Virus record (IMG/VR): IMGVR_UViG_3300039448_000022
Location: 1 to 54,217 of that record
Direction: 5' to 3' (one strand)
Origin: a virus
Lineage: Duplodnaviria > Caudoviricetes
DNA length: 54,217 nucleotides
The notes beneath the pieces were generated by a model. That model was not told where the DNA came from and did no database searches. It worked only from the letters and a program-made list of their open reading frames with translations. Made by a program: the position numbers and the translations under genes. Each line of letters starts with the position of its first letter. The first letter of the stretch is position 1. This document shows positions 1 through 54,217 of this stretch, piece by piece.

Positions 1-81
1 CACCCTTAAGATCTTTTTCGTTCGGTTTAGCGATTTTCATAACTCGGCCCTATTTCCATTTCCATATTTTTCTACCCAGAA

Positions 82-99
82 AGCCCCAATAAAGGGGCT
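82..99 (-). terminator. possible intrinsic terminator hairpin in leftward early operon
   Basis: AGCCCC-aataaa-GGGGCT stem-loop; only a short T run on the minus strand. Confidence 0.35.
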
Positions 100-163
100 G
101 AATTTGCGCGGCGTCTACCAGCATCCTGCTGATACCCGGTGCCGCAAACCGGAGGCGGGTGCC

Positions 164-463
164 TTATTCTTTGCCTAGCGCCTTCTCAAACACTGAGAAC
201 ATATTCTCAAGTTCTTCTGCTTCAGCTTCGATTTTTGATAATCGTTTTTCCGCAATAACTAAAAACTCACTTGGTGAAATTAGAGTTTTTAGTTCAACTC
301 TGCATTGATTGTCTCCGCATCTATCAAAAACTCTGACGTTGCTATCCATGCGTAAGCGCTCATCGCCATGATAAGCTTCAAGCCTTTCTTTTAATTTGGT
401 GAGATCTGAAATCTCATTTTTTAACTGCTTTAAGATCTCGATCTTTTTTTCTAGCGTTTTCAT
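164..463 (-). CDS. hypothetical phage protein (coiled-coil)
   Basis: 99 aa ORF directly after csrA, with AGGA RBS. Confidence 0.7.
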   Translation of the reverse strand: MKTLEKKIEILKQLKNEISDLTKLKERLEAYHGDERLRMDSNVRVFDRCGDNQCRVELKTLISPSEFLVIAEKRLSKIEAEAEELENMFSVFEKALGKE

Positions 464-475
464 CTGGGAGTTCCT

Positions 476-667
476 TTATTTATTGCCCGATTCAGGACCG
501 TTTTTTTCACGCTGAATACGCTGGTAAATCTCTTCACGGTGAACTGAAGTATCCTTAGGTGCGTTGATACCAATACGCACCTGATTGCCTTTCACACCTA
601 AGACAGTGACGGTAATTTCATCGCCAATCATCAGTGTTTCGCCTACACGGCGGGTTAAAATAAGCAT
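476..667 (-). CDS. csrA: carbon storage regulator CsrA/RsmA (phage-encoded)
   Basis: [48 protein letters not shown] matches the canonical CsrA sequence. Confidence 0.97.
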
Positions 668-672
668 CTTGT

Positions 673-1128
673 TTACTCCATTCCTAAGTTAGATTTAATT
701 TCTTTAACTGCGGCCCAAGCGAACCCAATATGTTCAATCTCAAACATTCCGAAGTGACACTGGTTACGATCAATTCCCATAGTCTTTGATAGCAATGTGT
801 ACGCTTCAGTACGAGTCATGTGACCGTCTTTAAATATTGCTTCGAACTTGTCCTTTACCGATCTTCGTGCTCTACGAAGCTCTTCATTTGCTAGCGTGCC
901 TAGTGGGATATTTGTGAACGGGTGCATTCCCACTCGTGCATCACAAGGCACACAACGATACAACCAAGGCCAATCTCCGTAGACCTTCCCGTAAACAACC
1001 ATGTGGTCCTGAATGCGAATTTCACCGCCGCAGTAGCGGCATTCAGTGGGGGCCGGTTGTGAATCCTTCACGCGCGCAGTGGCGCGTCGTGAAGGGTTCC
1101 ATGGGGTGACAGTTTTGCGCTCTTCCAT
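673..1128 (-). CDS. zinc-finger protein, DUF3268-like
   Basis: CRYC...[23 protein letters not shown]...CHFGMF pattern; start moved to MEERK, which has a GGAG RBS. Confidence 0.8.
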
Positions 1129-1139
1129 GAGAGAACTCC

Positions 1140-2255
1140 CTAAGCAGCTTGGTCTAAGCTGGTGTAGCCACCAACCAACACAATCAATTGATTGCACGTT
1201 GACTCATTCAATCCGCGCTCATGGCAGAACTGAGTTAGAGCATCGAACAGCGTCACTTGATCTCTACCTTGCGCAGCTGCTTTCATTGCAGCTCCGGTTG
1301 TAACTGGTATGCCCGCGAGAGGGTTGCCAGAAGCTTCACAAGCCGGAGCTTGATACTCTGTTTCTGCTGATTGTTGCACTTGACTGATATCGTCTTGATA
1401 CGATTCTGACGTGGCCGTGCTGCTTGCGGTAGAAGTCATAAACGACTCTACTTGTTCAGCTTGTTTCAGCATGGCGTCGAGTTGATTAAGCACAGTAGTT
1501 CTGGCTTGTTCTGCTTCTTGCGTAAGTTGGCCAAACTCTTCTTCATTAATTTCGGCGCAAGCAACAGAGTTGATTTTTTTAGCGATTGCGGTTGAATCTT
1601 TTCCCAGCAAGTCCATGGGAATCATTCGCAATGCATTGACACGCTCAGTCGCAATTCGCAGCTTTTCAGATTTATCAGATTCCTCTTTCAGTCGCTCAGT
1701 TTCGACTTGCTTAATGAGCATGTCTGAAAGCTTGGCTTTGACGTCGTCGATAACATCAATGACTTCGTGAACTAGATCTTTGTGAAATGATGAAGGATTG
1801 ATATTTCCGATGGCATCAATCATCCCGCTGATTTGATCTGACGTTGATTTCAATGCCTCAGCTTCATATTGCTTTATGCTTTCGATTTGACTGCGCTGTT
1901 CTGCAAGTAATTTTTCAAGTTTCAGTTTTTCTTCTTCGGCTTTTTTCTTACGCTTCGCGTCTTCTTCTTCAAAAGGCCCGACAATCACGGCGTAAATTTC
2001 TTCCACTTCTGTCATAAGACCGCCAGCGTATTCTTTGAGGTCGTTAGAAACCCCAAGGCGACGTTTATTTATCGCTTCAGTTAGCTTGTTTCGCTCGGTT
2101 CGAGTTTTGCGCGCGTCTTTAAAAGCCTGTTCGTTAGTCATGTCTACGACGAGATCCGCCGGGTATTTTTTACGCAACTCTTCGAGTCCGTCTTGTGTAA
2201 GCTGGCCCTTGAAAACAAGTTCTCTTACTTCGTTAAAGCTATCAGTCTTTGTCAT
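1140..2255 (-). CDS. coiled-coil phage protein of the recombination operon
   Basis: 371 aa ORF, E/K-rich helical, coupled to the annealase gene. Confidence 0.75.
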   Translation of the reverse strand: MTKTDSFNEVRELVFKGQLTQDGLEELRKKYPADLVVDMTNEQAFKDARKTRTERNKLTEAINKRRLGVSNDLKEYAGGLMTEVEEIYAVIVGPFEEEDAKRKKKAEEEKLKLEKLLAEQRSQIESIKQYEAEALKSTSDQISGMIDAIGNINPSSFHKDLVHEVIDVIDDVKAKLSDMLIKQVETERLKEESDKSEKLRIATERVNALRMIPMDLLGKDSTAIAKKINSVACAEINEEEFGQLTQEAEQARTTVLNQLDAMLKQAEQVESFMTSTASSTATSESYQDDISQVQQSAETEYQAPACEASGNPLAGIPVTTGAAMKAAAQGRDQVTLFDALTQFCHERGLNESTCNQLIVLVGGYTSLDQAA

Positions 2256-3171
2256 GTGGATTCTCCAGTTTATTGGTACGTTCTTTTACTGCTTTTTGCA
2301 GTGTTTCTATTAGTATGCCTTTATCAAAAAACTGACCCGCGCATCGTTCAGTTAGCTTGCTACCAATGTGCGCTCCAAGGGATTGAATTGCTCCGTTGTC
2401 AGGTACCCGGTCTAAGTTTTTGATCTGCTCATCAAGCCATTCTTTAGTATCATTGAAGTTTTTATTTACAGAATCTCGAGCCTCATCCTCCAGACGATCC
2501 AAGGTCGCTTGCTTGCTTGCTTCAAAAGCCTTCAGCTCATTTGTTTTTCCAAATGAACTTGCCCAGCGGTAAGCGTCATTAAACGCGTCTTTAAGCTCCG
2601 GTAAGCTTTTAGCTGCAATAATTGCGTTATCAAATCGATCTGAATTCATGTTGGGTAGCGCCCACTCAGGTAGTTTTGGCGCTTGCCAGTCCACACCGAA
2701 TTTTTGATTGCTTGATTTGTCTGTAACCTTTGCAAAATTATGAAATGCGTTCGCTCGGCTATTGCATAAAACACAAGATGCAAATACAGCTTCTAAGTGA
2801 TACAGGTAGCGTCCGATTCCCAAAAGGGCACCGGCTCGCTTTAAAGCACCTGAGGCACCGCCCTTAAGAGGTTCAATATCCGTCTTTGGCGCAACGTCTT
2901 GTTTTTTAATCCAGCGGCCATCGACGAATATTGATAGGGTGCATATAAAGCCGTCTAAGTTTTTAGTTTCTTCTTGAGCTACTTCCCAACCGAACGGAGT
3001 GAAGACCTCATCAAGGCGCTGCTGAATAGCGCGGCTAGTGATATACGGGATAACGATCATCCACGGCTTGCCGTTGGTAATTCCCGCTTGCTGTGTGCGC
3101 CATTCAATATCATTGGGATCAAATGGCTCTTGAAGACGCAACATAAGTTCTTTGTTGGTGCCAGAATTCAT
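2242..3171 (-). CDS. Rad52/Rad22-family (Sak-like) single-strand annealing protein
   Basis: LQEPFDPNDIEWR...YITSRAIQQRLDEV...KGGASGALKRAGALLGIGRYLY signature. Confidence 0.9.
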   Translation of the reverse strand: MNSGTNKELMLRLQEPFDPNDIEWRTQQAGITNGKPWMIVIPYITSRAIQQRLDEVFTPFGWEVAQEETKNLDGFICTLSIFVDGRWIKKQDVAPKTDIEPLKGGASGALKRAGALLGIGRYLYHLEAVFASCVLCNSRANAFHNFAKVTDKSSNQKFGVDWQAPKLPEWALPNMNSDRFDNAIIAAKSLPELKDAFNDAYRWASSFGKTNELKAFEASKQATLDRLEDEARDSVNKNFNDTKEWLDEQIKNLDRVPDNGAIQSLGAHIGSKLTERCAGQFFDKGILIETLQKAVKERTNKLENPHDKD

Positions 3172-3434
3172 GCCGCTACCTCAGTCTTCGCAGTTGCTGT
3201 TTCGAATCGGCGCTGTATTAATCCGCTCAATCCAGTGTGAGTTTTTGCGCACAGCTCTTCGACCTGACCGTTTTTGTGACGAATTTTTGTCACCCATAAT
3301 TTCAGCTTGGGCTGATACTTCGACGGAGAAGCTAGAACCATCGGCCATAGTCCGCTTGGGTTTGCTTTTGTTGGCGCTAGCTTCACTATCCGAGTTAGAG
3401 ACTTGCTGCGGAAATATTCGATTGAATTGTTCAT
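3168..3434 (-). CDS. hypothetical phage protein
   Basis: AAGGA RBS; ends ...EVAA* with ATGA overlap onto the annealase start; preferred over the overlapping 3181..3453 frame. Confidence 0.55.
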   Translation of the reverse strand: MNNSIEYFRSKSLTRIVKLAPTKANPSGLWPMVLASPSKYQPKLKLWVTKIRHKNGQVEELCAKTHTGLSGLIQRRFETATAKTEVAA

Positions 3435-3449
3435 TGAAAATATCCTTTT

Positions 3450-3827
3450 TCACAGGTGGTAATCTCGGTCCATTTCGCGTTGCTGAAGCAGGTAATCAGC
3501 ATGCTGCTCAGCCCGGTTTTGATGCTCTGCTTCAATCACAGATTCGAGATTTTTAGCCGCGTATTTCAACAAATGCGGATAAATAACATCGTCAGAAATT
3601 TGCGTGGCACGATTTTGAAAAGGGCCGCCAATCGCAACAAGTTTTGAGAGTTCAGTCATGGCATCGCAAAACTCAACGCTGTAACCCGCTGCCCAATTTG
3701 CGAAAGCCTCGTAGTTGATTTGGGATATAACATCACCGTTAATAGCGGGGATGAACTCGTTGCTTTCTAGCTCTAGGATTTCCTGAGCTAGCGATTCTGC
3801 GCTTGCTTGGCTGAGTATTAATGGCAT
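3450..3827 (-). CDS. hypothetical protein, first gene of the PL operon
   Basis: 125 aa ORF with GGAG RBS downstream of the PL promoter. Confidence 0.7.
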   Translation of the reverse strand: MPLILSQASAESLAQEILELESNEFIPAINGDVISQINYEAFANWAAGYSVEFCDAMTELSKLVAIGGPFQNRATQISDDVIYPHLLKYAAKNLESVIEAEHQNRAEQHADYLLQQREMDRDYHL

Positions 3828-3852
3828 GTCCGTCTCCGTTCCTGAGTCGTTG

Positions 3853-3924
3853 TTAAGTTATCTTGATTTGATGAATGTAAGATAACTTGATTTGATCGTC
3901 AAGTATGAAATCAAGAAAAATTGA
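3853..3924 (-). promoter_or_regulatory. PL promoter with three OL operators
   Basis: Minus-strand TTGACG (3902-3897), 17 bp spacer, TACATT (3879-3874); operators ttAAGttatCTTGA 3853-66, gtAAGataaCTTGA 3877-90, TCAAGaaaaaTTGA 3911-24. Confidence 0.75.
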
Positions 3925-4011
3925 TTTTATTTTTGCAGGTAGGACTTAAAGGACTTGGTGCTTTGCTGAAGCGGAGGTATCAGATAGCGGGGAAGTAGGG
4001 AGGAACGTGTA

Positions 4012-4668
4012 TTAAGGTAGCAGCCAGGACATTACTATGCCTACGACTTTACCGATGCAGATCGCGTCAGACAAAGGTATCGACTCCCAACCAGGTGATT
4101 GGTTGGCAAACTGCAGCATCCTGCCTCTTATGGTCTCAGTTACGCGAGCAAGTGTTACTTCGCCATTGACTTCAAAAAGCCAAACGCTTTGCCCAGGTGT
4201 GCAGTTGCGCTCTGCAGGATCAATGATCACGACATCGCCGGGGCTAACCATTGGAGCCATACCTGTTGTTGTCTCTGTATAGATAATAGAGCCGGGCGGG
4301 GCACGAAAGCCTAGCGCTGCTTGCGCAAGTGACAATTCAGCACTTGGGTAATCATCTAAATTACCGCTCGCCAATGCTGCTGCAAGTTGAGTTTTCTCTA
4401 ACATTGGGTATTGAGGTGCCAGAACGTCAGTATTGTTTTTTGGTGAGTTCTTGCCGGTGAGTATGTAATCAGGCGAGACACGCAAAGCCTTGGCGACGGA
4501 GTGTAAGTTTTGCCCCTTGGGCGCTGTAGATCCTTTCTCCCATAGTGATATGGTCGCTTTTGAGACGCCGCAAAGCTTGGCTACGCCGTCTTGGGTCAGT
4601 TTTAACAGCATCCGTTGTTCTTTTAGCCGATCTCCAATCATACCGCTCACATTGGCCTTGTTTTTCAT
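4012..4668 (-). CDS. cI: CI-like phage repressor (XRE HTH plus S24-like C-terminal domain)
   Basis: LTQDGVAKLCGVSKATISLWEKG HTH; GMAPMVSPGDVVIIDP C-terminal motif; divergent from cro. Confidence 0.9.
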   Translation of the reverse strand: MKNKANVSGMIGDRLKEQRMLLKLTQDGVAKLCGVSKATISLWEKGSTAPKGQNLHSVAKALRVSPDYILTGKNSPKNNTDVLAPQYPMLEKTQLAAALASGNLDDYPSAELSLAQAALGFRAPPGSIIYTETTTGMAPMVSPGDVVIIDPAERNCTPGQSVWLFEVNGEVTLARVTETIRGRMLQFANQSPGWESIPLSDAICIGKVVGIVMSWLLP

Positions 4669-4691
4669 ATCTTATTTTACCCCGTCACAGG

Positions 4692-4749
4692 TAAAGATAT
4701 GTTGACAAAGGGTTTTGCATGATCTAACTTTCGAATCAAGAAAACTTGA
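4692..4749 (+). promoter_or_regulatory. PR promoter with OR operators
   Basis: TTGACA (4702-07), 17 bp spacer, TAACTT (4725-30); operators TaAAGatatgTTGA 4692-4705 and perfect TCAAG-aaaa-CTTGA 4736-49. Confidence 0.8.
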
Positions 4750-4769
4750 TTTGTCGAATAGGCGAAACT

Positions 4770-4976
4770 TTGAAAACAACAGACGTAATTAAACATTTTC
4801 GTACTGCCGTCGCTGCCGCTGCTGCGATGAACGATGACGATCCGGAGTGGACGATTAGTACGCAAGCGATTAGTCAGTGGGGCGAGTTTCCGCCTCGTGG
4901 TCGTCAGCTTCAGTTGCAAGAAATTACTGAAGGCGCTCTTAAAGTCGAAAAGAAAAAGGTTCGCGCTCATGGTTGA
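4770..4976 (+). CDS. cro: Cro-like repressor
   Basis: MKTTDVIKHF...ISTQAISQWGEFPPRGRQLQLQEITEGALK (P22/N15-type Cro); TTG start. Confidence 0.88.
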   Translation: MKTTDVIKHFRTAVAAAAAMNDDDPEWTISTQAISQWGEFPPRGRQLQLQEITEGALKVEKKKVRAHG

Positions 4977-5221
4977 TTTATCTCAACGCCAGAGCGTGTC
5001 GGCAGACGGGCGGAGAGTACGTTCCGCACGTTTCTCGCGTGAAAACGGAACTGAGCTTTTTCGTCGTCACTTGCCTTTTTTGTCGTCCAGCCTGATGCCA
5101 GTGCATCGAAGTGCGTTAGCGCTGCACCCGGTTTTTCAAATTCAGCAACGGTATGAACCAGCGCGTGAAGCGCGCATTTCAATGCCGCTTGTTCAGCAAG
5201 TAATTCAGTCAGTTCACTCAT
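4967..5221 (-). CDS. small hypothetical protein antisense between cro and cII
   Basis: MSELTELLAEQAALKCALHAL with GGCGGA RBS; fills the cro-cII gap. Confidence 0.5.
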   Translation of the reverse strand: MSELTELLAEQAALKCALHALVHTVAEFEKPGAALTHFDALASGWTTKKASDDEKAQFRFHARNVRNVLSARLPTRSGVEINQP

Positions 5222-5303
5222 ATCGTCCGCCTTTGTTGATTTGTAATCACTTTCGCAAAGGTTTGGGAAAAAAGATAAACGAAAAAAATGGAGTATTCGC
5301 TTA

Positions 5304-5768
5304 ATGGCCTCTTTAACCAAACTTTGTAAGGGTCAGCATAGACGCCTTTTTCTTGCTGCGCAGGCTGATTCAAAGACTTTTCCGGGTGGAATTACAGGAC
5401 TATCCGAACAGTTGGGGATTAATAACACAACACTGGCAAATCAATTAAATCCTGATCACGAATCAACGCCACCGACACTGGCAACGGTGTTGGAAATTAT
5501 CGTGATAACGGGGGGAGCAAGAATGTTAATCGCTCTTTGCTCACTCGGTAGTTGTGTACCAATTTCGATGATTGTTGAGCAGCGATCAAGGGAAGAAGCA
5601 ATTGTCTTGTTTCTGAAATTCGTTGGCACTGCGTCTAAAGCATTAGGCAATGGTAGTGAATTTGCGTCTGATGGGAAATTCAATAGTGAGGAATGCGCAA
5701 AGTTAGAAGTATTCCTCATGAGCTTGATTAAGAGTTCGTTTGAATTGCTCAATTCGTTAAAAAATTAG
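5304..5768 (+). CDS. CII-like regulatory protein (phage CP76/CII family)
   Basis: FPGGITGLSEQLGINNTTLANQLNPD...DGKFNSEE pattern; position after cro. Confidence 0.8.
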   Translation: MASLTKLCKGQHRRLFLAAQADSKTFPGGITGLSEQLGINNTTLANQLNPDHESTPPTLATVLEIIVITGGARMLIALCSLGSCVPISMIVEQRSREEAIVLFLKFVGTASKALGNGSEFASDGKFNSEECAKLEVFLMSLIKSSFELLNSLKN

Positions 5769-5787
5769 GTTTTAGTAGGGGACTTTG

Positions 5788-5811
5788 CCCCGCTTCGGCG
5801 GGGACTTTTTA
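5788..5811 (+). terminator. intrinsic terminator after cII
   Basis: CCCCGC-TTCG-GCGGGG followed by ACTTTTT. Confidence 0.8.
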
Positions 5812-6022
5812 TTCGTAGATAAGGGTTGTAAGAATGTTTTTATTTTTACTGATCCTCAAGTTCTTCATGGGGTTGCCAGAGCCTCAGGAAGGTGGAGAAA
5901 GATCGAAAGCGGTGATTGATGTGGTTCATCGTATTTTGACCTTGAAAGAGGGTGGAGCGCGAATTTTTGGGGTTCGTTTGCTCATTCTGGCTTAGAAGGT
6001 TCCCTCCGATTTAATCGGAGGG

Positions 6023-6112
6023 CGCATTTGACTGGTGACTGGCGTGACTGAACGAAACTCAGATACGGGAATTTTAAAGCCCGTTATGCAATTTAGTCAC
6101 CAGCCAAATGCG
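6023..6112 (+). ncRNA. candidate structured RNA (multi-branch)
   Basis: 6023-6040 pairs with 6095-6112 (17/18), enclosing two inner hairpins. Confidence 0.4.
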
Positions 6113-6323
6113 TGTACACAACAGATTGTCGTAGGTTTTTTGAACCGCGCGCAGATTTATTAAATGCTCTGGCAGATGGCCGCTTTAATTTTTTAGAGCG
6201 ATGTAGCAATAAGTAGCGCTTGAACGATTCTCCATGTCGTGATGCACCTATTGCCGAATGAATCTGCAAGCCAGTTCCGTTGGAGTGGTAGCCGCGCCAT
6301 GGGCGACAGAGCGGTATTAATAA

Positions 6324-6400
6324 GCGCCCGTAGCTCAACTGGATAGAGCATGAGTTTTCTAGTCTCAGGGTTGAAGGTTCAAGTCCTTCCGGGTGCGCCA
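6324..6400 (+). tRNA. tRNA-Arg (anticodon UCU)
   Basis: 77 nt cloverleaf: GCGCCCG/CGGGTGC acceptor, D-loop with A20, GGTTCAAGTCC T arm, CCA end. Confidence 0.93.
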
Positions 6401-6434
6401 TTAAAAATTTAATCGCTGGAGTTCGGACGTAGTA

Positions 6435-6818
6435 ATGCAGAAACGTAAAATAACAATAACTCAACAGGATCGGTTTCTGGCAAAAGAAAGAACCGGTGGT
6501 GCCTGTGGTTACTGTTCAGTAGCTATGGTTTTTGATTCTGTCTTGAGTCCAGAACAGGCAACGTTAGAGCATATCAATCCGACAATCAGGGGTGGTGACA
6601 ATAGCCCTGATAATCTTATTTATATTTGCAGAACCTGTAATTCAACTAAGCAAGGCAAGACGCTTGAAGAATATCGAATATATCTAGCCTGGTCTGAGAT
6701 CATCGAAAATCTTGGGTTTAACGTAACGCAAATTCAATGGTTGATTGAGAATACTAATATTCTTAATTCTGTGACTCCTAAAGCTGTTGTTTTTGAGTTT
6801 GAGAGGTGTGGCCGGTGA
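6435..6818 (+). CDS. HNH endonuclease
   Basis: CGYC...EHINPTIRGGDNSPDNLIYICRTCNSTK. Confidence 0.9.
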   Translation: MQKRKITITQQDRFLAKERTGGACGYCSVAMVFDSVLSPEQATLEHINPTIRGGDNSPDNLIYICRTCNSTKQGKTLEEYRIYLAWSEIIENLGFNVTQIQWLIENTNILNSVTPKAVVFEFERCGR

Positions 6819-7708
6819 GTATTATTCGCAGGGGCGCTCCGCTAAATAGAAATTTCTATATTCTGGATAAAGCTATCTCTGAAGATTCTCGCCTGTCGTT
6901 TGAAGCTCGCGGATTGCTTATTTTTTTACTCGGCAAGCCAGACACTTGGCAGGTAAGTATTCAGCATTTGGTCAATGAAAGTCCTGCAGGCAAAGATAAA
7001 ATTGCTCGCATGCTGAAAGAATTACGCACGGTTGGTTATATAACTTGTGAACGTCAGCATGGTGAAAAAGGGAAGATTGCAGGATTTATTTATACAGTTT
7101 TTGAATTCGCACAGCCACAACCGGAAAACCCGGATATGGACAAACCACAACCGGAAAAACCGGTTATGGATAAGCCACAACCGGAAAAACCGGATGCGGA
7201 AAACCCGGAGCCGGTTAAGCCAGCTACGGCTAATCCGCTACTAGTAAGTACTGATATTAATCAAGAACTGAGTTTAGTAAATACAAACACAAAGGCTTCG
7301 CCTTCTCTGTCTGGTTCGAAAAAAACAAATATCAGCTTCAATCGCGAAGACCACGATTTTTCGGCGTGGTCTGACGCAGGTATCACGGATCAAGTTATTG
7401 ACCGCTGGTTACTTAATCGACAAACAAAAAACAACCCTGTGTCACCTTTGGATATTTCTAAAAATCTTAAGGAAGTTGTTATTGCGAAAGATCAATTTCC
7501 AGATTTATCAATCAACTCTCTGATGACTGAATGTGTGATAGCCGGTTGGGCCTTGATTAAATCTGAATGGATCTTTGAACGACTAAAAATTCATGAGAAT
7601 AAGAATAAAGAACAGGATCATTACTTAACTGCTGAAGCATCTATGCAGCGATTGACGGACACGTCATGGGGTGAAGACGCTCCGAGGGATGGCCATGCTC
7701 AAAATTAA
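6815..7708 (+). CDS. phage replication initiator (O-like)
   Basis: N-terminal wHTH (DSRLSFEARGLLIFLLGKPDTW), internal iteron repeats, position after cII; GTGA overlap with HNH. Confidence 0.8.
   Translation: MSIIRRGAPLNRNFYILDKAISEDSRLSFEARGLLIFLLGKPDTWQVSIQHLVNESPAGKDKIARMLKELRTVGYITCERQHGEKGKIAGFIYTVFEFAQPQPENPDMDKPQPEKPVMDKPQPEKPDAENPEPVKPATANPLLVSTDINQELSLVNTNTKASPSLSGSKKTNISFNREDHDFSAWSDAGITDQVIDRWLLNRQTKNNPVSPLDISKNLKEVVIAKDQFPDLSINSLMTECVIAGWALIKSEWIFERLKIHENKNKEQDHYLTAEASMQRLTDTSWGEDAPRDGHAQN
7111..7214 (+). repeat. replication-origin iterons
   Basis: 30-bp period repeats of CCACAACCGGAAAA(C/A)CCGG x3 plus a partial copy, followed by AT-rich sequence. Confidence 0.8.
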
Positions 7709-8231
7709 AGTTAACGACATCGTAAAAACCAATATTGGCACACTGGCCACCGTGGTCAGTGACCTTGAAGCTGGAATGTTTTTAATTCGCTCCGAAGCGG
7801 GTGAGGTTCAAGCGTGGGACGGCTACATGCTAACCGTAGTTCATTCGGCAGTATCGATGACTAAACACTATTCGCTTCATGAGTGGATTGGTTTAACGAC
7901 CTTGCAGCGCATGGCAGTTATGTCGATCACTGTTGATAGCAAAACTGAGCAATTTAGTGACGAATTTGCATATTACGTTATGAAAAAAATTAACCAAGCC
8001 TGTTTTACCGCATTTGTGCGCGAATCCTACTCACGACTAAAAACACACAAGGTCTTCGGTAGTAAGGCAATTTTCGAAGCTCTGCGCTGGGATCGTCATC
8101 GTATCGGTGACGCTGGTGAAGAATACAAAATAAACAATAAATTTACTGCTGATGTTGCGCGTCTGGCCATGGTGATTTTTGCACCCGACTTAGACGGATT
8201 TTTCGTAACACGACATCGCAAGGTTGCTTAA
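7695..8231 (+). CDS. hypothetical phage protein
   Basis: ORF coupled to the initiator; C-terminal KAIFEALRW...YKINN motif of small phage proteins. Confidence 0.65.
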   Translation: MLKIKVNDIVKTNIGTLATVVSDLEAGMFLIRSEAGEVQAWDGYMLTVVHSAVSMTKHYSLHEWIGLTTLQRMAVMSITVDSKTEQFSDEFAYYVMKKINQACFTAFVRESYSRLKTHKVFGSKAIFEALRWDRHRIGDAGEEYKINNKFTADVARLAMVIFAPDLDGFFVTRHRKVA

Positions 8232-8241
8232 AGGGATTTAT

Positions 8242-9633
8242 ATGATCGCATTCAATAACAACTCTGGGCAGTTATCACTACACCTACCGAAGAAGATACG
8301 TGTTGATAATTTCTCTGGCGGGGGTGGTGCAAGTACGGGGATTGAAATGGGGACTGGTGAGCCGGTGGATATTGCTGTTAATCACAATAACAAAGCGCTG
8401 GGTATGCACTGCATGAACCATCCTTATGCTCGACATTACAGCGAGTCGGTCTGGGATATTGACCCGGTTAAGGCATGCTCTGGGCGTGAGGTTGAAATTG
8501 CATGGTTCTCACCTGACTGCACTCACCACTCAAAAGCGAAAGGGAGCGCACCTAAAAGTAAGGACGTTCGTGGCTTGGCATGGGTTGCTGTTAATTGGAT
8601 GCTGAGGGTAAGACCTGAAATAGTTCCGCTTGAAAACGTTGAAGAGTTCAAGAAGTGGGGACCGCTTGATAGCTCTGGCAATGTGATCGATGAGCGTGTT
8701 GGTGAAACCTTTGAAGCTTTCGTGAAAATCATTACTACCGGGATTAATGAAGATCATCCAGGTTACTTGGAATGTCTTGAGTTCTTAAAAATAGACCTTG
8801 GTGCTCCTGATGCAAAGCGTTTGGCTCGTGGCCTTGGCTACATAACTGATTACAAAGAACTTAAAGCTTGTGATTTTGGCGCTCCGACAACGCGCAACCG
8901 ATTTTTCCAAGTTTCTCGCTGCGATGGATTTCCAGTTGCTTGGCCAGAGCCTACACATGGTGGCGGTTTATTACCTTATCGCACGGCGGCAGAATGTATT
9001 GATTGGAGCATACCAGTAAAGTCAATTTTTGACCGCCGTAAGCCTTTAGTTGAAAACACGTTGGTTCGTATAGCCCGTGGCATTAAGCGTTTTGTAGTTG
9101 AGACTGATAATCCATTTTTCGTGGAAACTCCGCCTCCAGGAATGTCACTAGATAACCGCGTGAAGGTGGCAGCGTTTATTGCAAAAAATTACGGTGGTAA
9201 TTACACCGGTCCCGGTTTGGACGTTCGCCAGCCATTAAGCACGATTACAACGGTTGATCATCATTCAATAGTTTATGCATTTTTTATTAAGTATTACTCC
9301 AAGGGAGGGCAGTGGGCATCGCTACATGACCCAATGCACACTATTCCCACTAAGGACCGGTTTGGCTTGGTTCTTATCAAGGTTGATGGTGAAACATATC
9401 AGATGGTTGATATTGCAACGAGGGGTATGCAGCCGAAAGAACTCTATAAGGCTCAAGGCTTTCCAGAAGGTTATATCCATGACAAATGGGTGGATCAAGA
9501 TGGCGTTGTTCGTCCTTTGTCAAAAGCTGATCAAGTTTATATGTGCGGGAATAGCGTCTCTCCTTTGGTTGCTAAGGCCGTAATACAGGCAAATATCAAT
9601 ATTAAAAAAACACGTTCTCGGAGTGCGGCATGA
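8242..9633 (+). CDS. DNA (cytosine-5) methyltransferase
   Basis: DNFSGGGG (motif I), SPDC (IV), ENV (VI), RNRFF (VIII), GNSV (X). Confidence 0.95.
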   Translation: MIAFNNNSGQLSLHLPKKIRVDNFSGGGGASTGIEMGTGEPVDIAVNHNNKALGMHCMNHPYARHYSESVWDIDPVKACSGREVEIAWFSPDCTHHSKAKGSAPKSKDVRGLAWVAVNWMLRVRPEIVPLENVEEFKKWGPLDSSGNVIDERVGETFEAFVKIITTGINEDHPGYLECLEFLKIDLGAPDAKRLARGLGYITDYKELKACDFGAPTTRNRFFQVSRCDGFPVAWPEPTHGGGLLPYRTAAECIDWSIPVKSIFDRRKPLVENTLVRIARGIKRFVVETDNPFFVETPPPGMSLDNRVKVAAFIAKNYGGNYTGPGLDVRQPLSTITTVDHHSIVYAFFIKYYSKGGQWASLHDPMHTIPTKDRFGLVLIKVDGETYQMVDIATRGMQPKELYKAQGFPEGYIHDKWVDQDGVVRPLSKADQVYMCGNSVSPLVAKAVIQANINIKKTRSRSAA

Positions 9634-10316
9634 TCAATATGAAATCACGAGTGTTGGAAGTCATTAAAGAGCTGAAAGAAACCAAGCTTGTAGGTCTCTC
9701 CATGGCGCTTGCAGTCAACATCAAAAATAAAGAGCTAAAACAGTCACTTGATGACCTTCTTCAAGAAGGTTTGATTACTTGCGACAACATGAATCGTTAT
9801 CGGTTAGCTCGTGTTGTTCCAAAGCCAGCGGTTATAAAAGCGCCGAAAAAAGTACCAGAGCCAAAGCCAGAGCCAAAGCCAAAGCCAGAGCCAAAGCCAG
9901 AGCCAAAGCCAGAGCCAGAGCCAGAGCCAGAGCCGGAGGTTCCATACGTCGCTGTAACGGAGCCACTAAAGAACACGTTGAATACGTTGAAAGATGGTTT
10001 TTCTTCTTCTGAAGCGACAAGTGAAACAGCGACTTTAGTGCCAGTGATTCCAGCAATAAAGTCAGACGATATTGAAATTCCAGTTTTTATTAAACCTAAA
10101 ACAGTGGTGCAAGTTATGCCTAAATTTGAAAGCTGCAATGACCTTGAAACAGTTATTCAGCGCATGGAACGCCGTTTGAATATGAGTGGCGTAGATCGTT
10201 ATGAAGATAAAGTGACGGTTCTTACACGCTTGGCGTCATCGAGTCCAGCGCCGGTTAGGCAGCTACTGGATGACATCGCGGAAGATCTTCGCGAGCGTGA
10301 GAACTCTCATGGATAA
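9630..10316 (+). CDS. hypothetical protein, N-terminal winged-helix-like region and Pro-Glu/Lys linker
   Basis: ATGA-coupled ORF with (PE/PK)n tract. Confidence 0.7.
   Translation: MINMKSRVLEVIKELKETKLVGLSMALAVNIKNKELKQSLDDLLQEGLITCDNMNRYRLARVVPKPAVIKAPKKVPEPKPEPKPKPEPKPEPKPEPEPEPEPEVPYVAVTEPLKNTLNTLKDGFSSSEATSETATLVPVIPAIKSDDIEIPVFIKPKTVVQVMPKFESCNDLETVIQRMERRLNMSGVDRYEDKVTVLTRLASSSPAPVRQLLDDIAEDLRERENSHG
9855..9938 (+). repeat. 6-bp coding microsatellite CCA(G/A)AG
   Basis: About 14 tandem units encoding PEPKPEPK... Confidence 0.9.
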
Positions 10317-10557
10317 AGTAATTGTTCCTCTGTTTTATTTTTCTCGGGTTCGTCGATCAGACCGTGCCGAGATAATTAGGCGGATGGCAGTTATACCTCA
10401 GGACAGGCAGCAAGAGGTCGCAAACGAGTATTCACGAATTTACAACAGGGTTCGTCAAGATTCTGGGATTTGGGAGGCGAGGGCAGAAGCAAATAAATAT
10501 CTTTCGTCTGTAGCTAATCCGTATCGAGACGAATTGAAAAAGATGAGGTCTGCGTAA
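10309..10557 (+). CDS. hypothetical phage protein
   Basis: MDKVIVPLFY start overlapping the upstream gene end; coupled to ninB. Confidence 0.65.
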   Translation: MDKVIVPLFYFSRVRRSDRAEIIRRMAVIPQDRQQEVANEYSRIYNRVRQDSGIWEARAEANKYLSSVANPYRDELKKMRSA

Positions 10558-11042
10558 TGGCAAAAGAAATTATTATTCGCCCCGACTCAAGCGCAGCGGA
10601 AAAGTTTTCTATCTTGAAAGGTTTGCTTATTGAAGGGCTTAAGGGCGGTCCTATTTCGGTTGTTATCAGTCGATTAAGCAAAACACGGGCACAAGAGAAA
10701 AAATTTAACGCAATGATTGTCGACATACAGAAACAGGTGTTGGTCTATGGCAAGTCGTTTGAATTTGATACTTGGAAGGCAAAGCTAGTCTTTCAGTTTG
10801 AACAAGAGCTTCACGGAATGGGACTGAAGCTGAGACATCCTGGTCGGATAACGACTTCAATAGATGGTCAGCACATGATTTCCATAAGGCCAAGTACGAA
10901 AAAATTCAGTATTGAAGAAGGCTCTATGTTTATTGAATTTTTGTACATGCAGGGTGTTGAAATGAATGTTAATTGGCCTGCTAAGCAAGTGCAGATTGCA
11001 GCTGCTGAACGACAGAGGCTTGAGAACCGGAGGGCAGCATGA
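10557..11042 (+). CDS. ninB: NinB/Orf-family recombination protein
   Basis: KTRAQEKKFNAMIVDIQKQV...WK...STKKFSIEEGSMFIEFLYMQGVEMNVNW. Confidence 0.8.
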   Translation: MAKEIIIRPDSSAAEKFSILKGLLIEGLKGGPISVVISRLSKTRAQEKKFNAMIVDIQKQVLVYGKSFEFDTWKAKLVFQFEQELHGMGLKLRHPGRITTSIDGQHMISIRPSTKKFSIEEGSMFIEFLYMQGVEMNVNWPAKQVQIAAAERQRLENRRAA

Positions 11043-11428
11043 CGTTACCAACAGAACTTGTCGGGGCATTTATATGTGCTGTGGTTGAGGTTGCTGTCTC
11101 ATGGAGCCTTGTTAAGGACACTATTTTGTATGCGGGGTCTTTTAAAAAAAGCACTGAAGATTATCAGGGTCGCTCACTTGATCCAGAACGACTTAGGTCT
11201 GCATTCGTTAATTATGAAACTTTACTTTCTGACTTTTCCTTTAGTCATGAGGAGAGGATTATTTTTTTGAAGATCGTTCCTGAGATTGAATGGTACCCCG
11301 AACATAGGGCTGCAATTATCGATAAGGTTAATGACTTGGTAACTCAGGAAAAGTGGAAGGGGGTGCCGACTGAAACATTATTCCGTGCAGCTTTCAATGA
11401 ACTCGTTGAAGGCGGAACTATTCAATGA
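11039..11428 (+). CDS. hypothetical protein
   Basis: ATGA-coupled 129 aa ORF. Confidence 0.65.
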   Translation: MTLPTELVGAFICAVVEVAVSWSLVKDTILYAGSFKKSTEDYQGRSLDPERLRSAFVNYETLLSDFSFSHEERIIFLKIVPEIEWYPEHRAAIIDKVNDLVTQEKWKGVPTETLFRAAFNELVEGGTIQ

Positions 11429-11685
11429 AAGAACACGCAGAACTCACAGACATGCAGCGCAATGTGTATGACTTCATGGTGCGAGGTTTGATAGCAGATC
11501 AGCGAATTCCGACGATTCAGGATATTCAAGCTAGGTTTGGTTTTGCTTCGGGTAATGCAGCTTCAGCACATTTAAAAGCACTGGTTAAAAAAGGCTATCT
11601 AGTATCTAGGAAGAAGGGCGGGCGCTCACCCTACAAAATAGCCGGTGCAATCATTAACGTCAGCATAAACGGGAATTCAATATGA
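11425..11685 (+). CDS. LexA-like DNA-binding-domain-only protein
   Basis: LTDMQRNVYDF...PTIQDIQARFGFASGNAASAHLKALVKKGYL. Confidence 0.85.
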   Translation: MKEHAELTDMQRNVYDFMVRGLIADQRIPTIQDIQARFGFASGNAASAHLKALVKKGYLVSRKKGGRSPYKIAGAIINVSINGNSI

Positions 11686-12329
11686 GATCCATACAGACGA
11701 CTGTAAATGGCCGTCCTTCGACCATGGCAGTTAAAGAGCCATTTGTTCACAACCGAACGTTGATTGCCATTGATCCCGATAGCGAAAAGTCAGGCGTTGC
11801 ACTAATTAAGCAGGGCCACATTGAAAGCCTAACCTCGCAAGACCTCTTTGCGCTGATGGTGTCAGCAAGAGAGTGGAAGGAAAGCGGTTTTTTAGTGTTG
11901 CTTGAAGATATCGACAATAACAAGCCTACGTTCAAGAAAGGGCAAAAAGAGAAAGTATCAAATGCTATTTCGCGTTGCGTTGGACGTGCTCAGGACGCAG
12001 CTAGAAATATCCGAAAAATACTTGAACGTGAATCTGTTGAGTATGTGCTCGTTGAACCGCTGCGGATTCCTGAAAAACGCCGCGCTAAGGATGACGCCAC
12101 TTTCTTCAATGATTTAACAGGGTGGGAAGGGCGCACAAACCAAGACAAGCGTGATGCTGCACTGCTGGGGCTGTATGGCCTTCCAAATAACTACAAAACG
12201 TGTGATGTGAATCATGTTTTTACTGGTGGTGTATGCCGAACCTGTGCGATGCAAGAGAACAAGAAGCGCGCTCAAAAAGCCCGAAGAGATATGAAAAAGA
12301 AGAAAAAAGAGGCACTTAAGAATGCTTGA
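11682..12329 (+). CDS. RNase H-fold (RuvC-like) nuclease or resolvase candidate
   Basis: IAIDPDSEKSGVA, VLLED, NQDKRDAALL motifs; C-terminal Cys cluster. Confidence 0.65.
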   Translation: MRSIQTTVNGRPSTMAVKEPFVHNRTLIAIDPDSEKSGVALIKQGHIESLTSQDLFALMVSAREWKESGFLVLLEDIDNNKPTFKKGQKEKVSNAISRCVGRAQDAARNIRKILERESVEYVLVEPLRIPEKRRAKDDATFFNDLTGWEGRTNQDKRDAALLGLYGLPNNYKTCDVNHVFTGGVCRTCAMQENKKRAQKARRDMKKKKKEALKNA

Positions 12330-12585
12330 GGCTGCATATTCCGGCGCGACAGACTTGTTTATTTCACCAAGCAGTGTTCCTGCATTTGATTTTGATGATA
12401 CGGACGCTGTTCGTGTTGGCACGTTGAATCTAGGTGATGAATTCATCGCGATGTACACGGGTAAACATAAGGTTGTCGGGTTTACTTGTGGTCTGATTGA
12501 TGCCGAAGATTCAGAGGGGCGTGTCATGCACTTTGGCGCTACCGCTCCCGTTAAAATCATTAAAGAAGGCGTTCAGCATGATTGA
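12322..12585 (+). CDS. hypothetical protein
   Basis: Coupled 87 aa ORF with GAGG RBS. Confidence 0.6.
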   Translation: MLEAAYSGATDLFISPSSVPAFDFDDTDAVRVGTLNLGDEFIAMYTGKHKVVGFTCGLIDAEDSEGRVMHFGATAPVKIIKEGVQHD

Positions 12586-12877
12586 ACTAACTCAGATAGA
12601 AATTGATGAAGCTTTTAAAGAAATAAAGACTGAGTGGGATCGGAATGTTGAAGCCAGTGGACAGACGGATGCAATCTTTATAGCTCTGGACACGACTGGC
12701 TTTGCTTCTGCGTTTCTGCATTCGTACCAGGTTGCAAAAGAAGTAGCTGAAAGTCACGGACTGGTGATGCCTGAGCTTGTTAAGGGGTTGGAAGTAACAA
12801 TAAGTGAGTCTGAATGCAGCTTTGAATCTGTTCAGGACGCTGAAGTTTTGAGCACTAAGACTATTGATCAGGATTGA
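12578..12877 (+). CDS. hypothetical protein
   Basis: MIELTQIE start overlapping the previous gene end. Confidence 0.6.
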   Translation: MIELTQIEIDEAFKEIKTEWDRNVEASGQTDAIFIALDTTGFASAFLHSYQVAKEVAESHGLVMPELVKGLEVTISESECSFESVQDAEVLSTKTIDQD

Positions 12878-12888
12878 GTGGGATATTT

Positions 12889-13140
12889 ATGTCTTTGTTT
12901 CAATGTTCTGAATGTGGCTGTTGTGAGAATACAGCTCTTTGCAATTACTGGATGACTAAGAAGGATCATATTTGTTCTTTCTGTGATCCGGCGATTCAAA
13001 AATGGCACGGCCAGTTTGATCGGATTTTTCTGCCAAAAGGTGAGTTTAAAACTAACAACAAGGGAAACCTTGAACACATAAGCACTGGGTCTGAAGACTT
13101 TAGGGCTTATGAAATTTCACCAGGTGAGCGCGGTAATTAG
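12889..13140 (+). CDS. small Cys-rich phage protein
   Basis: MSLFQCSECGCCENTAL...CSFC...KWHGQF. Confidence 0.7.
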   Translation: MSLFQCSECGCCENTALCNYWMTKKDHICSFCDPAIQKWHGQFDRIFLPKGEFKTNNKGNLEHISTGSEDFRAYEISPGERGN

Positions 13141-13148
13141 GAGGATTT

Positions 13149-13676
13149 ATGGAGACGATTTATTGGAGTACTGAAGTAGCACATGCGGACAACTCAGAAA
13201 CCATGGTCGACTTCATGGAAAACGTCAACATGCTCGACATTACTCTTGTTGATGGCACCTACGCTGAGGGCGTTAATTGCAATGGGGAAGCTTACGGCAT
13301 TCATGTGAGTGGTGATGGTGACTGTTTTAACCACAAGGCTGAATTTGAATTATTGAACGTAAAAGAAGAGGTTGCTGTTATGAGAAATGCAGATTTTGGA
13401 CAGGCGCTTGAGCATCTTAAAGCCGGTATTGGCAATAAAGCTTGGAGAGCGGATTGGGAGGCTAAGGGTATGTGGATGCTTCTCACTCCGGGGCGGGTTA
13501 TCGAGTCCTGCAAGCCGGATAGCTTTTACGACAAATGTGGGTTTGAAGCTCCGGTTAATATCTCTGGCCACTTTGATATGAGAGCAGAGAACGGGTCAAT
13601 GATTGTTGGTTGCCAGCTACAGCACGACGACTTGCTTGCGGAAGATTGGTGCTTTGAAGTTTTAGATAACGCCTGA
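13149..13676 (+). CDS. DUF2829 / Tad2-like anti-defence sponge domain fused to an acidic N-terminal domain
   Basis: DFGQALEHLKAG..KAWRADW..KGMW...DLLAEDW from residue 78; internal ATG at 13380 with GAGG RBS. Confidence 0.75.
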   Translation: METIYWSTEVAHADNSETMVDFMENVNMLDITLVDGTYAEGVNCNGEAYGIHVSGDGDCFNHKAEFELLNVKEEVAVMRNADFGQALEHLKAGIGNKAWRADWEAKGMWMLLTPGRVIESCKPDSFYDKCGFEAPVNISGHFDMRAENGSMIVGCQLQHDDLLAEDWCFEVLDNA

Positions 13677-13748
13677 TTAAGCGTTTTAAGTTTGATTATC
13701 AACCGCCTTGGCAGAGCCTTGGCAAACTTAAGAAAGAGGTAGTGCGAA

Positions 13749-14384
13749 ATGTCCAGATCAGTAAACAAAGTCACATTAATAGGTACTCTCGGACGCGATC
13801 CGGAAGTCCGTTATATGCCGAATGGCAACGCAGTAGCAAATATCAGCCTTGCAACCGATGAAAGCTACATGGATAAGACAACGAACCAAAAAGTCGAGCA
13901 GGCGGAATGGCACCGCATTACCGTTTATGGTCGTTTGGCAGAAATATGCCAGCAGTATTTAAAGAAAGGCGCTCGTGCGTATTTTGAAGGTAAATTGCGC
14001 ACTCGTGAGTGGGAAAAAGACGGGGTTAAGCGTTACACGACTGAAATTGTCTGTAACGACATGATGATGCTGGATAGTAGACCGCAGAGCGGTGGACAGC
14101 AGGCCGGTGGTTATCAGCAAGCACCTCAACAGCAGGCGCCTCAGCAACCGGCCGGTGGTTATCAGCAGGGCGGTTATCAGCAACAAGCCCCACAACAAGC
14201 CCCACAGCCTAGACAAGCACCTCAACAGCAAGCACCTGTTCAGCAGCCGGCCGGTGGTTATCAGCAAGCACCTCAACAGCAGGCACAAGGCGGCTATCAG
14301 CAACCAGCACCTGTTCAGCGCCCTAATGTAATGCCGACACCTAGTAACCAGTTTGATGACTTTGATGACGATATCCCCTTTTAA
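13749..14384 (+). CDS. ssb: single-stranded DNA-binding protein
   Basis: [21 protein letters not shown]-rich linker, DFDDDIPF tail. Confidence 0.97.
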
Positions 14385-14446
14385 CCAAGGGGAGTTTGAA
14401 GGTTTGTATTTTTTGTTAGTGGTTATTGGTGGAGCAGGATGAAAAT

Positions 14447-15076
14447 ATGACTCATGGCATTCCGAATGATAAAGCATCGCTAAATCACGAAAAGGCGGAG
14501 CTAGCAAATATGATCGGCAGGCGCATGGAAGCCGCAAGAAGATTAAGTCATTTAACTCAGGACGTGGCGGCTCACCGTCTTGGTTATAACAATAGCTCTA
14601 AACTAAGCAAGATTGAAAAATCGTCAGACACTATGAGTGTGCCTAATTACATAATTTGTCGTGCGGCCAAGCTTTATGATGTGACAACTGATTATCTTTA
14701 TGGGCTATCGGATGATTGGGAACCCAGTACGCCTCGCGATGTAAATATGTTTATTGCTCAGCTTATGGAAAAGACCACAAAGCAGAACATACAAGCCATG
14801 GCACAATTGAGTAATAAGGTTCGACTGGTTACCGAATTGGTGGAACTCATAGGTTCTGAGACATTAGAAGTTAAGGAAGCTCTTGATAGCTTCTGTGCCA
14901 TGCACCCTGAAATTGAGGATATGAGGGCCAGCAGGCTTATTAGCAGTATCAATCGGGCATACCACTCAGGCAAGGAGGCCAATAACCGCCTAGCTAGATT
15001 TAAGAAAGAGTGTAGGGAGCACTCTGTAAGTGATGAGAACCAGCTAAAACTTGAATTAACTGAAGAACGAGGGTGA
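14447..15076 (+). CDS. XRE-family HTH regulator with coiled coil; candidate late activator
   Basis: LTQDVAAHRLGYNNSSKLSKIE HTH; immediately upstream of terS. Confidence 0.75.
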   Translation: MTHGIPNDKASLNHEKAELANMIGRRMEAARRLSHLTQDVAAHRLGYNNSSKLSKIEKSSDTMSVPNYIICRAAKLYDVTTDYLYGLSDDWEPSTPRDVNMFIAQLMEKTTKQNIQAMAQLSNKVRLVTELVELIGSETLEVKEALDSFCAMHPEIEDMRASRLISSINRAYHSGKEANNRLARFKKECREHSVSDENQLKLELTEERG

Positions 15077-15077
15077 T

Positions 15078-15950
15078 GTGAGCAATAAATCGATTACCCC
15101 TGAACAGTGGAAAGTAATTCAAGCTAAATGGGAGGGTGACCCACGCCCCGGTTATAAGTGGTTAGAGGAAGAACTTGAATTACCAGTTACGCGTCAAGCG
15201 ATTGGTAAGCGGTCACGTAAGGAAGAATGGAAGAAGGTTTCTGTACGCAAAGAAGAAGCGGAGTTTCGCAAAGAAAGAATCCGGGCAGGCGTCGGGAAAC
15301 CGGAAACCAAGGGAAACAACTCAGGTGGCAGTGGTAATGGCCCACCGACTGGTAAAAACTCAAACATACCAGGCACTGGCGATGATGATTCGAACCTTCC
15401 GATAACTGAAGAAGATGCCAATAACGTTGGTCGACCAACCAAGTACAGGTCTGAGTATGCACATCAAGCGTATAAGTTGTGTCTGCTTGGCTATACAGAT
15501 AAAGGCTTGGCAGATTTCTTCATGGTTGCTGAAAGCACGCTCAACTTATGGAAGAAAGAACACCCTGAATTTTCGGAGTCTTTGCGCTCGGGTAAGTGTA
15601 TAGCTGATGCTGAGGTTGCTAATTCGGTGTACGTGAGAGCGACTGGCTACACTCATGATGCGGTTCATGTGAGCGTGTTTATGGGGGATGTAACGTTAAC
15701 CGATATACAGAAGCACCATCCGCCTGACATCGCTGCCGCCAAAATGTGGCTATACAACCGACAGCCTCACCTTTGGAAAGCCAAGGTTGAAGTGGCTGAT
15801 GAAGTTGATGACAAGGATATCGTTACAGATGATGAGCTGGAGAGAATCTATCTTGAGTCTATGGAAAAATCCCGTCTTGCAGCCGAGAAGGTTATAGGTC
15901 GAGGCGAGCGCCTTGGTATTACCATAGAGCAAGTGTCTGATGCCGATTAA
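15078..15950 (+). CDS. terminase small subunit
   Basis: GRPTKY...AYKLCLLGYTDKGLADFF..ESTLNLWKKEHPEF; directly upstream of terL. Confidence 0.88.
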   Translation: MSNKSITPEQWKVIQAKWEGDPRPGYKWLEEELELPVTRQAIGKRSRKEEWKKVSVRKEEAEFRKERIRAGVGKPETKGNNSGGSGNGPPTGKNSNIPGTGDDDSNLPITEEDANNVGRPTKYRSEYAHQAYKLCLLGYTDKGLADFFMVAESTLNLWKKEHPEFSESLRSGKCIADAEVANSVYVRATGYTHDAVHVSVFMGDVTLTDIQKHHPPDIAAAKMWLYNRQPHLWKAKVEVADEVDDKDIVTDDELERIYLESMEKSRLAAEKVIGRGERLGITIEQVSDAD

Positions 15951-18480
15951 GCGTGTTCTGCTTCAGAACGATAAAAGGTGGAAGCCGTTCATTGCTCGAT
16001 ACGCGAGTGACCCGGAAAGGTTCGCTCGCGAGGTTCAAGGTATCTTTCTTTCTGAACAGCAAACCGACCTTGCAGCGTTAGTCGCCTCTCCTGATTCACG
16101 TACCGCCGTCCCCTCTGGTCATGGCTGTTTTGCGAAAGGCACCGAGATTATGTTGGCGTCTGGTGACGTAATTCCGGTTGAAGAAATACTACCTGGTCAA
16201 CGAGTTATGGCTGCCAACGGTCAGTCTTCACGCCTTGTGTGCGAACTGCGTCGCGGTCGCGAAAACATGTACCGTTTCACATACAACGATGGTACTTCTC
16301 ACGTTTTCAATGAGTCACACATATTGTGTTTAGTGGCCACAAACACCAAAGGCCGACGTACTGCTGGCGATAAAATAACCGTTACGGTTCGTGAGTGGCT
16401 TACGTGGGGCGAAGACAAAAAGCGCTGCCATGCCATCTATCGCAGCTCAGTAAAAAGTTTTGATCAGGCTGAGACTTCGCTGCCGTTACCTGCCTACGTT
16501 TTGGGGGTGTGGCTTGGTGATGGTCATACGTCTGCTGCAAGGGTAACGACCGCCGATCCAGAGATAAAGCAGGCGCTGCAAACGTATGTCGATAGCACGG
16601 GTACTTTGTGCCTGAAGCATGTAGCAAAGTGTGGTAATGCTGAAACGCTGTCACTGTCGACAACAAAGTGGCAAGACAATGCTTTTATCAATGGTCTTCG
16701 TGATGCGGGAGTGTTTGCTGATAAGCACATCCCCGATAAATACCTGTTTGCTCCATTGGTTGATCGGCTGGAATTGCTTGCTGGCCTCATTGATACAGAC
16801 GGAAGTCGGGATGCTTATGGTTATGATTTTATTCAGAAGTCAGAGCGCTTGGCTCGGCAGGTGGCGTGGCTTGCCCGGTCGGTCGGTTGTCACTCGACCA
16901 TAAAACAGACGACAAAAGTGTGTGGTAACACTGGCGTGTCCGGTACTTATTGGCGGGTAACCATTGGCCGCAATACAGATACGATACCTGTGCGCGTGGA
17001 ACGGAAGAAGGTCAATAATCCGAATAGCCAGCGGCGTAACCTGCATTTCGGAATCAAGTCGTGCGAGCCACTGGGCGAGGGTGATTATTTCGGTTTTGTG
17101 CTTGATGGTGATCACCGATTCCTTGGTGGCGACTTCACTGTTCTTCATAACACCGGTAAAACCACCTCAATTGCGAATCTTTGTGTCTGGCACCTTCTTT
17201 GTTTCGCATTTTCAAACACTTTGATGACCGCCAACGACATGGACCAGATGAAGGTAACTATCTGGAAAGAAATCGGTTTGGCGGTTGGGAGAATAAAGAA
17301 GGGGCCACACGCTTGGATCGCTGACCATATCGAAATCTTGGCAGACGGTAAGGCGCGTATTGTTGGGTATGAAGACACTTGGTTTATTGAGGCTAAGACA
17401 GCAAACGCTAAAAATGCGAACAAGATGGCAGGTCGTCACGCTGACTATCTGTTGATTATTGCTGACGAAGCCTCAACGGTGCCTGATGAAGTCCTAACGA
17501 CACTTTCAGGTGCGCTATCGTCCGGTGCCGGCAATAGAATGTTGATGACCAGTCAGCCAACAAGAACGGCTGGGTTCTTTTACCGTGCCTGTCACGAGCT
17601 TAGTATTTTCAATGGCGGCAAATGGACTCCGCTTACTCTTAGCTCTGTTGATTCGCCGTGGGTGTCTGAAGAAGCCCTTGAAGAATGGTGGAATACCTAC
17701 GATGAAGATGAGCGTTTAATTCGAATTCTGGGTGTGTTCCCTCAGAATTCGAATAAGTTCATGATGGGTCGCCGTGACGCTGAGAAAATGTACAACTTTG
17801 ACACGCCTATTATCGGTGAGGATGATGACTGGGGGTGGATGGTTCTCACTGACGTGGCGTTAGGTGAAGGACTTAGGGATAAGTCTGCATGTATTGCTGT
17901 TCGTGTATATGGCCATGGTGAGCAGCGTAAAGTAGAAGTGATGGAGATCCCATTCTTTACGAATGGCATACGCTCCAATAAATTGCCGTTCCATATTGTT
18001 GAGGCTGGCAATGATCTTGATAACGTAACGTATGGCGTAGATGCAGGCGGGATAGGTGGGACTACGTGCCAAAACCTAGAAGACATGTCGGTGCCGGTTA
18101 AACGTATTCACTGGGGCAACCCGTGTTTCCGTAAACGAAATAAAGAGCGTTACTTAAATCTCCGTGCTCAAGCAATGCACCAGGCAGCGCTCGCAGCTAA
18201 GCAAGGCCGTCTAATTGTTCGTACTACTAAGTTTAAGAAGTTTGTCATTGAACAAGCCTCTCGCATACCTAAAGACTGGACGGGCAAAGCATTAATTAAA
18301 GTGCCAGAAAAAGGCTCAACCGCTTGGGAGGGCATGAAGTCTCCCGATTTATGGGATGCTATTTGTTTCGCGTTCTTAGAAGGTCTGGACTATGCGCAGT
18401 CTTCGGATGCTGCAAATGATACCGGCGCGGTGAAGTCGCTAGAAGATTTAGCCGATGATGCGTTCGCAGACATCGCATAA
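15940..18480 (+). CDS. terminase large subunit (P1 PacB-like) containing an intein
   Basis: Walker A SGHG|TGKT split by the intein; IIADEAS Walker B; LTDVA, GVDAGG and SPDLWDA nuclease motifs. Confidence 0.93.
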   Translation: MPIKRVLLQNDKRWKPFIARYASDPERFAREVQGIFLSEQQTDLAALVASPDSRTAVPSGHGCFAKGTEIMLASGDVIPVEEILPGQRVMAANGQSSRLVCELRRGRENMYRFTYNDGTSHVFNESHILCLVATNTKGRRTAGDKITVTVREWLTWGEDKKRCHAIYRSSVKSFDQAETSLPLPAYVLGVWLGDGHTSAARVTTADPEIKQALQTYVDSTGTLCLKHVAKCGNAETLSLSTTKWQDNAFINGLRDAGVFADKHIPDKYLFAPLVDRLELLAGLIDTDGSRDAYGYDFIQKSERLARQVAWLARSVGCHSTIKQTTKVCGNTGVSGTYWRVTIGRNTDTIPVRVERKKVNNPNSQRRNLHFGIKSCEPLGEGDYFGFVLDGDHRFLGGDFTVLHNTGKTTSIANLCVWHLLCFAFSNTLMTANDMDQMKVTIWKEIGLAVGRIKKGPHAWIADHIEILADGKARIVGYEDTWFIEAKTANAKNANKMAGRHADYLLIIADEASTVPDEVLTTLSGALSSGAGNRMLMTSQPTRTAGFFYRACHELSIFNGGKWTPLTLSSVDSPWVSEEALEEWWNTYDEDERLIRILGVFPQNSNKFMMGRRDAEKMYNFDTPIIGEDDDWGWMVLTDVALGEGLRDKSACIAVRVYGHGEQRKVEVMEIPFFTNGIRSNKLPFHIVEAGNDLDNVTYGVDAGGIGGTTCQNLEDMSVPVKRIHWGNPCFRKRNKERYLNLRAQAMHQAALAAKQGRLIVRTTKFKKFVIEQASRIPKDWTGKALIKVPEKGSTAWEGMKSPDLWDAICFAFLEGLDYAQSSDAANDTGAVKSLEDLADDAFADIA
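16126..17151 (+). mobile_element. intein with LAGLIDADG homing endonuclease (342 aa)
   Basis: CFAKGT N-terminus, VLHN/T C-terminus, LGVWLGDG and LAGLIDTDG motifs. Confidence 0.95.
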
Positions 18481-18520
18481 GGAAACCCACGAAAATTCCC
18501 CTCCTGCTTAGCTGGATAAT
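18481..18520 (+). promoter_or_regulatory. putative late promoter 1
   Basis: GGAAA-N29-GATAAT. Confidence 0.65.
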
Positions 18521-18548
18521 TAACGAAAGTTTATAACGTTGGTTATCT

Positions 18549-19274
18549 ATGAGTATTACAACAGTTCGTCTTAAGCGATTTACCGCCCACTTGCGAGAGT
18601 TGAAAGTGGGTGAGTGCATGACACTTGCCAAGATGGCGCCGGAGCGAGATCACGTATCAACGAGTACGTTACTTAAATACATTGTTGATGATGCTAGTGG
18701 CTTGGTAACAGATCCGCTCGAGTGGACGGTAGAAGAACGACTGATGGTCAAGGCCATGTATATGTCGGGTACGTTGGAAGATGGCCCGGATTTTAGCGTC
18801 GGCGATGACGCTAAGTTCACTGATTATGCGATGGGTGATAAGGATTATATTGCTGATAGCGTAGATGTTGACGGCTTTAGCGTTATTAACATGACTGGTC
18901 GATTGGCAGAATCAATAGAGCGTCTTGAGGGCGAAATAGAAGTGTCAGAGTACGGGCACTGGTTAATGGGGTCGATAGCCGCCCGCCTTCATTCTGGCGT
19001 TGTAAACATCCCTGATAACGATTCTGACTTGGATGCATGGGCATTTGAGAGAATTAAAGAATTATTGTCACTTGATCAATCAGAATTCTCTAAGCGCTGC
19101 ATGATACTTGCCACCGGTAACGAAAAAACCAATCACTTATTTAACCTGACGATTGCCCAAGCTGGGGGCTATGCCGTCGCACCCAGGGAGGGAGAGTCTG
19201 AACTGCCTCTCGCCCGATTTCCAGTGGATGCCGTCATCCAGGGAGTCACGAAAGCAATGGGTGGGAAATCTTGA
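18549..19274 (+). CDS. P1 PmgC-like morphogenetic protein (possible tail assembly chaperone)
   Basis: DPLEWTVEERL resembles the PmgC DPLTWT motif; first gene of a late operon. Confidence 0.6.
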   Translation: MSITTVRLKRFTAHLRELKVGECMTLAKMAPERDHVSTSTLLKYIVDDASGLVTDPLEWTVEERLMVKAMYMSGTLEDGPDFSVGDDAKFTDYAMGDKDYIADSVDVDGFSVINMTGRLAESIERLEGEIEVSEYGHWLMGSIAARLHSGVVNIPDNDSDLDAWAFERIKELLSLDQSEFSKRCMILATGNEKTNHLFNLTIAQAGGYAVAPREGESELPLARFPVDAVIQGVTKAMGGKS

Positions 19275-19476
19275 GAATTACACCCACCATCTTGCGTTAT
19301 ATTTTGGATCATCATTATCCGATGCTGAGAATACAACGCTAAGCAGTATGGAGCGCTTCTTTGAGGGCGATGCATACAAAGGTTGGATTAAAGAGCGGGA
19401 AGCAAAAGCAAAGTTTAATAACTTGCTTTTGGGGCGAATAGACAATCTAACAAAAGCCGTTAGTTCGAGAAGGTAG
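19261..19476 (+). CDS. small overlapping ORF, possible frameshift extension of the upstream gene
   Basis: +1 frame open from 19153; no convincing RBS of its own; start uncertain. Confidence 0.5.
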   Translation: MGNLENYTHHLALYFGSSLSDAENTTLSSMERFFEGDAYKGWIKEREAKAKFNNLLLGRIDNLTKAVSSRR

Positions 19477-19481
19477 GGTTT

Positions 19482-19832
19482 GTGGCAGACGTGAATACTT
19501 TGGCTCTAGGGGCCACGACGATAGTAATACCTGTCGGCGCTTCGCTAATTGGGCTGGATGCTGAGAGGGCGATTGGTGCCCTTGCTGGAGCGACGGTATT
19601 TATTACAAGCGCTAAAGACATACCACCAATTTCCAAAGTCTTATATTTACTGGTAAGCGTTGTGATTGGTTACGGGGTCACGGCTGAAATTATTAGTAAC
19701 ACGATTATCGAGTCAAAAGTGTTTGCTGGATTTGTCGGCGGCTTATCGGTTGTTACTGTGAGCCTTGGCATTTTAGAAGCAGTTAAGAATGGCGACATTC
19801 TTAAGCACTTTCGGGGCGGTGGTAGAAAATGA
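19482..19832 (+). CDS. putative holin or antiholin
   Basis: Several hydrophobic segments, basic C-terminus, upstream of the endolysin. Confidence 0.75.
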   Translation: MADVNTLALGATTIVIPVGASLIGLDAERAIGALAGATVFITSAKDIPPISKVLYLLVSVVIGYGVTAEIISNTIIESKVFAGFVGGLSVVTVSLGILEAVKNGDILKHFRGGGRK

Positions 19833-20122
19833 GCAGCGCTGATCTTATTTTGATATTTCTCTGTGTGGCTATTGTTATTCGTCTTGTGACGTTCAATCGA
19901 ACGAAAGAACGGGCGCAATTTAAGCGTCGTTATAGCGTCTTGGCTTGGCTTATGACCATGGCGTTTGGGTCTATCGCTATTTCGGTTCTATCGCGCGACG
20001 TGTGTGTCTCTGGCCCCGCATTGCTACTAATCCCCCCTGTTTTTATTGTCTGTTTGTTTGTCTTTTACGAGCGCGGCAATGTCGCTTCGCTTGTTCGGCT
20101 GATACGAGGTGAGAAAGTATGA
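19829..20122 (+). CDS. putative holin (DUF754-like)
   Basis: Three TM segments, RGNVASL C-terminal motif. Confidence 0.8.
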   Translation: MSSADLILIFLCVAIVIRLVTFNRTKERAQFKRRYSVLAWLMTMAFGSIAISVLSRDVCVSGPALLLIPPVFIVCLFVFYERGNVASLVRLIRGEKV

Positions 20123-20550
20123 CTATTGTCGATCTAATTGCACGCTATGAAGGGTTCCGCGAAGAAGCTTATTACTGTTCTGAAGGTTATCCCACTATCG
20201 CTTACGGCAAGAAAATCGGGCCGAAGGGAGCACCTTTAGAAAATTATATTTTCACCGTCCCTCAGATTGTTGCTACCCGCTGGCTAAAAGTTGATATTGA
20301 GCAAATTGCTCCTCAGGTGAATGACTTGTGTCCTGGGCTGGATGGTGTTCGTCATGGAGCGCTTGTCAGCATGGTGTACCAAATGGGCCTTAATGGCGTT
20401 AAAAACTTCCGCAATATGATTGCAGCGCTTAAAGATGGTGATTGGCAGCGCGCACATGATGAAGCTCTTGATAGCCGGTGGGCAGAACAAACGCCTAAGC
20501 GCGCATTGCAGACGGCAAATATGTTACTCACTGGTCAGTGGCCAGCGTAA
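20119..20550 (+). CDS. endolysin, GH24 T4-lysozyme-like
   Basis: EGFREEAYYCSEGYPTIAYG...MVYQMG..GVKNFRNM...SRWAEQTPKRA. Confidence 0.92.
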   Translation: MTIVDLIARYEGFREEAYYCSEGYPTIAYGKKIGPKGAPLENYIFTVPQIVATRWLKVDIEQIAPQVNDLCPGLDGVRHGALVSMVYQMGLNGVKNFRNMIAALKDGDWQRAHDEALDSRWAEQTPKRALQTANMLLTGQWPA

Positions 20551-20559
20551 ACCGAGGCA

Positions 20560-21072
20560 ATGCTTATGCTAGGTAAAAAGGTAATTGCTGGTATCGTACT
20601 GGCGCTTTTTTTGGCTGGATTTGGTGCTGGCTATGCGTGGGCAAAGAAAGCTCAGGCAGAAAAGGAAACAGTTCAAGCGGAAGCCGATACCAAAGAAGTC
20701 GAGCGACAAAAGGAAGTTGTTGTTGAAACTGTCATTAAATACGTTGACCGGGTACGGACTATTGAAGTCAAAGGCGACGACATTTTAAAAGAGGTGTTTA
20801 AGTATGTCCCGAATGATGATTGCGTTGTTACCCCTGATGCTGTGCGCTTGCTCAACGTCGCAGCCGAAAATCTGCCACTACCCGGAACCCCCGGAGATAT
20901 TAATGGCAGCCCCGGTCCCGCTAGAAACGATTTAATTAAATGCGCAACCTTGGCGCACGCGGTTAGCGTTACGGTTAAAAACTATGAGCAGTATCATAAG
21001 CTAGCCGCTCAGACTGAAGCGCTCCAGTCGTTTATTCGTGATACCGGAAAACACGAACTAAAGCCGCCTTAG
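20560..21072 (+). CDS. spanin (Rz-like)
   Basis: N-terminal TM, coiled coil, position after the endolysin. Confidence 0.7.
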   Translation: MLMLGKKVIAGIVLALFLAGFGAGYAWAKKAQAEKETVQAEADTKEVERQKEVVVETVIKYVDRVRTIEVKGDDILKEVFKYVPNDDCVVTPDAVRLLNVAAENLPLPGTPGDINGSPGPARNDLIKCATLAHAVSVTVKNYEQYHKLAAQTEALQSFIRDTGKHELKPP

Positions 21073-21085
21073 TCTCTAGCAAAAT
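21046..21085 (+). promoter_or_regulatory. putative late promoter 2
   Basis: GGAAA-N29-CAAAAT. Confidence 0.65.
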
Positions 21086-21112
21086 GTCCTTATTGAAATC
21101 GAGGACGTTAAA

Positions 21113-21616
21113 ATGGCAGTTTCTAATGCAGGTTTATTAAAAGACATTCATAGCAAGACCGGCGCACTCGCCCCAAAAGCAATTGCGTCAGATTTTATGG
21201 CCGTAATTAAGGGGTTTGAAAATCATAAATTCCTTATTCGTCAAATCCCATGGCCTGTACTCGCAACAGGCGAAGCAATGGAAGTTCCCGGCCCTCTTGG
21301 GCTTGTTGAATGGCAGCCGACTCAGGCAAAAACACACCAGCAAGGCGCGCTCGTATTAATGGAGACCGTGGATGGCATGGTCGACAATATGCTTATCGCG
21401 TTGCTTTTGCAGGGGGGCACTTTTGAAATGACGGCTTATGAAGGCACTGACGAAGTATTTACTCGTGCTAAGCGTTATCACAAATGCAGCTTAAGTGCGG
21501 AGCCTGTTGATCGTGACTGGGAAAGTCGTCAGCAACCCATGCAAATTAACGGCACTTTGTTCTATCACTACTACGGTGATGACATCGACGGTAATACTGA
21601 GACATTAAATGGCTAA
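21113..21616 (+). CDS. P1 BplB-like tail tube-fold protein
   Basis: Recalled similarity to BplB (SDF..I.GFE...GPLG...ETVDG). Confidence 0.7.
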   Translation: MAVSNAGLLKDIHSKTGALAPKAIASDFMAVIKGFENHKFLIRQIPWPVLATGEAMEVPGPLGLVEWQPTQAKTHQQGALVLMETVDGMVDNMLIALLLQGGTFEMTAYEGTDEVFTRAKRYHKCSLSAEPVDRDWESRQQPMQINGTLFYHYYGDDIDGNTETLNG

Positions 21617-21980
21617 TATTTCAGAGCTGGTTCAAAGCTATATCGATAACCACGACAGTTGTATGTTGGAGCTAGACGACGTTCTAGGTTTGGCTGTCAA
21701 TGCGGTTCAGTACTATGCCGGGTGGAAATCGCTAGAAGAAGCTGAAGATGAGACTTATGAAATATCGGTTAATACTGTCTTGACCGCTGGGGAGTGGACG
21801 TTAATTAATCCACTCTTTTTGCTGTATGTCGAAAAAGAGCAGGCTACACAGATGGAGTCTGCCCAAGTGATGGGGATTACTCAGTACGGTCGCACATCGA
21901 GCGAAGTGCAATCTGATATAGCTGCAATACAAGAGTCGTTACCACGGCTTTCGTTTTCCAGTGAAATCATTACCGTATGA
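21609..21980 (+). CDS. P1 PmgG-like morphogenetic protein
   Basis: YAGW...LTAGEWTLINPL...YGRTSSEV...LPRLSF; bplB-pmgG linkage as in P1. Confidence 0.7.
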   Translation: MANISELVQSYIDNHDSCMLELDDVLGLAVNAVQYYAGWKSLEEAEDETYEISVNTVLTAGEWTLINPLFLLYVEKEQATQMESAQVMGITQYGRTSSEVQSDIAAIQESLPRLSFSSEIITV

Positions 21981-22864
21981 TCCTCTTTTTTGGCAATGGC
22001 AATCAGGTGCGAGGCGATACGTTACTGTATTCGTCATTGCGCTCTGATTTGTCGCCAGTGCCGATGACGCTTGAAGCGGATATTAGTTCTGATGGTGAAA
22101 CGTCAGTGTTTCTTCAAGAGGGTAAGACACTTACTCTTGGTAGTGGTGAAGTCTTCCAGATCATAAAAAGCGAGCCTACCGCTGTAAATGCCGTGCAGGG
22201 TGATAGGATTATTTCTGCTGTACGTGTTACCTGTCTTTTGCAAAGCACTATGCAAGTTGCTTTTGTTCAGCCTCGTCCCATTATTCTTGAAAAAACTACG
22301 TTGTCAGCGGTATATCGTGCGGCGGGTGCTAGCGTGTCTGGTGTTAAGTCTGACATCGACATTGACCGGTTTTATTGCTTTGTTGGGCAGACGCCAAGCT
22401 ATGCCATTCGTCAGGTGATGCATGAGCAGGGTGGCTCTATTCGTTGGAGTGGGCGACGGTTGGAGTTCTTGAGGTATCGAGATCTATTGGCCCAGAAGCC
22501 TGAACTAACATTGTCTGATATTGGCGTGATTAATATCGAGAGTGACTTTTTAAAGCGTCACCAAGTTCCGAATTATTTTACCGTTACGGAATCAGGCGAA
22601 ATAAAAAAAGGAAGTTGGCCAGAAGAGCGAACGGTTCAGTTTGCACCTGGTAAGCGCACCCTTCAGCTAAACAATATGGCTCAGTCACTGGTTCAGAGAG
22701 CCACAACAAAACTAGCGTACAACCAGAGCCTTACCGCTGGCATGACAGTGCTTATGGCGGGGCGTAAAAAACCTTTAGTTGTTATTACCGCGGTACACGT
22801 CAACGATCCGCGCGCTACGCCAGCGCAGTACACAAAAATATTTTTAGCCAGCCTAGAGGAATAG
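21977..22864 (+). CDS. P1 PmgF-like baseplate hub protein
   Basis: LRSDLSPVPMTLE...VYRAAGA...VVITAVH. Confidence 0.7.
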   Translation: MILFFGNGNQVRGDTLLYSSLRSDLSPVPMTLEADISSDGETSVFLQEGKTLTLGSGEVFQIIKSEPTAVNAVQGDRIISAVRVTCLLQSTMQVAFVQPRPIILEKTTLSAVYRAAGASVSGVKSDIDIDRFYCFVGQTPSYAIRQVMHEQGGSIRWSGRRLEFLRYRDLLAQKPELTLSDIGVINIESDFLKRHQVPNYFTVTESGEIKKGSWPEERTVQFAPGKRTLQLNNMAQSLVQRATTKLAYNQSLTAGMTVLMAGRKKPLVVITAVHVNDPRATPAQYTKIFLASLEE

Positions 22865-22866
22865 CT

Positions 22867-23448
22867 ATGCAAGTGCTTCCTGGTCGATACCCTGCCACTG
22901 TTGCTGAATACCTGCCTGAGTCGAGACAGGCGCGAATAACCATTCCTAACGTGACGACGGGCGGCAAGTTGCAGCCACTTGCTGAAATTGAATACCCGGT
23001 AGGTGATCGCTCACGCGGTGATAATTCCACCGAGATTGAAATAGTCGAAGGGGACAGTGTTTGGATTGCATTTATCGGCGGTGATTCTCGCTATCCAATC
23101 ATTACCGGGTTTCGTAACCCTAATTCAGGCAATGACATCGAGTGGCGCCGGTTTCACCATGCCAATATTGAATTGTTGGCTGATGATGCGATCAACATTA
23201 TTGCCACCGATGGTGATACGTCGGTAAAAATGGGTGCCAATGGCATTGAGATTAAAACCGATAAAGATGTGACCGTTGATGTAGGAGGTAATGTTTCTGT
23301 TGATGCCGGTGGTGATGCAACAGTGAAGGCCGCAAGCATTACGATGAATGACGGAACGCTTGGCGGTTGCGTCGGAGAGTTAACGCCCTGTCAATTTACG
23401 GGTGCTCCCCATGCCGGCGCCTCAGTAAGCGTTAAGATAGGCTTGTAA
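22867..23448 (+). CDS. baseplate spike (gpV / P1 gp5-UpfC-like)
   Basis: OB-fold AEIEYP..GDSVWIAFIGGDSRYPII; beta-helix VDVGGNVSV; C-terminal CQFTGAPH. Confidence 0.8.
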   Translation: MQVLPGRYPATVAEYLPESRQARITIPNVTTGGKLQPLAEIEYPVGDRSRGDNSTEIEIVEGDSVWIAFIGGDSRYPIITGFRNPNSGNDIEWRRFHHANIELLADDAINIIATDGDTSVKMGANGIEIKTDKDVTVDVGGNVSVDAGGDATVKAASITMNDGTLGGCVGELTPCQFTGAPHAGASVSVKIGL

Positions 23449-23909
23449 TGCCAAGCCCCGGTGCCAGCGATATTAAAGATGCTTTGAATGCCGCGACATT
23501 CTCAGTCACGCAAACCGTTGCCGGCGAAACAAAAACGATTGATTGCGGCTTTGCTGATGACGCTCCTGTTGTCGTTGGATTAGCCGCGGCAATAGATGCG
23601 GGGTGGACCAGTTCTAGCCCCGCGACAACAACCACGATGACCGCGACTATAACCGCGCAATTCCCCAATCTTGCTTCAGCTCCCGGTCTGGCTTACTTGG
23701 TGGCCATAGGAATCGCTATTGATGCTGAGACGGCGCTTTGGGTGGCTTCATGGAATTCAACGTCAGCAAAGCATATGTATGCGCCAAGCAAAGCAACAAC
23801 ATACGCAAAGTATCTTGCCGCGGTAACTAACCAATACCCAGGCGTAAACGCTTTGGCGAATGCTGCGATTGATACGTTTATTGCTGAGTTTGACCCTGCA
23901 GCCGGATAA
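23448..23909 (+). CDS. hypothetical Ala/Thr-rich structural protein
   Basis: Coupled to the spike gene. Confidence 0.65.
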   Translation: MPSPGASDIKDALNAATFSVTQTVAGETKTIDCGFADDAPVVVGLAAAIDAGWTSSSPATTTTMTATITAQFPNLASAPGLAYLVAIGIAIDAETALWVASWNSTSAKHMYAPSKATTYAKYLAAVTNQYPGVNALANAAIDTFIAEFDPAAG

Positions 23910-23910
23910 C

Positions 23911-23950
23911 GGAAAGCTCAGCATATTCATACCCCTCAATCCCACAAAAT
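23911..23950 (+). promoter_or_regulatory. putative late promoter 3
   Basis: GGAAA-N29-CAAAAT. Confidence 0.65.
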
Positions 23951-23975
23951 AGTGGGTAAATACTGGGGGTTCTCT

Positions 23976-24764
23976 ATGAAATCAAACCACATCTTATTTC
24001 CATTCGATAAAAGCCAAATTAATGCGACTCAAAAGCGAAAGATTGCTCAGCTCTTTAAAAAGGGTGGGGCTGAAGTGCTTGAGGTCGAGGTGGATTCTAA
24101 AACCTCCACAACGGCAGGCATTAAAAACCGACAAATCAATATCAGCTTTACTGATTCCCAGTCGGTAACGATGTTTGTTAAAGAGTCGGGTGACGTTTAT
24201 CAGGTGATGGTGAATAAGCGTCGTGTGCCGATGAAAGAACAAGACGATCATGAAGGCGCCATTAAGGAAATTGCAGCCCGTCTTGAAGCCGGCCGTACCG
24301 CTTTTCAGAAGCGACTTTCAAAAATCAAAGCCCCAAAGCCGCGCGGCGTAAAGGCGACCTCCCGTAAAAAAGTGACTTACATACAAGAGCGCAAAAAGGC
24401 GCTAGTGGAAGAGCTTCACGTTGTCCGCAATAAAATCGACGTGCTAAAAGCCGCAGCTGAAGGTGGCAGCAACGACGATGTAGCTGGCTCAGAGCCTGAA
24501 GCAGCTACAGAGTCACCAATTGATAATGTTGTGACTTATCAGCTGGTCAAGAAAAATGAATATCAGTATCAAATAAAACAGGGCCGGAAAGTTGTAGACA
24601 AAATCATAAGCGTCACTGGTGGCTGGGCTGTAAAGAGCAAGATATTTGATTCCGTTTCAGAGGCGGTTGAATGGTTCAAGGTCATGCAGAAAAATACATT
24701 GATGGCGTTTTCTGATCGCGAAGTAGACGTGCGTGTCGATGGTTTGATTCAGGAGGCAGCATGA
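23976..24764 (+). CDS. hdf: Hdf-like protein (DarA N-domain paralogue)
   Basis: FTDSQSVTMFVKESGDVYQVMVN..VP...AFQKRL; upstream of darA as in P1. Confidence 0.75.
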   Translation: MKSNHILFPFDKSQINATQKRKIAQLFKKGGAEVLEVEVDSKTSTTAGIKNRQINISFTDSQSVTMFVKESGDVYQVMVNKRRVPMKEQDDHEGAIKEIAARLEAGRTAFQKRLSKIKAPKPRGVKATSRKKVTYIQERKKALVEELHVVRNKIDVLKAAAEGGSNDDVAGSEPEAATESPIDNVVTYQLVKKNEYQYQIKQGRKVVDKIISVTGGWAVKSKIFDSVSEAVEWFKVMQKNTLMAFSDREVDVRVDGLIQEAA

Positions 24765-27700
24765 GTCAGTTACTAGCGGAAATTGAAGAGGCTGCGCAAT
24801 CAGGTGCCCATGGCCTTTGTGGTACTTGTCCTAGCGATGCTCAACACGTTGCCGGCAATTATAAAAAAGGTCGTGTCACCATTTTAGGTATGCCCATTGT
24901 TATTGAGCAGCCTCGGTACAGCATTCGCTCTGGTGTCAGTAGTCAGGGCAAAGAATGGTCTACCCGCATGTTTGCCCATTACGGCTATTTTAGCGGCGTA
25001 ATGGGTGCTGATGGTGATGAACTTGATGTGTTTATTGGCCCGGCACCAGAAGCGGACACCCTGTACGTCGTTAACCAGGTATTTGGTAATAAATTCGATG
25101 AGCACAAGGTCATGCTTGGCTTTCTTGATGAGCAAGACGCACGCACGGCATACCTGAATTCTTACGCACGAGACTGGGATGGCCTTGGCAGTATCGTGGC
25201 TATTTCTTTGGATGATTTTAAACGCTGGATCGCTCAGGGAGTGCCAGCGCGCCCCTTGTCGTCAGCAACAGACATTAAGCGCAAGGGTAATTTAATGAAT
25301 AAAAAAATCGCATGGGACTCGGCTGCAATGCCAGTAGGCGCAACTCTGGACCAGATCCTATATGGATTGCGCCTTGATGATGACGACGGCGCCATTTATG
25401 AGCCAGTCAGCCTTGATGATGTGATGGGTGATTCAGACGATGAAGCCGTCTTTGATTCGCTGGTGATGCCATTCAGTCAAATGCAGCACAAGATGAATAC
25501 CGTCAAGCGTGTTCTTGATCGCTCTGGCAAAGATTTGACCATTAATCAGCTGGATATATCAGAACCATTCACGAGCGCCGGCAGCGCCAACGTAGCGGCT
25601 GTATTTGGCTTGTCTGATGGGCAGTCTATTACGGTGTACATGCACAACCCCGACACCGACCCTAAAAAGATCCTGCCGACTGATTCTCTGGTTAGCTGGA
25701 AATGGTTGCTCAATCGTAAGGACATTACGATTGCTGTGGCGCCAGAAAAGGGAGCCGACTTAAATATTCGCGAAGTTGCCCGCCGTATCATGCAATTAGC
25801 TGAAAAAAATTCAGCGCGATTCACCAAAAATAAGGCACGAGTTCAGGCGAACGCCGCAATCATTGAAGCGGCTGAGAAAGAGAACCAAGCACTTGAAACA
25901 GAGCTTGAGTCAGCACGTCAGGAGCTGGCTGAGCTTGAAGCTAAAGCGGGTGATGCCTTAGTTGTGTCATTGTCCGGTACCGGTGAGCGTCGTTTGGTGA
26001 AGGTGGCAAATATGAGAGAAGCAAGCAAGGTTGTCTCTGAATACGTCACTGAAAACAATCTTGATGCCGACTCTTTCACGGGTGGGCAGTTGTATAAGGC
26101 GGGTGAGCAAGTAAGCGATATCACTTCTGTAGGTAATGCTTTTGATTTGGAAGGCGGTGCAATTGATATACCGGCTCCAAGCGTGGTTGAGCAGGTTGCC
26201 GAAGCGTTATTGTCTTCCGGCTGGGAAAAGTCAGAAGATGGATCATTTAAAAATACGCTCAGTTCAGAGGGCGAGGTGCTAAACGTCCGCTTAACCTACG
26301 ACGGTGAAGAACTTCATGCTTACGAAGGTGATGAGGTTGGTGAGTTGGCATTCTTAGCGTTTCCAAACGGAGACCTAACCGCTGAATCTGCGGTGAATGA
26401 GATCTACGGTCTTCTTGATGATGAGCTAGAAGCACGTATTGCGTCCAAAACAATTGATGTGGACCCTGATGCGCTGGGTGAGTTCACTGATGACGAAGAA
26501 GGTAAAAAGGCCCGAAGAGCAGCGACTAAGGAATATCTTGAGACCTTACGGGGCGTAATGGTTAACGTACCGGCGCTTAACGCTGATGTTGAGATCCGTA
26601 AGCGTGGTATTAAGAAAACCATGGCCATGACTGCTAACCCAGTTAAGTTGAAGATGCTGGCCGACATTAAGCAGATCATAGCCACGGCTAAGAATCCAAT
26701 TGTGGAGAAGAACTACAAAGTTGCTGAAAAGCGAAACGTAGAGCTGTATTACCGACTTAGCAACAAGGTATCAATTGACGGTGATAGCCATCATGTGACG
26801 GTTTTGATCGAGAAGGACACCGATGGGATGCTGCATTACGACCTTCTGCTGGAAGCGAAAACAAAAACGGCGCTAGATAGCGCCGTTGATGTGGACCAAT
26901 CGATCCCTGATCACAATTCAGGGGATGAGTCCGTTGAAAATAATGGCACAGCCTTAGATTCTGGTCAAGTTTTAGACAGTGATGAGCCTGAGCAGTCTTT
27001 TGATGATGCCGGGGCATCGCTGAAGCCTGGGGTTATGTTAAACCTATTTATTGAAGGTGAAGAACCTGAGGTTCTGGAGGCAGAAGAAAACGAGCTTATA
27101 GCCTCCGAAGAAGCTGAAGTCCCTGAACAATACTACCAGTTTGCCAATATCACACCTGAATTTGAGCAGTGGCTAGTTGATAGAAGTGACGACGTTTTCT
27201 CACCACTTGAAACCGCTAAGGCCATGGATGCCGAAGCCAAAAATCACGGCCTGACAATTGAATGGGGCTTCTTTGGTGGCTCCCTTGATTCAGTCCTATT
27301 GGATAGCATTGATGACGAAGGATATCAGGGTAAGGTTAAGCGCGGCAGTACAGTCGTTGGGCGCATCGAACTTGGCGGCGACGGTAAGGCCATGGTTTAT
27401 ATCGGTGATAAAGGTGAAGATCGAATAAGACTGCTATCTGGAGTTGTTGCTCGCTACTCTGATTACGAAGGCGATGCTGGTGAAATGATTACAGCGCTTG
27501 CTCAGTCACTTCCTGCTGAGGTTAGCCAGCCTGAAGAAGCCCCGGCGCCTCAGGCACCTAAAACACTCGAAGAAATAGACCCGGCTCTATATCGTGATTT
27601 CAAAAGTAGCCTTAATGTTATTCGCAATATTGATGCGGGTACCGAGAAAGGTTATGACCGCTCTCTGTTTGTTAATAGCATTGCCGGCAAGCTAAAAACC

Positions 27701-28885
27701 CGCGCTAAAAACGGCGAAAACGACTTGGTTGATGCAGCGTTGAACTTCATTGCGACTGAAAATTCTAAAGTTCCTAAAGCGTTGATTACCTCTCGTAATG
27801 CAATCTGGCGCTTAACGGGTAAGGACTATATCGATTACCCAATTGTAGCCTCTGAACCGGCATTACCTACCACTCAGGACGAACCAGCCGCAAGCGCCGG
27901 GGTGCCTGATCTTTATTACAGTAAAGTTGATGAGCTTTTCACCTCCTTCACTCCAAACACCCCTAGCGGTGAAGAAGCATGGCGACAAATGGCCGATAAA
28001 ACAGATGGCACAGGTAAGGTTTTACACGCTCAAGTTGAAGGCACCATCGCACAACTTCAAGAAGCTGGTTACACCGTCGCTGAAGGAAGTGCGTCGAATG
28101 ATATGCCATCTGTTTCAGATGATGAGCTTCTAGCGGAACTTACCGGGGCTAGCTCTGATGGCCCTGAACAAACTGAAGAGCCGCCAATGGCTGGCGGTAA
28201 AGATTTCGATGCACAGTTGAAAGGTCGCGCGCTTGATCAACTGGAGGGGATTAGCAAGTTCATTCCTGTTGCTCAGAAAAAAATTATTGTCGACATGATT
28301 AGAAATAGCCAGGAGTGGCGTTTCTTTGCAGATAAGGTCTTAGAACTTACCTCAATTATCGATGGCATGGCCAAAACCTATGAGCAAGATGGCAAAGGCA
28401 TGGATGCCACTGCTTACCTTCACTACTTTGGCGGTGCCGCTGATTGGTATATCACCGAGAAAGACATGGATGGTGGTGTAAAGCAGGCATTTGGCTGGGC
28501 TGATTTAGGTCAGGGCGGTGGTGAGCTTGGCTATATCAGCATAGAAGAAATAACTTCTATTTCTTCTATTGAGCTTGACCTTCACTTTGATCCTAAAACT
28601 GTTAATCAGGCTATTGGCCGCTCAGAAGAGCCAGAGCAGGAGCCGACCGAATCACCCGAGGCCGTACCGGAAATCACGCAAGAAGAGGCGGCAGCCACAC
28701 CGGATAATGACTACCTAAATAAAGTTATTTCTGGTGGCTTGGATTTGCTAGACCCTGCGGTTGCGGAAGAGCTGGAAGCTATTTACGAGCGTAATCAAGG
28801 GGATGAAGGTGTCATGAGCTTATTTAATCAGGCAATTGATGCGCTTCAAGAAGCAATGATGAATGCAACCGGCGACCTGTCTTAA
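24761..28885 (+). CDS. darA: DarA-like polyvalent internal head protein (InPase-like, DarA_N, LPD3-like, DUF2958-like, DarA_C)
   Basis: GNYKKG...HYGYF..GADGDELDVFIG; LSDGQSITVYMHNPD...WLLNRKDITIAVAPE; C-terminal DYLNKVISGGLDLLD. Confidence 0.8.
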   Translation: MSQLLAEIEEAAQSGAHGLCGTCPSDAQHVAGNYKKGRVTILGMPIVIEQPRYSIRSGVSSQGKEWSTRMFAHYGYFSGVMGADGDELDVFIGPAPEADTLYVVNQVFGNKFDEHKVMLGFLDEQDARTAYLNSYARDWDGLGSIVAISLDDFKRWIAQGVPARPLSSATDIKRKGNLMNKKIAWDSAAMPVGATLDQILYGLRLDDDDGAIYEPVSLDDVMGDSDDEAVFDSLVMPFSQMQHKMNTVKRVLDRSGKDLTINQLDISEPFTSAGSANVAAVFGLSDGQSITVYMHNPDTDPKKILPTDSLVSWKWLLNRKDITIAVAPEKGADLNIREVARRIMQLAEKNSARFTKNKARVQANAAIIEAAEKENQALETELESARQELAELEAKAGDALVVSLSGTGERRLVKVANMREASKVVSEYVTENNLDADSFTGGQLYKAGEQVSDITSVGNAFDLEGGAIDIPAPSVVEQVAEALLSSGWEKSEDGSFKNTLSSEGEVLNVRLTYDGEELHAYEGDEVGELAFLAFPNGDLTAESAVNEIYGLLDDELEARIASKTIDVDPDALGEFTDDEEGKKARRAATKEYLETLRGVMVNVPALNADVEIRKRGIKKTMAMTANPVKLKMLADIKQIIATAKNPIVEKNYKVAEKRNVELYYRLSNKVSIDGDSHHVTVLIEKDTDGMLHYDLLLEAKTKTALDSAVDVDQSIPDHNSGDESVENNGTALDSGQVLDSDEPEQSFDDAGASLKPGVMLNLFIEGEEPEVLEAEENELIASEEAEVPEQYYQFANITPEFEQWLVDRSDDVFSPLETAKAMDAEAKNHGLTIEWGFFGGSLDSVLLDSIDDEGYQGKVKRGSTVVGRIELGGDGKAMVYIGDKGEDRIRLLSGVVARYSDYEGDAGEMITALAQSLPAEVSQPEEAPAPQAPKTLEEIDPALYRDFKSSLNVIRNIDAGTEKGYDRSLFVNSIAGKLKTRAKNGENDLVDAALNFIATENSKVPKALITSRNAIWRLTGKDYIDYPIVASEPALPTTQDEPAASAGVPDLYYSKVDELFTSFTPNTPSGEEAWRQMADKTDGTGKVLHAQVEGTIAQLQEAGYTVAEGSASNDMPSVSDDELLAELTGASSDGPEQTEEPPMAGGKDFDAQLKGRALDQLEGISKFIPVAQKKIIVDMIRNSQEWRFFADKVLELTSIIDGMAKTYEQDGKGMDATAYLHYFGGAADWYITEKDMDGGVKQAFGWADLGQGGGELGYISIEEITSISSIELDLHFDPKTVNQAIGRSEEPEQEPTESPEAVPEITQEEAAATPDNDYLNKVISGGLDLLDPAVAEELEAIYERNQGDEGVMSLFNQAIDALQEAMMNATGDLS

Positions 28886-28897
28886 GGAGTAGTAGCA

Positions 28898-31800
28898 GTG
28901 ATTTTAGACAAAGCGGGTGCAACCCCAAACCCAATGATACGCCTGAAGCTGATCAAGGAACTTGGCCAGCTTCGCCGGGACATTATCGTCACACAAGAAA
29001 ATGGCGGCCCTCTGGCCGCTATCAATCGCCTTAAGCTGTTAAAGCAAATGAACCAAATCCGTACCGAGTTAGGTGCGGGTGAGGTTGCTAAGCTAACCGA
29101 TAATATGAACCCCGATGATGCGGATGTTCGTCCGCGTCCTGAAACCGCCGCTCTGTATGAGTTCGATGAGCGTATGACCAAGGGTAAGCGCCAAAAGGCC
29201 AATAACACGGCTATCGACTTGGTGGCTAAAATTAAAGCCGGTGATGTTAGTGCGGACGAATTAACCGACGAACAGAAAAAGACGCTTGCGTCATATACCG
29301 GTAACGGTGGCGGTCTTATTGGTCAGGATGGCAAAAAGGGTTCAGCCTACGAATATTACACGCCGGTACCGGTTGCGGCGGGTATCTGGGATGCCATGGC
29401 TGAGATGGGCTTTAGCGGTGGTAAGGTGCTTGATCCTTCTGCCGGCACGGGTATTTTTGGCTCTACGGCTCCGCGTACCGCTGCGGTTGATGCGGTGGAA
29501 CTAGACGAAACCTCCGGCGCCATTAATCAGCTATTGAACGATGGCCAAGGTTACAGCACGACCGTTGCCCCCTTTGAAAAGGTGGCAGCGGCAACGGATG
29601 ACGAAATTTATGATGCGGTAGTTACCAATGTTCCATTCGGCACCGTTGCCGATCGTGGTGGCAATCAGTTACATGACCCGCGCTATCAGAAAGAAACGCT
29701 TGAGACCTATTTTATTCTGCGATCGCTGGAAAAGTTAAAGCCTGGTGGCTTGGCTGCGTTTATCGTTCCGCCAAGATGCACCAGTGGGCGCGGTGCCAAT
29801 GAAGTTCGTTTACGTGAGCGCGCAAGTTACTTGGGTGAGTTCTTAGGTGCCTACCGCTTGCCAAATAAGGTGTTTGGTGAGGCGGCAGCCGATACCATTA
29901 CCGATGTTATTTTTCTTCGGAAGCACAGCACTGAAGCCCGCCAAAAAATCGAAGAACTGCAGCAAGATAACGCTGAGTCGCTGAGTACGTTTAATGTGCT
30001 CTGGGATGACTATATTGAAGGTCGTTATTTTGAAAGTGAGGAAGGCCGAATTCGCGTACTGGGCGAGTTTAAAGCGAAAGATCCTGATAAGTTCCGCGAC
30101 GTCGACCGCGTAGAGAGTCCTAATTCCGTGCCTGAAATTGCCAAGATGCTGCGCAAATTACCAGGTACGCGCATTGACTGGGTAGGGTTGGACGCGGCTG
30201 AAACCATGCCGGTTGAATATTCTGAAGGCGACACGATCCACCATGGTGGCCAAACGCTTGAGTGGCGTGATGGCAAATGGAGCGCACTGAAGCAGCGCGG
30301 CGAATCTGAAATAGCAGCCAAAGTACTGTCACAAGTGAAGGACGCCTATACGGCTTACCATGCCGGCATTGTTCTTGATAGCGTATTACCTACGGTTAAT
30401 TACCTCCGTCAGGCGTCTAAGGCGCTGGATATTCCTGATTGGCTAACTCAAACCATTGCCTCGCTAAATAAACTGCCTGAGGGTGGTCGTGCTGATGCGT
30501 GGCTACCGTGCGTAACGGCGGCGGCTATGGTCCAGGTGCTGAATGAAAATGGCCGTGATAGCGGCATGAATTTCCGTGAAGAGTTCCGATCGCTCAGTGA
30601 TTCCATGCAGAAGTACGCCGCACGCGCGAAAAAATTGCGCTCTAAAGTGGGCGGTTACGCTAAATCAGCACTCAGTGAAATGGCCGTGCATTACCAGCCT
30701 AAAAAAGGCTTCAGTAATTTATGGCTTGGTGAAGTTGCTCAAACTACGGCGTTTGAGATTTCTTCGGATGCGGGCTTTGAAGGGCTGAAGTACAAAGCAC
30801 AAGGGCATTTTGTCGATATTGAAGGTGCGCGCGCACTCTATAGCGATGGCTTTGACCCTATGTCGTCCGATGACTGGTGTGTTTCTGCCGATGGCAAGCA
30901 AGTAGCCAAGGCTGATGATTATTACACCGGCAATTACGCGCAATTCTTATCTGTTATTGATTTGCAGATTGAGCAAGCAGCGAGTGAAGAATTAAAAAAT
31001 AAATTAATTCGCCAGAAACTGTTAGCCGAAGAACGCGTGGACCGCCTTGACCCCGGCTCGATTACGCACAATCTGTTTTCTCCTTACGTGACCATCGAAG
31101 AGAAAGTGGATTTTCTTCGAAGCTATGTTCACCCGACTGCTTTTGTCGATTATGACGCTAATGGCAAGAAGCAAATCGGTTTCGATATTCCAAACTCTGA
31201 ATTATCGGATCGCACCAAGCTAATTAAGCGCATGTCGCACTATATGAATCATCGCAGTATCACGCTTGGCGGCGTGAAGTTGAGCATAAGCGATGAAACG
31301 GCGATTAAAGAGCTTCAGGGAATGGTTCGTAAGGCGAACGAGCAATTTAGCGGCTGGGCGAAAGCGAACAGAAGCATTAAAGACCGCATGGCATCGCGCC
31401 TTAATGAGCCTGAGCGCTTGTACTTCCGCCAAGTTGAAGACGAAGCACCACTTAGCGTTCCCGGCTTGAATCCTGACTTCCAGCCTCACGGTTACCAAAA
31501 TGGCTTTGCTCGTTCAATGGGGCGTGATTTCTCGGGCATTAACGGCTTTGGTACCGGACTAGGGAAAACATTTTCGGCGCTTCTTTCTGTGCAGTACGTG
31601 CAGAGTATTGGCGTTAAGAATAAAACCCTATTCGTTGTGCCCGGTTCAGTGCTATCTAACTGGCGAAAAGAAACCGCTGCAGCGTATGCAAATATCGATG
31701 ATTGCCTATTCGTCGGATTGCGCGAAGATGCTAACGGTGGTTTTACGGTCGATAGTAAGAATTATGATGAAGACCTTTTCTCTGTCATGGAGAACAAACA

Positions 31801-34800
31801 TCGTAAAATCTTCATGACGATGGAAGCATTTGAGCGCCTGCGCTTGAAAGAACCCACGATAGAAAATTTCGAGAAGTACATGCGGTCTGTGGATGCGTCG
31901 TTTGGCGAATCCGAAGACAAGAAAAAGGATGAGAAGTCTAAGAGCAAAGCAAAGGCTTTAGTCTCTGTGCTCGCTTCGAAAACCGGAGCGGCCCCTTACA
32001 TTGAGGACATGGGCATTGATTCCATCGTCATTGATGAGGCGCATGCTTTTAAAAACTCCGCTGAAACGGTCGAGTTTACCGGCGCTAAGTATTTGTCAGT
32101 GTCGGAGTCTTCAAAACGTGGGATGGATGCACAGGCTAAGTGTTGGTTTATCCGTGGATTAACGCCCCGGGGCGATGGTGTTCTATCGCTATCCGCAACG
32201 CCATTGACCAACTCGCCGTTAGAAATTTACTCGATGCTGTCACTGGCTTCTGGTCACCAAAGAGTAAATGACATGTTGGGCGGCATTCAAGGTGCTGATG
32301 CCTTCATGAACGCCGTATGTGAGATTGAAGACGAAGAAGATTTGACGCTGGACGGTAAGTCTGTGTCGATGTCTGTGTTCAAAGGTCTTAATAATTCAGC
32401 CATGTTGCGCCGTGCGCTACACCAAGTTGCAACCATTAAGGATGCTGATGATGTGGGCGCTCAAATTTTTGTGCCTGAAGCCGACGAAAAGCCAACCCCG
32501 GTATCGTTGACTAACGAATCATTTAAGCGTTTGGAAACGTACAAGGATGCTTATCGTTATGCGATGGACACGCTTCGAGATAAGTCAGACCCGGGTGGTT
32601 CGCCTGAAGCCCTTGAGGCGGTTAAGAATTTGTTTGGTGAAACCGATGAGTTGGTAGGGCACCCGTTCAACTTGATTAATAAGATGAACTACCTGATCGC
32701 GGACCCTGATCTTGATAAGCGTCAAACTCGCTATACGGTGGCACTTGAGGCTGACAGAGAGAAGTTGATCACTGCATGGAATGCTAAAAAGCATAGCGAA
32801 GAACGTGCTTACAAAGGCCCGAACTCAACAGATGCTGATGTGCTTTCTTCCAAGGTTAAGAAAAACAAGGACGGTGACACTGACGGCATGACCTTCAAAA
32901 TGATGGTCAGAGCATGGAGCGAAGGCAACCAGGTGTGCCTAGATACTATGGACGTTGGTTTGCAAGACAAGTTTGAAGCCATCGCAGATAAAGCCGGTAT
33001 TGAGCTTGGCGTAGAGATCCCGCCAAAACTGGCAGCGATGCTAAAGAATTTCCAGACTGAACAGTCACGCCCTCGCGGCAAGGTTGCTGGAAAGCCCGTT
33101 AAGTACACCAAGCAGATTATCTTTTGTGACATTCTCTCATGGCATAACAAGATCAAGCGTTTGCTAATGCAGCGTGCTGGCCTACGTGCTGATCAAATCG
33201 TTATTGTCACCGGCAAAAAGAATAACGCGCCTGAAGATATTCTTGATGTTCAGAATGAGTTCAATGCAGAGGATGGTAAGTACCGCGTTGTTATTGCGAA
33301 CAAAAAGGCTGAGGTTGGCATTAACTTGCAGTTGGGTACTCAGGCTATTCACCATTTGACGATTGGCTGGACGCCGGATTCGCTGAAACAGCGTAATGGT
33401 CGCGGTGTGCGCCAAGGGAACTCAACTGGCAAGGTGAGTATTTATCACTATGACGCCAACGGTACATTCGATGAAGCTAAGCGCACCCTAGTGGCCAGCA
33501 AGGCGGATTGGATTGATAGCCTAATGGATGACAATGGTGGTGACCGCATTGAGATTTCAGGCGGTATGAGTCGTGAGAAAATGGAAGCCTTGATTGATGT
33601 GTTTGGCGACGATGATGGCGTGGCCAAAATGCAGGCGGCCATGGCTGAAAAAGAAGCGGAGGCGCGTATTAAGGCGTCTCGTGATAAGCAGCAAATTGCG
33701 ATTGATACGATTGAAACTCAGAATGGTTTTTTAAGTCGTTACGGCGAAATGCAAGGCTGGATAGGCCGATACCTTGGTGACTACTTGACGCTGCGACAAT
33801 CTATTTCAGATATCCGCAAACGTTTAGAAAAAACTAAATCTGCGAATCGTGCCGCTCAATTAGAAATGCGGATTGCTGAAACCCAAGCTTCTATGGAAGG
33901 TATTAAATCGCGTATTGAAGCCGCTGGTTCGATTCAAGAGGCCAGAGACTACAGTAAACAAGATTGGGATGATGTGTCTGTTGAAAGTGTCATTGCTTCC
34001 TTTACAAGTCGCGCCAAGCGCGGTGAGTCGAGCGGTGACCATTTGGCTAGACAGTTTGCCAACGGCAATATTTCTTACAAATACCTCCGCTTTATCTCTA
34101 ACGATGACTCTGAATTACTGAACGAATGGATGAGTGAAGTGGATATGGCGAAAGAGCTACGCCAGAATGCTGTTGATGCTTATGAAGTTCGGGCTAAGGA
34201 AGATGGCCGGACACCGGCAGGGGCCGCTGTGGCTATCGCTGATGGTCGTGGCACGGTGTATGGCGACATACCATTGTTTGATGGTGTGCTAGTGACCTTG
34301 CCGCAGCGAACCAGCGACGATTTGTCTGTTGTTATCTATAAAGACAATAGGCTCTTTGGGTTGTGGAGTGGTGCAACTGCCATTCGTGGATTCACTCTCG
34401 GTAATATAATGACGAATTCCGATGCGCGCGTGGTTTATCCTGGCACCTCTGAATATGACGATTTGATTGCGGCGATGGCGGCTCATGATGATGAGTGGGC
34501 GACGAAAGGTGAAGTTGATAGCGTATTCACCGACCTTGTGCCTGAAGTCAGTGAGCTGCGCACAACCTCTACGCCTGTGGCTTATACTGATAGCCGATTC
34601 CATGGTGGTGCTCATTACTACTTGCCCGCCCCATACTTCCCGGTACCCATTAATTCAGATTTTAAAGGCACCTCTGACTTCTTAGATTCAATTATTGAGA
34701 AGCAAAGTGAAGTTATTATCCGTTGGGAGCGAACTAAATTCATTGTGCCTCAGGATCTCACTGTAAAAGAAAGCGAGTCAGTGCAGCCGCTGTCTGTATT

Positions 34801-35317
34801 TATTGCTTACGCGCAAGCAAATAATCTTAAGTTGAAAAACGTGGACTTTGGGCCGTTTAGATCAACAGTGGATAGTTATATTTCTTCGAAGATTGATAAC
34901 GCCAATTTAAAAGAAATTCTCGCTGAAGCGGATCGCACGAAAGAGGCCATCATTGAAGCCGCTAAGCGGTTTATTCGTGAGACTGCTGACTGGTATGACG
35001 CTGAAGGCAACGAGTTTGACGCGCTGACTTATCAGGAATCACTTATTGATCGTGAAATTTCTTCGTTAAGTGATGGTGCGCCAAGCGAAGGTGAGCCAAG
35101 TGAGGTTACGGAAGATCTTAATGCTCTTGTATCTGTGACCGGTGAGACTCGTCGCTGGAAAGATGAGATTAAAGAGTACGCGCGTAAATACGAAGCCAGT
35201 GGCTATGCTAAATGGAATCGTCGCGAAGTTGCGTGGAAAATGAAGATCGGAGCGTTTAAGCTGTTAGAAAAGGAATTACCTCAGGCAGCCGCCCAACTTG
35301 AATACAAACTCGTTTAA
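28898..35317 (+). CDS. darB: DarB-like N6-methyltransferase / SNF2 helicase antirestriction protein
   Basis: EYYTP, VLDPSAGTG and TNVPF MTase motifs; GTGLGKT, IDEAH, LSATP and QRNGRGVRQG helicase motifs. Confidence 0.9.
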   Translation: MILDKAGATPNPMIRLKLIKELGQLRRDIIVTQENGGPLAAINRLKLLKQMNQIRTELGAGEVAKLTDNMNPDDADVRPRPETAALYEFDERMTKGKRQKANNTAIDLVAKIKAGDVSADELTDEQKKTLASYTGNGGGLIGQDGKKGSAYEYYTPVPVAAGIWDAMAEMGFSGGKVLDPSAGTGIFGSTAPRTAAVDAVELDETSGAINQLLNDGQGYSTTVAPFEKVAAATDDEIYDAVVTNVPFGTVADRGGNQLHDPRYQKETLETYFILRSLEKLKPGGLAAFIVPPRCTSGRGANEVRLRERASYLGEFLGAYRLPNKVFGEAAADTITDVIFLRKHSTEARQKIEELQQDNAESLSTFNVLWDDYIEGRYFESEEGRIRVLGEFKAKDPDKFRDVDRVESPNSVPEIAKMLRKLPGTRIDWVGLDAAETMPVEYSEGDTIHHGGQTLEWRDGKWSALKQRGESEIAAKVLSQVKDAYTAYHAGIVLDSVLPTVNYLRQASKALDIPDWLTQTIASLNKLPEGGRADAWLPCVTAAAMVQVLNENGRDSGMNFREEFRSLSDSMQKYAARAKKLRSKVGGYAKSALSEMAVHYQPKKGFSNLWLGEVAQTTAFEISSDAGFEGLKYKAQGHFVDIEGARALYSDGFDPMSSDDWCVSADGKQVAKADDYYTGNYAQFLSVIDLQIEQAASEELKNKLIRQKLLAEERVDRLDPGSITHNLFSPYVTIEEKVDFLRSYVHPTAFVDYDANGKKQIGFDIPNSELSDRTKLIKRMSHYMNHRSITLGGVKLSISDETAIKELQGMVRKANEQFSGWAKANRSIKDRMASRLNEPERLYFRQVEDEAPLSVPGLNPDFQPHGYQNGFARSMGRDFSGINGFGTGLGKTFSALLSVQYVQSIGVKNKTLFVVPGSVLSNWRKETAAAYANIDDCLFVGLREDANGGFTVDSKNYDEDLFSVMENKHRKIFMTMEAFERLRLKEPTIENFEKYMRSVDASFGESEDKKKDEKSKSKAKALVSVLASKTGAAPYIEDMGIDSIVIDEAHAFKNSAETVEFTGAKYLSVSESSKRGMDAQAKCWFIRGLTPRGDGVLSLSATPLTNSPLEIYSMLSLASGHQRVNDMLGGIQGADAFMNAVCEIEDEEDLTLDGKSVSMSVFKGLNNSAMLRRALHQVATIKDADDVGAQIFVPEADEKPTPVSLTNESFKRLETYKDAYRYAMDTLRDKSDPGGSPEALEAVKNLFGETDELVGHPFNLINKMNYLIADPDLDKRQTRYTVALEADREKLITAWNAKKHSEERAYKGPNSTDADVLSSKVKKNKDGDTDGMTFKMMVRAWSEGNQVCLDTMDVGLQDKFEAIADKAGIELGVEIPPKLAAMLKNFQTEQSRPRGKVAGKPVKYTKQIIFCDILSWHNKIKRLLMQRAGLRADQIVIVTGKKNNAPEDILDVQNEFNAEDGKYRVVIANKKAEVGINLQLGTQAIHHLTIGWTPDSLKQRNGRGVRQGNSTGKVSIYHYDANGTFDEAKRTLVASKADWIDSLMDDNGGDRIEISGGMSREKMEALIDVFGDDDGVAKMQAAMAEKEAEARIKASRDKQQIAIDTIETQNGFLSRYGEMQGWIGRYLGDYLTLRQSISDIRKRLEKTKSANRAAQLEMRIAETQASMEGIKSRIEAAGSIQEARDYSKQDWDDVSVESVIASFTSRAKRGESSGDHLARQFANGNISYKYLRFISNDDSELLNEWMSEVDMAKELRQNAVDAYEVRAKEDGRTPAGAAVAIADGRGTVYGDIPLFDGVLVTLPQRTSDDLSVVIYKDNRLFGLWSGATAIRGFTLGNIMTNSDARVVYPGTSEYDDLIAAMAAHDDEWATKGEVDSVFTDLVPEVSELRTTSTPVAYTDSRFHGGAHYYLPAPYFPVPINSDFKGTSDFLDSIIEKQSEVIIRWERTKFIVPQDLTVKESESVQPLSVFIAYAQANNLKLKNVDFGPFRSTVDSYISSKIDNANLKEILAEADRTKEAIIEAAKRFIRETADWYDAEGNEFDALTYQESLIDREISSLSDGAPSEGEPSEVTEDLNALVSVTGETRRWKDEIKEYARKYEASGYAKWNRREVAWKMKIGAFKLLEKELPQAAAQLEYKLV

Positions 35318-35748
35318 TGGAAATTACTATGTTTACTGAATTTCGATACGACAGTGATGGGATCAAGACGCTTGTAGCTGAAAATGCTGCAACAGTCCGT
35401 AGTGAACGTGGACTGTCAGACTACACAGGTTTTGCTATTAGCGTATTTCGTAAGCGCTTAAAGCAAAACGGTCCTATTCGCTATCTGGATTACGGCCCAT
35501 ATTGGTGGGCTGTTAAAGATGTGCTCAATCGAGCAGGTGAAGACCTTGGCAGTGATGATGATGCTGAATTACGTGAAGCCTATCGCGGCGAAACGGACGC
35601 AGAGACATTAGCTATGGCAGATCTATATCGTGAGCAATACTTGAAGACTCAGTTCCTGGGTTCTCGGCAAGTGGTGCTGACTGATACGGGTGAGCTATGG
35701 ACCATCATGGATGATGACATGGAAGAGAAAGCGATGGCGTCCGCTTAG
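35317..35748 (+). CDS. ulx: Ulx-like protein
   Basis: RL...RYLDYGPYWWAVK motif; directly after darB as in P1. Confidence 0.8.
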   Translation: MEITMFTEFRYDSDGIKTLVAENAATVRSERGLSDYTGFAISVFRKRLKQNGPIRYLDYGPYWWAVKDVLNRAGEDLGSDDDAELREAYRGETDAETLAMADLYREQYLKTQFLGSRQVVLTDTGELWTIMDDDMEEKAMASA

Positions 35749-35793
35749 CACCTTTGAACCAACTACTAATTTATTAAAAATTAGTAGTTAATT

Positions 35794-35822
35794 AAAAAAA
35801 CCGGCCTAGAGTCGGTTTTTTT
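35794..35822. terminator. bidirectional intrinsic terminator
   Basis: A7-CCGGC-ctaga-GTCGG-T7. Confidence 0.8.
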
Positions 35823-35872
35823 ACACCTATATTTCTTGTTTTTGTTGAAAGTGCGCAATATAGGTGTATATT
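35823..35872 (+). promoter_or_regulatory. moron promoter with 11-bp inverted repeat
   Basis: ACACCTATATT (35823-33) / AATATAGGTGT (35857-67) flanking TTGAAA; TATATT at 35867-72. Confidence 0.5.
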
Positions 35873-35940
35873 TAAGAAATGAAGTGCAGCAATGTTTGCC
35901 GCTGAAAATTGAAATCATTAGCAGAGCTTGGAGAAAAAGA

Positions 35941-36210
35941 ATGACGGATAGAATCGCCATTAATGGTCAAGGTGACTTTCTGAATCTTCTTAATAGTGAT
36001 TTAGATAAGCTCGACATGGAGCAAGATGAAATGTTGACTCATATAATCAAAGCCTATTTTTCAAAATTTAGAGAGCGGAGCACTACAGGCAATGGAAATA
36101 TAGATGTTGCCGATCTTCTTGAGGTTCGCAATTCTTTATTTGCTTCTTTGAATGATATTACAGCTTTGATCAATGAAGATTACGAGCAAAGAGCGAAAAC
36201 CAAATATTAA
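35941..36210 (+). CDS. hypothetical accessory protein
   Basis: MTDRIAING with GGAG RBS. Confidence 0.65.
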   Translation: MTDRIAINGQGDFLNLLNSDLDKLDMEQDEMLTHIIKAYFSKFRERSTTGNGNIDVADLLEVRNSLFASLNDITALINEDYEQRAKTKY

Positions 36211-36223
36211 AAAGGATGTTGAA

Positions 36224-36733
36224 ATGCAGATTGCAACGATACACACAGACGATCATAAGGCGGTTGAGTTTTATAAATCTGCCCTGATTCACAATTGTGC
36301 TGAAAAAATGATATTCCTTATTGAGACAAAGGACATCCCGGAAGACGAAAGCTTTATCTTCTCTGATGGTGCCAAGCTGCAAGTTATCTATGGAGGCGGT
36401 GAGGATGTGCGCGGTGAAGAGATTGAATCATTCTTCTTCACCCATGAGTTGGCCGGTGCCTCAACGCTTGAGATTTATAAGAAAACAGAAGGTAAGTCGC
36501 AAATTGCAAGTTTTCTTAGAGATCTTGCCGAAAGGATTGAGTTTGGTGTGGTTGTAAGCGGAAATATTGATCAATATTTTGAGCTTGAAGATAAATGCGT
36601 TTCTATGGGAGAAGCAATACAAGAATACAGCGGCAAAAGAACGGTAAAGATAGATTTAACGTATCGAACACCGCTAGATGATATGCCTTTAATTTTACCA
36701 AAGACAAATGAAATAGGATGGACCCTAACATGA
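36224..36733 (+). CDS. hypothetical accessory protein
   Basis: MQIATIH with AAGGA RBS. Confidence 0.65.
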   Translation: MQIATIHTDDHKAVEFYKSALIHNCAEKMIFLIETKDIPEDESFIFSDGAKLQVIYGGGEDVRGEEIESFFFTHELAGASTLEIYKKTEGKSQIASFLRDLAERIEFGVVVSGNIDQYFELEDKCVSMGEAIQEYSGKRTVKIDLTYRTPLDDMPLILPKTNEIGWTLT

Positions 36734-37047
36734 AAACTAATTCAATTGCTTGCGCCTCTGACGTGCTCAATCTGAATGATAAAATCGCCAACCGTGCTGC
36801 TGCTGACGCATGGCTAAATAGCCTAGTTGATAGCGGTTTATATTTTCACTTGGAAAGTGAACCAAGTGAAATCGTTAATGATTCATGTGAGCGATTTTTC
36901 ACCGATGAAGAAGCTGAGCTGATATCGCAACGAGTAGATGAGCTATATGAACTGGACTGGTCTGATAGCGATGGTTGTCCTATTGGTTACATGCTTGATC
37001 GCATTCAGACTGTGATAACAACAGAGCAGAGAAATTTAAATACTTAA
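36730..37047 (+). CDS. hypothetical acidic protein
   Basis: ATGA-coupled ORF. Confidence 0.65.
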   Translation: MKTNSIACASDVLNLNDKIANRAAADAWLNSLVDSGLYFHLESEPSEIVNDSCERFFTDEEAELISQRVDELYELDWSDSDGCPIGYMLDRIQTVITTEQRNLNT

Positions 37048-37059
37048 AACGGGTGAGTA

Positions 37060-37257
37060 ATGACGGCAAGCGAGCAGTGTAAAGAGGCGGGTTTAAAAAG
37101 TCTCACCGAGTTATCTACAATCACAGGGAAGTCGGTTAGGACGCTACAGAATTGGCATAGGGATGATTCTAACTTTTTCAGCATAGTACTGTGTGGTGCC
37201 GTCATGATTAAAAAGGGTTTACTGGTGCCCCCTGCGGGCTTGGGTGGCAATCAATGA
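37060..37257 (+). CDS. small HTH DNA-binding protein
   Basis: GLKSLTELSTITGKSVRTLQNWH. Confidence 0.75.
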   Translation: MTASEQCKEAGLKSLTELSTITGKSVRTLQNWHRDDSNFFSIVLCGAVMIKKGLLVPPAGLGGNQ

Positions 37258-37302
37258 AAGTCTGCCTAGTTGTTGAAGCGTTGTAATTGATTGGAGTTAA
37301 GT

Positions 37303-37470
37303 ATGGAAGAAGAATGGGGCGAAGAAGGAACGTGTGATATTTGCGGAGAAGAAGATGTTCAAGTGTGCTTGACAAATAACCCGTTTCTTCGCGATGTATA
37401 TCCAGATAGTGATAATCCTGATGAATATTGGTGTCGCGAATGTTACGACGTAAGAGCAGGTGATATATGA
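37303..37470 (+). CDS. small zinc-finger protein (55 aa, not in ORF track)
   Basis: GGAG RBS; MEEEWGEEGTCDICG...WCRECY; ATGA overlap with the next gene. Confidence 0.7.
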   Translation: MEEEWGEEGTCDICGEEDVQVCLTNNPFLRDVYPDSDNPDEYWCRECYDVRAGDI

Positions 37471-37778
37471 AAGGCTTTGATTGTGACATGCCCAGTATTT
37501 TAAACGTCCCAACGTATGCAACCTTACTTGATTGTATTGGTGATGCTTTTGAAATGGATGCTGATATAGCAAAAATTGCGGTTGTTAAAATTAATGCTTT
37601 AGGCCCATTTGAACGTGGTGACTTTGAGGTTTGTGATGTGATCGCGATGATTGGCCATCTTTTTATTCATGACCTTATCCAGCGAGACCTTAAGGAAAGG
37701 GTTGCTGCCTATGGTGGCTCTGTATTTTATGACCACTACTTTTCTCGAAAAACTGAAGTGCAGCCAGAGCTATTTTAG
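37467..37778 (+). CDS. hypothetical protein
   Basis: Coupled 103 aa ORF. Confidence 0.6.
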   Translation: MKGFDCDMPSILNVPTYATLLDCIGDAFEMDADIAKIAVVKINALGPFERGDFEVCDVIAMIGHLFIHDLIQRDLKERVAAYGGSVFYDHYFSRKTEVQPELF

Positions 37779-37815
37779 TTGGTGTCGTAGGAAAGGCTTT
37801 AAAAGCTCAAAGAGA

Positions 37816-37908
37816 TTATTCGCATGGTGATTGCTCCGGACAGGGCCAGCAGAAATGCACAACCCACGGTGGTACCCCGTGGCCGATGAGTAGTCGCCAG
37901 CCGAATGA
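37816..37908 (+). ncRNA. candidate structured RNA with possible pseudoknot
   Basis: Long closing stem, GAAA-tetraloop hairpin, CCACGG/CCGTGG hairpin. Confidence 0.4.
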
Positions 37909-37920
37909 TTTAGCGAAGGA

Positions 37921-38106
37921 GTGAACAGCGTGGAAGATGAAAAAATCATTGCTCTTCTCGATACCAAAATAGGGGAGGAGCCGGACTTTGTAACGCCTAT
38001 TCCTATTAGTGTTTTCAATAATGCAGCGAGTATTGAACAGCGAGTGAATAGAGCGCGCGACCGAGTTGACCAGCAACGATCAATAGCGAGAAAGTCTGAT
38101 GAGTGA
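37921..38106 (+). CDS. hypothetical protein
   Basis: 61 aa ORF with AAGGAG nearby; start uncertain. Confidence 0.5.
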   Translation: MNSVEDEKIIALLDTKIGEEPDFVTPIPISVFNNAASIEQRVNRARDRVDQQRSIARKSDE

Positions 38107-38293
38107 AGTGAATGAAGTTGAACGTATTGTTATGCATGAATGTTTAGAGGCTGTAGCAAGCGAGTGTGAGACAGAGACAGAGTATGACGGCCAAATGCTA
38201 ACGCACTGTTTCTATTGTGGATCATGGCTCGATGAAAATGATCATGAAGACGATTGTTTGCATATTAAAGCTAAGAAAATATTAAACGCATAA
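38099..38293 (+). CDS. small Cys/His protein, cassette 1 (alternative start 38132 inside GTTATGC)
   Basis: CFYCG...HEDDC; stop TAA lies inside GCATAAC. Confidence 0.7.
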   Translation: MSEVNEVERIVMHECLEAVASECETETEYDGQMLTHCFYCGSWLDENDHEDDCLHIKAKKILNA

Positions 38294-38318
38294 CCCACGG
38301 CTTAGCCGTTTGTTATAC
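38288..38318. repeat. mini attC-like site B
   Basis: GCATAAC-cc-ACGGC-tta-GCCGT-tt-GTTATAC. Confidence 0.65.
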
Positions 38319-38342
38319 GGCTGCTGATACGGAGTAAATATA

Positions 38343-38519
38343 GTGACAGAGAAAAGAATTGTAAAAGGTAGCGAGTTGGAGCTTGGAATGACCGTTCAAC
38401 GACTATTGAATGGTTCACCTATTCATCATCCAATGATTATTTTTTCTGACGGCCCATATTACAAAAATCCTCTGTACATAGAGGATGATTTTGAGGTGCT
38501 GATTGATAACGCCGTATAA
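38343..38519 (+). CDS. hypothetical protein, cassette 2 (58 aa, not in ORF track)
   Basis: GGAG RBS, GTG start MTEKRIVKGSELELG..., stop TAA inside GTATAAC. Confidence 0.7.
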   Translation: MTEKRIVKGSELELGMTVQRLLNGSPIHHPMIIFSDGPYYKNPLYIEDDFEVLIDNAV

Positions 38520-38550
38520 CCCTCGATTGTATTCACGAACGGAGATTCAC

Positions 38551-38904
38551 ATGGAAAGAACTTATACGGTTTACAAAGGCGAACAGAACGGGAAGCTTGT
38601 TTATATCGGGACTACGATTCAAGAGCCAAGCGCGCGGTTTAGATGGCACAAGGCAAACGGTAAGCCTTTGCAATTTACAGTGCTTTCTCAATTCGACAAT
38701 GCTGATGCTATGCTTGATGAGGAATACCGACTGATTAAACAGCACAGACCAAAGATGAATAAAATAACGCACCGGAAGCAAAACCTAAATGTTGCGCTAA
38801 CGCAAGAAGAACTGGACGCTCGAAAAGGCGACAAGCAGTGGTGTCAATGCTGTCTGAAGCGCAGAGTGAGCAAAGGCTATTCTCTATGTATGCGGTGCGG
38901 ATGA
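38551..38904 (+). CDS. GIY-YIG nuclease with C-terminal zinc finger, cassette 3
   Basis: YTVY...LVYIGTT...RFRWH...EYRLIK...N; CQCC...CMRC. Confidence 0.75.
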   Translation: MERTYTVYKGEQNGKLVYIGTTIQEPSARFRWHKANGKPLQFTVLSQFDNADAMLDEEYRLIKQHRPKMNKITHRKQNLNVALTQEELDARKGDKQWCQCCLKRRVSKGYSLCMRCG

Positions 38905-38908
38905 GCGA

Positions 38909-38959
38909 ATATAACCCGGCGCTTACGTGCCGAAGGTCAATTACAGCGTCTTGTTATTT
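38909..38959. repeat. attC-like site C
   Basis: ATATAAC-37 nt imperfect palindrome containing GTGCCGAAGGTCA-GTTATTT. Confidence 0.65.
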
Positions 38960-38973
38960 ACCATAGGTGATTT

Positions 38974-39201
38974 ATGACAACTGTTCTGGTTACTGATGGA
39001 CGCAGCATAGATGATATTTCAGAGCTGCTTTCAGAATTAGACGATATAGAGGTTCGAGAGGCGAGCCGACACGACTTGAAGTTGATTTGCCGCGAGTTCG
39101 GACATGAGTACTTCAGGGTTCCAACTCTTCGTATAGAACCTTTGAAAAATAACGAAACATGGCGCGGCAGTGGAAAGCGCCGAAAGCCTATGTGTAAATA
39201 A
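38974..39201 (+). CDS. hypothetical protein, cassette 4
   Basis: AGGTGA RBS; stop TAA inside AAATAAC. Confidence 0.7.
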   Translation: MTTVLVTDGRSIDDISELLSELDDIEVREASRHDLKLICREFGHEYFRVPTLRIEPLKNNETWRGSGKRRKPMCK

Positions 39202-39247
39202 CATGCCTGAACGTGTGCCGAAGGTCACACGATTTGGGGTGTTATAA
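39196..39247. repeat. attC-like site D
   Basis: AAATAAC-38 nt palindrome (CGTGTG-CC-gaa-GG-t-CACACG)-GTTATAA. Confidence 0.7.
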
Positions 39248-39298
39248 TCAGCCCCGATAGCTACCTTCCTATCCCTGCCTCCATAAGTCCGCCATACC

Positions 39299-39338
39299 GG
39301 AAAAACCCCGCTAATCAATGCCGCCGCACCTCTACTAT
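39299..39338 (+). promoter_or_regulatory. putative late promoter 4
   Basis: GGAAA-N29-TACTAT. Confidence 0.7.
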
Positions 39339-39367
39339 GGTGTCTAAATACTGCGGCATGTTTTGAC

Positions 39368-40912
39368 ATGAAGAAACAGAGAAGCAGCTTTTGGGGTTTT
39401 GGAAAGCCATCCCAAAAAGCTACAGAAACATTCAAGGCTGCCGAAAGTGGCGGCATGAAGGATATGAATCAGAGTCAAGCTATGACTCTGGGCGCTATGC
39501 CTTCGTCTATAACCTCACTTCTTAGATCAGGTCGTCGCGAGGCGCGAGACCGTATTACGATCTATGACAAGTGGTCAGAAATGGAGAGCAACCCATTTGT
39601 GAGCACGGCACTTTGGCTGCAAACTACAGCAGCCCTTGGTGGTCATGAGAGCACAGGCCAGCTTGTTTTTATTGAGCAGAATGGTACTGAACAAGATAAG
39701 CAAAAGCTGAAAATAGTCGATGACATCGTTGATTCACTTTCCGATATGCTTAACTCCGTAGCGTTCCCTATGTGCTACAACGGCGCAGCCTTCGGTGATG
39801 CGTTTGCTCGTATCTACTCTGAAGACAAAGTAGGTGTAACGGACATCTACACGGAAGAGCTTGTGCGTGCCAGCCTGGTTCAACCCTTCGAGCAAGGGTC
39901 TAGGACTGTCGGTTATGCCTTGACGACGGGTAACGATCAATTTGAGCGATTAAACATTGCTCAAATGGCCCGTATGAAGATGCCGCGCGTGACGTGGGTG
40001 CCTCAGATGGGTGTCTTTGAAAAATCCCTTCTCGACAATTTAACGAATGACGATGTGAGCGATCATCAATTAACACCGTCTTCGGTTGGTGGTTCGTTTT
40101 TGTATGCAGCGGAAGAATCTTACGATCACCTAAATTCGTCCATGGCTGGTATTGTTGGTCAGCGTTGGCTTGATAGTATTGATGAGCAGATTATCACTAT
40201 CAATATGTCGGACATGACTGACGATCAACAAAAAAAGTACAGTAAGTCTGCGCTAGCAATGTTTCAGCGTTCGAAGCAGATTGCAGAAGACGCTGTTAAA
40301 AACGGAAGACCATTTCTGGAGCGCATCAAACACATCATCCCTGTCTGGTCGGAAAAGCAAGTCCAGAACGTTTCTGCCATGAACGGCGGTCAATCTGGTC
40401 GTAATGGAACGATAAGTATTGAAGATGTAATGCTTCACGCTAGATCTTTAGCTGGTGCTCTAGGTACCGACTTGTCGATGATTGGTTTTGCCGATCAATT
40501 ATCCGGCGGCCTTGGTGATGGTGGTTTTTTTAGAATTAGCACTCAAAGTGCTGAACGTTCACGTATCGCACGAATTGCGCTTACTAATTGTTTTAATCAA
40601 ATCATTGATATTCACACCATGAAAAAGTTCGGAGTGGTGTTTTCACCTTCTGAACGCCCTTGGAAAATTACTTTTTATAGCACTATTTCTGCTTTGGCTG
40701 CTGAGCAAGCCCGCACCCAATTGGATTCAGCCAACGGTAGCTTAGTAATTCTACAGGCAATCCAGCAATTAAAAGACAACGGCGCAGATGAAAATACCGC
40801 CGTTGCATTTATGCGTGATGAACTGCAAATAGATGAAGACAAAGCTAAAATCTACGCTGCGATGGTTAAAAAGCCAGAGGGTGAGGGTAACGAAGTAGGA
40901 GGCGGCTTTTAA
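39368..40912 (+). CDS. portal protein (P1 Prt-like)
   Basis: 514 aa; FGDAFARIY, IEDVMLHARSLAGALGTDLSMIGFADQLSGGLGDGGFFR motifs. Confidence 0.85.
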   Translation: MKKQRSSFWGFGKPSQKATETFKAAESGGMKDMNQSQAMTLGAMPSSITSLLRSGRREARDRITIYDKWSEMESNPFVSTALWLQTTAALGGHESTGQLVFIEQNGTEQDKQKLKIVDDIVDSLSDMLNSVAFPMCYNGAAFGDAFARIYSEDKVGVTDIYTEELVRASLVQPFEQGSRTVGYALTTGNDQFERLNIAQMARMKMPRVTWVPQMGVFEKSLLDNLTNDDVSDHQLTPSSVGGSFLYAAEESYDHLNSSMAGIVGQRWLDSIDEQIITINMSDMTDDQQKKYSKSALAMFQRSKQIAEDAVKNGRPFLERIKHIIPVWSEKQVQNVSAMNGGQSGRNGTISIEDVMLHARSLAGALGTDLSMIGFADQLSGGLGDGGFFRISTQSAERSRIARIALTNCFNQIIDIHTMKKFGVVFSPSERPWKITFYSTISALAAEQARTQLDSANGSLVILQAIQQLKDNGADENTAVAFMRDELQIDEDKAKIYAAMVKKPEGEGNEVGGGF

Positions 40913-41682
40913 TGTCTCTCTTCAATAACGTTTCAGCGGCGACAATGCAGGCTATTAAAGAGCAGGCACCCAGATTACTGTCTGATGCTGGCGAACGTTA
41001 CCTCCCACCTCACCTAAGAGCGCCACTTGAAGAAATTGTGTCACTGTATGAGAGCGGCTTTGCACTTGATGAGGTGAAGCAAGCCGGTGTGAGAGCGTTA
41101 GTGAATAATGGGCAGTCTCGTGCCGTTAGAGAAATCTACCTAAATTCTAAAAACCCATTGCTGGGTGGTGTCACTCCATTGGCCGCCATCGATTATATGT
41201 CCTCATCGCCACGCCGCGCTCAGGCGAATTTATTTTTAGTGGCCGTGTCGCCAATTGATTCTAAAGCCGCGAACCAATCCGAAGCATTCAATATGATGGT
41301 GCGATCCTTGGATTACTCACCGTTTACCATAAGTGGTGATTACCATCGCGTAGGTGGTGCTCTGGTTGACGGTATTACGGGCAACGAAGCGGTTGAATTA
41401 AACATGACCACCATGGATGACGAATCGGGCACATTAAAGCGCTGGTTTGCACAAATGCTAGCACGAGTGTCAGCGTCTGATGGCACAGTTGGGGTGCCTG
41501 CGAGTTATGGAATAAAGATTGAAGTAACTCATGCTTTTGGCGGTGGGGATATTCCTGAGGCCGCGTATAAAGATAAAGGGCTATTTCGAGCTGGCAACCT
41601 GTCTATGTCGCTATCTCGTGGGGAAAATGCGCTTGAAGATCTTCAGATGACGTTCAACCAACTTGATACATTCTGGGGCTGA
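40912..41682 (+). CDS. P1 Tub-like tail tube / baseplate protein
   Basis: DY..FTI....VGG...DDESGTLKRWF....DGTVGVPASY. Confidence 0.7.
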   Translation: MSLFNNVSAATMQAIKEQAPRLLSDAGERYLPPHLRAPLEEIVSLYESGFALDEVKQAGVRALVNNGQSRAVREIYLNSKNPLLGGVTPLAAIDYMSSSPRRAQANLFLVAVSPIDSKAANQSEAFNMMVRSLDYSPFTISGDYHRVGGALVDGITGNEAVELNMTTMDDESGTLKRWFAQMLARVSASDGTVGVPASYGIKIEVTHAFGGGDIPEAAYKDKGLFRAGNLSMSLSRGENALEDLQMTFNQLDTFWG

Positions 41683-43310
41683 TGATGTTAAAGCATGATG
41701 AAAGTGGCTTTTTAGTCGGCCAGTCAATGGATCTTGGTGGCGAGGCTAATTTACTGCAGGCAATTCACGGTGATGTGCGAGCTATTCGAAACGCCCTAAC
41801 AGGTAATGCGACCAGGGAAAGACGAACTCGAAAAATATCGACAGCGTCGTCAATAAATTCTGATTTAGAGCGCTCACCGTCGACCACTACTAGAAATAGT
41901 GTCGTTAGCTTACCAAAGTCGAAGATTTCTGCCGTCTCGGTACCTTCTATTGTTTCTGAACCGGGAGAAGCTAAAGCGCCGTTGAACTCAATGGTAACTC
42001 CGACAGCTTCGCCTGTTGCTATACCAAAACAGATAGCCCCGCCCGTAGGCAACACCGGTAAACGAGATGCAAATGGACGATTTGTTTCACGCGGGAGTAA
42101 TGGAGCCTCTAGTGACGAAAATGAAGATGGAAGCGAGAACACTAGAATATCGGGAGCGCTTCGATTCCTTGGTGAGAACATTGAGTCCATATCAAATATA
42201 AACGCTGAAGGCGCTGACCCGATGGTCAAAGCGTACAACGAAATAGCTCAGCCGGTATCTGGTTTGGTGGGTGGCCTTAACTCTCTGTCTGGAATGGCTG
42301 ATGGCGAAGGACGTTTTTATACGCGCTGGTTTCGTAAAATCACCGGATTGATGATTCGTTCAAAGAAAGCGGATGAAGAGTCATCAAAAATCACAAACGA
42401 CTTGCTTGAAGACATCAAAGATAAATCAACAGCGTCAGGTGCGAGCGACTCTAAGACATCCAATTTACCAAATATTATACCGTCAGTACTTTTACCTTTG
42501 ATGAAAAAAGGGTCAGGGCTTTTCAAGCTATTAAAAAAGATCCCTGTATTGGGCGCGCTTCTTGGTTCGGGCGCGGCTCTAATGAGTATATTTGACTCTG
42601 AAAATAATCATGATCTGAGTCGTCGCGAAAAAGATGCTAGTGCTGGTAAGGCTGTTGGTGGAATCGGAGGAATGTTTACAGGTATGGCGACGGGCGCGCT
42701 GCTAGGGACAGTGATAGGGCCAATAGGTACAGTCATTGGCGGTATATTAGGTGCTTTCTTAGGTGACTCCGCTGGTCAAATCATTGGCGAAAAAGTGGGG
42801 CTGTGGGTTAATGACTTGCGCGCCTACGACATCCCCGGCAAGGTTGTTGCTGTCTGGAAAAAAGTGACCGATCCAATAATGTCCGTCGCGTCGGGTATCG
42901 CCTCATGGTGGGGTGAGAACGTTCCTTCTTTGGCTGTCATGAAAGACGGCGTCGGTGGGTTTTTATCTGATAAATTAGGAATCAATCTGCCCTCGGTTTC
43001 TGAGCTTCAAAATACTGCGGCGTCTGCAATTAGTGATACGGTTGTTGGTAAAGCCGCATACAACCTGTTTGGCTTAGGCTCTCCGACTGTTAGCAATCAG
43101 CAAAACGGAGTTGTTAACGTCGTTAAAAACATTCCTTCGTTGCCGGCAATGGCTCCAGTTAAGCCTCCATCGCCAGCCCCTGACACCTCAAGCCCGAAAC
43201 AAGTAAATACAGCGAAGGCTACCATCAAAGCCGTTGTGGCTCCGTCAGATGCGGGGCAGGATGTGCGTGATCGTCAAATCTCACACATTGCAACTGGCGG
43301 AATGAATTGA
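41682..43310 (+). CDS. tape-measure-like protein (P1 Sit-like, short)
   Basis: RDANGRF motif; Gly-rich hydrophobic GALLGTVIGPIGTVIGGILGAFLG segment. Confidence 0.7.
   Translation: MMLKHDESGFLVGQSMDLGGEANLLQAIHGDVRAIRNALTGNATRERRTRKISTASSINSDLERSPSTTTRNSVVSLPKSKISAVSVPSIVSEPGEAKAPLNSMVTPTASPVAIPKQIAPPVGNTGKRDANGRFVSRGSNGASSDENEDGSENTRISGALRFLGENIESISNINAEGADPMVKAYNEIAQPVSGLVGGLNSLSGMADGEGRFYTRWFRKITGLMIRSKKADEESSKITNDLLEDIKDKSTASGASDSKTSNLPNIIPSVLLPLMKKGSGLFKLLKKIPVLGALLGSGAALMSIFDSENNHDLSRREKDASAGKAVGGIGGMFTGMATGALLGTVIGPIGTVIGGILGAFLGDSAGQIIGEKVGLWVNDLRAYDIPGKVVAVWKKVTDPIMSVASGIASWWGENVPSLAVMKDGVGGFLSDKLGINLPSVSELQNTAASAISDTVVGKAAYNLFGLGSPTVSNQQNGVVNVVKNIPSLPAMAPVKPPSPAPDTSSPKQVNTAKATIKAVVAPSDAGQDVRDRQISHIATGGMN
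43285..43310 (+). repeat. direct repeat copy 1 (3' end of sit-like gene)
   Basis: ACATTGCAACTGGCGGAATGAATTGA, 23/26 identical to 46028-46053. Confidence 0.85.
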
Positions 43311-43516
43311 TTTAAAGTCGTCTTAATATCCGAACGTAAAACCCCGGCACAAAGCGAACTCTTCTGCAGCTCGACTTAAAACGCTTTTACCTGTTACCCT
43401 CACGACGCTTACAGCGTTAGACAGGGATGATTGGACGAATAGCCGGAAAATTTCGCTCTAAATTTTGTTCTCATTGCTGATATATTAAAGGAATCGGTTC
43501 TATCAAGGAGAACTCT

Positions 43517-44350
43517 GTGAAGTTATTTATCTCGGCCATGTTGGCCTCTTTTTTGTGCGCTTGCACCGTCATGGATAATGCCGTTACCCATATGGGGTAT
43601 GGCCCTCAGTCTGATATACAGAATGATTGCAAGTTGGCAGCTTTAGAAGATAACTGCATGAGGGAGAAGCTAAGGTTGTTCGCGCGCAAAGGGGTTGTTG
43701 GGGCGTATGAATCGGAAGGCGAAGATGCGGCAGGAGACTACTGCAGCACGAAATATCAATCGGAATATGGTGGTTACGGACGATCTCGCGGACGAAAACT
43801 GATAGACCTTTACCCAGTTTCTGCATGTGAAGCAATAGCAACGCAGATTATTAGCGAGCAGAATGAAAAACGTGATCAAGCAGAAGCTCAAAGAAAAAAA
43901 GAGGAAGAGCGGCTAGCAAGAATTGCCAAGCAGGAAGAGCAAGAGAGCCTTGCGCAAGAGCAAGACAATGCGAGAATGGCGGCAATTGTCGATAAGGCCC
44001 GATCTTTAGTGTCAGCGGCGGATGCGCAAGAGATTGCGATACATGTTGAAGCCTATTATAAATACCGATGGTATTCACGGCTTTACGATGAAGAAGTGAC
44101 TTGCTGGAATAGAGCAAAAACAAAACAAGCGGTGGCAAAGTGCGGAATTTTTGCTTATTCAGGAGCGCTGGCTGCCGGTATGCTCAGTAACGGTGAGTTG
44201 CCGGCCATACACTATATGCCGAACAGTTCTGGCCCGAGAATACTAGAAAAAACAAGTGCCAGACTATCAATAACGGAGGAGCAAGCGCGGGTCTTTATCC
44301 GTGATTACGTGATCCCTCATCAAGATTTAATCATTGCTAGCATGATTTAA
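43517..44350 (+). CDS. putative lipoprotein moron
   Basis: MKLFISAMLASFLCAC signal peptide and lipobox; AAGGAG RBS. Confidence 0.75.
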   Translation: MKLFISAMLASFLCACTVMDNAVTHMGYGPQSDIQNDCKLAALEDNCMREKLRLFARKGVVGAYESEGEDAAGDYCSTKYQSEYGGYGRSRGRKLIDLYPVSACEAIATQIISEQNEKRDQAEAQRKKEEERLARIAKQEEQESLAQEQDNARMAAIVDKARSLVSAADAQEIAIHVEAYYKYRWYSRLYDEEVTCWNRAKTKQAVAKCGIFAYSGALAAGMLSNGELPAIHYMPNSSGPRILEKTSARLSITEEQARVFIRDYVIPHQDLIIASMI

Positions 44351-44421
44351 ATGGAAAAAGCCAAAGCTTGGTATGGTCATACCAAGCCACCAATTTTCGA
44401 CAGTCCCTCAATGAAAGCTGA

Positions 44422-44450
44422 TTGACTTTCTCAAAATACACCGATAGAGT
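44422..44450 (+). promoter_or_regulatory. sigma70 promoter of the immI-like operon
   Basis: TTGACT, 17 bp spacer, TAGAGT. Confidence 0.7.
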
Positions 44451-44579
44451 CATTTATACGAGGCGTGAGAACCTTAATATAAGCGGACATCCGCACCCGA
44501 CAGCATTGCGGTTTTTTTGTGCCTAAAAAATGGATGGATTTGAACTCCAGTCATTTAATAAGGTACAGCCCCTGCCAGT

Positions 44580-44666
44580 TTATGGCCGGGAGTCTTGCCG
44601 AATAAAAGACCCGAAAGGGGAATAGGCAGGGCGGTCTCTTATAGCCGTTCTCACCCTCCCGGCCGC
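44580..44666 (+). ncRNA. C4-type antisense RNA (P1 C4 / P4 CI family)
   Basis: TATGGCCGGGAG...GAAA loop...CTTATA(a')-GTTCTCAC(b')-CCTCCCGGCC; complementary targets at 44465-83 and 44685-701. Confidence 0.85.
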
Positions 44667-44710
44667 CCAGCAGGGCGATTTTCTGTGAGAAGAAATATAA
44701 GGAGGCCATC

Positions 44711-45220
44711 ATGGTCGCTCAATCCACTGTTACTAAGCTCTCAGTTGAGCTTGTGCGCAAACCTGCTACCTCTGCGCTTAAGTTTAAAAACCGCAAGAGA
44801 ATCCCGTTCCACCGTCTTCCATTCGTTGATGCTGTACTAGGAAAAATCGGCCTGTCCTTCTGGGCGGTGCCAAAGACGGGTAATTACTTCGGCGGTTTTG
44901 AGACCGGCAATAATCTGGCTCGCATTTATCTGAAATACCTTCGAGAGAATGGCTCTAGTGGCGGTGGAACTCTTCCGTGTATGGTGTTGGATATGTTCGA
45001 CTGCGAAAACACCGACGACCCATCCATGAGCGCTTTGCGCGGGCAGGTGGTCGGCTTCTTCTCGGAGCTTGAATCTTGGGTTGCAATAGCATCACGTCAC
45101 TCTGGTGATAGTTTGGATCATCTGAGCAATACGCGATTACTCGAAGTGGCTAATAACGGTCTAAATTTCGATAACGAGTCGTATTTCACTGCTCAATCAG
45201 ACGAAGATGAGAAGGAGTGA
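44711..45220 (+). CDS. hypothetical protein in icd/kil position, C4-controlled
   Basis: AGGAGG RBS overlaps the C4 target a2. Confidence 0.7.
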   Translation: MVAQSTVTKLSVELVRKPATSALKFKNRKRIPFHRLPFVDAVLGKIGLSFWAVPKTGNYFGGFETGNNLARIYLKYLRENGSSGGGTLPCMVLDMFDCENTDDPSMSALRGQVVGFFSELESWVAIASRHSGDSLDHLSNTRLLEVANNGLNFDNESYFTAQSDEDEKE

Positions 45221-45223
45221 GCC

Positions 45224-45979
45224 ATGAACAGCATTGTTAACCTAAACAACACCGGTTGCCCAGTCACTACCTCACTAGCCATTGCCGAAGGCGTGGGAAA
45301 CCCGCACAAGTCCGTTATCCAACTGATCCGCCAGAACACCAGCGATATGGAGGAATTTGGCCCACTCGCATTTGAAATGCGGAAGGGTGAAGCCCTGCCA
45401 CAGGGCGGTTTTGCCAAGTCAACCGAATACGCCATACTCAACGAACAGCAATCCACCCTTTTGCTCACATATATGCGCAACAACGACGTGGTGCGCGAGT
45501 TCAAAAAGCGACTAGTCAAAGCCTTCTTTGAGCTAGCCCAGCAGCGGCAATCTCCGGCAGTTAATAATCTGTCCCGTCTAGATATACTGCAGATGGCGAT
45601 TCAGTCCGAAGAAGAGCGATTGCGTCTGGAGTATGAAAAACGCCAATTAGAACACCAACTGGAAGAGGAAGCGCCACTTGTAGCTTTCGCCAAACAAGTG
45701 GAAATAGCCCCAGACGCAATTAGCGTTGCGCAAGCCGCAAAGGTACTAGGTACCGGCCAACGTCGCTTGTTCGATTTCCTTCGCCAAATTGGCTGGGTTT
45801 CGCGGCGCAACGAGCCATACCAGACCAAGATTGAAGCTGGTTACTTAAACGTTAAATTGGGAAGCTTTCATCACCCTAGTCACGGCCTGCAACAGTCAGT
45901 CACTGCACTGGTGACCGGAAAGGGGCTGACCAAGCTTCAGAAGCTATGGGTGCAGCGCCATAAGGAGAGCGCAGCATAA
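45224..45979 (+). CDS. phage antirepressor (Rha N-domain plus KilAC/ANT C-domain)
   Basis: TTSLAIAEGVGNPHKSVIQLIR...LNEQQSTLLLTYMRN..VREFKKRLVKAF; ISVAQAAKVLGTG...LVTGKG. Confidence 0.92.
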   Translation: MNSIVNLNNTGCPVTTSLAIAEGVGNPHKSVIQLIRQNTSDMEEFGPLAFEMRKGEALPQGGFAKSTEYAILNEQQSTLLLTYMRNNDVVREFKKRLVKAFFELAQQRQSPAVNNLSRLDILQMAIQSEEERLRLEYEKRQLEHQLEEEAPLVAFAKQVEIAPDAISVAQAAKVLGTGQRRLFDFLRQIGWVSRRNEPYQTKIEAGYLNVKLGSFHHPSHGLQQSVTALVTGKGLTKLQKLWVQRHKESAA

Positions 45980-46027
45980 CTAAACCGTCTGAGATCAGCC
46001 TAAGTGTAGCTACGGGGAATTTCCGGG

Positions 46028-46053
46028 ACATTGCGACTGGCGGTATGAATTAA
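46028..46053 (+). repeat. direct repeat copy 2 (orphan gene end)
   Basis: ACATTGCGACTGGCGGTATGAATTAA. Confidence 0.85.
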
Positions 46054-46060
46054 ATTAATC

Positions 46061-46100
46061 GGAAAGCCTGAAAAAAAAAGTACTCTTTCAGTGCGAATAT
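46061..46100 (+). promoter_or_regulatory. putative late promoter 5
   Basis: GGAAA-N29-GAATAT. Confidence 0.55.
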
Positions 46101-46127
46101 TCATGTGATCAATCATGAGTGATGAGC

Positions 46128-46958
46128 ATGAAAACCGAAATTATTACTTACAACCTTCAAGACCGTGGCCGTCAATTTCGTGGTTCGCCTCGCAATTTCG
46201 ATATTAAGAAAATTGCGGAGAGCATTAATTCCTCGGCAATGCAAGAGCGCGTTAAAAATCGCGACCTTCTGGGTTACTACGGCCATTGGCCACGCAAACA
46301 ATTTGGCATAGAGCCAACCGAGGGAGGTCTCGCCAAAGGCCGCCCTTCAATTGTCGAGCCTGCTATTTGTACGACGATGCTTGAAGCCGATGAGAATGGA
46401 ACCATTCGCCATCAAGCTGAGTTTCTACAGACTGATGCTGGAAAGGTTGCGGCAAAGCTTTATGAAAGTCGTACCGGTGGGTTTTCGTCAGCCATTAGTG
46501 ATCGCCTCGGTGTTTTTCACGGCTTTGATTATGTTCTTGAACCAAACTTCACCCACAACCGAGGCTATGCGTTGGATTCTGTCGATGACATGACAGAAGA
46601 CGACATGATGGCCGCGATGATTGAAGAGCAGCTGCACGGAATGCAACTGGTACTAGATTCAGTAGAGCAACGCGCAGAAATTGAACGTCAAACCGCTGAG
46701 TTAGCTGCGCAGACATTAGCGGCAGTGCAAGCTGAGAATGCCGAACTGTATTCTATGTTGGTAAAAGCCGGTGTTAGCTTTGATTCGGTCAATGCCAGTG
46801 CTCAAGCCCCCTCAATGCTATCTGTAGATGCGACTGATAAATTCATGTTGGATTGCGCTAATTTTGATACTGAGCTGCTTCACTTTCGCAAAGTAGATAA
46901 AGAAGACCAGCCGAAAAGGAAGCAACGCACGGCAGGCAACTTCTTTAATTGGGGTTGA
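46128..46958 (+). CDS. prohead protease (P1 Pro-like)
   Basis: LGYYGH, GGFSSA and FHGFDYVLEPNF motifs. Confidence 0.85.
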   Translation: MKTEIITYNLQDRGRQFRGSPRNFDIKKIAESINSSAMQERVKNRDLLGYYGHWPRKQFGIEPTEGGLAKGRPSIVEPAICTTMLEADENGTIRHQAEFLQTDAGKVAAKLYESRTGGFSSAISDRLGVFHGFDYVLEPNFTHNRGYALDSVDDMTEDDMMAAMIEEQLHGMQLVLDSVEQRAEIERQTAELAAQTLAAVQAENAELYSMLVKAGVSFDSVNASAQAPSMLSVDATDKFMLDCANFDTELLHFRKVDKEDQPKRKQRTAGNFFNWG

Positions 46959-46960
46959 TC

Positions 46961-47683
46961 ATGGTGGATAAGTTTCTACAGCCGCTACAGCAAGGATTTG
47001 GTGAATATCTTGGTGAATTTTATGCCGGAATTTTGCCCCTCACAAAACAGATTGAAGAGTTTTCTAAGCGCGGGCAGGAATCCGCAATGGGCTGGGCTAG
47101 CGGTCGAATGGTCGACGACGCTGAAAAAATGTTAGCGCAGTGGGGTGAAGACTCAGGGGATGGATCGACACCAGGTACTCGGTTGCCTGCCATCCTAGTT
47201 GCACTGGATGGCGACATGGTTCTAACCGGTCGCGATTACATTCGTCAAGTGAGTGATCCGATATATGTGCGTTTGTCTGATGAAGATGCTCGAATATTTA
47301 AGCTGCGGACAATAACAAACGATCAGCGTGCCCAGGTGGTCATCGCTGCACACGATATGACAACCGCAAAAGCAATTGCGGGTCAGTTGCTGCTTTTTAT
47401 GGATTCCAAGCGTCGTTTTAATTCAGTGCATTCTTTTGCCGGTCATGACCTGAATTTTGAAGTGTTGATTGAAACGCCTGACTCACCCGCTTCTAAAATT
47501 GAAACAGAAAGCAAGAACCTAACGTTACTTGCCGTAGATCTCGCATTAAAAGCGACCATTCCACTGTTTAGCGCCCCTGCCGAAGGCGAGCCTAACGACG
47601 GCTCCGGGCTAACACCTCCGGGCTATCCCGTTGTGCTTGAAGTTGCTGATGCTAATTCACCACCACCTCAGATATTGGGTTAA
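46961..47683 (+). CDS. P1 gp24-like neck / tail-completion protein
   Basis: Recalled similarity (LPAILVA...NLTLLAVDL.L.A.IP); gene context. Confidence 0.55.
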   Translation: MVDKFLQPLQQGFGEYLGEFYAGILPLTKQIEEFSKRGQESAMGWASGRMVDDAEKMLAQWGEDSGDGSTPGTRLPAILVALDGDMVLTGRDYIRQVSDPIYVRLSDEDARIFKLRTITNDQRAQVVIAAHDMTTAKAIAGQLLLFMDSKRRFNSVHSFAGHDLNFEVLIETPDSPASKIETESKNLTLLAVDLALKATIPLFSAPAEGEPNDGSGLTPPGYPVVLEVADANSPPPQILG

Positions 47684-47687
47684 GCAC

Positions 47688-48200
47688 ATGAATGAGAATA
47701 AGAATTTAAAGATACAAACCAATATTGTTGGTTTTGGTGGTAAGCCTGTAAGCCTGCTGAGCCTCTATATCCCAAGTACGGGTGCTCTAATGGTTTCCGA
47801 ATTAAAGCGACACTCTAAAGAACGTTTAATTGATTCTATTGATGTATTGATAACGAACGAACAAGGGGAAAATCACGATTCTTTTTTTAATGAAGATGAT
47901 TTTCAAGAGGCTATCTCTGCGTATTTTTATTTAGCGGGTAAGACCTTTGGTGATGCTGCTTCATCATGCTTGCAGTTCCACAAAAAAGTTAATAACGGCT
48001 GCAACCCTGATAGTTATATCGAACAGGATGGCATGGACGTAAACGGTTGGCGTTATCGAGTACAGGAAATTCCAAGCAGCGCAGTCGCGGTGCTTGCAAC
48101 TGCAATGTACGTACGAAAATCACAGAATATAAGCAGAACCGTTGATTTTGCTGAAGAAATGGCAGCCTTAGTTAATGACGGTTTTGGAGTAACTATTTAA
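47688..48200 (+). CDS. P1 gp7-like protein
   Basis: C-terminal NGWRYRV.EI...AVLAT; follows the gp24-like gene. Confidence 0.5.
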   Translation: MNENKNLKIQTNIVGFGGKPVSLLSLYIPSTGALMVSELKRHSKERLIDSIDVLITNEQGENHDSFFNEDDFQEAISAYFYLAGKTFGDAASSCLQFHKKVNNGCNPDSYIEQDGMDVNGWRYRVQEIPSSAVAVLATAMYVRKSQNISRTVDFAEEMAALVNDGFGVTI

Positions 48201-48412
48201 TGAATGCAGATCAGAACTTAGAAGCTGAAGCTGAGCTTCAAGAGCGTATGCGAGTGTTGGAAATTGAACGTATTCAGCGTCAAGTCGCGCAAATGCCAGT
48301 TGGTTTCTCTGGCGACTGTGAAAGCTGTGGCTTTGAGTCTAAACGCTTGGTCGGAGGTGAGTGCGCTCCTTGTCGAGACATTAAAGAAAAGAGAGGGTTT
48401 CGACGTGGATAA
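48200..48412 (+). CDS. TraR/DksA-like C4 zinc-finger protein
   Basis: N-terminal helix plus CESC...CAPC; 70 aa. Confidence 0.7.
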   Translation: MNADQNLEAEAELQERMRVLEIERIQRQVAQMPVGFSGDCESCGFESKRLVGGECAPCRDIKEKRGFRRG

Positions 48413-48740
48413 CAACCCTCAGGCCGCTAGGGATTTTTACTCTCGTGTTCGAAAGTTGTGCGCGGGAGCCACTGTTGTTACTGAGGGGGTTGTTTTTCAC
48501 CAAGTTACACCTGATGAGGCTTATGACTTAAGCCTTGTCTCTGAGCGTGTGTATGGGCGTCGTGATGAATATTTAGCAGTAATGGCGGCGGCGGGTATCG
48601 ATACACCGGAAACACCACTCGCTCAAGCTGTTATTGCACTGCCTACGCCTGCGAGTCTTTTGGAGTTAAAACGAGCTTCTGGCTTTGAATCAATTGCCGA
48701 ATTTAGAGATAACGGCTCACCTACGTGGATTAACCAGTAA
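48405..48740 (+). CDS. P1 gp26-like baseplate protein (LysM/gpX-like)
   Basis: VTPDEAYDLSLVSERVYG....AVMAAAGID...LP. Confidence 0.7.
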   Translation: MDNNPQAARDFYSRVRKLCAGATVVTEGVVFHQVTPDEAYDLSLVSERVYGRRDEYLAVMAAAGIDTPETPLAQAVIALPTPASLLELKRASGFESIAEFRDNGSPTWINQ

Positions 48741-49801
48741 TGGTTGGTAAGGTTCGCGGACACGTTGCAGACGCGCAACGACTTGAAAGAGAAGAGAGAT
48801 CACAAAGAAAAGCGGTTGATCAGAATTCGAGTAATCGTCTTTTATCAAAGCGTGAACTTCAGGGTGAGTGGGATGCTTCACGCGTTCTTTATACAACGCT
48901 GAACGGCGAATTAAGAACAATTACGGCGTCTGATTTAGATGCCTTTCGCAAGAACATGGAGGTTGCGCAAAAGTCGTTTAAGGGTGGCGGTATCACTGCA
49001 CGTCAGGTACTCGATCTTGCAGCATCAAAACCACTTAAATACAAAAACCCTCAAAAAGAGAACGCTATTAGCGACCTCGACAAGGCGAAAAGGGAAATTA
49101 AGACGGCGATCGCTGCGTCAGCCAAAAATAATGATATTCGCTTTATCACGTCAGCCGGTACGGGATCAAAAGTAACACGTCACTACGTGACTATCCGAAT
49201 GAACGGTATGGATGGCGCTATTCGCCAGCTTTCGCTGATTAAATCAGGTGATAAGGCAGAATTAAAAAAGGTGGCACGCTGGCTCAGAAAGCAAAAGCTA
49301 GCATTTGACTGTGACTGTGAACGCCACAAGTACTTTTTTCGCTACGTTGCCACGATTGGTGGATTTGCAGCGGGCAGGCCAGAGACTGCCTACCCGAAAA
49401 TAACGAACCCGAAGCTACAGGGTGTTGCTTGTAAGCATGTGCTACGTGCGATGAATGAATTTGATTCATCGACCGTGGTTCTTAGTTTTATTGAGCGTTT
49501 ATTGGCTGGTGTGCATTCCAGTAAAAACAACCGTGCAAATGTTCGCCTAAGTGAAGCTGAAGCGAAGAAACAGCAGAAGGCACGGAAGCGAGTTATTAAA
49601 ACCAGTGACGACCGCAAAGAAGAAGCTAGACGACGACGAAGCATCAATGCAGCTCATCGCGCAGTAAAACAAGCGGAACGCCTACAGGGGCGTCAGCCAG
49701 CGGCCACGAAGCGATACAAGGAAGCGCTTGAGCGTGGCGAACTGACGACAGATGACCTAATTGCAATGCTCGTTAATAACGGCATTAATCCGGGGAAATA
49801 A
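48740..49801 (+). CDS. P1 gp25-like SWIM zinc-finger protein
   Basis: FDCDCERHKYFFRY...PKITNPKLQGVACKHVL. Confidence 0.8.
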   Translation: MVGKVRGHVADAQRLEREERSQRKAVDQNSSNRLLSKRELQGEWDASRVLYTTLNGELRTITASDLDAFRKNMEVAQKSFKGGGITARQVLDLAASKPLKYKNPQKENAISDLDKAKREIKTAIAASAKNNDIRFITSAGTGSKVTRHYVTIRMNGMDGAIRQLSLIKSGDKAELKKVARWLRKQKLAFDCDCERHKYFFRYVATIGGFAAGRPETAYPKITNPKLQGVACKHVLRAMNEFDSSTVVLSFIERLLAGVHSSKNNRANVRLSEAEAKKQQKARKRVIKTSDDRKEEARRRRSINAAHRAVKQAERLQGRQPAATKRYKEALERGELTTDDLIAMLVNNGINPGK

Positions 49802-49808
49802 ATAAGAC

Positions 49809-51056
49809 ATGCTTAATAATATCCCGCAAGGCGTTATTAGAAATCTGCGTAACGTTATTACCAAGCACCCAAACACTTTTGAATGTCAGGTAATTCGAAA
49901 GGAAGTCGTTCGCTCTGGCGCGGGCGAGCTTGGTGGAATGAGAGTTCTAAGCTCCGAAGATGAGCATGATACTCAATACTCCTCCGTGGGCGTTGGTTAC
50001 GCATTGCCGTCAGATCAGTTTCAGGGTGGTGGTTTGTACGATAGCGGCGATGCTGTTTATGGCGATGAACAAGAATATAGTTTTTTAATTGAGCCTGATG
50101 CGGCATCTGGACAAGAGGGGCATTGGTCCCCTCAGAAACGCGACATTATGTACATCGTAATTAGCGATACAGTAAAAGTGGCTTATGAATTAGTTGGCCA
50201 TCGTACACCGCTTAACATGGCACCATTTCCCGTGGTTTGGATTGCTAATAGAGTCAGTGAAATGGACGTGCTAGGCACAGATCCTGTTGATGATTTACCT
50301 AGCGCAAGCTTTGGGGGGTTATCTCAATTTGAAACTGAAATAACACCTGCGCTACCCGGTGAATTTAGTCATGATTTAGGTTTTACTGTAACTCCGCTAT
50401 CGTTTGTTTTGGATATTCCAGATGAGGGCGGAACAACATATTCAAAAGCTGCCGGGGTTGATGTGGTAGGAATTGAAGAACCTGTTTATTTTGAAGTTAA
50501 GAATACCCCCATTCCTGGCAACATCTTAACTGCTGGAACAGATGTGGCATCGATCATTCTATTGTTCGGGATGACACCAGCCGATTTTGCTTCTCTAATG
50601 ATTGCTCCTTCACCTGTTGATAACCCACAGTCTCTGGGGTTGTTCTTGCTTGCAGCGAATGCTTATTCAGATATTTATACTCAAGCTGTAGTAATTGATC
50701 CGGCAACAAATTCAAATAGCGGCTGTAATTTTTATGAAGGTATCAATGGCCGAGTTGGAATTAGTTACAACCCTGAGACACTTGAGCTATCGATGTCTTA
50801 TTTCCCAGAGGTGGTTAATGCATTTTCAGATGGTAAAGAGATAGTTGGACCGTTTACGGTAACCCTGCCTTTTGAAGCAGGAAGAATTCCAATATCCGGA
50901 CTTGTGCTTGGAGAAATATTAGACAATTTCTCTATTGAGTTGGTTGTGAATCAAAATGAATTTGAAGGAGCTATTCCTGCTGGGTTCGCCGCGCTTGGTG
51001 ATACCACCTACGGAACAGACACCTATTCATTACCTGATGGACTTGGATTGGAATAG
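49809..51056 (+). CDS. structural protein; possible head-tail N-domain plus variable C-terminal extension
   Basis: 415 aa ORF in the late cluster; family assignment weak. Confidence 0.55.
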   Translation: MLNNIPQGVIRNLRNVITKHPNTFECQVIRKEVVRSGAGELGGMRVLSSEDEHDTQYSSVGVGYALPSDQFQGGGLYDSGDAVYGDEQEYSFLIEPDAASGQEGHWSPQKRDIMYIVISDTVKVAYELVGHRTPLNMAPFPVVWIANRVSEMDVLGTDPVDDLPSASFGGLSQFETEITPALPGEFSHDLGFTVTPLSFVLDIPDEGGTTYSKAAGVDVVGIEEPVYFEVKNTPIPGNILTAGTDVASIILLFGMTPADFASLMIAPSPVDNPQSLGLFLLAANAYSDIYTQAVVIDPATNSNSGCNFYEGINGRVGISYNPETLELSMSYFPEVVNAFSDGKEIVGPFTVTLPFEAGRIPISGLVLGEILDNFSIELVVNQNEFEGAIPAGFAALGDTTYGTDTYSLPDGLGLE

Positions 51057-51084
51057 AAATACATTTTAGTTTTAGGAATAGATT

Positions 51085-51366
51085 ATGGGCACGGTCGTAG
51101 ATCTTGATAACAGCACTACTGTCGCGGTAGTTGGTTCGGATAATATTACTCTTGCTGAAGAGTACACTCATCACAAAATCACAGTACGCGGCCCATCCGG
51201 TATTCATATTGCGTTTAAGCCCTTTGGTGCGGATGACTATGATGACAGCGCAGGCGAAATTGAAGAAAACGGATCAGAGCTTTTCTTTGTTGGCCCGTCA
51301 ATAGAACTTGAAGTGACCACCGTCGTACCAGGTGCGAACGTCACCGTCATGATTTTAAGCTGGTGA
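51085..51366 (+). CDS. small beta-rich structural protein, paralogue A
   Basis: YTHHKITVRG...LSW shared with 52884..53180. Confidence 0.75.
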   Translation: MGTVVDLDNSTTVAVVGSDNITLAEEYTHHKITVRGPSGIHIAFKPFGADDYDDSAGEIEENGSELFFVGPSIELEVTTVVPGANVTVMILSW

Positions 51367-51373
51367 TAAATTT

Positions 51374-51742
51374 ATGAAAATTGGTGGGAAGGTTCAGAGA
51401 ATTCAGCCATGTGCGATTAAGCAGCATAGAAAGGGCGGCTATAAGGTTTTGCCGCCTGTACTAGTTTTGGCCTCCCAAACTCTACCGCAGCCTTTAATTA
51501 CGAAAATTTATAGTCACGTCAGTGCAGTATCAGGTCTGGATGTCGGTAAAACAATATCAAGCGGTAATGGACTTATCGTTAAGGCGCAAGATCCTCAGGT
51601 CGGCAGTGTGATTTTTATTAATGCGGCGACCGCAATTTATAACAACGGAAGTGGACGTGGATCAGTCACGATAACTGCCTCTGATGGTTTTAAGTTAGTC
51701 ACTACTGAAATACAACCAACAATTATCAAGCTAGGAGATTAG
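51374..51742 (+). CDS. hypothetical fibre or decoration-associated protein
   Basis: Basic N-terminus, beta-rich body. Confidence 0.6.
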   Translation: MKIGGKVQRIQPCAIKQHRKGGYKVLPPVLVLASQTLPQPLITKIYSHVSAVSGLDVGKTISSGNGLIVKAQDPQVGSVIFINAATAIYNNGSGRGSVTITASDGFKLVTTEIQPTIIKLGD

Positions 51743-51745
51743 CAA

Positions 51746-52759
51746 ATGTTTGCACAAGTTTATTTTGATGGCGTTACAAGTGGCGCATTATCGTATGAAG
51801 ATATGATGGACGATATCGTGGCACTTATGACGGGAGAGACTGACGTTAATAATCTTTCTGTGGCTACGTTAGGAGATTCTGGACATATCAATACAACACT
51901 TCCAGCGGGATGGGCACTGGAGAGTAAAGATTCCACGACCACCGCTGGATATATTTACTATATTTTGAGTGCGTTAGTAGAAGGTTCAAGCACTCGAAAG
52001 AAATTCATTATGATTTATTTGCAATTAAGCAATGGACGATATTATTTTAGTAGTGGTGATGCTGTTAGTACGGCAAGCCCTACAACTAGGCTCTATTTTA
52101 CCTTGACTGAAAAGGTAGTCCCACCAATCACAAATTCTGGAGATCAATACTTATCCCAGACATCAGCTTATTATGTTTACCTTCAATGCCAGCGAGAAGG
52201 TTATATGATGATGTTCGGAGAAGGTGCCCGGTACACTTTTAGCTCATTTGAGCGTGAGCGGAATAGTGACTACCCAGGTGATTTGCCTGACTCAGATATG
52301 CCATGCATGGCACTGTTTAGGGGGCCAGCTAATACCTTCAATAACTACCATAATAACTACCCAGTCCCTAACCCTTATACCGACGATCCAGATTCTTTTC
52401 TTACTGTATATTCATCAGGGGAGTTTACCACAGGGTCACCAACCATCGGTCTAGTGAGTGCGTATCACAATTGGTTTGTTTCTAATGGAGCTGCACCTGC
52501 TTTGAGAGTAGAGCAAAGTGACGGATCAACTCCGATGATATTCACACAGCCTCTGATGGTGAGTGGGCGCGTTATTCTCGGTAAATTGTTACCTAATTTT
52601 AAAGTGTATAGATACCAACCCGACAACACTATTAGTAACATCCCCGGCCAAGAAGTCGTCTTGCAAGATAGCGGAGGTGAGACTCTTGGAGTTTACTGTG
52701 TGTTTGCACCGCAATGGGGGGTGACTACGGCGACACCATTTCTGGTCGAAAAGAGATAA
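51746..52759 (+). CDS. putative fibre or receptor-binding structural protein
   Basis: 337 aa Ser/Thr/Tyr-rich ORF with AGGAG RBS. Confidence 0.6.
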   Translation: MFAQVYFDGVTSGALSYEDMMDDIVALMTGETDVNNLSVATLGDSGHINTTLPAGWALESKDSTTTAGYIYYILSALVEGSSTRKKFIMIYLQLSNGRYYFSSGDAVSTASPTTRLYFTLTEKVVPPITNSGDQYLSQTSAYYVYLQCQREGYMMMFGEGARYTFSSFERERNSDYPGDLPDSDMPCMALFRGPANTFNNYHNNYPVPNPYTDDPDSFLTVYSSGEFTTGSPTIGLVSAYHNWFVSNGAAPALRVEQSDGSTPMIFTQPLMVSGRVILGKLLPNFKVYRYQPDNTISNIPGQEVVLQDSGGETLGVYCVFAPQWGVTTATPFLVEKR

Positions 52760-52810
52760 TCGAGTAAAATTTAGCTCTCACCTCCATATCTCTGGGCTTT
52801 CTACTCCATA

Positions 52811-52850
52811 GGAAACCCAGAGAAAGACCTTGCTGTATCACCAATATAAT
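52811..52850 (+). promoter_or_regulatory. putative late promoter 6
   Basis: GGAAA-N29-TATAAT. Confidence 0.7.
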
Positions 52851-52883
52851 CAGTGGAAGATTTTGATTTTATAGGAATGCAGC

Positions 52884-53180
52884 ATGGCTTCTGTCACTGG
52901 TTTAAACCAAAGCGCACCACCAACTTCTGTCATTGGCTCTGGTGAAATTGACCTAGTTGAATCGTATACCCACCACAAAATCACCGTGCGCGGCTCCTCG
53001 GCTATTAATATCAAGTTTATGCCCCATGGTCAGGAAGACTACGACGAATGGTCTGACGAAAGCGAAGGCTTGATTGCTCAGAACAGTTCTGATGTTTTCT
53101 TAACGGGTCCCGCTAAAAAAATGAGCGTCACTACTGCAGTGCCGGGCGAAACAGTTCAAGTAAAGGTGTTGAGCTGGTGA
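52884..53180 (+). CDS. small beta-rich structural protein, paralogue B
   Basis: YTHHKITVRG...VLSW. Confidence 0.75.
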   Translation: MASVTGLNQSAPPTSVIGSGEIDLVESYTHHKITVRGSSAINIKFMPHGQEDYDEWSDESEGLIAQNSSDVFLTGPAKKMSVTTAVPGETVQVKVLSW

Positions 53181-53182
53181 GT

Positions 53183-54217
53183 ATGAGGCTACCAGTCAGG
53201 CAGGGAGGCCGCCTACCTTCTCATGCGAAGGAGAAACGCCTTGCTGAGATGATTAGGCGCAGTGTGTTTGAGCTTAACGGCACTCAATGGGGTGGGTTGA
53301 GTGAGCGGGTTGTACTGGATGGTGATGTTGAGATCGAGTGGTTTGGTACGTGGCCTTCTGTGACAGGTGGTTGGTTTTTTGCGGATACTTCTGACGATGA
53401 TGAAAACGAATCGCGGTTCCTAACGAACGGCGGCGCTATTTCGGGTTTTGGATTTCCGTCCGCAACTGCACTATCTACAATTCCAGCCGCATCGGTAATT
53501 CATCGTTATCAGTATATAAGAACCGGTAATTCTGTTGGTTTCTATGTCAACGGTAATTTGCTAGCAACTACGAGTTATAGCGGACAGCTATCGTTTAATT
53601 CGTTGTTTACTAAATGGGCGTCGTCGAGCGGTATACCTAAATTTTCTGGTATTTTTTATGATCTCAAAATCTGGACTAACGGCGACCGGAATACCGGTGA
53701 TTTAATCGACATTCCATTTAACGAGCGCGACACGGATTATCAGCGTGATTTAACGTCAACAATTACAGACAAAAACGACCCAAATTGGCGCGGCGTCATA
53801 CTGCAAAACGCACGGCCTGAAGACTGGACGCAGGTTGAGAGAAAGCGGTGGTGGAATTATTGGTTGGATGGTGGCTCTCAAGCAGAAACCCGCTGGTTTA
53901 GAAAAAATAGATTGCTATCCGGATATAAATTTCCTTTAACAGAAATCGGCGGCGATTTTGAGATGACGTTCGATGCGACATTGCCGCTACCCTCGTCGAA
54001 CGGGGGTTATATTTTTGCGACGAATGAGTTAGTAGAAGATAGATTTTTAATCGACAACGACAGAGTTGTGCGTGATGATCTTGGACTAGCCGCGGTTGGC
54101 ACTATGAGCGGCGGATCAATCCCTCAAAGTTTATATATCGCAAATTTGCTCTATAATTTTAAGATTTCGCGCATCGGGAATAATATTGAGTTTAAAATTA
54201 ATAATATATTTACTGCA
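53183..54217 (+). CDS. partial ConA/LamG-like lectin-domain protein (fibre or decoration); runs off window
   Basis: Open for 345 codons; two repeats of DGDVEIEW / GGDFEMTF...RTGNSVGFYVNG / RIGNNIEFKINN; FSGIFYDLKIW. Confidence 0.7.
   Translation, partial: MRLPVRQGGRLPSHAKEKRLAEMIRRSVFELNGTQWGGLSERVVLDGDVEIEWFGTWPSVTGGWFFADTSDDDENESRFLTNGGAISGFGFPSATALSTIPAASVIHRYQYIRTGNSVGFYVNGNLLATTSYSGQLSFNSLFTKWASSSGIPKFSGIFYDLKIWTNGDRNTGDLIDIPFNERDTDYQRDLTSTITDKNDPNWRGVILQNARPEDWTQVERKRWWNYWLDGGSQAETRWFRKNRLLSGYKFPLTEIGGDFEMTFDATLPLPSSNGGYIFATNELVEDRFLIDNDRVVRDDLGLAAVGTMSGGSIPQSLYIANLLYNFKISRIGNNIEFKINNIFTA

Follow-up and report, generated by a model that had tools for sequence, protein, structure and literature searches.

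Small gene units bounded by short, inverted attC-like sites in a marine phage

Main

Integrons are treated as bacterial devices. In the canonical cassette, the gene lies upstream of its own attC on the top strand, which leads to expression from Pc, and in the circular form the start of the cassette pairs with the complementary R'' box of its site. To our knowledge, attC sites under ~57 bp are not expected to be functional.

The closest described systems are of two kinds. A CALIN is a cluster of two or more attC sites that share a strand and lack a neighbouring intI (Cury et al. 2016, PMC4889954), and attC length is given as 57–141 bp (PMC5371416). Phage genomes have been reported to bear attC clusters without an integrase (CALIN); IntI1 recombined five of the six phage attC sites tested, and action of a bacterial integrase in trans was proposed (Qi et al. 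2023, PMC9892861). The other kind is the PeSL, a regulatory cassette of T4-type phages (PMC4122927) that mediates shuffling and yields mini-circles (Arbiol et al. 2010, PMC2839356). The comparisons below hold for the accessible portions of these sources.

Phage-borne attC clusters are already published; what is new at the locus analysed here is short, inverted sites with metagenomic turnover. Like the published clusters (PMC9892861), the locus has several attC-type sites on one strand, no intI nearby and small cargo genes. Unlike them, its sites measure 15–48 nt, as compared with the 57–141 bp quoted for attC, are placed 5' of the gene with which they move, inverted relative to the canonical arrangement, and form one family common to unrelated phages of one host group; turnover is seen here directly in metagenomes, but there are no recombination assay data. 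With PeSLs (PMC2839356), the array has in common short repeated stem-loops between small non-essential genes in a hypervariable phage region, shuffling at these elements and, by inference for the array, small circular by-products. A PeSL, however, is a sigma-70 promoter plus a terminator that recombines by homology, whereas the array sites gave no promoter consensus in a crude scan and show joints at a 5-nt core, unit-specific complementary ends and attC likeness.

Results

The array and its phage

The window, meaning the whole 54,217-nt stretch of DNA that was analysed, is a distant P1-like marine phage and covers an estimated 63% of the genome, with ~37% unseen. The array lies directly upstream of the portal gene. 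By tblastn, the portal is 53% identical to that of Xanthomonas phage Rb1 and 28% to P1 Prt, and its best relative in a large protein search is 66% identical; no close relatives by portal protein were found in the viral contigs or genome contigs. Xanthomonas Rb1, Acinetobacter ABMM1 and P1 were too distant to serve as comparators for the interval. The features of the locus are as follows.

38099–38293, + strand: ORF1, 64 aa, no family; right limit is site A, left 'site' doubtful
38118–38133, + strand: possible site 0, AAC, 5 nt, GTTAT; collapsed, inside or at the start of ORF1, weak
38290–38316, + strand: site A, ATAAC-CC-ACGGC-TTA-GCCGT-TT-GTTAT, a 27-nt miniature attC-like hairpin
38343–38519, + strand: ORF2, 58 aa, no family
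38516–38530, + strand: site B, ATAACCCTCGATTGTAT, 15 nt, collapsed or degenerate, with GTAT replacing GTTAT
38551–38904, + strand: ORF3, 117 aa, GIY-YIG nuclease
38911–38957, + strand: site C, 47-nt attC-like site with core GTGCCGAAGGTCA
38911–39197, + strand: ORF4 unit, 287 nt, comprising ATAAC, body C, GTTAT, leader, ORF4 and 3' arm
38974–39201, + strand: ORF4, in the ORF4 unit between sites C and D
39198–39245, + strand: site D, 48-nt hairpin with a bulged T
39368–40912, + strand: portal gene (PHROG 1497, 2.7e-150), the backbone anchor on the array's right side

Sites A, C and D share the form ATAAC-hairpin-GTTAT and, together with the collapsed site B, separate ORF1, ORF2, ORF3 and ORF4. 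Inverted AAC...GTT outer boxes are present at A, C and D; site B has GTAT. Core to core the four sites measure 27, 15, 47 and 48 nt, or 31–52 nt with full boxes included. As single-stranded DNA, site A folds at −7.9 kcal/mol (z −2.6), with a CC/TT internal loop and no bulge, and site D at −11.8 kcal/mol (z −3.2). The fold of site B, which forms the ORF2/ORF3 spacer, is not significant (z −0.1). Site C scores z −0.5, and its minimum-energy fold leaves TAAC unpaired with GTTA. An Rfam search returned a single noise match and nothing relevant, and a crude consensus scan of the + strand found no promoter-like site at A–D.

The initial annotation had read the locus as four consecutive small genes with mutually complementary ends, and all eight motifs on which it relied are present: GTTATGC (38129) and GCATAAC (38288), GTTATACGGC (38312) and GCCGTATAAC (38511), ATTGTATTCAC (38526) and GCGAATATAAC (38905), and GTTATTTACCATAGG (38953) and CCTATGTGTAAATAAC (39187). 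Its statement that three of the four stop codons are the TAA of the core is correct for ORF1 (where the TAA lies inside ATAAC at 38290–38294), ORF2 and ORF4, the stop of ORF3 being TGA. The core that it saw in two sites, GTGCCGAAGGTCA, occurs at 38927 and 39215, the only two exact copies in the window. This recurrence is uninformative alone because, in a search allowing two mismatches, 25 of 100 shuffles gave at least two matches. The reported absence of an integrase from the window was upheld (no PF00589 and no TIGR02249 match), as was the remark that the sites are at or below the usual minimum attC size (15–48 nt core to core versus 57–141 bp in the accessible part of PMC5371416).

The first of the four cassettes is doubtful. 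Its left end, GTTATGC at 38129, falls within ORF1 if that gene starts at 38099 (a start at which ORF1 overlaps the preceding ORF by 8 nt), and there is no preceding hairpin, none being found at possible site 0. Since GTTATGC occurs five times and GCATAAC three times in the window, the 7-mer is within chance. The sole hint of a collapsed site at this end is the breakpoint of one metagenomic relative (X3, below), whose match stops at 38116 and whose own continuation again has AAC...GTTAG.

For ORF1, the only Pfam match was DUF3222, at 16.2 bits and under the cut-off of 25. ORF3 matches PF01541 (24.7 bits, cut-off 22.6) and the PHROG 16880 endonuclease (5.6e-10), and has 70.6% nucleotide identity to a Pseudomonas phage HU1 gene without adjoining ATAAC...GTTAT sites; this GIY-YIG gene was the sole blastn match when a named phage was sought as comparator for the array. 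An alignment search of viral contigs found one homologue of ORF4 and nothing else. It lies in G2, a second array-bearing viral contig, and its protein is 54% identical. Here the leader TTGTTATTTACCATAGGTGA is identical over 20/20 nt and the 3' end is identical too, and the flanking site bodies differ on both sides.

Gene ends are complementary across units

The flank that follows GTTAT is complementary to the flank that precedes the next ATAAC. We catalogued 28 sites from the window, G1 (a further viral contig), G2 and locus L010 of an Oceanospirillaceae MAG, giving 23 adjacent pairs in four sequences. Beyond the 5-nt core, the complementary run of adjacent pairs is exactly 4 in 14 of the 23, with a mean of 3.43. 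For the 28 own-site pairs the run averages 0.86, and for the 733 non-adjacent pairs 0.66, with 20 of the latter at ≥4; none of 100,000 permutations reached the sum observed for the 23 adjacent pairs. This establishes complementarity of adjacent flanks as a rule of the array. In the window the runs beyond the core are 5, 4 and 4 nt for ORF2, ORF3 and ORF4, in keeping with the earlier observation that pairing is across the gene and not across the site, and 10 nt of complementarity link the ORF2 ends GTTATACGGC and GCCGTATAAC. Unrelated ORFs are flanked by the same end pairs.

Relatives differ precisely at the sites

Near-identical relatives of the phage in four seawater metagenomes (X3–X6) differ upstream of site D. 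All four begin matching the window at 39196–39199 (right breakpoints 39198 in X3, 39199 in X4, 39199 in X5 and 39196 in X6), where the ATAAC of D begins; in X4, 38074–39198 is replaced by 321 other letters. Window stretches that the relatives' contigs did not cover were excluded from the evidence. Site D is a conserved docking site that remains with the portal side. A comparison of this interval across related phages had been suggested as a check on the cassette reading, and it placed the breakpoints at the AAC box in four of four metagenome runs. Of the two crossover boxes put forward, AA|C of the left core fits and G|TT on the gene strand does not.

The ORF4 unit, the one whose movement is observed, is also present in a second context, where the two ATAAC cores bound it. 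Record 15 of X5 carries 38911–39202 with one difference and between other flanks, followed by ATAAC and a body identical to that at G1 13073. A search for the same cassettes in other phages had also been suggested as a check. In X4, record 10 (317 nt, depth 47) closes on itself, with 39197 joined to 38911. Instead of a free circle, this contig may represent tandem copies or an assembly-graph cycle passing through the repeated body, and a true circular form remains an inference.

Blocks shared among array-bearing sequences tell the same story. Homology begins at the left core in four of four blocks (three at 90.8–92.8% identity, one at 80.4%), and two of them (G1/L107 and G1/G1, L107 being another array locus) also finish at the next left core. 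Some mosaic joints fall elsewhere: a J-type body and leader recur with a different gene, and body K has a hybrid appearance. As far as assembled sequences can show it, related phages have swapped small genes exactly at the sites. By the same comparisons, the site body travels with the downstream gene, with the crossover at ATAA|C.

The site family in other viruses and in bacteria

The same site family is arrayed in further viral contigs as well as in genomes of Neptuniibacter, Amphritea and Oceanospirillaceae, and the same architecture occurs in at least 11 further viral loci. Bodies near-identical to that of site C lie at G1 6657–6703 and in L010. Arrays span unrelated phage types, including the P1-like myovirus of the window and phages with a giant internal virion protein (G1 and G2). 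We found no recombinase common to the array-bearing phages, no IntI in the three phage records and no integrase in G1 or G2 other than the lambda type. The window and G2 share stretches that are 94–100% identical; on these stretches, and on the arrays in Oceanospirillaceae genomes, rests our inference that a marine Oceanospirillaceae is the likely host of the window phage, for which there is no direct demonstration. None of the 37 CRISPR spacers of Neptuniibacter pectenicola matched the sequences compared over its full length; one matches just 19–22 nt of a cassette leader.

Motif scans on their own were of little use. The 13-mer pattern matched genome contigs 28 times, and 27 of these matches, in coding DNA, are probably fortuitous; among 80 loci listed for ATAACCCGGCG...TTGTTAT, 56 are one unrelated conserved sequence and others resemble coding DNA. 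Metagenome scans found the D-type pattern nowhere; the four matches to the ORF4 leader bore no other resemblance to the window.

Five genomes carry arrays or a matching spacer. A TIGR02249 integrase scores 434 and 396 bits (cut-off 265) in two of them and is damaged in two more, being split in N. pectenicola and degraded in the Oceanospirillaceae MAG. The attC sites of these hosts read TAACGCC...CTTGTTA(T/G), with a 10-bp inner helix, one bulge and compensatory changes in 10 of 15 pairs. Taken as a family, the phage sites resemble the attC sites of Neptuniibacter, Amphritea and Oceanospirillaceae in their TAAC and (C/T)TTGTTA(T/G) ends followed by a short unpaired spacer, in a 10-bp helix whose single bulged base lies on the same arm, in placing the TAA stop within the core and in the complementary flanks of neighbouring sites. 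Host attC sites are 48–84 nt long and lie 3' of the gene, beside intI, whereas the phage sites are shorter, begin with ATAACCC more often than with the host TAACGCC, and sit on the gene's sense strand with opposite polarity. Relative to the reading of the site, host cassette genes are antisense in three of three host arrays checked and phage genes are sense, which bears out the inverted orientation first noted in the window.

We built a covariance model, R1, from 19 host attC sites. Its score is partly circular because the pattern by which these sites were picked shares the phage end motif. In 160 kb of the three phage records, R1 gave nine matches, all of them array sites in one orientation and including site C; in 236 kb it gave 29, all of the TAAC...GTTA form. 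Among the matches listed at E ≤0.002, 10 of 11 lie on the presumed array sense strand, and the 11th (L107 1625–1682) is absent from our site list. Site C scores 18.5 bits (E 0.0064, 0.0022 and 0.0094) and fits the host helix with four non-standard pairs. Site A, at 10.6 bits (E 0.77), is at noise level, site D is matched on the minus strand only (9.5 bits, E 1.7) and site B gave no match. The initial annotation had proposed an attC model search on both strands; of the window sites, R1 matches C (E 0.002–0.009) but not A or D. Across the 29 matches, 81.6% of cells are paired versus 31–44% with slid partners, and 87 cells carry both-side changes versus 12–31. The register of inner helix and bulge is kept across these phage sites, in an alignment that was itself fitted to R1.

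Discussion

We consider it probable that the locus is an integrase-less, CALIN-like cluster of integron-type cassettes, with short inverted relatives of host attC as its sites and host IntI as the most likely enzyme. The integron-type reading first suggested for the array is supported by the complementary ends, the likeness to host attC and the breakpoints at the AAC box. By formal definitions the fit is incomplete. Only site C, one of the four in the window, passes the host attC model, and at least two attC on one strand are reached only if A and D are counted; the intI and attI that would stand beside the array of a complete integron are not met in the window, which holds ~63% of the genome, and the canonical order of gene upstream of attC is not met in the phage units.

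Four parts would make up each unit: a miniature attC-like site, a short leader that carries a ribosome-binding site, a single small gene and a 3' arm whose sequence complements that of the leader. Cutting and joining would take place at ATAA|C in the left core, the equivalent on the opposite strand of G|TT in the canonical attC R' box; with the cut at this point, the site body would move with the downstream gene. In a circular form, the 3' arm and leader would flank the site and lengthen its outer stem to ~9 bp or more, and the gene ends may be complementary because arm and leader extend the stem in this way. The sites themselves may be shortened relatives of attC from Oceanospirillaceae (Neptuniibacter, Amphritea) chromosomal integrons, inverted relative to the gene, and a host integron integrase might act in trans on the folded sense strand of the phage. 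Both the catalysis by IntI and the single-stranded folding are inferred.

It is unlikely, in our assessment, that the sites are instead PeSL-type regulatory cassettes, shuffled by homologous or short-homology recombination (for example through an Erf-like protein) and resembling attC only incidentally. Site A was classed as terminator-like in the consensus scan, its stem being followed by TTGTTAT, and many bodies are G+C-rich hairpins followed by T-rich TTGTTATTT; the few reused body types provide 30–50 nt of homology, the window encodes an Erf-like annealing protein (2242–3171), and T4-type PeSLs are described, in the accessible part of the source, as shuffling and forming mini-circles (PMC2839356). 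On the other side, block boundaries fall at the 5-nt core and not within bodies in four of four cases, and the body after the ORF4 unit in X5 is unlike D, so that this joint shares only ATAAC. Neither are unit-specific complementary ends predicted, nor an inner helix and bulge in the host attC register, and the consensus scan listed no promoter-like site at the four sites on the + strand. A terminator role could coexist with the cassette explanation.

ATAAC might also be the target of a site-specific recombinase other than IntI, either a phage enzyme encoded outside the window or host XerCD. We judge this improbable, given that the arrays occur in unrelated phage types without a common recombinase, that G2 (estimated 99% complete) has no PF00589 match and that ends, spacer, helix and bulge are common to host attC. 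In its favour are the lack of IntI in the three phage records and its split or degraded state in N. pectenicola and the Oceanospirillaceae MAG, the sites being shorter than known attC and inverted relative to genes, the two lambda-type integrase modules inside the G1 array and the ~37% of the phage genome that is unseen.

A purely RNA-level role, in which the two ends of each cistron, its 5' leader and its 3' end, would base-pair with each other to control translation or stability without DNA recombination at the sites, has very little chance of being correct. The left arm of ORF4 does overlap the Shine-Dalgarno sequence and the right arm holds the last codons, and both arms are identical in the G2 homologue even though the proteins are just 54% identical; yet the ATAAC breakpoints in four of four relatives, the ORF4 unit in a second context and the host attC likeness would all go unexplained, and the constancy of the run, exactly 4 in 14 of the 23 pairs, resembles a fixed footprint and not selection for stability. 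A chance arrangement of short palindromes, to which the recurrence of the cassette 1 7-mer in the window and a 13-mer test that was not significant as run lend some support, can be practically discounted overall and is already refuted for cassettes 2–4 by the permutations, the further viral loci and the coincidence of breakpoints with the core. N4-type hairpin promoters, RNase III sites, IS200/IS605-type ends, invertible segments and MITE-like body insertion were dropped because none predicts unit-specific complementary ends together with core joints.

The preferred reading, an integron-type cassette cluster, extends to a broader one that we offer only tentatively, as possible but not yet favoured: that marine Oceanospirillaceae phages keep their own pool of 'reverse' cassettes, with an attC-like site of 27–60 nt placed 5' of the gene, and exchange them at fixed docking sites, between unrelated phage lineages, via the host integrase. 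Reversed attC-like sites, much shorter than usual and related to the attC of the likely hosts, do occur in unrelated marine phages, and environmental data show cassettes being replaced at the crossover point. The sites are short enough to be synthesized and tried directly in attC × attI tests. If the host integrase drives the shuffling, phages borrow integron machinery for their own accessory genes; this would open a route by which genes pass from one phage lineage to another, and perhaps also between the cassette pools of phage and host, and the smallest functional attC site would be shorter than hitherto supposed. On the broader reading, the phage pool would be the phage-side counterpart of the host chromosomal integron, possibly stocked with counter-defence genes.

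Array of small genes upstream of the portal

The window record comprises 54,217 bases, with an estimated completeness of 63%. Its portal protein (39368-40912; PHROG 1497, 2.7e-150) shares 53% identity with Xanthomonas phage Rb1 and 28% with P1 Prt by tblastn, and an Erf-like annealing protein is also encoded; the window is a distant P1-like phage. Of two giant genes upstream of the portal (24761-35317), one encodes a 1374-aa product with a domain of virion or lytic type and the other a DarB-like methyltransferase/helicase of 2139 aa, a pair reminiscent of the antirestriction region of P1. Small + strand ORFs follow one another in the interval separating the DarB-like gene from the portal, four of them with ATAAC...GTTAT sites between or after them:

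38099-38293, + strand: ORF1, overlapping the upstream ORF by 8 nt
38290-38316: site A, ATAAC-CC-ACGGC-TTA-GCCGT-TT-GTTAT
38343-38519, + strand: ORF2, no family
38516-38530: site B, collapsed, ATAACCCTCGATTGTAT
38551-38904, + strand: ORF3, GIY-YIG (Pfam 24.7 bits, cut-off 22.6)
38911-38957: site C, containing GTGCCGAAGGTCA
38974-39201, + strand: ORF4, no family
39198-39245: site D, containing GTGCCGAAGGTCA

The initial annotation had described this interval as integron-like gene cassettes. All of its quoted motifs are present where it placed them, and three genes (ORF1, ORF2 and ORF4) do, as it claimed, take their stop codon from the TAA of ATAAC. The left end that it assigned to the first cassette remains unproven, lying inside ORF1 with no preceding hairpin and consisting of a 7-mer with several occurrences in the window. 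Searching the window for recombinases recovered neither IntI nor any other tyrosine recombinase, in agreement with its remark that no integrase is present. As single-stranded DNA, sites A and D fold better than shuffled sequences (z -2.6 and -3.2), site C folds no better (z -0.5, ends unpaired in the minimum-energy fold) and site B does not fold. Site A also appears as terminator-like in a scan of the window; the hairpins may act as terminators too, which is compatible with an integron-type reading.

The same site family in other viruses

A search pattern derived from sites C and D retrieved two more viral contigs, G1 (55 kb, estimated completeness 100%) and G2 (51 kb, 99%), as well as an Oceanospirillaceae MAG contig (L010). 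The two viral contigs are syntenic relatives of each other (~71% nucleotide identity), both encode a 3338-aa internal virion protein, and neither is related to the window phage. In both, small genes are separated by arrays of ATAAC...GTTAT sites; the backbone position of the arrays is shared, their content unlike: about 14 units in G1 (6088-13125) and three in G2 (1052-1722). A second pattern matched >115 stretches in viral contigs, and true arrays occur at at least 11 loci among the matches listed (80 loci). Rejected as arrays were 56 of the 80 listed loci, which represent one unrelated conserved sequence of 47 nt (within L046-L125, mostly from one sample) that starts ATAACCCGGCGGGGGTT and ends TTTGTTAT; it turns up in numerous contigs of roughly 25-47 kb with an identical end motif and no surrounding array.

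Window positions 1-668 match G2 50262-51208 on the opposite strand in stretches of 94-100% nucleotide identity, the phages being otherwise unrelated; at the level of sequence, this suggests recent exchange in a common host pool.

Matched ends and the unit of movement

For 28 catalogued sites (window, G1, G2 and L010), the 8 nt that follow GTTAT were checked against the 8 nt that precede ATAAC. Complementarity beyond the core averaged 3.43 across a gene (adjacent sites, n=23), 0.86 within one site (n=28) and 0.66 for all other pairs (n=733), and none of 100,000 permutations reached the observed sum of across-gene runs, which bears out the proposal that ends pair better across a gene than across a site. 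Of the 23 adjacent pairs, 14 had a run of exactly 4; the window runs were 5, 4 and 4. In four pairs (runs 0, 1, 1, 2) complementarity was weak or failed: two are the integrase modules, a third is a 900-nt interval, and there is one further pair. When all loci were scanned less strictly, 67 candidate units emerged (both strands counted), 38 with a run of 4. An ORF occupies most of the interval in 39 rows of the unit table, 23 of which have the TAA of ATAAC as stop; these rows include repeats (L069 is G1 again, L056 is L061 again) and some reverse-strand readings. Since identical end pairs surround unrelated ORFs, the ends are matched types not bound to one gene.

Homology begins at the left core, (A)TAAC, in all four blocks compared: G1 6907-7166 with L107 (90.8% as aligned, flanks diverging immediately beyond the cores), the duplicated alpA-plus-integrase module of G1 (91.7%), G1 11850-12056 with L010 (92.8%) and L053 with L099 (80.4%). 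For two blocks, G1/L107 and G1/G1, homology also stops at the next left core. These boundaries define the unit as site body, GTTAT, leader, gene, 3' arm and ATAA, and the body belongs with its downstream gene. Exceptions are a J-type body and leader common to G1 and L010 with a different gene, and body K, which has a hybrid look. ORF4 has a homologue in G2 (54% identity) with an identical leader (20/20 nt) and 3' end, and unlike bodies on either side.

The G1 module copies (7161-8612 and 10012-11463) each combine an alpA-like gene with a lambda-type integrase (PF09003 + PF00589) and sit between array sites, as if themselves cassettes.

Cassette replacement in seawater relatives

Contigs from four seawater metagenome runs (X3-X6, three studies) were compared with the window over 35000-41500. 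They contain 22-41% of sampled words of 37600-39700, and their flanks share 95-99% identity with the window. Right-hand matching begins at 39198 (X3), 39199 (X4 and X5) and 39196 (X6), where the ATAAC of site D begins (39198), and every contig has unlike sequence before it; the right-hand breakpoints fall at this core (39196-39199) in all four runs, in the comparison of relatives that the initial annotation had asked for. One X4 contig spans the gap, with 321 other letters in place of 38074-39198. An X5 contig carries 38911-39202 with one difference, set in other flanks; the body that follows its ATAAC has the same sequence as the one at G1 13073. Because body D always remains with the portal, the crossover is placed in the left core, equivalent to the canonical G|TT of R' after allowing for inverted polarity.

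A 317-nt X4 contig joins 39197 back to 38911 through five ambiguous letters (the ATAAC), at a depth of 47 versus about 5 for the backbone. Its ends overlap by 30 nt, as a circular path would give in a graph with k=31. Three origins are possible: a circle, a tandem copy, or a cycle in the graph that runs through a repeated body.

A second hypervariable spot lies at 35876-36730, where X3-X6 show four differing skips or replacements (from 35876; 35883 and 36283; 36283; 36507) with a common end at 36730, the ATG directly after CCTAAC; no attC-like hairpins were seen within it. A 25-nt palindrome (CTACTAATTT...AAATTAGTAG) and then a strong hairpin, terminator-like and bearing A and T tracts, occupy 35755-35830, 3' of the ORF ending at 35748.

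Relation to host integrons

Querying with a 19-nt leader retrieved arrays in Neptuniibacter and Amphritea MAGs. The leader is also part of a CRISPR spacer in Neptuniibacter pectenicola LFT 1.8 (NZ_LUTS01000001.1, 1-2300; 38 repeats of 28 nt), which starts with TTGTTATTTGGCGCGGGAG; as it matches the sequences compared over only 19-22 nt, it counts as a hint only. Two of five of these genomes have matches (434 and 396 bits) above the 265-bit cut-off of TIGR02249, the integron integrase family; a third has the gene in split form and a fourth in degraded form. In Neptuniibacter pectenicola, it occupies two overlapping frames (G003:C24 1810-2762, L167/L170; family positions 1-212 and 203-314), either a frameshift or a pseudogene. 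Sites separating host cassettes beside intI read TAACGCC...CTTGTTA(T/G), and the alignment of 19 sites folds into an outer stem, followed by a short internal loop and then a helix of 10 bp carrying a single bulge, with compensatory changes in 10 of 15 pairs. In all three host arrays checked, the cassette genes run antisense to the site reading and have their TAA stop in the core.

A covariance model of these 19 sites (R1), searched against the window, G1 and G2 (160 kb, both strands, E up to 10), gave nine matches, all at array sites and on the gene-sense strand (best 30.5 bits, E 8e-7). In the window, the model picked out site C (18.5 bits, E 0.006; E 0.002 on the window with filters off); with filters off, site A stayed amid noise matches (10.6 bits, E 0.77) and site D matched on the minus strand only (E 1.7). 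When the search was extended to 18 sources (236 kb, E up to 1), each of the 29 matches had the TAAC...GTTA form, with 81.6% of cells paired versus 31-44% when partners are slid 1-3 columns, and both-sided changes in 87 cells versus 12-31. The host sites were picked by a pattern sharing the end motif, and the alignment of the 29 matches was fitted to the model. We conclude that the phage site family is related to host attC sites, shorter, and inverted relative to genes, a polarity with which the reported bulges on the 'wrong' arm are consistent. Structural features of attC sites and their 57-141 bp range are taken from Loot et al. 2017 (PMC5371416).

Proposed mechanism and precedent

The site family, its matched ends, the joints at the core, the movement of one unit between contexts and the existence of host integrons with related sites are established by these comparisons. 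By inference, a host IntI would fold the sense strand of the phage, which is the canonical bottom strand, and recombine it at ATAA|C, excised circles would have the outer stem of the site extended by the two arms of the unit, and site D would serve as the docking site. Our literature search turned up no account of arrays in Neptuniibacter phages, of attC-like sites as short as these or of reversed-cassette arrays in phages. PeSLs are the nearest phage analogue that works by homology (PMC2839356). Qi et al. 2023 (PMC9892861) reports 17 attC clusters without integrase in phage genomes and recombination of five of six phage attC sites by IntI1; CALIN is defined in Cury et al. 2016 (PMC4889954). 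Overall, the array is real and its reading as a cassette array is supported; phage-borne, integrase-less attC clusters are already known, and the present array differs from them as a variant.
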